DNA of 41,317 nt from Octopus bimaculoides (lineage: Eukaryota), in contig NC_068989.1 of NCBI RefSeq assembly GCF_001194135.2, positions 93,530,305-93,571,621 of the forward strand, given 5' to 3'. A program made the translations under genes and the position numbers. Under the pieces are notes generated by a model. That model saw only the letters and a program-made list of their open reading frames with translations. It was not told the DNA's origin and did no database searches. The stretch's first letter is position 1; every line of letters begins with the position of its first letter. Positions 1-41,317 of this stretch are shown piece by piece.

Positions 1-45
<45 letters not shown>

Positions 46-56
46 GTGTCTCCCTC
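1..56. repeat. (TC)n microsatellite
   Basis: Nearly pure TC dinucleotide run, read directly. Confidence 0.95.
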
Positions 57-625
57 TGGCTGTATGTGTTTATTTCTCCGTTCGGGAACATGCGTGCAAG
101 TGTACGCGGACGTGTGTGTGTTTGCGTTCAGTGCCAAAAAGTACTCACGCCAAAAATAGGTTGATTATCCAGTCAGCTGTGTCATGTTCCCAACATGCAA
201 ATCAGCCGCGCCCAATCGTCTTGTTTCTCTCCCCTCCCCTGTTTATCTGCCCTTCGTCCATTTCCTTCAATTCCTCGCAAACAATACTGTAATACTGATT
301 ATTTCATTACCCTGCGATGCTCACTCGAGTAAGTGAGGTCAGATTTGAGGGAGATTTGACTGCTATTTCTAGTAAAACAAGTAACTATCCAGAAATGTTC
401 TTCCTTCATCTAGTAAACATCACTGTCATATCAAGTGGACAAAGGAGGTTCTGGATGGATACTGACACTGCCAGAAATAGTAGCTAAATCTCACATCAAA
501 TCGTACCTCATCATTGTGGAAAATGACAGGTCGGATATTGAAGTACTGGTTTCCCTGCTCTTAGGGAAACATGATGGAATAGTCACAGCGAGAATGCTTT
601 TGCTCAAGGGTTGACCAGGGCTTAA

Positions 626-658
626 ACAACGACGACACCCACCACCACCACCACTACA

Positions 659-716
<58 letters not shown>
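626..716. repeat. (CAC)n/(TAC)n trinucleotide microsatellite
   Basis: Direct read; explains the poly-Val ORF 622..825. Confidence 0.9.
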
Positions 717-1201
717 ACTGGCTAACTGGTAAAATTGTCCAGTATTTTTCCGCCTCCAGCATCCAAGTCGCCAGCCAACCATTACGTTGACCATTTCCGC
801 CACTTCCGGTATCTTTCTGGATCATGTGATTGATTTGTTCTATTCACAAATTAATAAATGAAAGAAAATAAACAAAATGACAAATATACTTGTTTGTGTT
901 TATTTTCCGTCTACAAAATGAATGAAACAGACTTGTCAGATACGACAAAATACGTTGGTCTTCTTTCCGTTTTTCTTATTAGGAACTTCTTAAAAGTTAC
1001 AAAAGACTTATGGAGTATCTATAGGGGAGTCGAATAGAAATAAAAAAAAAGAAAAGAAAATGGCGGAAGAGCGTAAAGTGAATGGCTGCTATCAAGAAAA
1101 GGGCCATCGAGTCAAAGATCAGAGCTAATCTCAAGTTAATTTATTTTGCTTTTATTCACCCATCACTCACCCAAGCTTTAAAATGTAATTATTTTCACCA
1201 A

Positions 1202-1366
1202 GGCGTAGGAGTGGCTGTGTGGTAAGTAGCTTGTTTACGAACCACATGGTTACGGATTCAGTCCCACTGCGTGGCACCTTGGGCAAGTGTCTCCTACTAT
1301 AGCCTCGGGCCGACCAAAGCCTTGTGAGTAGATTTGGTAGACTGAAACTGAAAGAAGCCCGTCGTA

Positions 1367-1399
<33 letters not shown>

Positions 1400-2243
1400 N
1401 NNNNNNNNNNNNNNNNNNNNNNNNNNNNNNNNNNNNNNNNNNNNNNNNNNNNNNNNNNNNNNNNNNNNNNNNNNNNNNNNNNNNNNNNNNNNNNNNNNNN
1501 NNNNNNNNNNNNNNNNNNNNNNNNNNNNNNNNNNNNNNNNNNNNNNNNNNNNNNNNNNNNNNNNNNNNNNNNNNNNNNNNNNNNNNNNNNNNNNNNNNNN
1601 NNNNNNNNNNNNNNNNNNNNNNNNNNNNNNNNNNNNNNNNNNNNNNNNNNNNNNNNNNNNNNNNNNNNNNNNNNNNNNNNNNNNNNNNNNNNNNNNNNNN
1701 NNNNNNNNNNNNNNNNNNNNNNNNNNNNNNNNNNNNNNNNNNNNNNNNNNNNNNNNNNNNNNNNNNNNNNNNNNNNNNNNNNNNNNNNNNNNNNNNNNNN
1801 NNNNNNNNNNNNNNNNNNNNNNNNNNNNNNNNNNNNNNNNNNNNNNNNNNNNNNNNNNNNNNNNNNNNNNNNNNNNNNNNNNNNNNNNNNNNNNNNNNNN
1901 NNNNNNNNNNNNNNNNNNNNNNNNNNNNNNNNNNNNNNNNNNNNNNNNNNNNNNNNNNNNNNNNNNNNNNNNNNNNNNNNNNNNNNNNNNATATATATAT
2001 ATATATATATACATATGTATGCGTGTGTATATGTTTATGTGTCTGTGTTTGTCCCCCCAACATCGCTTGACAATCGATGGTGGTGTGTTTACGTCCCCGT
2101 AACTTAGCGGTTCGGCAAAAGACACCGATAGAATAAGTACTAGGCTTACAAAGAATAAGTCCTGGGGTCAATTTGTTCGACTAAAGGTGGTGCTCCAGCA
2201 TGGCTACAGTCAAATGACTGAAACAAGTAAAAGAGAAAAAGAG
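1202..2243 (+). mobile_element. tRNA-derived SINE, family 1 (CORE-like), with internal (TA)n and N gap
   Basis: Head GGCGTAGGAGTGGCTGTGTGG with box-B-like GGATTCAGTCCC, then CACCTTGGGCAAGTGTC (CORE-like), a central microsatellite, and a 3' half ending CCAGCATGGC...GACTGAAACAAGTAAAAGAG. The same modules recur at 3836, 5948, 9531, 16790, 17495 and 34220. Confidence 0.85.
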
Positions 2244-2444
2244 CTCTTAATTATTTTTATGCTTTATTTGCTTATTTTTATAAGTGTTGTTTTTTCTCCT
2301 CTACTCTCTATTTCTCTTTCTCGCAACCCTTGATCCTTCTCTTTTTCATCAGTAGTTTTCAGCCCCTTTTTTTCCCTATGGAACCCACTGAATCCTGTTT
2401 TGCTCAGCTTCCAGCCCCGTAATTTTATGCTTTAAAAAGATCCT

Positions 2445-2680
2445 ATTATGTACATTATTTACAATGGACGGATAGGTATCCTCATCTTATTTGTTGCTGT
2501 TACTACAACGTTTCGGCTGATGTATTCTCCTGCCTTCATCAGGTGTCCTGGTGGAATTTCGAACTCAAACCTTTATTTGACTAAATGGGGTACTCTGTTC
2601 TCACACCTAAGGTACTTTTTGCTGATGTTATTATTATTGTTTATTCAGGTCACTGACTGGGATTGAACCCGAAATCTTGT
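2445..2680 (-). mobile_element. tRNA-derived SINE with Penelope-like hammerhead tail (5'-truncated copy)
   Basis: Minus strand reads GGGTTCAATCCC (box B), ACCTTAGGTGTGAGAACAGAGTAC, then CTGATGAAGGC...GCCGAAACGTTG. Homologous to 2773-3030. Confidence 0.7.
2501..2548 (-). ncRNA. Putative minimal hammerhead ribozyme motif (Penelope type)
   Basis: Minus strand: GGACAC-CTGATGA-A-GGCAG(10 nt)CAGCC-GAAAC-GTT-GTAG. Intact CUGAUGA/GAAA core, stem II with one mismatch, palindromic AACGTT in place of stem III, weak stem I in this copy. Activity unproven. Confidence 0.45.
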
Positions 2681-2772
2681 GCAGATATGAGTAGAATATG
2701 AGAACCGGTATTAAGGAAAGATACAAAAATGATAGGTTTATAAGCCCTAAAATTCACTCTATAATTGCTCAC

Positions 2773-3030
2773 GGGCATATAGCGTAGTAGTTAAGAGCGC
2801 AGGCTACTAACCCCAAGATTTCGAGTTCAATGACTTGAATAAATAAAATCACCAAAAAATACCTTAGAGGTGAGAACAGAGTACTCCAGAAGTCAAATAA
2901 AGGATTGGGTTCGAAATTCTTCCAGAACACCCGATAAAAGCTGGAGAGTACATCAGCCGAAACGTTGTGGCAATAACAAACAAGATGAGGACACATATCC
3001 GCCTAATGAAAATAATGTAAATAATGTACA
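2773..3030 (+). mobile_element. tRNA-derived SINE with degenerate hammerhead tail
   Basis: Box A-like TAGCGTAGTAG, partial box B GAGTTCAA, then the same body as 2445-2680. Core mutated to CCGATAA, but AGCTG...CAGCC-GAAACGTTGTG is retained. Confidence 0.75.
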
Positions 3031-3128
3031 GAATTCCTCATCTCAAAACTATGGAATAACGCTAATTGTTTATTTTCACATATTACGTAAACATCAATTG
3101 CTTATTCTTTGTTTTCGGTCTTTGACAA

Positions 3129-3450
3129 TGAATAGTGGAAAAATTGCAATTAGGGTTATTTTATGCTACCTGTGGGAAGACGGATTGAGTTCAAGGGCAG
3201 CGGAAAAGAAATCAATAAAGTGAAAGGTCCAGGGACTGACAACGACGTTTCAAAGGAAGATCACGTGAGCCTCGAAGAAAAACAAATGTCAGACAGACCT
3301 TTCGTTGAAGAGGATGGGCCTTGCTCGAAAGAGTTGAATAAAAGTCAACCACAAGCATTTGGAAGTTATTGGCAGGAGTTGGTCATTCACAAGCCGCCAT
3401 CAATTGACGCCTCCATACGCTCGGCCTCGTGAACAGACGCTGTTGAGATC
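3129..3450 (+). mobile_element. Decayed mariner transposase, N-terminal fragment
   Basis: Across frameshifts: MNSGKIAIRVILCYLWEDGLSSRAA..., SLEEKQMSDRP (mariner LEDxPRSGRP motif), LGLVNRR. Confidence 0.65.
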
Positions 3451-3835
3451 CTATTATATTTTTATAATTAGATATTATTAAGAACTGTGTAAAAAATTGT
3501 TGAAATATTTTGTCTCTTCTAGAAGTATAACCAATTTATTTATCATAAACTTTAGCAACGAAACCTTATATGGACCCTCAAGGGTTATATGGACCGCAGT
3601 TGAGGACCATTGGGCTACAAGGATGTTGACGTCATAAGGATTTATAAACTTTCGAGAGAACAAGAAATAATCATTTTTAGGAACAGTGTATCGCGAAGCA
3701 AATAAAACTATGAATGATAGGAGGTAAATATTGGGTTGAAAATCCATTTTGGACAGAAAGATGTTGAAGGCTGCTGCTCAGAGAATTTGTTCGAAGGCTA
3801 CGGAACTGGTTGAAAGATCTCAGGGATTTCAGTAT

Positions 3836-4050
3836 AGGCGTAGACATGGCTGCGTAGATTAGAAGCTTTGTTTTGAAATTACATGCATTCGGGTTCAGTT
3901 CCACGGTGTCATATCTTAGGCACATTGTCTTCTACTGTTGCCTGGGTCGAACAATTTCTTGTAAGTGAATTCCGTAGACGGAGATTGTGTGGAAGCCCGT
4001 CGTATGCACATACATATATCCTTGCGTCTGTGCTTGTCCACCACCGCCCC
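3836..4050 (+). mobile_element. SINE family 1, diverged 5' half
   Basis: GGCGTAGACATGGCTG...GGGTTCAGTTCCAC...GTCTTCTACT...GAAGCCCGTCGTAT aligns with 1202-1370. Confidence 0.75.
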
Positions 4051-4119
4051 CACCACAACTTCTTGACAACAGCAACAACAACAGTAACAACAACATCTGT
4101 CCAGTAGCATAAATAAGCA

Positions 4120-4260
4120 TCAACTGGGTATATTTGTAGGTAGAGGCGCACGAGCTTTGACTGCAACGCTCAAACGTTTCTTAATGGCTTCATCAAAGAA
4201 CAACGGCCAGTAACCTTGAGCCTTTTCAGCCTCCGCCAACTTTCCAACTGCTGTGAATAC
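4120..4260 (-). other. Candidate terminal exon or pseudogene fragment of unknown identity (VFTAVGKLAEAEKAQGYWPLFFDEAIKKRLSVAVKARAPLPTNIPS*)
   Basis: 46 protein-like codons directly after TTCTTTTGTAG (acceptor-like), ending in TGA; more GC-rich than its flanks. Family not recognised. Confidence 0.35.
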
Positions 4261-5129
4261 CTACAAAAGAATCGACTCTTCTAAAGTTACCCTCGGATCA
4301 GGCAGCTGTTTAAAACCGGGCAACAGACTGAAACTTTCGCACCAAACATGAATGAATTTATAATTAAATATTATTTTTATTATTTACTTGCGTGTTCGTT
4401 ATTTTGTATATCATTTTTTAAAAATCGATTTATTTTAAGTCATGTTTTGTCCATTTGTCTTTTGGTTTATTAAATCAATTAATTATACAAATTAATCATT
4501 ACCAAACGACCACCACAACAAGCACTATTACCATCACCGTCGCCACCACAATTATTACCACTCTCACAGTCACCATCATCATCACCATCATCACCATCGC
4601 CACTCCCATCACAGTCGCCAATCTCTACCACAAGTATTATCACAAGAAACATAAGAAAACAGTCACAGGTCCGGCTAGAAATAGCAACCGATTCTCCTTC
4701 AAATCATATATTAGCGATTAAAGAAGGATTCTCAATGTGATCCGAGGTTTAATTGAGATCGGGGAAAAGGCGGGATTAAGACGGCTGAAGTGCCTTTTGT
4801 GGTGGGTGGGTGGGATCAGAACCACGAGGAGCCCCCAAAGGACAAAGACAGCAACTGCAACAGCAACAACAACAAAAGCAAAGACGACGAAAATAACAAC
4901 TACAACAACATAATCATCATCAGCAGCACCACCACCACCACAGCCAGTTACAACAGCCAAAACAATCGTCTACCAGCACCGTCAATTGTAGCATTTAGTA
5001 TGAGTCTCCGGGTGCATTTATAAGTGCAAGGGTACACGGTGAATTGGGTAATTCACAGTTGCAATGAATAGACATATTAGAGGACTCTATGGAAGCACTT
5101 CTTACTTTCTCACAATTGTATCACACACG

Positions 5130-5160
<31 letters not shown>

Positions 5161-5292
5161 TGATAAAGGGTTCATAAAGTACAGCTGTTGTTGTTAGATT
5201 TATTGTTGAAGTTGCTATCGACGGCGGTGGTGTCAGAATTTCACCGGCGTATACAGACACCCGGATATATGTATGTAACTATGCACTTATGA

Positions 5293-5336
<44 letters not shown>

Positions 5337-5484
5337 CTATATACATACATGCTTACATACATGCATACATACATACATACATCCTCATACTTATGTGTGT
5401 ATGTAAATATGTATAATTTTTATAAATGTGTATTGCATATTGATACGAACATGCGCACACACGCACACAAATACACCCCACCCC

Positions 5485-5551
<67 letters not shown>

Positions 5552-5599
5552 ACTATATACATATATATGTATAGATGGATATATATATAATCCCAAGCT

Positions 5600-5830
5600 A
5601 TTACAATATTCAATATACGAACCTGAATATTGCAATAACTTAAGATTCAAGGGGCCACAAATTTTTAATGCCCTACTACAGAACATCAGGGATCTGCAAG
5701 GTGTAGATATGCAAGTCTCCAAAAAACGTCTAGACAGCTTTTTATCTGAGATACCAGATGAACCCACATCGCGGCAGGAGGCACAAAGAAGAGCGGCAAC
5801 GTCCAGCTCGCTACTTCACCAGAAGCAATT
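5600..5830 (+). mobile_element. CR1/L2-group LINE ORF2 3' fragment
   Basis: NNLRFKGPQIFNALLQNIRDLQGVDMQVSKKRLDSFLSEIPDEP resembles the C-terminal FKxxLDxxL...PD(E/Q)P motif of CR1-group ORF2. Confidence 0.6.
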
Positions 5831-5947
5831 CTGGAAAAATACTCAGATGCAGTTAAGGCGGTGCACCAGCATGGGCTCAACCTATGGCTGAAAGCCGTAA
5901 AAGTTGAAAGATAAAGGATACTCTCTTTTTACTCTTTTACACTTTTA

Positions 5948-6102
5948 CTCTTTTACTTGTTTCAGTCATTTCACTGCGGCCATGCTGGAACACCGCCTTT
6001 AGTCGAGCAAATCGACCCCAGGAATTATTCTTTGGAAGACTAGTACTTATTCTATCGATCTCTTTTGCTGAACCGCTAAGTTACGGGGACGTAAACACAC
6101 CA
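5948..6102 (-). mobile_element. SINE family 1, 3' half
   Basis: Reverse complement of 2078-2235 (GTGTTTACGTCCCCGTAACTTAGCGGTTC...GACTGAAACAAGTAAAAGAG). Confidence 0.85.
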
Positions 6103-6129
6103 AGACAAGGTAGAAAAAGCTAAAATGAC

Positions 6130-6179
6130 TATCTATCTGTCTATCTAGCTATCTGTCTATCTATCTATCTATCTATCTG

Positions 6180-6214
<35 letters not shown>

Positions 6215-6265
6215 GTCTATCTATCTATCTATCTGTCTATCTATCTATCTATCCTATCTATCTCA
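6130..6265. repeat. (TCTA)n tetranucleotide microsatellite
   Basis: Direct read. Confidence 0.9.
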
Positions 6266-6866
6266 ATACGCTGGGTGCTAAAACACTCGAAAGTCTTAGA
6301 CACGTGAGGCAACTCACCCCTAATCCCATTCAGGAGTGATGAATACCGATATTTCGATATTTTTGTGGCTTATCAACAGCACCTACACAAATCGATTGCG
6401 ATTCGATTCGTCCCCGATATATGAACATTTGATGAAGAGTTTTTGTAAAGTGACAACCATATTTTAGCATATTAATTTTCTTTATGAAGAACCCATTGTG
6501 GAACAGTCCAAAAGCATATTCGTGACTTTATGGTTTACTAGTCTCATCAAGGTTCCAAGGCAAGCAAAGCAGCAAAGAGTCTTCAAATGGTTTCTTATTA
6601 AGATTCAGTGAATGAAAGAACTTGCTGAAGTTGGTTTGAAAAATTCAGACATAGCAATTCTTATTTATTTGAGCTGAAATCAGGATGTCTTTGCAAGCAG
6701 AAGAATGAAATGCTAAACGCAATATTTGCGAGGAACATTAGAATGACGGCGAGAGAGCTTTCCACTGGAATTAATGTTAGCATTATGAGGATTCATAATC
6801 CTTGGAAGATACAGAAAAAAATTGGAAGAAAGGACAGTAGATTCCGATTGCTCTCTCCAAAGTAAT

Positions 6867-7085
6867 ATTGGCTTCACGTTTTGGCACAAGGCCAGCAGGA
6901 TCATGGGGTGGGGGATAAATTGAATACAGCAACCTCATCGTTCAATGGGTACTTACTTTATCGACCTCGATGCGATGAAATAGCAAGCCGACTTCGGGCG
7001 GAATTTGAACTCAGAAAGTAAAGTCAGAAGAAATGCCGCTAAGCAGTGTGTACCGTGTATTAAGAATTCTGCCACTGCGCTGCTG
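6867..7085 (-). mobile_element. tRNA-derived SINE, family 2
   Basis: Minus strand: GCAGTGGCAGAA...GCTTAGCGGCATTTC...TTCTGAGTTCAAATTCCGCC...CTGGCCTTGTGCCAAAA. Confidence 0.8.
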
Positions 7086-7113
7086 AATCCTCACAATAAT
7101 ATAAAATGCAGCA

Positions 7114-7324
7114 AAGGCGGTAGAAACGTTGCCATGCTGGTCAAAAAGCTTAGCGATATCTTGTCCGTCCTTACGTTCTGAGTTCAAATTCTACAGAAGT
7201 CCACTTTGCCTTCCATTCTTTCGGGGACGATAAAATAAGTACCAGTTATACACTGGGGTCGATGTAATCGACTTACCCCTCCCCTAAAACTTCTGGCCTT
7301 GTGCCAAAATTGGAAACCAATATT
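7114..7324 (+). mobile_element. tRNA-derived SINE, family 2
   Basis: TTCTGAGTTCAAATTC...TTTCGGGG.CGATAAAATAAGTACCAG...CTGGCCTTGTGCCAAAATTGGAAACC; inverted partner of 6867-7085. Confidence 0.85.
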
Positions 7325-7979
7325 AAATGCGGCAGATAGTGGCTAAGCCTCATATCCATCCCCCAAAAGCCTGTATCATGTCCACGAGCAGAACTTGACT
7401 TATAGAAAAAAATTATTGAACGTTTGCTGTTATATGGAAGGAATTATTCATTGTTGAACGTTTAAAGCTGATTCAAACAGTCTCTTTCAAAATCTACAGT
7501 TATCAAATTTATCATTTGACATCTTTGGATAGAAAATATCTTGTCTTAACATTTTACAGAGAGGTTACTCCTTCGTCAACAAAATGATCGACCCTACATC
7601 GCATAATTCACTAAAATTATACCAGAATCATTCGATCTACCCCTACAGCCTCCAGATATTGCCCCATCCAACCTTCTCTTCTTTAGATCTTAGCATCACC
7701 ATTTAGACAAGGAAATTATGGCTAGCAGGGAAGTGGGGGTTAGAAAATACATAATTTAATTGGAAACCTAGGAAAAATTTCAAAACGAGCATTTCAAAAA
7801 ATGCTTACAAATAGTTGGAGAGAAATGATTGAAAAAAAAAAAAAGAAACGAATGAAATTAGATGGATCATTAAATTTGATGTATTAAATATCCTTTCTAT
7901 ATTCTTAACTCAATACTAAAAGCCAGGCGGAAGCATCCGTTAAACCTGATATACATTATACCGACTTTATAATATCATA

Positions 7980-8031
7980 ATCTATCTATCTGTCTGTCTA
8001 TCTATACATGCTTACACACACATATATATAT

Positions 8032-8068
<37 letters not shown>

Positions 8069-8490
8069 TATTCATTTATATATACATATATATATATATG
8101 TACATATATATACGCATAGATATACATTATGTATAATAATGTATATTATATATATCAAATACAAATGTATATTGATAAACATATAAACATTATGCATATT
8201 AAATGCATACGTATGTTTGTATATGAATACATATAAACATACATGGTGTGTATATATATACATATTATGTATATGTAGTATGTATAATATATATATAATA
8301 TGTATTTTAAATACATATGTATATATATATAGTTACATATACAATATATATATAGGTACATATATATTATATATGTATGTATATTGTTTTTATCTGGGGA
8401 TGGTTATATGTGTGTGTGTGTGTGCGTATTATATAGGATATATAGGTGGCATGCGTACGCACACACGCACATACATACACACACACACAC
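7980..8490. repeat. Compound (CA)n/(TA)n low-complexity tract
   Basis: Direct read. Confidence 0.85.
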
Positions 8491-8679
8491 GTACAGCCCC
8501 TCACCGCCCCTCACCACCTCTCACCGCCCCCTAAATATACACACAGTAGTGAAGAATATAAGGCAGTGTGTCAGCTTCCTGAACTATTTAACATAACCAC
8601 AATATAACTTGAGATGCCATTTCCGTCTCACTAATCAGATTTCAATGAAGCAGACGACACACACGTGTCTGACGTACGC

Positions 8680-8960
8680 CATGTTGGTGGTAGTGGAGGT
8701 GTCGGTGGTAGTGATTGGGGTGGGGCGGCGGCGATGGTGGTGGAGGTAGTGTTGACATTGGTGGTTATGTTAACGATGATGGTGGTAGTGGTGGTGGTTG
8801 CTCCTGTCCTTGTTGTGGTAGTGGTGACAGTTGTGGCAGTGGTGACAGTTGTGGTGGATGTGACGGTGGTGGTGGTGGTGGTGGTGGTGGTAGTAGTCGT
8901 TGTAGTGGTACGAAATGAAAAAGGTAGTCATAGTAGTTGTAGTGGTGGTGGTATTGGTGA
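8680..8960. repeat. Degenerate (GGT)n trinucleotide tract
   Basis: Direct read. Confidence 0.85.
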
Positions 8961-9401
8961 AATATTAAATAGGGAGAGTCATGATGCTAATCGTGCAGTG
9001 TTTGTGTTGATAGTTGTAACAAGTTGTTAAGGCGTTACATCGTCGTCGTTGTTGTTGTTTCATCTCAGCTCAGCCATGACCACATAGATACATAATCAAC
9101 AGGCATTCCAACCACGACCATCCTGTCTGCATTAATGTTTTGAGAGACAATATATTCAAGATCACATACGGTGTGTAAACTTGAGGGCAATTCGATTGCA
9201 TTTTCTAGCAGTTCAAACGACCACCTAGAGATACCTTTGTTGGTTCCTAGACGCAGTGGGTTTTCCTCATCGTCGTAGTGGCCGCCCTTGTTAGCCTTTA
9301 GCCCAGTATCAGCGCCGTTTTGGCGTCGCTAATTCGACGCTGACTTATTTGACATCAGACTTTTTAATGTCTCTCTAGTTCGCTCGCTCGCTCGCTCGCT
9401 C

Positions 9402-9530
<129 letters not shown>

Positions 9531-9720
9531 CCCACCACTACTTGATAACCGATATTAGTGTGTTTATTGCCCGAAGTTTAGCATTTCGGCAAAAGAAACC
9601 AATTAAATAAGTACAGACTTAGAAAAGTACGTACTAGGAGTAGTTCGTTCAACTAAAAGTTGGTCAAGACGATGCCCCAGCATGGCCACAGCCATTAGAC
9701 TGAAACAAAACATAAGCTAA
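9531..9720 (+). mobile_element. SINE family 1, 3' half (diverged)
   Basis: TTAGCATTTCGGCAAAAGA...CCAGCATGGCCACAG...GACTGAAACAA. Confidence 0.7.
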
Positions 9721-9749
9721 AGATGTCTTGAGTCGATGTGAGATTAGGA

Positions 9750-10000
9750 ATTGCTGCTACTACTGCTGTTGTTAATATGGTGGTGGTTGTGATGGAGATG
9801 CTGGATGTGGTAATGATGATGATGCTGATGGTGGTGGTGATGAGGATGACGACGACGATGGTAATGATGACGACGATGATGATGATGATGATGTTTGTGG
9901 GAGTGGTTTTAGTCGTAGTGGCGGTGGTAGAGTTGGGCGTGGTATTGTTGTTGGAGATGGTGGTGGTGATGATGAGGATGAGGAGGAGAAGGAGAGGATT

Positions 10001-10036
<36 letters not shown>

Positions 10037-10220
10037 GTGATGATGATGGTGATGGTGACGGTTAATAGTGTTGGTCCTCCCGATGATGGTAGGGATGTCG
10101 ATCGTGTTAGTTAGTTGTTGTATAAGTGAACGTGGTGGTCATGGTGTGGTGGTGATCACGGGGTGGAGTGGTACTGGTGGGGATGGAGATGGTAGCGGCG
10201 CGGTGGGTTTTTCGAAGGTG
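9750..10220. repeat. Degenerate (GAT)n/(GGT)n tract
   Basis: Direct read. Confidence 0.85.
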
Positions 10221-10326
10221 GTTGCAAATATAGAAAGAACCAGAAGAGATTTTACGAGAGTAGTCCTAATTCTATTTCGTTTTATTTTATAGCACGTGGG
10301 AACAGGAAGAGTAAAAAGATAACGAA

Positions 10327-10365
<39 letters not shown>

Positions 10366-10826
10366 GAGGCTGAGGAAACGTCACGTGTGATTGTATACTG
10401 ATGAGCGAGATAAATCATAGTGAAACGACGTGATAGTCACTGGGATGGATGGATGGGTGCTGCTGTGGTAGATGTTTGTATGAATGCTTGTATGTGTGAG
10501 TTTGTGTGTGTTCGTGTGTGTGTGTGTGTGGCTACTACTGCTGTTTTAGTCAGGAAAAAGGGTTAAAGTATATAACATTCGTGGCCCCCTCAAAGACTGA
10601 CCGGACCGATACGGTTTAATATTCTGATTGAGAATCCATCGGATAACGTCCACTGAAAACAATGCAATTCAACGAGGGAGTCATTGCGTGGTTACTCCAC
10701 TTCTGCTCGAAATGGCAGCCAATTCCCGCTCGAACCACACCTTACGAAGAAGAAAAAAGCATAGACATTCGATAATATACGCAATCGGATTGACGATCAA
10801 CTCTAGTGACGCTTTATGGCCATTCT

Positions 10827-10990
10827 TCAGCATTTATTACCAATATTAATCACATAATATGTGAGTGTTTGCTTAGTTAGTAGTTTACTAAATAAGAACG
10901 GGATTAAAATGGGTTGAACCGAAAGAATTGGCCCGATTCCAATCATATAGAAGCTGTATTCATAAGTGTTCATATATTCTGAGAAGATTC
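10827..10990 (-). CDS. Gene A exon 5 (TM12 and stop)
   Basis: Acceptor TTCTTCTTAATTACAG; phase 1 gives G-IFSEYMNTYEYSFYMIGIGPILSVQPILIPFLFSK...NKC*, matching the SLC16 GxLxDxxxxYxxxFY terminal pattern; homologous to 33585-33664. Confidence 0.85.
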
Positions 10991-13900
10991 CTGTAATTAA
11001 GAAGAACAAGAAGAACAATATTAAAGACGAGTCATCATATTTGAATATTCAATAAATAAATAAATCAAATTTATTTTTAATCATTAATATCTATAGTAAG
11101 GTGTCAAGCGCCGGACAAAATGCTTAGCAGTATTTCGTCCGTCTTTACATTCTGTGTTCACCTACCACCGAGGTCGATTTTGCCTTTCACGTTTTGGAGA
11201 TCGATAAAACAAGTACCATTTCAGCAATGGGGTCATTCTAATCGACTTACTCTAAACTCGCTGGCCTTGTGTCAAACTTTCAAACTAATATCTATGGTAA
11301 GTACTGTCTCGTGTGTTCGCATTCATAGGGTCCGTGAACCGGTTTCCGTGGTTGGGAAGTGATCGAGAGCACAACATCGGCCCACCCCGCGTGGCGGAAC
11401 GCCAGTCCATCCCAGGGTTACTACACTTACAGTTGAGTTGATTGGAGCAACGTGAAATAAATCGTGTTGTTCAATAACGAAACGCCTGGACCGGGAATCG
11501 AAACCAAGATCTTGCGAGTGACATCTTAACCATCTTAACCACGGACCTTCTTAATAATATCTATATATTTCTAAACAATATATAGATATCGAAGAAATTA
11601 ATGCAATGGATCTTCGTCGGTTTCGGCATTGAGCTGTCAATTAATCAATGAAATTGCTCTTTCGTTGTATTAACGTGAGAAGTGGTTCAATACACCACAG
11701 ACACGTATGCTCTTAAATTATTCTTCCGGCAGATTCTACATGATAATGCATGTGGCAGGGTTGGGCATTTGAATTACAGTTGCAACCTACCTTTGAACGT
11801 GCTTCCGCACAGTGTCTAGCAATCCGGTTTCACCCATGATTATTGATCGACTCAAGGCTTTAGTAAAAAGGAGGCCTCAAATACAAGACAATGAGCTTGG
11901 TTTGAACACGAGATGTTGTGATTATAAAGCAAACTTCTAAGCTATACTATGAAATAGCTGAAAGTTAAAAAAAAAAAAAGTGAAAAAGATTTCTCACACA
12001 CTACAGCGTGGGCTAGAACACGAGATCTCGTGATTATAAAACAAACTTCGAAGCCATCAAGTTATACTAAGCAAGAAGGAAACGATTTGCGGGCTTCGTT
12101 CACCGCTGATGACGCCGCTTCTACTTGCTCGTTGCTCGGCTGAGGCTGAGGCTGCACTGTTAGAGGGCCGACGAGTGCGAGGGGGCCCGGCCGCGGCTTA
12201 CGAAACCGGCTGGATGGCGCCGGAAAGGCGAGGAGGAGGCGACGACGACGGCGATGTTGGCCGGCCGACGCCAGGAAGGAAGACGAGAGAGATATTGATG
12301 TTCGTGGAGCCGCAAAGCGTGCAGCACCGTCGGCCTAGCGCACTGTATTCGGGCGGACGCAGGCTGGGTGAAAACTGAAAGAATCGCTTGTAGAATGTAT
12401 ATTCTCACAAATTGTTGGAGTTAAGTCATAAGAATTGTGAAGATATGACAGGTTCATAGGTTTTTACACTGATTAACGAAAAATGTTCACAGAAACGATA
12501 TTTATTATATTTCATTCAATTCAAATGTTTCTCTATAAAATACTATAATTGCTGGCTGGGGATTACTTCCGCAACATTCATACATGAATGAGACATTCTG
12601 GCACAGCCGTTTTGGCAACACCTATATGGCATCGCTAATTCGACGATGTCTTATTTGACAACCAGCGTTTAAACGTTTCCATTGTTCTCTCCCTCTCTGT
12701 CTGTCTGTCAGTCTGTCATTTAAGAAACACCGACTTATACCAGGGACTACCAAAATTAACATTGAAGATACAGCATAGAAGGATGAGGCTAGCTGAACAC
12801 TACATCAGACGACATACCGATGAAATTGCGAACGAGCTAGTGCTCTGTCAACCAAGGGAAGGAAGAACCAGGAGAAGAATGAGGAAGACGACCTATATCG
12901 ATAACTTGCAGGAGGATTCTGGTATGGAAGGGGTCCAGGAACTGAGGACAATTATGGAAGATCGAGATGAGGAAAACGTGTGGAAACAATCTTGGGGCGT
13001 CCTATGGGACGACCTAGATGAGATGAGAGATGCTTCTCCCTCTCTCTCCCTTTTTGCCCGTATACATTTCTTTCTGCACACGCGTGTTAACATCCAGTAT
13101 AGAAAAGTGCTGCTGCACAAACATGCTGAATATCTAGTCGGCCAGACCAGATCGTCAACGACAACAAAACAGCTGCGACCGAAGTCTCATTTTTTCCTTA
13201 ACACATACTTCATATGTATATATGTTATCACAACTGTTGTAACTTAGTATATTCTGAAATATGGATAAGAAAAATGTTATATATTTACCTATCAGATATC
13301 CAACTGCTAAAATGCCAATTCCAATTGCTGTTTCTTCGAATCCCATACTTATCGAAAAGTATTCAATTTCGAAGTAATCCATAACAGTTACAAGATTTGT
13401 AGAGAATATGAGGCCACTTGTGAACATCACAGCAAATGTAAGCGAAGTCAAATACATTGCAGTGGACAACGAAGGATAAACACAGATCAGTAATCCGCTC
13501 ATGGTGGCTGCCGTACTAAATATAATCCTGCTTGGGACAATGTTTTTATGTATCAACCAACTACTGACGAAACAAGCCAAGATATACCCAAACGATCCCA
13601 CTGAAAATATACGTGCACTTTCTGCTTGACTCAGCCCCTGTTGTACGCAATAATCCGGTAAGATAGATACTGCTGTTATAACACCTCCGTACGTTATAAC
13701 AATTGCGAAAAGAAATACAAGGAAATTGAAATTTGTTAAAACTGTTATAAGTCTTTCAGAAAATTTCAAATCAGATTTTTCTTCCGTTTGAACCTTTTCA
13801 CTTTGAACATCAATCTCCTCATCCTCAGATTTTATAGAATTTATAGCTGTCTCTTCGATACCCAGAGAATCTTCTTTGTCAGGCTGTGTATTATTTATAA

Positions 13901-16900
13901 CAAATGGTTCGTTGTCATATTTTAAGGCCTTAATAGCAGACCCATTTAAATTGATGTCTTCGTTATGATTCAAAGATGTATTATTCTCTTCAAATATTTC
14001 CAGTTTGTTCGATATCGTTTCATCATGAACGTCACCAATATTTTGAAATTGTTCCTCAGAATCGTTTGAATGCGACTTATATAAATCTTTCTGCACGTTA
14101 CTTTCGCTTACTGCCAAATTTTCTCTCCTCGTGTTTTTATACATATCCGTAGAATACATGAGAGCACATGGCAGAGTGTGTATGAAAGTAGCGGCCAGGA
14201 GAAGAAGACTTCCGCGCCAGAACATGAGTTCAATGAAGTAATTGGTAAGGACTGGGAAAATTATAAATCCAAGAGATTTTCCCACCGTAGCAAATGCAAT
14301 AAATTTACGACTATCTTCGCCGAAATAAGCTGCTAATCCATTATTTGCTGATACATTAAGAGAAGCACAACCAATACCTGTTACAAGAGAAGATATAAGA
14401 ACAAAGAATAATTAAGAAGTAGTTACTAAGTTAATCAAGGACATTTCTGAATAATTAACGAAGAGATTGTTGTTATTTTATTATTATCTTTTATTTCTCT
14501 GATTAGTGGCCTTACATCCATATTGAAAATTAGCTCATAACATTTACACTAGAATTAAACTTTGCTTCGTATTCGGTTTGCAAGATTCTAAATGTGGATT
14601 CGTGTGTTGAAATAAATCTTGAGTCTTGGTAGAGTCATTACGCCAATAATAACAACTCACGCACTGGTCCAATATCATTTATTTATTGTTAGTGCATTGG
14701 TTAAGTATTTTACCAGTTAACTAATCGATTGATTGTTTAATGTGCTGGTTAAACAATCAATCGGTTGTTTGTTAATGAAATTTCTTTCGTCGCTGTTCGC
14801 AACAACCTTCTCAGCGACTTACGTCTCTGTCGAAAGTCTGCTAAGAGATATCGAACCAGTGCGTGTGTTATTAACATTGACATACTAAATCCAACCAAGA
14901 CACTGGAATTAAAGTTCATAAAAATAGTACCATATAATTATAAAGAGACTGCAAACCTTCATTCAGTTTCATTTTGAAAGTATAATACTTTCTTCACGTC
15001 ATCAATAGTTTTGGTAAATATATAAACATTACTTCATGTAACTTTTAACATAAACATCACACTTTTAATCAATGAGTAAGCAGCTCTATTTTCTCATCTT
15101 TTAGTACCACTGGAAGATGGTAATCATGATTGTCTAGGACGCCTGCGAGAGTGGTGGTAGGGATGAAGTAAGATAACCTCATACCGGACACGTGGATTGG
15201 ACTCTTGCAAACAAAGTGAACCCTACCAAAGCCTCCAATGTACCACAAGGTGATCAGCGCCGGATTAAGGTCTAGAGAAGGCCTAAGTACTTAAAAGATT
15301 TTGCTGCCCTTNNNNNNNNNNGTGAAATTTAAAATACAAAAAATAATAAACCATAAAACAAGTTTTTACACTTCAAAATGAAACAGAACAAGTAGTGAGA
15401 TGGAAAACAAGTCTTATTTTTTATACTAACACTTTATTTGCATTTGAAACGTTTTCGCCTACTTATTTTTTGTAATTGCAAAGAATATGTTCACATGCAT
15501 AAAAGTTCGTCTTACCTAAAATGTCTGCTTCCATATTTAGTAGAGATAAATCATCACAAATATTATGTTAGCAAGTTTAAAGTGATTTCTATTATACCGT
15601 AAACTATTTACCATTTCTATAGTGACATCCCTTGATGATCTAACCATGTATTTATCTTGATTAATGGTTAATCTAGTTCAGATGGTGATGTTAAACTAGT
15701 GAACGAAATAAGCATATTACTCAATTAAGTCAGTGCGATTTGAACTTGAACTCCAAAGAGCTGAAATAAATACCACAAGAGATTCTGTCAGACACTCTTA
15801 CACTTCTACCTCTCCACTATTCTGGACAAAGTACTTTTGGAGATGTTGACCTCATCAATGACTTCAGCTTGGTCAAATTATAAAGACTTCTTTTCTCTCC
15901 GAAGCCCATAAAAATACATAAAATGAAGATTTATGATCTGCGCTCTTTCGATAATGGAGTTTCAGAAAACGATAAGTGACATTTGAATTCATTATCATAT
16001 CTCTGATTAACGTTGAACGTTTTACGATATGCATAGAAAGCAAGAAAACACACCTACCTACATGCATATGTATGTCTATGTATATATATATATACAGATG
16101 CGTGCAACATTTGTTCGTGAATGTTTTACTAAATTACTGGGCAACACAAACCTGGTAAAAGACTGAAACATCCCAATAAAACATAAATACTCGAAGAAAA
16201 CGATGGAGCGCCAATAGAAAGTGTAAGACATAAGCTTCCCACAATGCCAGTGGTTCTTACGCCAAATTTAGTGAGAAAAATTCCAATCACGAAACCTAAG
16301 AACGAAAAAAGAAGAGAATAGTCTTTTAATGATTTACTGGGATTCAGTTCATTAATGAGTTAAAATATGGTTAATGACCTTTTAATTACCAATAACTAAA
16401 AAACAACGGATCTATGATGGAATTTAGGACAGAATTTCTGACAATATTTAATTGTTCAATGAACGTAGTTGGTACAAAAACTCGAAGGATTCGGTACAAT
16501 TTTTGTCAACTCATTTCCACTCGAAAGCTTTGGGTCAACTCAGCCTTATAAATGTATGTATGAGTGTGTGTACGTATGTATGTTTGTATGTATGTATGTA
16601 TGTATGTATGTATGTATGTATGTATGTATGTATGTATGAGTGTGTGTATATATGTATGCATGCATGTATGTATGAACGTATGTATGTATGTATGTATGTA
16701 TGTATGTATGTATGTATGCATTATGTTAATGTGTGTGCATGTATGTATGTACGTATGTATGTGTGCATATACGTGATGTTCTTCTTTCAGTTTCCGGCTG
16801 TCAAAGCATTTGTTAGCCCGGTGTTATTTTAGAAGTCAATCTCCCAAGTGTGCCACGCAGTGCCATAGAACCTGGAGCCATGTGGTTGCATTGCGAGCTT

Positions 16901-17670
16901 CTTACCACACAGCCACTCCTGCGCCTAGATTGCTACATTATCTTTTTTTCATATCTGTGTATTTTAAGAAGCTCAGCTTGAGCCGTTCTCCAAGTTGTCT
17001 GGATGCAACAATTTTGAATGAGTCAAAGTTCTCAATCTGTTTGATGTTTGTCAGTTACTCTCTAAAGTAATTATCCCAAAAATGTAAGGAATTCATATAA
17101 TTGTACATGTTTTGAATATTAAACAAACTGGAATATGANNNNNNNNNNNNNNNNNNNNNNNNNNNNNNNNNNNNNNNNNNNNNNNNNNNNNNNNNNNNNN
17201 NNNNNNNNNNNNNNNNNNNGGTAAAAATACTATCAAAAGTACAAGATCGTGTAAGTCCGGAAAAACCTTCTTGAATTCTACGAGGTAAATTGGTAGAACA
17301 GCAGTGAAACCAAATACTAATATGTTGGTAACAAAAACGGAAAAGACTACTAAAGCAGCGACGATGGTCTCTGGCACGGATCGTTTCTTGGTTCTACTGG
17401 AAAGACAAAGAATGAAATCTTTATTTAGTATAATATGGAAACTGTCAGAGATACAGTATAGAGTAGCGGGATGAGAGAGGGGTCAGAGTAAAAGCATTTA
17501 CTTGTTTTAGTCATGCTAGACTGCCACCTTGAAGAATCGATCCCACTAGTTTTCCTTCTTTTTAGGTTTGGTACTTTTTCTATCGGTCACTTTTATCAAA
17601 CCGCTAAATTATGAGTGTGTAAGCGCAACAACAACGGTCTTCAAGCGGTGGTGGGGACAAACAGAGATCA

Positions 17671-17749
<79 letters not shown>

Positions 17750-20736
17750 ATACACACACACACACACATACACACACACACACATATATACTGCGGGCTT
17801 CTTTCGGTTTCCATTTACCACGTTCATTCACAAGACTTTGGTCGACCCGAGGCTATATTAATTTATACCTGCGTATGGTGTCATGCGGTGGGACTGAACT
17901 TGGAACAATTTGGTTGGAAACAAAAGGCTTATCCCACAGCCACACCTGCGCCTGTATTGAGGGTGTAGAAATAATTATTTTCGGTATATTTTCTGGTTGT
18001 ATGCATTCTGTGTTCAAATCCAGCTCAGATGAACTCGGTCAATAAGTAAGTGTACCAATCAAGTACTGGAATCGATATAATCGACTAACCCCCACCCTCG
18101 CCCCTTAAGTTTGCTGCCATTGAACTTAAACTAGAAACTGTGCCTAGAGTTGAAATCTTACCGAGCTTAACTTTGCCTCTGTTTTCTAAGATTAGCTCAG
18201 TCCGAGTTTCAAATCTATCCTGGTTTAATTTATTTTCTTTATTGTTAGGTAATCGGTTATTGAGTTTATTAAAACAGTATAGATTGATTATTTTGGAGAT
18301 AATTAATTGTAATAAGAACATATTTTTGTAGGAAGAAAAGAAAGGAAAAACATTAAAACTATAAAATATCAAATTATCACGAATCAAACTTATTAATACT
18401 TCACCAAGGAGAAAAAATGGTGGGGTGAATTAAGTAACAAATAATAGAGGTGGAGATAGTGACAATTTGTGCACCTTAGACCAAATGATGCGTTCAGCCA
18501 CACCTCGTAGGCATGATTGCAATGGCATTGCCACGTAAAATGGCCAGCGACACTCACTGCAACAACCATCCCACCACATAGGGCTCGTTTCACATTTTAT
18601 ATACTTGAGCTCTGATATTCACATGCTCGTGAGGTCATCTTTGCCTTGTAATCAATCGAGTTGCGAAAGGCAAAATACATTCATTTGATGTAAATTGTGT
18701 TTTTGCATAATTTACATCGTGCAACTTCCGAAAACAGCTTTCAAACCATTAACATCTCGATTATGTTATTCATGAAATTTACCGTTATCTTATCAACGAG
18801 GTATTTATAGCCATTTGTGACTATAAACGAGATTTTGGCTGCTTCGGTATCATATTACTACCTTCCACTTAATGCCAATCACCACGGCTTTTATAATCCT
18901 AGACATTGTCTGTACGTAGGCTTTATGTAACATCTCCACACTCGAAACAGATTCATACCCTCCTCGTTTATTTGTTAATTGTATGTCATGACGTCGTACC
19001 TCACTTGTATTATTAATGTAAACCCCTAAAATGTTGTGCCTAAAGTAGAAAGAATGAAGGTGGAGAATTGGCAAAATCATTAGANNNNNNNNNNNNNNNN
19101 NNNNNNNNNNNNNNNNNNNNNNNNNNNNNNNNNNNNNNNNNNNNNNNNNNNNNNNNNNNNNNNNNNNNNNNNNNNNNNNNNNNNNNNNNNNNNNNNNNNN
19201 NNNNNNNNNNNNNNNNNNNNNNNNNNNNNNNNNNNNNNNNNNNNNNNNNNNNNNNNNNNNNNNNNNNNNNNNNNNNNNNNNNNNNNNNNNNNNNNNNNNN
19301 NNNNNNNNNNNNNNNNNNNNNNNNNNNNNNNNNNNNNNNNNNNNNNNNNNNNNNNNNNNNNNNNNNNNNNNNNNNNNNNNNNNNNNNNNNNNNNNNNNNN
19401 NNNNNNNNNNNNNNNNNNNNNNNNNNNNNNNNNNNNNNNNNNNNNNNNNNNNNNNNNNNNNNNNNNNNNNNNNNNNNNNNNNNNNNNNNNNNNNNNNNNN
19501 NNNNNNNNNNNNNNNNNNNNNNNNNNNNNNNNNNNNNNNNNNNNNNNNNNNNNNNNNNNNNNNNNNNNNNNNNNNNNNNNNNNNNNNNNNNNNNNNNNNN
19601 NNNNNNNNNNNNNNNNNNNNNNNNNNNNNNNNNNNNNNNNNNNNNNNNNNNNNNNNNNNNNNNNNNNNNNNNNNNNNNNNNNNNNNNNNNNNNNNNNNNN
19701 NNNNNNNNNNNNNNNNNNNNNNNNNNNNNNNNNNNNNNNNNNNNNNNNNNNNNNNNNNNNNNNNNNNNNNNNNNNNNNNNNNNNNNNNNNNNNNNNNNNN
19801 NNNNNNNNNNNNNNNNNNNNNNNNNNNNNNNNNNNNNNNNNNNNNNNNNNNNNNNNNNNNNNNNNNNNNNNNNNNNNNNNNNNNNNNNNNNNNNNNNNNN
19901 NNNNNNNNNNNNNNNNNNNNNNNNNNNNNNNNNNNNNNNNNNNNNNNNNNNNNNNNNNNNNNNNNNNNNNNNNNNNNNNNNAAAGAAGAGAGCAACACGG
20001 AATGGAGAAGTTTAAACAAAAATTGGATAAGTTTAGAACTTAAAATGAAAGGAGAAAGCAATGACGTTTCAGACGTTAGTCTTTCACAGGAAAAAAAACA
20101 ATAAGTAAAGAAGGAACTTGATTCAGAAAAAAATGATGGAAGGGGGAGAGAGAGAAAAGGTGTGATAAGGGGCAGGTGTGAAGGTGGTCGTTTAGGAAAG
20201 GAATTATATTGGTCATGTAACGCCTTATAAATATTGTATTCCGGACATTTTGTTCCTTCCTGTCTCTCTCACTCTTTCGGACGATGAGTTATACTCGAAA
20301 CATCGTTTCCGCTCTTATTTATTCTATCTAAGACTTTCACTAAACGTCAATCTAATGTCCTCACTGTGTACGTCTAATCGACTTTGCTGGGGGTAGAAGT
20401 GGTGTTGGTGGTAGTAGTAGTAGTAGTAGTACAACATCAGCAACAACAACAGCGCCAGCGAGCCAATTCAGGTGTCACCATGCGGTCTCCCTCGCTGCTA
20501 GATACAGCAGCTATATCTATATCAATAACCATTTTTTAAAGACCGAATAGGACATAATTTTAGTGTTTTAGTCCCGTGTATAGCTACAACAACAACAACA
20601 ATAATGACAATAAAAGCAACAAAGACTATGTCAACAACAGCAACAACATAACACCAACAGCAGCAGCAGTAACCCTGACTATTTCTACTATAATAGGTAA
20701 AATACAACCAAACCGTGTGTTTTCTGCGACATCCAT
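10827..20736 (-). CDS. Gene A: SLC16/monocarboxylate transporter-like MFS protein, 5 coding exons, ~539 aa
   Basis: join(20736-20714, 17396-~17197, 16295-16152, 14377-13289, 10990-10827). 23+200+144+1089+164 = 1620 nt, taking the gap-hidden exon 2 end from gene B. All visible junctions are GT-AG with compatible phases. 12-TM MFS layout with a large TM6-7 loop and SLC16-like segments (LAAYFG, WRGSLLL, ILPDYC, SFYMIG). Confidence 0.85.
11098..11290 (+). mobile_element. SINE family 2 in gene A intron 4
   Basis: AAATGCTTAGCAGTATTTCGTCCG...CCGAGGTCGATTTTGCCTTTCA...CTGGCCTTGTGTCAAA; shared with gene B (33116-33235), so it predates the duplication. Confidence 0.8.
11298..11548 (-). mobile_element. 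tRNA-derived SINE, family 3
   Basis: Reverse complement of 32860-33115; tRNA-like head followed by CTGTAAGTG, GATGGACTGGCGTTCC and ACGGAAACCGG blocks. Confidence 0.75.
12735..13030 (+). mobile_element. RTE-clade LINE 3' end in gene A intron 4
   Basis: LYQGLPKLTLKIQHRRMRLAEHYIRRH...GRTRRRMRKTTYIDNLQEDSG...ELRTIMEDR resembles the RTE C-terminus (RRLRLAGH...GRxxxTY); absent from the equivalent introns of B and C. Confidence 0.7.
13289..14377 (-). CDS. Gene A exon 4 (TM4-TM11 and central loop)
   Basis: Acceptor TCTCTTGTAACAG, donor ATAG/GTAAAT, 1089 nt, phase 1/1, open throughout. Confidence 0.93.
16152..16295 (-). CDS. Gene A exon 3 (GFVIGIFLTKFGVRTTGIVGSLCLTLSIGAPSFSSSIYVLLGCFSLLP)
   Basis: Acceptor TTTTTTCGTTCTTAG, donor CAG/GTTTGT, 144 nt; nearly identical to 27357-27500. 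Confidence 0.9.
16553..16770. repeat. (TATG)n tetranucleotide microsatellite
   Basis: Direct read. Confidence 0.9.
16790..16926 (-). mobile_element. SINE family 1, 5' part
   Basis: Minus strand: AGGCGCAGGAGTGGCTGTGTGGTAAGAAGC...CCACATGG...GTGGCACACTTGGG. Confidence 0.75.
17197..17396 (-). CDS. Gene A exon 2 (TM1-TM2); last ~23 nt hidden in N gap
   Basis: Acceptor TCTTTCCAG; RTKKRSVPETIVAALVVFSVFVTNILVFGFTAVLPIYLVEFKKVF...; lower boundary inferred from gene B exon length. Confidence 0.85.
17495..17952 (-). mobile_element. SINE family 1, full length with internal (TG)n
   Basis: Head CGCAGGTGTGGCTGTG, TATAGCCTCGGGTCGACCAAAG, GAAAGAAGCCCG, microsatellite and 3' half. Confidence 0.8.
17985..18137 (+). 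mobile_element. SINE family 2, diverged
   Basis: TTCTGTGTTCAAATCC...GTACTGGAATCGATATAATCGACTAACCCC. Confidence 0.6.
20714..20736 (-). CDS. Gene A exon 1 coding part (MDVAENTR)
   Basis: AGA-ATG-G Kozak context; 23 nt then GTTTGG donor, giving the phase 2 required by exon 2; identical in gene B. Confidence 0.7.
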
Positions 20737-21299
20737 TCTTCAATTCTTCCCTCACGTAATCTTCCAGTTCTTTGTATTCCAGTTCTGTTGAAGTTTATCT
20801 TTACTTCAAACCCAATTATCTGCGCTTTGAAATTTCTCACAATATTTGAATAAAACGAAACGTGACGGTAATATCTGTGAGGAGATTCATGCTTGTGTGT
20901 GTATGTGTGTAGTGGGTGTGTGTGTTTGTGTGTGCGTGCGTGTGTTTGTGTGAATGCATTCATGCAAAGAGGCATGAATGCATATATGTGTCTGTATACA
21001 TACACAGATTTATGAAAGTATACTTACGTATATGTATACATAACTCTCTCTATATATATATATCTATATACAAGCATATACACATGTATATGCATATGTA
21101 TGTATGTGTGTGTGCGTGCATCTGTGAGTGTATGTACGTATGCATTTATGAATGTGTGCATGTGTGTTAATGAGTTGCACAAACTCCTAATTATGTTTCT
21201 GTCCACGAAATTGATAACACGATATCAGCAGAACCGAGAAAAGCAAAGATATTCTGACTTTTGATTCAAAGTAGTTTGAGTTATTCCGAGGAGGAGCTA

Positions 21300-22480
21300 C
21301 TGAAGGCTGCGATTGGAGGAGAAAAGAAATTTGGCGACAGCGGACAAAAGCCATAGCAACGAAATTGAATTATCGGAACTAAGCAAATATAAGAATATGC
21401 TTCGTAGGGAAGCGTGCGATTTAAAGGTGTCCCCTCCTCAAGAAGTTTTACTAGCAACCAAGGAGAGAACTATCATATACAGTTCATGATCTGTAAATAC
21501 AAAGAAAATGGAAATCATGTCGACCGTGCAGATCGAAAAAGCTTAAAAAGCAATCTGGCAAGGGATTACTTACCTTGCCTGAGGAAGGAAGTTTGGAAGG
21601 GTGGAGGTGAGGTCTCGTGAGGTAACTACTACCAGGCTACAATCGGCAGCACCATTAAAGACGGAAGAAGTGGTACTTCTACCCATACACCTCGGGAGGC
21701 GTGCTTCCAGGGTTAGGGTAGAAGATACGCCCATCCCGTAGACTGGTATAGCCTGGCTAGCAGTTGCCATATTACTGGGCAACGAGGAAAAGATAGTGGT
21801 CCTCCAAGTCACAAGAACGGTAGATACGGACTAGGAAGTTCAGAGCCTGGACATGATAGTCCAGGCGGCCTCGGAATACCTCGAAAGGATAGCGGGGACC
21901 ATCACCATAGAAGATATGACACACAGGATCAGATTGGAAGGCAGGACACCGCAATGCTCGAGCGGACTGTCCTCGGCCGCCCGTAAATACCAAAGAAAAG
22001 CCCGGAGGAAGCAGCTGGCAGGGAGGAAGCAGGGAGGAAGCCGTACCCTCAGTGCTGGCGAAAGACAATAACAAGCGCCGAGAAAGAGGAAGAGGTGAAC
22101 AACAAAGGGAATCCCATAGCCACCCGACCCCCACCCGCACCCACAGTGCCCCAGTCTCCCCCGTACAGACACCAACCCTCGCCACACCCCACTGACACAA
22201 AGACTCACAGAGGTACTGAGCGCCCTAAAACCCCCCTCCCCTGCTCGTCATAGAAAATACGTTGTAATATATGACGGAACAAATAGAGAAGTTTACGATG
22301 AGATAGAGACATGGGACAATATTCCGGATTACCATGGCGACACCATTGTGTGGTGGCAAACTCGGAACATATATCAAGAATAAAAGACTACGATAAGGAC
22401 TATGAATAGTGGGAGAAGAAAATTGGCACCAGCCAATTCCCAAAGTGGAAAAATTATCGTGATCTTCGCAATGATTATAA
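21300..22480 (+). mobile_element. Decayed non-LTR retrotransposon ORF1-like region (L1/Tx1-like)
   Basis: GC-rich; one frame from ~21397 to 22071 reads as protein with about five scattered stops (...VVLLPIHLGRRASRVRV...RIRLEGRTPQC), the end resembling the approach to an ORF1 zinc knuckle. Clade assignment is inference. Confidence 0.5.
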
Positions 22481-23308
22481 TATAGACATTCTTCAGAAGG
22501 ATGAATATAAATTGTGTTTTAAAGTCATATTAATAGGTTAAATGAAATCGGTCGGAGGTGGAGCCAAACGGCTCCGTTTCATTTTTCATTTTCATCCATT
22601 ATTTTATCCATCCCTTACATTCGTTCTTTTTTTTTTGTCCCCACCTTGTATTGCCTCCTCTATGTTGACCCCTTGTGAAGCGTTGGTAACAATGATGACA
22701 ATAATAACAGCAACAACTACCACGATGGCAACACCGTGGGCGAACACAAAAACAAAGAGAGATACAGGAACTATACCAAGTTTTCGGGTTTTAGGACAGT
22801 AGCACCAAAGAATTGTGCTGAGGGGAAGGCGATACTGCTGCTATGAACAGTGACACATGCACAGGCATACACACACATGGACATACATGCTCTCACACAC
22901 ACACGCACATAGACGCATGCGCACATAGACGCATGCGCACATAAGAATACACATCTTAGAAGAACAGAATGGAGTAAGTGGAACAAGAGCACACACGAAA
23001 AAGAAAATGAGACTGAAGAGGTCACAGATGTGTGACGAAGGATTTCAGGACAATGGACATGAGGTAAAAGAAAATAAAAAATAAGAACAGTAATAAACGA
23101 GTGAAGAACAAATATATAGTGTGTGTTTATTTGGCAAATAAACACACAAGCACACACACACTCACATATCTGTAGATATAGATAGATATTTAGATAGATA
23201 GATAGATAGATAGATACATACATACATACATACATACATACATACATACATACATACATACATACATACATACATACATACGTCAAGGTGTCACGCGCAA
23301 GGAATAAT

Positions 23309-23450
23309 CCTTTCTACTAAAGACACAAAGTCTGAAATTTTGTGGGGAGGGGGAAAGTCAATTGCATAGAATCCAGTGTATCACTGGTACTTAATTCATC
23401 GACCCCGAAAGGATGAAAGGCAAAGTCGACCTCGGTCGAATTTGAACTCA
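23309..23450 (-). mobile_element. 5'-truncated SINE family 2 with 16-bp target-site duplication
   Basis: Flanked by direct ACGCGCAAGGAATAAT at 23293-23308 and 23451-23466. Confidence 0.8.
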
Positions 23451-23792
23451 ACGCGCAAGGAATAATGCCTAACGACGTTACCTCACAGCCACATACGAAC
23501 ATATGTATATGTCTATGACTGTCTCTTTCACCTTAACATTCGTCGTTGGTTTGTTTTCGTTTCTGCAACCTAAACACTTTTTCGAAAATATTGAAGGTAT
23601 CTTGAAAACTAAATACAACTCGTCCCAACACTGTGTGTTTGTGCAAATTATAAATTACATTAATGGGGTGAAAGTATTTGTCTAACTGAACAGATTTCAA
23701 ATAAGGACATTCGGCAGTTACTTTCAGATGGATTATTTATAAAAAGGAAATAACTCAACCTAGTTTAAATCAAAAGTCAGCATATCTTTACG

Positions 23793-23823
23793 TTTCTCGG
23801 TTCTGCTGATATCGTGTTATCAA
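23793..23823 (+). promoter_or_regulatory. Candidate cis-element with GATA-type sites, identical upstream of all three paralogs
   Basis: TTTCTCGGTTCTGCTGATATCGTGTTATCAA is identical at 21211-21241 (minus), 23793-23823 and 38347-38377 while adjacent bases differ; ~490 bp upstream of the ATG. Function inferred only. Confidence 0.3.
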
Positions 23824-23928
23824 TTTCGTGGACAGAAACATAATTAGGCGTTTGTGCAACTCATTAACATGCATAAACGCATCCATCCATGCATACAGAC
23901 ATACACTTACACAGGCACAATGTATGTA

Positions 23929-23959
<31 letters not shown>

Positions 23960-23984
23960 TTGGTATATATGTATATACATATAC

Positions 23985-24020
<36 letters not shown>

Positions 24021-24309
24021 NNNNNNNNNNNNNNNNNNNNNNNNNNNNNNNNNNNNNNNNNNNNNNNNNNNNNNNNNNNNNNNNNNNNNNNNNNNNNNNN
24101 NNNNNNNNNNNNNNNNNNNNNNNNNNNNNNNNNNNNNNNNNNNNNNNNNNNNNNNNNGAATGTCTATACAGATATTACCGTCACGTTTTGTTTTATTCAA
24201 ATTTTGTGAGAAATTTCAAAGCGCAGATAATTGGGTTTGAAGTAAAGACAAACTTCAACAGAACTGGAATACAAAGAACTGGAAGATTACGTGAGGGAAG
24301 AATTGAAGA

Positions 24310-24332
24310 ATGGATGTCGCAGAAAACACACG
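24310..24332 (+). CDS. Gene B exon 1 coding part (MDVAENTR)
   Basis: AGAATGG Kozak context; CG/GTTTGG donor; splices in frame to 25968. Confidence 0.7.
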
Positions 24333-24501
24333 GTTTGGTTGTATTTTACCTATTATAGTAGAAATAGTCAGGGTTACTGCTGCTGCTGTTGGTGTTATGT
24401 TGTTGCTGTTGTTGACATAGTCTTTGTTGTTTTTATTGTCGTTATTGTTGTTGTTGTAGATTTACAACATTGTTGTTGCTGATGTTCTTCTAATACTACT
24501 G

Positions 24502-24560
<59 letters not shown>

Positions 24561-25695
24561 GTCCCCCACCATAATCGATTTGGCATACGCAGTGAGGTGA
24601 TGAGATTGACGCTTAATGAAAGTCTTAGATGGAATAAATAGTAGCGGAAACGATGTTTCGAGCATAACTCATCGTCGGAAAGAGGAACAACTCCAGAGAG
24701 GAGGAAAAAGAGGAAGAAGCAAGAAATCCAGAGTACAAAATTTATATGGCCTTACATACCATTATAATTCCTCTCCCAAACGAGCGCCTTCACACCTGGT
24801 CCCAAACACACCTTTTCTCTCTCTCTCCCTTCCATCAATATTGTCTCATCCAGGTTCCTTGTTTACTTCTTGTGTTCTTTTTCTCTATCTTTGTTCCTGT
24901 GAAAGAGTAACGTCTGAAACGTCATTGCTTTCTCCTTTCGTTTTAAGTTCTAAACTAATCCAATTTTTGTTCAAACTTGTCCATCCCGTGTTGTTCTCTT
25001 CTTTTAGTTCATTATCTTCCAAACACACACGCACACACACACACACACGCACACACAAACATACGCTGTCTGTGGAAGGGGTGGGCAAGGCAGCTAATGC
25101 TACTAAAAGTTTTTTTCTCGGTTGTTGATAACTAAAGTGATAGGAAGAAATCTGCCTCATTTCAGTTAAAGGCGAAACTAAAGAAGCAAGTCGTGTCTCT
25201 TTTTCTTTTCTCAAATTCTTGCTTTATCTTATGGCTGTTTTTTTCCCTCTGGTACTTATTCCACATATTTACCAAAACCCACATGGTTCTCAAGCAAAGA
25301 AACAAACAACCAGACACATGTGCGCATAAACATACATGCACATACATACACACTCTGATACATGTACGTGTACACAAACACACATAAATACATATATACA
25401 TGCATACATACATACCACTATATAAATATATATAAGTATGTATGTGCGTGTGGGTTGGGTGTAAATGTCGAAGGAGGAAATGAGTGCTCAACACCGCATT
25501 GGTGGATATATAATTTCTTTTTAAATGTATTAAGGCTACCATTAGTTTCACGTTAAGAAAAGTAGGAAAATATCCTAGAGGGAAATATTAAGAAAATCGT
25601 TAAGACATTCGGATATTCTCCTACTTTAGCTAACATGAAACCAATGGTATCCTTAATTCACAAATATATATATATATACATATATATGTGTGTGA

Positions 25696-25780
<85 letters not shown>

Positions 25781-26975
25781 TGTGTGTGTATGTATGTATA
25801 TATATGGGTTCGAATCGTTCGAGTAAACTTCTTCAAGGCAGTGCCCCCGGATGGCCGCATAAGTAAATGCTTTTACTCTGACCCCTCTCTCATTCCACTA
25901 CTCTATACTCTATCCCTGACAGTTTCCATATTATACTAAATAAAAACTTGATTCTTTCTCTTTCCAGTAGAACCAAGAAACGATCCGTGCCAGAGACCGT
26001 CGTCGCTGCTTTAGTAGTGTTTTCCGTTTTTGTTACCAACATATTAGTATTTGGTTTCACTGCTGTTCTACCAATTTACCTCGTAGAATTCAAGAAGGTT
26101 TTTTCAGAATTACATGACCTAGTACTTCTGGTGATATTTTTACCTGCCGGTGTATTCGGTATCGTTGGTAAGTATTCGCTATATTCAAAAGAAGCAGCAA
26201 TTGCCTATCTGGTCTTCTTTGAGTTTGTTTTATACCCGTTGGATAAATCCTTTAAGAGTAACTACCAATCATCAATCTAACTGAAAATATTGATTCATTC
26301 AGCTCGGTATACAGCTCGGTATACAGCTCGGTATACAGCTCGAGCTGTGACTCCAAAATTATACATATATCATAGTTAATTTATAGACACTGTTGACATC
26401 TCTTATGGACGTGCCGTTTAAAAAAAACCCCAGTAAATATCAGAGGGAGACAAAACTTTGTGATTTTAACATAAAATATGTTATCTCAGAAGAAATACGA
26501 CAGTAACTTGTTTTTTGACAGTGTATATACATTAAGTGTGATAAATAGTCGACTATTTTGATTTAATTCTGTCTCTATTACGCATGCCTGATACAAAAAA
26601 ATGCACTAGATAATATTTTTGATACAAATTTATATACGGATCGTATGAAAATACTAATTTCCTTTTCTTGTCTGAAAAGTTTCCTAATACCAGTTGCAAT
26701 GACTGGAATAATAGAATACACTTGTCGTAATTGTTAGGAGTGAAAAACAACAAATTTCCGAAAAGTTAGACTACTTATGTGTAAGGTTCTATAACATGGA
26801 CCATACATACATACATACATACATACATACATACATACAAACAAACAAAAACACCCTGTTGTTGATGCTGAAATTCCAAAGTCTTCGATCCAGGTTAGAA
26901 ACCAGTTGTTTCTCTATTGGCAAGAAATCTGAAATAAACTGAAGAATGACTGACATAAATAGACAGTTAGTTAGT

Positions 26976-27037
<62 letters not shown>

Positions 27038-30000
27038 CATACATACATACATACATACATACATACATACATACACACACACATTCATGCATACTTATAT
27101 TTATAAGATCGAGTTGACCATTTGGGTGAGTAGAAACGAATAGACGAAAACTATACGGAACTCGTCGAATGTTTCTCGCTCTGATTCACTTTGTATCACG
27201 TTCCTTAAACAGTTAAAAAATTATCAGATATTCCAAACTAGATCCATTGTTAATAATTTATGGATAATTAAAATATCATTAACAGTTGTAAACTCATTAA
27301 TAAATTGAATCCCAGTAAATCATTAAAAAACTATTCTCTCCTTTTTTCGTTCAAAGGTTTCATGACTGGAATTTTTCTCTCTAAATTTGGCGTAAGAACC
27401 ACCGGCATTGTGGGAAGCCTTTGTCTTACCCTTTCTATTGGCGCTCCATCGTTCTCTTCGAGTATTTATGTTTTATTGGGATGTTTCAGTCTTTTACCAG
27501 GTTTGTATTCCTCTGCATTTTATTATTAGGCTGTCCGGAAATTTCTGAACATTTTTAAGTGAAATTATTTAACGCTTCATTGAACACACCTGAAACATAG
27601 CACAGTGAAAATATTGGCGTTGATTGAAGTGGTAATGCATCTCGTCTTTGTTCCGGACTGAAAACAGATTTATCTTTCATTCCCGTTATTCTTTATTTAC
27701 TTTTGAAATGGATAATCAAAAATTTCGTATTCGCGTTGTAATATTCACGTTGTAATGCTTTCCTTTTTCAAAAAAGGAGAAAATGCTGCAAAGACTTACA
27801 AAAAAACATTTGTGAAGTTTCTGGTGATGTTGCTGTGGCTGAATCAACTGTTCGAAGGTTGTTTGCAAAATTTAGAGCTGGAGAGTTTATCTTGGAAGAT
27901 GACAGTCACAGTGGAAGACCTTCCACATTGGATGAAGATGCTTTGAAGGCAAAAATCGAAGAAAACTCAAATATCACAACAAGAGAACTTACAGAGGAGT
28001 TGAGCGTTTCTACAAGTACGGCTCATGAACACCTTATGAAGCTAAGATTAATTTCTCGCTCTAATGCATTGGTCCCTCATAAACTCTCAGGGAAGAATTG
28101 CTTGGACCGGTATTCTGTTTGTGATATGTTTTTGAAAAGGGATGAAAGCATGCCTTTTTTGAAACAATTTGTGACTAGAAATGAAGAATGGATTGTGTAT
28201 GAAAACGTAGTGCGAAAAATAACCTGGAGTCTGCGTAAGGGTATCCCAAAACATCAACTAAAGACCAATATCCATGCCTAAAAAGTTACTCTTTGTGTTT
28301 GGTGGGATCATAATGGCATTATTCATTATGAGCTTCTCCTACAAAACCAGACCATTAATTCTGATGGCTAATTTGAACCAAAAAAGATCAAACACTTGAG
28401 GTCGGTGATTGCCAACAGGAAAGGAGTAGTGTTCCAACAAAACAATGCCCGACCACTTGTGTCTTTGTCCACCTGAAAAAATTGCATGAGCTTGGCTAGG
28501 GTCTCTGACCTCGTCCCCCATATTCTCCTGATATTGCGTCATGCGACTGTCATTTGCTTTTGCCTCTCCAGAACTCATTGCAAGGAAAAATATTTAACAA
28601 TTCAGATGGCGTCAGAAAGAATCTAGATAATTTTTTTTCTTCGAAACATGAGTACACCTTTAGGAATAGGGATAGGTTTAATAGTACTAGTCTGAGTGAA
28701 TTAATTTGGAAACTGAATAGTAAGAAATCATACGCCATAAATTGGAAAATATTTAGTCATGTTAGATCGTACAAAATTAATGATGCTAGATGCACCTTGT
28801 GTGTAGATGAACTATATCAGAAGAAATTACTTAATGAAAGACGTAACAAGATAAGCACACGCTTAAGAAAACAACGGAGGTCACTATAGAAATAGTAAAT
28901 GGTTTACTGCATAGCAGAAATCACTTCAAACTTGCTAAGGAATATTGAGGATGATTTATCTCTACTAAATATTGAAGCAGATGTCTTACGTAAGATTAAT
29001 TTTTCTGGCTCAGATCAAAGAGTGCAATTAAAAAAATAAAGCCGAATACATTTCAAACGTAAATAAAGAGTTAGTGTTAAAAATAAGCATTATTTTCTAT
29101 CTTAAACTTTCTTTTGTTTCATTTGAAACCTAAAAATTTATTTTATGGTTTATTATTGTTTATATTTCAAATTTCTTATATATATATATATATATATATT
29201 TGGGCAGCAAAATCTCATAAGTACTTAGGCCTTCTGTAGATCTTAATCCGGCGCTGATCACCTTGTGGTACATTGGATGCTTTGGTAGGGTTCACTTTGT
29301 TTGCAAGAATCCAATTCACGAGTCCGGTATGAGGTTATNNNNNNNNNNNNNNNNNNNNNNNNNNNNNNNNNNNNNNNNNNTTTCAAACGTAAATAAAGAG
29401 TTAGTGTTAAAAATAAGCATTATTTTCTATCTTAAACTTTCTTTTGTTTCATTTGAAACCTAAAAATTTATTTTATGGTTTATTATTGTTTATATTTCAA
29501 ATTTCTTATATATATATATATATATATATTTGGGCAGCAAAATCTCATAAGTACTTAGGCCTTCTGTAGATCTTAATCCGGCGCTGATCACCTTGTGGTA
29601 CATTGGATGCTTTGGTAGGGTTCACTTTGTTTGCAAGAATCCAATTCACGAGTCCGGTATGAGGTTATGTTGCTTCATCCCTACCACCACTCTCGTAGGC
29701 ATCCTAGACAATCAGGATTACCATCTTCCAATGGTACTAAAATATGAGAAAATAGAGCTACTTACTCATTGATTGAAAATGTGATGTTTATGTTAAAAGT
29801 AATATGAAGTAATGTTTGAATAATTACCAAAACTATTGATGACGTGAAGAAAGTGTTATGCTTTCAAAATGAAACTGAATGAAAGTTTGCAGACTCTTTA
29901 ANNNNNNNNNNCTAACAATAAAGAAATGATATTGAACCAGTGCATGTGTTGTTATTATTGGGGTAATGACTCTACCAAGACACAAAATTTATTTCAACAA

Positions 30001-33000
30001 ACGAATTCACAACAAAAATCTTACAAATGGAATACGAAACGATGTTTAATTCCAGGGTAAATGTTATAAACTTTAACTTCAATATAGATGCAAGGCTACT
30101 CATCACAAAAATTACATTAAGATTATTCAGAAGTCTTGGATTAACTTAGTAATTACTTCTTAATTTCTGTTCGTTTTTATATCTTCTGTAACAGGAATTG
30201 GTTGTTCTGCTATCAGTCTATCAGCAAATGCTGGATTAGCAGCTTATTTCGGTGAAGACAGTCGAAAATTTATTGCTTTTAGTACGGTCGGAAAAGCTCT
30301 TGGATATATGATTTTTCCAATCCTTACCAATTACTTCATCGAACTCATGTTCTGGCGCGGAAGTCTTCTTCTCCTGGCTGCTACTTTCATACACATTCTG
30401 CCATGTGCTCTCATGTATTCTACGGATATGTATAAAAACACGGGGAGAGAAAATTTGGCAGTAAGCGAAAGTAACGTGCAGAAAGATTTATATATGTCGC
30501 ATTCAAACGTTTCTGAGGAACAATTTCAAAATATTGGTTACGCTGAGGATGAAACGATATCGAACAAACTGGAAATATCTGAGGAGGATAACACTTCCTT
30601 GAATCATAACGAAGACATCAATTTAAATGAAAAATATATTCGTGAGGCCTTAAAATATGATAACGAACCATTTGTTATAAATAATACACAACCTGACAAA
30701 GAACATTGTTTGGGTATCGAAGATACAACTATAAATTCTATAAAATCTGAAGACGAGGAGATTGATGCTCAAAGTGACAAGGATAAAACAGAAGGAAAAT
30801 CTGATTCGAAATCTTCTGCAAGACTTATAACAATTTTAACAAATTTCAACTTCCTTTTATTCCTTTTTGCACTTTTTATAGTTTACGGTTGTGTTGTGAC
30901 ATCATCGTCTATCTTACCTGATTACTGCGTAAAACAAGGGCTGAGTCAAGCAGAAAGTGCACTTATATTTTCAGTGGGATCGTTGGGGTATGTCTTGGCT
31001 TGTTTTGTCAGTAGTTGGTTCATACATAAAAACATTCTCCCAAGCAGGATTATATTTAGTATTTCAGCCATCATAAGCGGATTACTGATCTGTGTTTATC
31101 CTTCGTTGTCCACTGCAACCTATTTGACTTTGCTAACATTTATTATAATGTTCACAACTGGACTTATGTTCGCTGTATATTTTGTATCTGTTATGGATTA
31201 CCTCGACATCGAATGTTTTTCGATTGCTATGGGCTTTTCAGAAACAGCAGTTGGAATTGGTATTTTAGCTGGTGGATATCTTATAGGTAAATATATAACA
31301 TTTTTGATACCTATGCTTATTAATATGATCGCTACAAATATTTTTCATTCTCTAATTTTGAATTTTTCTTATGTTACCAACAATGTTTCAATTCTGTTTC
31401 CCAACACCTGCTGATTATGTTGGTCATCAATTAGGAGCATTAATCATAAAACATATAAAGATAGGTGACATCTTTATTCTTAATTCTTAATTTCTGGATG
31501 TGCTTCAATGTATAGATGTAACAGTTGAGTTTACATATATACACATCAAATATGTATTAATGAAGAATGAGACGATCGGTCGCAGCTGTTTGGTCGTTAC
31601 TCATCTGAAGTACCGACATGTAGAGAGGAAAAAAATGAGAGATCACAATTTATCAACTGAGCATGATTGACGTAAATACTTTCCTTCTCCTCATACCATA
31701 CAAATACAGATAAACATACTCACATAAACAGTGACAGAGAAAGAGAGAGAAAGAAGGAGAGGGAGGGAGAGAGAGGGAACGAACGATAGTAACGTTAAAA
31801 CGCTAGCTGTCAAAAAGTCAGCGTCGAATCAGCGACGCCAAATAGGCAGTGCGAAAACGGCTCTGCCAAAACGTAACATTTCCGTATGAATGTTGCAGAA
31901 GTAATCCCCGGCCAGTAATTATCATATTGTATAGAGAAACATTTAAATGGAATGAAATGTAAAAAATATCGTTTCTGTAGGTAAGTATTTTCGTTAATCA
32001 ATGTATATAAATGTAAGAACATATAAATCTATCATGTCTTCACACTTCTAATGACTTAACTCCAACAATTTGTGAGAATATACATTCTACAAGCGATTCT
32101 TTCAGTTTCTATGGAGATAAGATTTTTTTCCATTCTTGCTTAGTATAACTGGATGGCTTCGAAGTTTGTTTTATAATCACGAGATCTCGTGTTCTAGCCC
32201 ACACTGTAGTGTGTGAGAAATATTTTTCCTTTTTTTTTAAAGCTTCAGCTATTTCATAGTATAGAGGGAGAATTTACAAAAAGAAAGCAATAGACGAAGA
32301 CAGGTGGTGTAGACAACAAGCTGATGTGTTAGTTTAACGCTCGGGAAGTGAAAAATTCTTTAACGTTTCGAGCCTACGCTCTTCCACAGAAAGTAACACA
32401 GAAAGAAACAAGGAGAGAAACTAAAGAATGTGTAGTGGCTAGCAATCTATCATGGTATCTATTCATAGTATAGCTTAGAAGTTTGCTTTATAATCATAGC
32501 ATCTCGGATTCAAACAAAACCCATTGTTTTGTATTTGAGGCCTTCTTTTTTATAAAGCCTCGAGTCGACCAACTGTCGTGGATGGAATTGTATTGATGAA
32601 GCTGTGCAGAAACCGGTTGAAAATTGTAATGAAAATGCCCATCTTTGTCTCATAGAGTATCCTGTTGAATTTTCCTAAGGAATACTTTAAGAGCACATGT
32701 GTCTGTGGTTTATTCAACTACTTCACACGTTAATACAATAAAAGAGCAGCTTCATTGATTGAGCAATTGACAGCTCATTGCCGAAACCGACGAAGATCCA
32801 TTGCATTCAATCTTTCGATATCTATATATTGTTAAACAATGTATAGATATTATTAAGAAGGTCCGTGGCCTAATGGTTAAGGTGTGGCACTCACGATCGC
32901 AAAATCTTGGATTCGATTCTCCGTCCGGACGGTGAGTTATTGAACAGCACAATTTATTTCAAGTTGCTCTCATCAACTCACCTGTAAATGCAATAACCAT

Positions 33001-33664
33001 GGGATGGACTATCGTTCCGTCAGGTGGGGTGGGCAGATGTTGTGCTCTCGATCACTTCTCAACCACGGAAACCGGTTCACGGGCCCTATGAATGCGAACA
33101 CACGAGACAGTACTTACCATAGATATCAGTTTGAAAGTTTGACACAAGACCAGCGAGTTTAGAGTAAGTCGATGAGATCGACCCCATTGCTGATATAGTA
33201 CTTATTTTATCAATCTCCAAAAGGTGAAAGGCAAANNNNNNNNNNNNNNNNNNNNNNNNNNNNNNNNNNNNNNNNNNNNNNNNNNNNNNNNNNNNNNNNN
33301 NNNNNNNNNNNNNNNNNNNNNNNNNNNNNNNNNNNNNNNNNNNNNNNNNNNNNNNNNNNNNNNNNNNNNNNNNNNNNNNNNNNNNNNNNNNNNNNNNNNN
33401 NNNNNNNNNNNNNNNNNNNNNNNNNNNNNNNNNNNNNNNNNNNNNNNNNNNNNNNNNNNNNNNNNNNNNNNNNNNNNNNNNNNNNNNNNNNNNNNNNNNN
33501 NNNNNNNNNNNNNNNNNNNNNNNNNNNNNNNNNNNNNNNNNNNNNNNNNNNNNNNNNNNNNNNNNNNNNNNNNNNNNNNNNNNNTAATTCCATTCTTATT
33601 TAGCAAACTACTAACTAAGCATACACTCACATATTCTGTGAATAATGTCGATAATAAATGCTGA
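24310..33664 (+). CDS. Gene B: SLC16/monocarboxylate transporter-like MFS protein, 5 coding exons, ~540 aa
   Basis: join(24310-24332, 25968-26167, 27357-27500, 30195-31286, ~33501-33664). Visible junctions are GT-AG with phases 2,1,1,1; no stops or frameshifts in visible exons; exon 5 acceptor is in a gap. Confidence 0.88.
25968..26167 (+). CDS. Gene B exon 2 (TM1-TM2)
   Basis: Acceptor TTTCTCTTTCCAG, donor G/GTAAGT, 200 nt. Confidence 0.92.
27357..27500 (+). CDS. Gene B exon 3 (TM3 to start of TM4)
   Basis: Acceptor TTTTTTCGTTCAAAG, donor CAG/GTTTGT, 144 nt. Confidence 0.92.
27526..28646 (+). mobile_element. Mariner (D,D34D-type) element with pseudogenised transposase, 3' end lost
   Basis: TA-flanked left end TTAGGCTGTCCGGAA; ATG near 27708; ESTVRRLFAKFRAGEFILEDDSHSGRP, LVPHKL, TRNEEW (cf. 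TGDEKW), LCVWWD, QQNNARP, YSPDIASCD; frameshifts and stops. Confidence 0.9.
28647..28845 (+). mobile_element. Penelope-like element, C-terminal fragment of GIY-YIG region
   Basis: HEYTFRN...NSTSLSELIWKL...INWKI...CTLCVDE...LLNER matches the PLE pattern H...F..NSTxLSxxIWxLK...WxI...CxLCxxE...LLNxR. Confidence 0.65.
30195..31286 (+). CDS. Gene B exon 4 (TM4-TM11 and central loop)
   Basis: Acceptor TCTTCTGTAACAG, donor ATAG/GTAAAT, 1092 nt, open. Confidence 0.93.
32860..33115 (+). mobile_element. tRNA-derived SINE, family 3
   Basis: Box A TGGCCTAATGG, box B-like GATTCGATTCTCC, body with CTGTAAATG, GATGGACT and ACGGAAACCGG, recalling conserved central domains of eumetazoan SINE superfamilies (exact domain not assigned). 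Confidence 0.75.
33116..33235 (-). mobile_element. SINE family 2 (runs into gap)
   Basis: Counterpart of 11098-11290. Confidence 0.7.
33585..33664 (+). CDS. Gene B exon 5, visible 3' part (IPFLFSKLLTKHTLTYSVNNVDNKC*)
   Basis: Homologous to gene A exon 5; 5' part and acceptor lie in gap 33236-33584. Confidence 0.8.
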
Positions 33665-33811
33665 AGAATGACCAAATTCCAAAGAACAATATTTCAAAAC
33701 ATATAAAAATATTTTGTTTTTTTTTTCCTTCTAGAATATGATCCTGAAAGATTTAAACTTGAAAATCATGTTCGTAGATCTTTTACATACCTACATTCGC
33801 TACTCAATCGA

Positions 33812-33866
<55 letters not shown>

Positions 33867-34219
33867 GGGACGTAGAAATACACTAAAATTCGTAAAACTG
33901 CGTAGAGGAGACTTACAAAGAAGTGTGTGGCGTGAGATATACGAGTTATACGGATACGAATGTGTTGAAGATGAAAAACGATTTAATATGCCAACATTCT
34001 AAAAAGAAGAATGCATAAATGATTTATAGGGAATAAATGAAAACGTATAATAAAACACAAAAATAAGAAATTTAAGCATCCGAGTTCGTTGAGCAAGTTA
34101 CTCCATTGCCCCGATTACTTTTTAGGCCGATGAACCCTCTTCATACATTGCTTAAGTCTAGTGCCACCTGAATTCTCCGTATTTCATTCTTTAAGCAGTA
34201 TGTGTATGTATTGACCCTT

Positions 34220-34370
34220 GACCAACGCTTTAGAACCGGTGTCGATTTGTTTAAATAATTACCAGGCTTTGAAATAAGTATTGAAGTCGATTTGTTCAAC
34301 TAAACAGATCAAGGCAATGCTCCAGCATGGTCGCAGTCCAATAACTGAAACAAGTATTAAAAAGACAAAA
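34220..34370 (+). mobile_element. SINE family 1-type 3' half
   Basis: GTCGATTTGTTCAACTAA...AAGGCAATGCTCCAGCATGG.CGCAGTC...ACTGAAACAAGTA. Confidence 0.6.
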
Positions 34371-34642
34371 GCTAAATAATCAATAGTCATGTCTGTGTGA
34401 ATATATTTCATGGAATGGACGTTAAGAAACGCCATGAGGTCATATAACGAAGAAACAGACGACGTAAAGGGAATGCCTTAAATATTTAGATCAAGTTAAT
34501 AAAGGGGAACTACTCTTATTTAATTCTTATATAATAACCTCCCTTGAATATTTTTATCTTTAAATGGAAAGGGAGAAATGATTTTAAAATATGCATGTCG
34601 ATGAAACAGACGCACACACACACACGCACACACGCACACACA

Positions 34643-34682
<40 letters not shown>

Positions 34683-35639
34683 CAGACACAGACACAGACA
34701 CANNNNNNNNNNNNNNNNNNNNNNNNNNNNNNNNNNNNNNNNNNNNNNNNNNNNNNNNNNNNNNNNNNNNNNNNNNNNNNNNNNNNNNNNNNNNNNNNNN
34801 NNNNNNNNNNNNNNNNNNNNNNNNNNNNNNNNNNNNNNNNNNNNNNNNNNNNNNNNNNNNNNNNNNNNNNNNNNNNNNNNNNNNNNNNNNNNNNNNNNNN
34901 NNNNNNNNNNNNNNNNNNNNNNNNNNNNNNNNNNNNNNNNNNNNNNNNNNNNNNNNNNNNNNNNNNNNNNNNNNNNNNNNNNNNNNNNNNNNNNNNNNNN
35001 NNNNNNNNNNNNNNNNNNNNNNNNNNNNNNNNNNNNNNNNNNNNNNNNNNNNNNNNNNNNNNNNNNNNNNNNNNNNNNNNNNCACACACACACACACACA
35101 CACATACACACACACATAACACACACACACACACACACATACACACACATACGTATAAATATATATATAGAGAGAGAGCGAGGGGCAATTATGCGGATAA
35201 ACAAATTAGAAACATCAAATATACAAAATATATTAGTTTGTGTATGAAATACAATATGTATATATGAATAGACGCTAAAGAAGAGAAAGCAAAAGGTAGA
35301 AACACTTTCAGACGATGAATTCTTAAGTATAAATCTATAGATATTTATATTAATAAATCCAACTTACACAGAGTAAAAACGAAAGAGAAATTTAAAGGGA
35401 TGGAGTAAAGGTGTTATCTGTCGAATACCAGTTTCTGGCGGCTCGGTGATCCATAATAATGTTGGTAGATTTAGTGCATCACAATATGTGGCCATATTGA
35501 TACATTTAACTTTGGATAAGACGGGCCTCCGTCTATATATATATATATATATAGTAAGATAGAGTTTAATGTATATGAGCTAGTATTATTTTGATAGCTT
35601 GAAGAAATTATCTAGGATGGTTTTAAAACACGTCTAGTG

Positions 35640-36070
35640 TCTCCAAGTAATCTCACGTTCTGCGCACATAGCCGATTCGAATTACAAATTCGGAGAATGG
35701 TACCCTTTTATAATTCACTGTGTACGGCATACAATTGTGTTGTATGTAGGATGAACCCACGGGTTAACTCTAGGGTTAGGAACGTAGTGTATAGCTTACT
35801 ATGTACTGAGGGACAGTGCAGAAACATGACAACTACCTACATTGTAGAGACTGCAAGCAGCATAGGAGAACGTAATGGTGCCCATTGGCGAGAGCTCAAA
35901 GAAGAGAAAAGCTCGTCGATACTCTTCCAACATACTCAGTCAGAACATGGAGGCTCGATTAATAGCATAGAGGTTAATGTATTATCGATGCAGAGAACTG
36001 ACACGAGACTTAGACTTCACACATAGCAGTAGACAGACCGAGCCTCAATAGAAAACACGAATGGAACAGT
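35640..36070 (+). mobile_element. Penelope-like element GIY-YIG endonuclease fragment
   Basis: RNVVYSLLCTEGQC...TYIVETASSIGERNGAH...LFQHTQSEH matches NVVYxxxC...C...YIGET...R..EH, followed by a LNRKxE-like end. Confidence 0.75.
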
Positions 36071-38858
36071 AACACCCGCCACTACACCTTATAAATAACT
36101 TACTATATTTGTCACATACCTGTGATAAATATAAGAAACAGAAATAGATAAAATATAAATAATAAATAAATAAATCCATATTAAGGCCATGGATATATAC
36201 AACATACGAGGCGAATCCACACAGACACACAAACACACACACAAGAAATTACACCAACGTCCACAGCAATGTCAACACGAATAACAATGACAGCAGCAGC
36301 GGCGGTGACAACGATGACAGTAACAACTACTACTACGATAGTAACACCGTGGGCGAATACACAAACAGAGAGATACAGGAACTATACCAAATTTTCGGGT
36401 TTTAGGACAGCAGCACTAAACACACACACACACACACACACAAACACGGACGCAAACGCATGCACGCATATGGAGTCACATCTTAGAAGAACAGAATGGA
36501 GCAACTGGAACAAGAGCACACAAGATAACGGAAAGTGTCGCTGAAGAGGTCACAGATGTGTGACGAAATATTTCCGGGCAATGGACATGAGTTAGAATTA
36601 AATAAAACATATACGAACAGTTATAAACGAGTGAAGGNNNNNNNNNNNNNNNNNNNNNNNNNNNNNNNNNNNNNNNNNNNNNNNNNNNNNNNNNNNNNNN
36701 NNNNNNNNNNNNNNNNNNNNNNNNNNNNNNNNNNNNNNNNNNNNNNNNNNNNNNNNNNNNNNNNNNNNNNNNNNNNNNNNNNNNNNNNNNNNNNNNNNNN
36801 NNNNNNNNNNNNNNNNNNNNNNNNNNNNNNNNNNNNNNNNNNNNNNNNNNNNNNNNNNNNNNNNNNNNNNNNNNNNNNNNNNNNNNNNNNNNNNNNNNNN
36901 NNNNNNNNNNNNNNNNNNNNNNNNNNNNNNNNNNNNNNNNNNNNNNNNNNNNNNNNNNNNNNNNNNNNNNNNNNNNNNNNNNNNNNNNNNNNNNNNNNNN
37001 NNNNNNNNNNNNNNNNNNNNNNNNNNNNNNNNNNNNNNNNNNNNNNNNNNNNNNNNNNNNNNNNNNNNNNNNNNNNNNNNNNNNNNNNNNNNNNNNNNNN
37101 NNNNNNNNNNNNNNNNNNNNNNNNNNNNNNNNNNNNNNNNNNNNNNNNNNNNNNNNNNNNNNNNNNNNNNNNNNNNNNNNNNNNNNNNNNNNNNNNNNNN
37201 NNNNNNNNNNNNNNNNNNNNNNNNNNTTTTATCTACTCCGCGTTTCGAACGTTGGGACAAGACGCGACTTCGTTAAAACAGTCGTTCCCGCAAAGCAAAT
37301 TAAATAGAATTTGGGATTTTCGGAGGGTTAAAGTGGTAACAAAAACAGGACAGTAAGAACAGAACAGTAAAAACAAATGGTAAGGGCTGTTATTCCATAA
37401 TGAGGTAAGGTGCTGAACGCCAGAGAAAGGAGCTTTGACAGGAGACAGACAAAAATGTGTCTTGTGTCTTGTAAAGCAAGACGAAGAACGATAGCTGCTG
37501 GTCGTGTGTGAGCAACGAGAGAGTCAAGGAGGAAGAGTGAAGGAGAGAGGGAGGGAAAGAGAACGGTGAAGAGGGAGGAGAAGAAAAACAGAAAGAACGA
37601 TGAATAATAGTGGAATGATAGATGGAGACTAGAGATAGTTGTAGAGTGCGCATCAGAATTATTATGATAAATCTTACTTAGAAATGGATACGTGGAGTTC
37701 GGTCATATAATAATATAAATCTATACATATAAATTGACACGGGCAATTCTTTCCTGTCTTGGGATTCACGGTGAAACGGCTGGGTGGAATTGCGTGAAAA
37801 TTTACAAAGATGTGTAGAATCAACCGGTGGTGATACGGAGTTTTGTATTTTTTCATAGCTCCCATGGTTACCGAGATAATCTACTATAATAATATTCTTG
37901 TGTTTATGAGCGAGAAAGGAAGGCAGTTATCCCCTGTTTTATCTACTGTTTTGTTCCAACGTTCGAAATGCGGAGTAAATAAAATAGGGGACAACTGATG
38001 AAGGGATAGTTCTTTATGTTGCCTGTATCGTTTCTCTATTTGTTGTTCGAAAAAGTTCGTTTTCCATGTTTTTGTTTTTTTTTATGTTCTCGTTTTTGAT
38101 TTTGCTCAGGTTTTTTTTTATGTGCTGTACCCATATATGCATGTATATATACATATATATGTAGGTATGTACATATATGTATGTTTATATGCATATACAT
38201 ACATATAGATTATAAATACGCTAATGGGGTGAAAGTATTTGACTAGTTGAATAGATTTCAAATAAGGACATTCGGCAGATACTTTCAGATTTATATAAAC
38301 GAAATAACTCAACCTAGTTTAAACCAACAGTCAGAATATCTCTACGTTTCTCGGTTCTGCTGATATCGTGTTATCAANNNNNNNNNNNNNNNNNNNNNNN
38401 NNNNNNNNNNNNNNNNNNNNNNNNNNNNNNNNNNNNNNNNNNNNNNNNNNNNNNNNNNNNNNNNNNNNNNNNNNNNNTACCAAAACTATTGATGGCGTGA
38501 AGAAAGTATTATAGTTTCAAAATGAAACTGAATGAAGGTTTACAGACTGTTTAAACGGCGCTTTATAGTTATATGGTGTTACTGTGATAAACTTTAATTC
38601 CATTGTCTTGGGTGGGTTCGGTATGTCAAAGTTAATAACACACGCACCGGTTCGATATCTCTTAGCAGACCTAGGACAGAAAAATAAGTCGCCAAGAAAC
38701 TTGTTGCGAGCAGTGACGAAAGAAATTTCACTAACAAACAATCGATTGATTGTTTAACCAACACATTATAGAAACGATTGATTAGTTAGTTGGTTAAATA
38801 CTTAACCAATACACTAACAATAAAAAAATGATATCGAACCAGTGCTGTTATTATTGGC

Positions 38859-38935
<77 letters not shown>

Positions 38936-39281
38936 CATCATCATCATTGGCGTTAGAATATGATATTGAATCAGTGCTGTTATTATTAACCAGTGCTGTG
39001 TTGTATTTATTGGCGTAATAACTCCACCAAGACACAAGATTTATTTCAATACACAAATTCACATCAAGAATCTTGCAAATTGAATACGAAACGATGTTTA
39101 ATCCTAGTGTAAATGTTATGAGCTAATTTTCAATATGAATGTAAAACTACTAATCAGAGAACCAAAAAAATAATAAAATAATAATAAAATAATCTCTTCG
39201 TTAATTATTCAGAAATGTCCTTGATAAACTTAGTAACTACTTCTTAATTACTCTTTGTTTTTATATCTTCTCTTGTAACAG

Positions 39282-40385
39282 GTATTGGTTGTGCTTCTCT
39301 TAATGTATCAGCAAATAATGGATTAGCAGCTTATTTCGGCGAAGATAGTCGTAAATTTATTGCATTTGCTACGGTCGGAAAATCTCTTGGATATATAATT
39401 TTCCCAGTCCTTACCAATTACTTCATCGAACTCATGTTCTGGCGCGGAAGTCTTCTTCTCCTGGCTGCTACTTTCATACACACTCTGCCATGTGCTCTCA
39501 TGTATTCTACGGATATGTATAAAAACACGAGGAGAGAAAATTTGGCAGTAAGTGAAAGTAACGTGCAGAACGATTTGTATAAGTCACATTCAAACGATTC
39601 TGAGGAACAAATTCAAAATATTGGTTACGTTGAGGATGAAACGATATCGAACAAACTGGAAATATCTGAGGAGGATAACACTTCCTTGAATCATAACGAA
39701 GACATCAATTTAAATGAAAAATATATTCGTGAGGCTGTTATTAAGGCCTTAAAATATGATAACGAACCATTTGTTATAAATAATACACAACCTGACAAAG
39801 AACATTGTTTGGGTATCGAAGAGACAGCTATAAATTCTATAAAATCTGAAGACGAGGAGGTTGATGCTCAAAGTGACAAGGTGCAAAGAGAAGAAAAATC
39901 TGATTCGAAATTTTCTGCAAAAATTATTACAATTTTAACAAATTTCAATTACCTTTTATTCCTTTTCGCTGTTATTATAACGTACGGCAGTTGTATAACA
40001 ACAGTATCTATCTTACCGGATTATTGCGTACAACAAGGACTGAGTCAAACAGAAAGTGCCCGTATATTTTCAGTAGGGGCGTTCGGTTATGTCTTGGCTT
40101 GTTTCTTCAGTAGTTGGTTGATACATAAAAACATTGTCCCAAGCAGGATTATATTTAGTACTGCAGCCAGCATGAGCGGATTACTGATCTGTATTTATCC
40201 TTCGTTGTCCACTGCTATATATTTGACTTTGCTAACATTTGCTATGATGTTCACAAATGGCCTCATATTCTCTACGTATGTAGTAACTATTATGGATTAC
40301 TTCGAAATCGGATACTTTTCCATAAGTATGGGATTTGGAGAAACAGCAATTGGAACTGGTATTTTAACTATTGGATATCTGATAG
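39282..40385 (+). CDS. Gene C exon 4 (SLC16-like, third paralog); other exons not visible
   Basis: Acceptor TCTCTTGTAACAG, donor ATAG/GTAAAT, 1104 nt, open, phase 1/1 as in A and B. Confidence 0.9.
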
Positions 40386-41317
40386 GTAAATATATAACAT
40401 TTTTCTTATCCATATTTCAGAATATACTAAGTTACAACCGTTGTGATAATATATATACATATGAAGTATGTGTCAAGGAAAAAATGAGACGATCGGTCGT
40501 TGCTGTTTGGTCGTTGACGATCTGGTCTGGCCAACTAGATATTCAGCATGTTTACGCAGCAGCACTTTTCTATACTGGATGTTAACACGCGTGCGCACAA
40601 ATAAGTGCATACCTGCAGATACGGAGAGAGAGGGGGTGTAAGGGGGAGAGGGAGGGAAGGAGAGGGAGATATTAGATATAGAGGCGTGACTAGAAGCATA
40701 AGTAAAAGCATAACTAGAAGCACCAACAAATAAACAGAGGAAGAGAAGGAGAGAAAGAAAGGAAAATATCACAATTTATCAATTCAGAACTATTGCCGTA
40801 AATGCTTTCCCTTCTCTTCATACACACAAGGAGAAGTACAATTACTCACACAAATAGAGAAAGAGAGGGATAGGGAGAGAGACAGAGACAGACAGACAGA
40901 TAGAAAGAAGGATAGGGAGGGAAAAACAGACATTTTTAAACATCTGTTGTCAAGTAAGTCTGCTTGGAATCAGTGATGCCAAATAGACGGTGACAAAACG
41001 GCTGTACCAAAACGTCTCATTCCTGTATGACTGTTGCGGAAGTAATCTCCAGCCAGCAATTATAGTATTTTATTTAGAAACATTTAAATGGAATGAAATA
41101 TAAGAAATATCGTTTCTGTAGATAATCAGTTTTCGTTAATCAGTGTAAAAACCTATAAACCTGTCATATCCTCACAATTTTTATTACGTAACTCCAACAA
41201 TTTGAGAGAATATATATTCTACAAGAGATTCTTTCAGTTTCTATGGAGATAAAGATTTTTTCCATTCCTGCATAGTATGACAGAATGGTTCAGAATTTTG
41301 CTTAATAATCACGGGAT

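Follow-up and report, generated by a model that had tools for sequence, protein, structure and literature searches.

Reportedly, as set out in Halestrap's reviews, SLC16 proteins carry the signature [D/E]G[G/S][W/F][G/A]W before TM1, and a second SLC16 signature, YFxK[RK][RL]xLAx[GA]xAxAG, runs from TM4 through the following loop into TM5. The lactate/H+ symporters MCT1-4 are marked by a TM1 Lys (Lys38 in MCT1), a TM8 salt bridge (Asp309/Arg313), proton-coupled uptake of lactate and pyruvate, and a dependence on basigin or embigin. The MCT1 mutants D309N and R313N were inactive at every pH tested, and K38M and K38A mutants still transported at acidic pH (PMC9982067), while in simulations of MCT1, lactate receives direct hydrogen bonds from S154 as well as from K38 and R313 (PMC13265630). 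The TM8 Arg binds the substrate carboxylate and is conserved in most SLC16 members (PMC6573034). The creatine transporter MCT12 has a natural Asn at the R313 position and MCT8 a Ser at D309 (PMC9982067); MCT8 and MCT10, which carry thyroid hormone and aromatic amino acids, have Ser at D309 and keep the Arg (PMC9982067; PMC12078798), R371/R343, held by a network of a TM10 Asp and a TM7 Tyr (PMC12078798). The substrates of MCT12, MCT8 and MCT10 are other than lactate, and these carriers do not use the proton relay of MCT1 (PMC9982067; PMC12078798). Beyond MCT12, we found no statement in the literature naming human SLC16 members that lack the TM8 Arg.

A cluster of MCT-like genes in octopus

The window, the whole stretch of 41,317 nucleotides of Octopus bimaculoides DNA analysed here, holds a cluster of recently duplicated membrane-transporter genes distantly related to lactate transporters. 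It lies on chromosome CM046609.1 and contains the paralogous MFS genes A, B and C (Table 1); at least one further copy lies just downstream, beyond the window end. The three are 88-90% identical in DNA, which makes them recent paralogues and not three independent observations. Searches by tblastn with P0008-P0014 for other members of the subfamily found none in the window, in L001 (a newer chromosome-level assembly) or in L002.

Table 1. Features of genes A, B and C, given as positions in the window.
Feature	Positions	Strand	Remarks
Gene A	10827..20736	-	XP_014784979.1 (P0007)
Gene A exon 0	20736-20714	-	
Gene A exon 1	from 17396	-	cut by gap 17139-17219
Gene A VPETIVAAL	17351-17377	-	
Gene A FTAVL	17294-17308	-	
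Gene A exon 2	16295-16152	-	
Gene A exon 3	14377-13289	-	
Gene A TM8 motif	13569-13604	-	SVGSFGYILACF
Gene A GYLIG	13287-13301	-	
Gene A last exon	10990-10827	-	
Gene B exon 0	24310..24332	+	start codon, MDVAENTR, donor GT; tblastn with P0004/P0001 and splice-site reading
Gene B exon 1	25968..26167	+	N-terminus VPETVVAAL, TM1 with FTAVL, TM2 start
Gene B VPETVVAAL	25987-26013	+	
Gene B FTAVL	26056-26070	+	
Gene B Ala (= MCT1 K38)	26062-26064	+	exon 1
Gene B exon 2	27357..27500	+	TM2-TM4 part
Gene B intron 2	27501..30194	+	two gaps, 288-bp false duplication, transposase remnant
Gene B exon 3	30195..31286	+	TM4-TM11 and long acidic loop
Gene B TM5 Lys (= MCT1 S154)	30293-30295	+	exon 3; P0001 K155
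Gene B TM8 motif	30971-31006	+	SVGSLGYVLACF
Gene B TM8 Tyr (= MCT1 D309)	30989-30991	+	exon 3
Gene B TM8 Cys (= MCT1 R313)	31001-31003	+	exon 3
Gene B TM11 Glu (= MCT1 T395)	31241-31243	+	exon 3
Gene B GYLIG	31274-31288	+	
Gene B last exon, 3' part	33585..33664	+	stop codon; tblastn and splice-site reading
Gene C exon 3	39282..40385	+	sole visible exon of C
Gene C TM8 motif	40070-40105	+	SVGAFGYVLACF
Gene C GYLIG	40373-40387	+	

The conserved DNA just downstream of gene B exon 3 held only repeats when searched for the last exon, which was located with full-length orthologs as tblastn queries. Of its 5' part, coding for TM12, about 84 nt fall in a gap (33236-33584). The NCBI model splices exon 0 of gene B to the downstream paralogue. 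Exons 0-2 of gene C were not found in the window and are probably hidden in gaps (36638-37226 and 38378-38477), so that TM1 and the N-terminus of C are not visible, and its last exon lies past the window end. Two more gaps (29339-29380 and 29902-29911) both fall within gene B's intron 2 and leave the coding sequence untouched: a check of exons 2 and 3 confirmed that each lies on unbroken sequence, with canonical AG/GT sites and matching phase 1, and they join SLLPG to IGC exactly as in the O. sinensis ortholog P0001. Identical 288-bp copies border the first of these gaps on either side (29051-29338 equals 29381-29668), and the corresponding stretch of the gene A intron is single-copy; the duplication is an assembly artefact. 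The same gaps stand unfilled in L001, which matches the window at 100% identity. The intron also holds the decayed remnant of a mariner/Mos1-type transposase (ORF 27742-28278).

Pfam assigned the octopus proteins to MFS_1 only. In a profile search their best PDB sequence matches were MCT1 (1.4e-11), MCT2 (1e-9) and SfMCT (0.009), with an identity to MCT1 of about 16%, and NCBI names their relatives 'MCT5-like' and 'MCT9-like'. The AF2 model of P0001 (pLDDT 81, pTM 0.78) has 12 TM helices and a disordered TM6-TM7 loop at 222-316, and Foldseek against the PDB returned only SLC16 structures at ranks 1-21 (MCT1, MCT8, SfMCT and MCT2; TM-score up to 0.87), with MCT10 at ranks 24 and 28. The proteins are thus SLC16-like in the broad sense: they have the 12-TM MFS fold, in which the intracellular TM6-TM7 loop is large, and SLC16 proteins as nearest relatives by both sequence and structure. 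The two sequence signatures of the family are not kept. PETVVAA stands in place of the N-terminal signature, which is missing in the entire cephalopod clade (among 57 other homologs the D is present in 37 and the last W in 44), and the TM4-loop-TM5 region reads YFGEDSRKFIAFSTVGKALG, with YF and the final Gly alone retained and EDS in place of the basic KRR.

Pocket residues and their history

The residues that mark MCT1-4 are replaced in the octopus proteins, K38 by Ala (in A and B; the site is not visible in C), and D309 by Tyr and R313 by Cys in all three. Identical equivalences were obtained from a phmmer pairwise alignment to PDB MCT1/MCT2, a profile search against the PDB and a MAFFT alignment of 67 sequences to which MCT1 fragments were added, and this agreement upholds the claim of an earlier note that the canonical residues are missing. 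The motifs quoted there are all present; the N-terminal VPETVVAAL it described is exact in B and reads VPETIVAAL in A. The TM11 GPP and N-terminal DGGWGW motifs are also absent. Among 150 representative homologs, only about 17% have K at the K38 position and about 27% have D at the D309 position, so that loss of these two residues is the rule among SLC16-like proteins and not surprising. The TM8 Arg is present in 45 of 57 non-cephalopod sequences of the alignment. All three window genes have Cys there, as do all relatives found in O. sinensis and O. vulgaris that cover the site, and these proteins therefore also lack the Arg of the MCT8/MCT10 type. A count of 13 homologs with Cys at the R313 position, from a narrow HMM, was inflated by misalignment of true D...R pairs by 1-2 columns, and inspection gave about 6-7.

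Two charges were found elsewhere. Members of the window's clade have Lys at the position of MCT1 Ser154 (K155 in P0001), and outside the clade the roughly 154 domains aligned from the 150 best-scoring representative homologs included none with this Lys. A mid-membrane TM11 Glu (E470 in P0001) is retained in all three copies, as the earlier note reported, but in both the profile search and the MAFFT alignment it falls at MCT1 T395 and is not the positional equivalent of E398, where the octopus proteins have Val or Ile. K155 and E470 are the sole charged residues in the TM cores, and homology to MCT1 together with mid-helix positions suggests that K155, Y386, C390 and E470 are exposed to the cavity.

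The cephalopod clade has bootstrap 100 in a neighbor-joining tree. At the TM5, TM8a, TM8b and TM11 positions three of its subclades (Sepia pharaonis, Argonauta hians and an O. sinensis 'MCT9-like' protein) have the states E-D-R-E, and K-Y-C-E is confined to the window's clade. Since paralogues in Sepia, Argonauta and Octopus sinensis keep the TM8 Asp/Arg, the Tyr/Cys pair appears to be a derived loss; the main indication that Asp/Arg is ancestral is that three subclades and outgroups have it, the nodes joining the subclades being weak (bootstrap 12-61). The K38 equivalent is missing throughout the cephalopod family. K155, Y386, C390 and E470 are invariant in all window copies and in those of the P0001-P0007 models that cover them, spanning three Octopus species. 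Independent support comes from O. sinensis and O. vulgaris, where all relatives found to cover these positions leave them unchanged.

Predicted function and alternative readings

It seems reasonably probable that A, B and C are functional, divergent SLC16-like MFS carriers, specific to coleoid cephalopods and tandemly expanded, with a rewired pocket, their function being predicted. They would most likely work by alternating access. The TM8 Asp/Arg pair, in MCT1 the proton acceptor and carboxylate clamp, would be ancestral in the family and changed to Tyr/Cys in the Octopus clade; the TM5 residue would have changed from the Glu of Asp/Arg-bearing paralogues to Lys, which would leave the TM5 Lys and TM11 Glu as the only charges in the membrane core. 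The MCT1-4 mechanism, in which a proton is relayed from Lys38 through the substrate to Asp309 before the Asp/Arg salt bridge breaks, would not be used, and the substrate probably differs from that of the Asp/Arg paralogues.

Because the canonical triad is absent and the D309N and R313N mutants of MCT1 are inactive, a lactate/H+ cycle of the MCT1 type is unlikely. The octopus proteins probably carry something other than lactate, a modest and unsurprising result, and the main message is that mollusc "MCT-like" annotations should not be read as lactate transporters. The proposal of the earlier note that these are not lactate/H+ symporters holds for the triad and is weakened by the rest of the pocket, where the TM5 Lys and the mid-membrane TM11 Glu make anionic or proton-coupled substrates possible; that note had itself named Asp, Arg or Lys equivalents in the cavity as evidence against its proposal, and the TM5 Lys is in part such a residue.

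The proteins might thus still transport monocarboxylates or other organic anions, possibly coupled to protons, if the positive charge that binds the anion now came from the TM5 Lys in place of TM1/TM8, with the TM11 Glu as the site of protonation. We regard this as unlikely. It would fit a Lys placed where MCT1 contacts lactate directly, a mid-membrane Glu in all copies and the acidic-pH transport of MCT1 K38M/K38A, which points to some plasticity of the site; yet MCT1 loses its function with R313N or D309N, the Asp/Arg paralogues also have E470, which is thus no compensating change, and in the MFS architecture TM5 and TM11 stand across the cavity from each other.

A bolder form of the rewired-pocket reading, and a distinctly speculative one, is that the Tyr/Cys clade has built a new kind of binding site on the SLC16 fold. 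The positive charge that contacts the substrate would have been transplanted from TM8 (Arg to Cys) to the facing TM5 position (Glu to Lys). The net charge of the pocket, about -2 in the Asp/Arg paralogues, would thereby become about 0, and the substrate class would switch with it. Candidates would include an ommochrome precursor or a cephalopod-specific zwitterionic metabolite (octopine, or some other opine or guanidino compound). Cephalopod glycolysis ends in octopine instead of lactate, and a limited literature search found no report of octopine transporters or carriers of cephalopod-specific metabolites. If the TM5 Lys does take over substrate binding, these genes would be a natural experiment in the re-specification of an SLC16 pocket by charge moves between facing helices, and the family could point to carriers for cephalopod-specific metabolites; the gene B codons for the TM5 Lys, TM8 Tyr and Cys and TM11 Glu (Table 1) are the four positions singled out for mutagenesis.

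The family is highly duplicated, and another reading is decay, in which the Tyr/Cys copies would be redundant duplicates drifting to loss of function and their missing residues a sign of that drift and not of new specificity. Among paralogues dN/dS was 0.32-0.60, and the values of 0.5-0.6 for A-B and B-C are rather high for a transporter and could reflect relaxed constraint; in addition, a protein database search for the Tyr/Cys clade returned no proteins from transcript assemblies, all matches being genome predictions. Decay is nevertheless improbable, as the genes are under purifying selection. Between gene C and its O. sinensis ortholog (P0002) the overall dN/dS is 0.28, with values of 0.11-0.19 for the TM regions, the visible exons of A, B and C have intact reading frames with canonical splice sites and no frameshift or stop, and the four pocket positions are constant across three Octopus species.

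That the losses are an alignment artefact, with the canonical Lys, Asp and Arg present but shifted, is scarcely credible despite the low identity to MCT1 and the narrow HMM's misplacement of D...R in a few distant homologs, given that three methods agree, that close paralogues (30-37% identity) have D...R in the same ungapped TM8 columns, and that TM1 and the core of TM8 contain no Asp, Arg or Lys.

Comparison with described carriers

Among solved structures, MCT1-4 (MCT1, PDB 6LZ0/6LYY/7CKR; MCT2, 7BP3) are the best sequence and structure matches of the octopus proteins. The 12-TM MFS fold and long TM6-TM7 loop are shared, as are short motifs: YF where TM4 ends, WRGS ahead of TM6, LMD/VMD within TM10 and Y-x-Y ahead of TM12. 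The octopus proteins differ in S154 to Lys and E398 to Val/Ile as well as in the three triad positions, and have GGY for GPP.

The MCT1 triad is likewise incomplete in MCT12 and in MCT8/MCT10, and the earlier note was apt in likening the octopus proteins to non-canonical SLC16 members, given the Asn of MCT12 at R313 and the Ser of MCT8 at D309. MCT8 and MCT10 differ in keeping a substrate-binding TM8 Arg.

The cephalopod paralogues (Sepia pharaonis CAE1281407, Argonauta hians GAB1603494/95/98 and the O. sinensis 'MCT9-like' XP_029641413) resemble the window genes in the loss of DGGWGW, K38 and GPP, in the long loop and, in most members, in the TM11 Glu. They combine TM5 Glu with TM8 Asp/Arg, or Gly with Tyr/Arg, Asn/Arg or Glu/His, whereas the window's clade combines Lys with Tyr/Cys. 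MCT genes are known to have expanded in tandem in molluscs (PMC11939762), and the mollusc 'MCT14-like'/'MCT13-like' expansions (Mytilus, Saccostrea, Haliotis, Lottia), which also lack DGGWGW, have a recurrent Cys at the R313 position (P0023, P0025, P0048, P0053, P0077, P0118). These form a separate clade, however, in which that Cys is partnered by Cys, Gln, Ser or Thr instead of Tyr, and the TM5 Lys of the octopus proteins is absent.

Fold and residues equivalent to MCT1

Pfam assigned only MFS_1 to the octopus proteins. Among solved structures the best match by sequence was MCT1 (1.4e-11), followed by MCT2 and the bacterial SLC16 homologue SfMCT. The AlphaFold2 model of P0001, the O. sinensis ortholog of gene B (pLDDT 81, pTM 0.78), comprises 12 TM helices, with residues 222-316 forming a disordered loop, and Foldseek searches with it returned MCT1, MCT8, SfMCT and MCT2 at ranks 1-21 (target-normalised TM-scores 0.76-0.87) and MCT10 at ranks 24 and 28. 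The fold is of the SLC16-like alternating-access type. With neither classical SLC16 sequence signature and no TM8 arginine, these are divergent SLC16-like carriers and not SLC16 members in the strict sense.

Residue equivalences were taken from phmmer searches against PDB chains, a profile search against the PDB, and MAFFT addition of MCT1 fragments to a 67-sequence alignment, with MCT1 numbering verified against the PDB sequence. All three approaches aligned K38 (TM1) with Ala, D309 and R313 (TM8) with Tyr and Cys, and P406/P407 (TM11) with Gly/Tyr, so that the TM11 GPP is lost. The N-terminal DGGWGW signature is missing. The motifs quoted in the earlier note were all found at the places given, and its observation is real and correctly read apart from the TM11 Glu described there as retained: a Glu is present (SETA/EETA/GETA), but its MCT1 counterpart is T395; E398 lies three residues further on, and its position is Val or Ile in the octopus proteins. 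The Lys38/Asp309/Arg313 machinery of MCT1 has been lost.

Gene structures, assembly gaps and constraint

The window is eukaryotic DNA rich in microsatellites. Its genes were delimited by a six-frame scan, self-BLAST and tblastn with full-length Octopus proteins. A (the copy represented by XP_014784979.1) and B are inverted duplicates arranged head to head, C lies in tandem with B, and a fourth paralogue is found ~13 kb past the window end. Beyond that, on the minus strand of the chromosome-level sequence L001 (57599-59130), is a further MFS_1 gene with a 468-aa product.

Exons of genes A, B and C and intron segments shared among them
Feature	Coordinates	Strand	Remark
Gene A exon 0	20736-20714	-	
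Gene A exon 1	from 17396	-	interrupted by gap 17139-17219
Gene A exon 2	16295-16152	-	
Gene A exon 3	14377-13289	-	
Gene A last exon	10990-10827	-	
Gene B exon 0	24310-24332	+	
Gene B exon 1	25968-26167	+	
Gene B exon 2	27357-27500	+	
Gene B exon 3	30195-31286	+	
Gene B last exon	33585-33664 visible	+	first ~84 nt inside gap 33236-33584
Gene C exon 3	39282-40385	+	sole C exon visible
Shared intron blocks	11179-11957 vs 32459-33235		
Shared intron blocks	12372-12717 vs 31767-32108 and 40891-41240		
TE-like ORF fragments within shared intron blocks	11288-11550; 32944-33159		

Coding sequence is affected by the gaps in A exon 1 and the B last exon, and the upstream exons of C are probably hidden in gap 36638-37226 or 38378-38477. 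Gaps 29339-29380 and 29902-29911 both fall within gene B intron 2 (27501-30194); exons 2 and 3 on either side are unbroken, with canonical splice sites and matching phases, and their join of SLLPG to IGC is identical to that of the O. sinensis ortholog. On each side of the first of these gaps (42 N) lies one copy of a perfect 288-bp direct duplicate (29051-29338 = 29381-29668). Because the homologous stretch of the gene A intron (~15173-15449) is single-copy, this is a false duplication, an assembly artefact; it persists in O. bimaculoides GCA_001194135.2 chromosome CM046609.1, which the window matches at 100% identity, including the gaps.

Intron 2 of gene B also carries a decayed mariner/Mos1-type transposase ORF (27742-28278, to ~28600, plus strand; Pfam HTH_48, E 1e-7) followed by stop codons, and the corresponding gene A intron is shorter. 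Blocks of conserved non-coding or repeat-derived sequence are common to the introns that precede the last exon in each of the three genes. The first-exon and promoter-proximal segments of A and B (20589-20878 vs 24168-24457, inverted) are 98% identical whereas the coding exons are only ~88% identical, a pattern that points to gene conversion or recent homogenisation in this common upstream region. The NCBI model LOC106878690 isoform X1 (P0004; L001 10001-49130, window 24310 to ~63439) begins at gene B exon 0 and, bypassing B and C, takes exons 1-4 from the fourth paralogue ~30 kb downstream; the model is either a gap-caused annotation chimera or genuine use of a shared first exon.

The visible exons of all three genes have no stops or frameshifts and have canonical splice sites. 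For C exon 3 against its O. sinensis ortholog (L002), dN/dS was 0.28 overall (0.11 in TM4-6, 0.19 in TM7-11, 0.50 in the loop); paralogue comparisons gave 0.32-0.60. No variation occurs at K155, Y386, C390 or E470 (P0001 numbering) in any window copy or P0001-P0007 model covering these positions, with three Octopus species represented. By these measures purifying selection acts on the genes; between paralogues there is some relaxation or divergence.

The TM6-TM7 loop (B 30413-30832 and its A and C equivalents) is an acidic, Asn/Ser-rich stretch of ~135 residues for which disorder is predicted (pLDDT below 50). Blocks such as ALKYDNEPFVINNTQP and INSIKSED are unchanged in every paralogue and species compared, and may be regulatory or interaction motifs. 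Between B (30413-30832) and C (39500-39931), dS falls to 0.05 in the loop-coding part of exon 3 from 0.13-0.30 in the TM regions on either side; with dN/dS at ~1, this is consistent with a gene-conversion tract.

Relatives and direction of change

Matches from an exhaustive HMMER search of 1.84 billion representatives fell into two tiers: a few strong ones (30-40% identity) and, separated from these by a sharp fall, generic "MCT9/12/13/14-like" proteins of molluscs and other invertebrates. So far as named, the strong tier is cephalopod-only, comprising Argonauta hians (three genes on one contig, their accession numbers close together), O. sinensis "MCT9-like" and Sepia pharaonis; the remainder are unnamed transcript assemblies. 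The cephalopod clade has a bootstrap of 100 with weak internal nodes, and lacks the K38 equivalent and DGGWGW throughout. At the TM5 position of MCT1 S154, the three Sepia, Argonauta and O. sinensis "MCT9-like" subclades have Glu, with Asp...Arg in TM8. Other members of this strong tier have TM5 Gly, with TM8 Tyr...Arg (P0011), Asn...Arg (P0015) or Glu...His (P0012 and P0019). The window's clade itself has TM5 Lys and TM8 Tyr...Cys. The Asp/Arg state of the cephalopod relatives validates the TM8 alignment, and since the family otherwise keeps Asp/Arg, Tyr/Cys is a derived loss. Comparison with the Asp/Arg paralogues shows a coordinated change of TM5 Glu to Lys and TM8 Asp/Arg to Tyr/Cys.

The pocket compared with known carriers

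The proposal that these are not MCT1-type lactate/H+ symporters is reasonable, given the loss of the K38, D309 and R313 equivalents and the inactivity of MCT1 D309N and R313N at every pH tested (PMC9982067). Excluding charged residues from the pocket was not, as TM5 Lys and TM11 Glu lie in the membrane core, where they are the sole charged residues. The Lys is in mid-TM5, adjoining a helix break in the AlphaFold2 model, and occupies the position of MCT1 S154, which in simulations is a lactate contact; direct hydrogen bonds to lactate were formed by exactly K38, S154 and R313 (PMC13265630). Across the domain interface, the Asp/Arg paralogues probably have TM5 Glu paired with TM8 Arg. In the window's clade, the positive charge would have been relocated to TM5 and two negative charges lost, which would alter the net charge of the pocket and hence the substrate; this could be neutral, zwitterionic, or an anion still bound by Lys.

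Among the 150 best-scoring representative homologs, K38 is kept in ~17% and D309 in ~27%; the TM8 Arg is kept in about two-thirds to four-fifths of homologs. Its commonest substitute is Cys, which, with misalignments corrected, is seen again in "MCT14-like" and "MCT13-like" proteins of molluscs. Lys at the S154 equivalent was found in none of the ~154 aligned domains of best-scoring representative homologs outside the window's clade, and is the unusual feature. The observation is modestly surprising, since in SLC16-like expansions a non-canonical pocket is the rule; what is added is the derived Tyr/Cys, the unique TM5 Lys and the evidence of constraint. Tandem duplication is known to expand mollusc MCT families (PMC11939762), and together with the homolog frequencies and natural departures already on record, this argues that absence of the MCT1 triad is ordinary in this branch of the superfamily: the creatine transporter MCT12 has a natural Asn at the R313 position, where the window's clade has Cys, and MCT8 a natural Ser at the D309 position, where the window's clade has Tyr (PMC9982067; PMC12078798).
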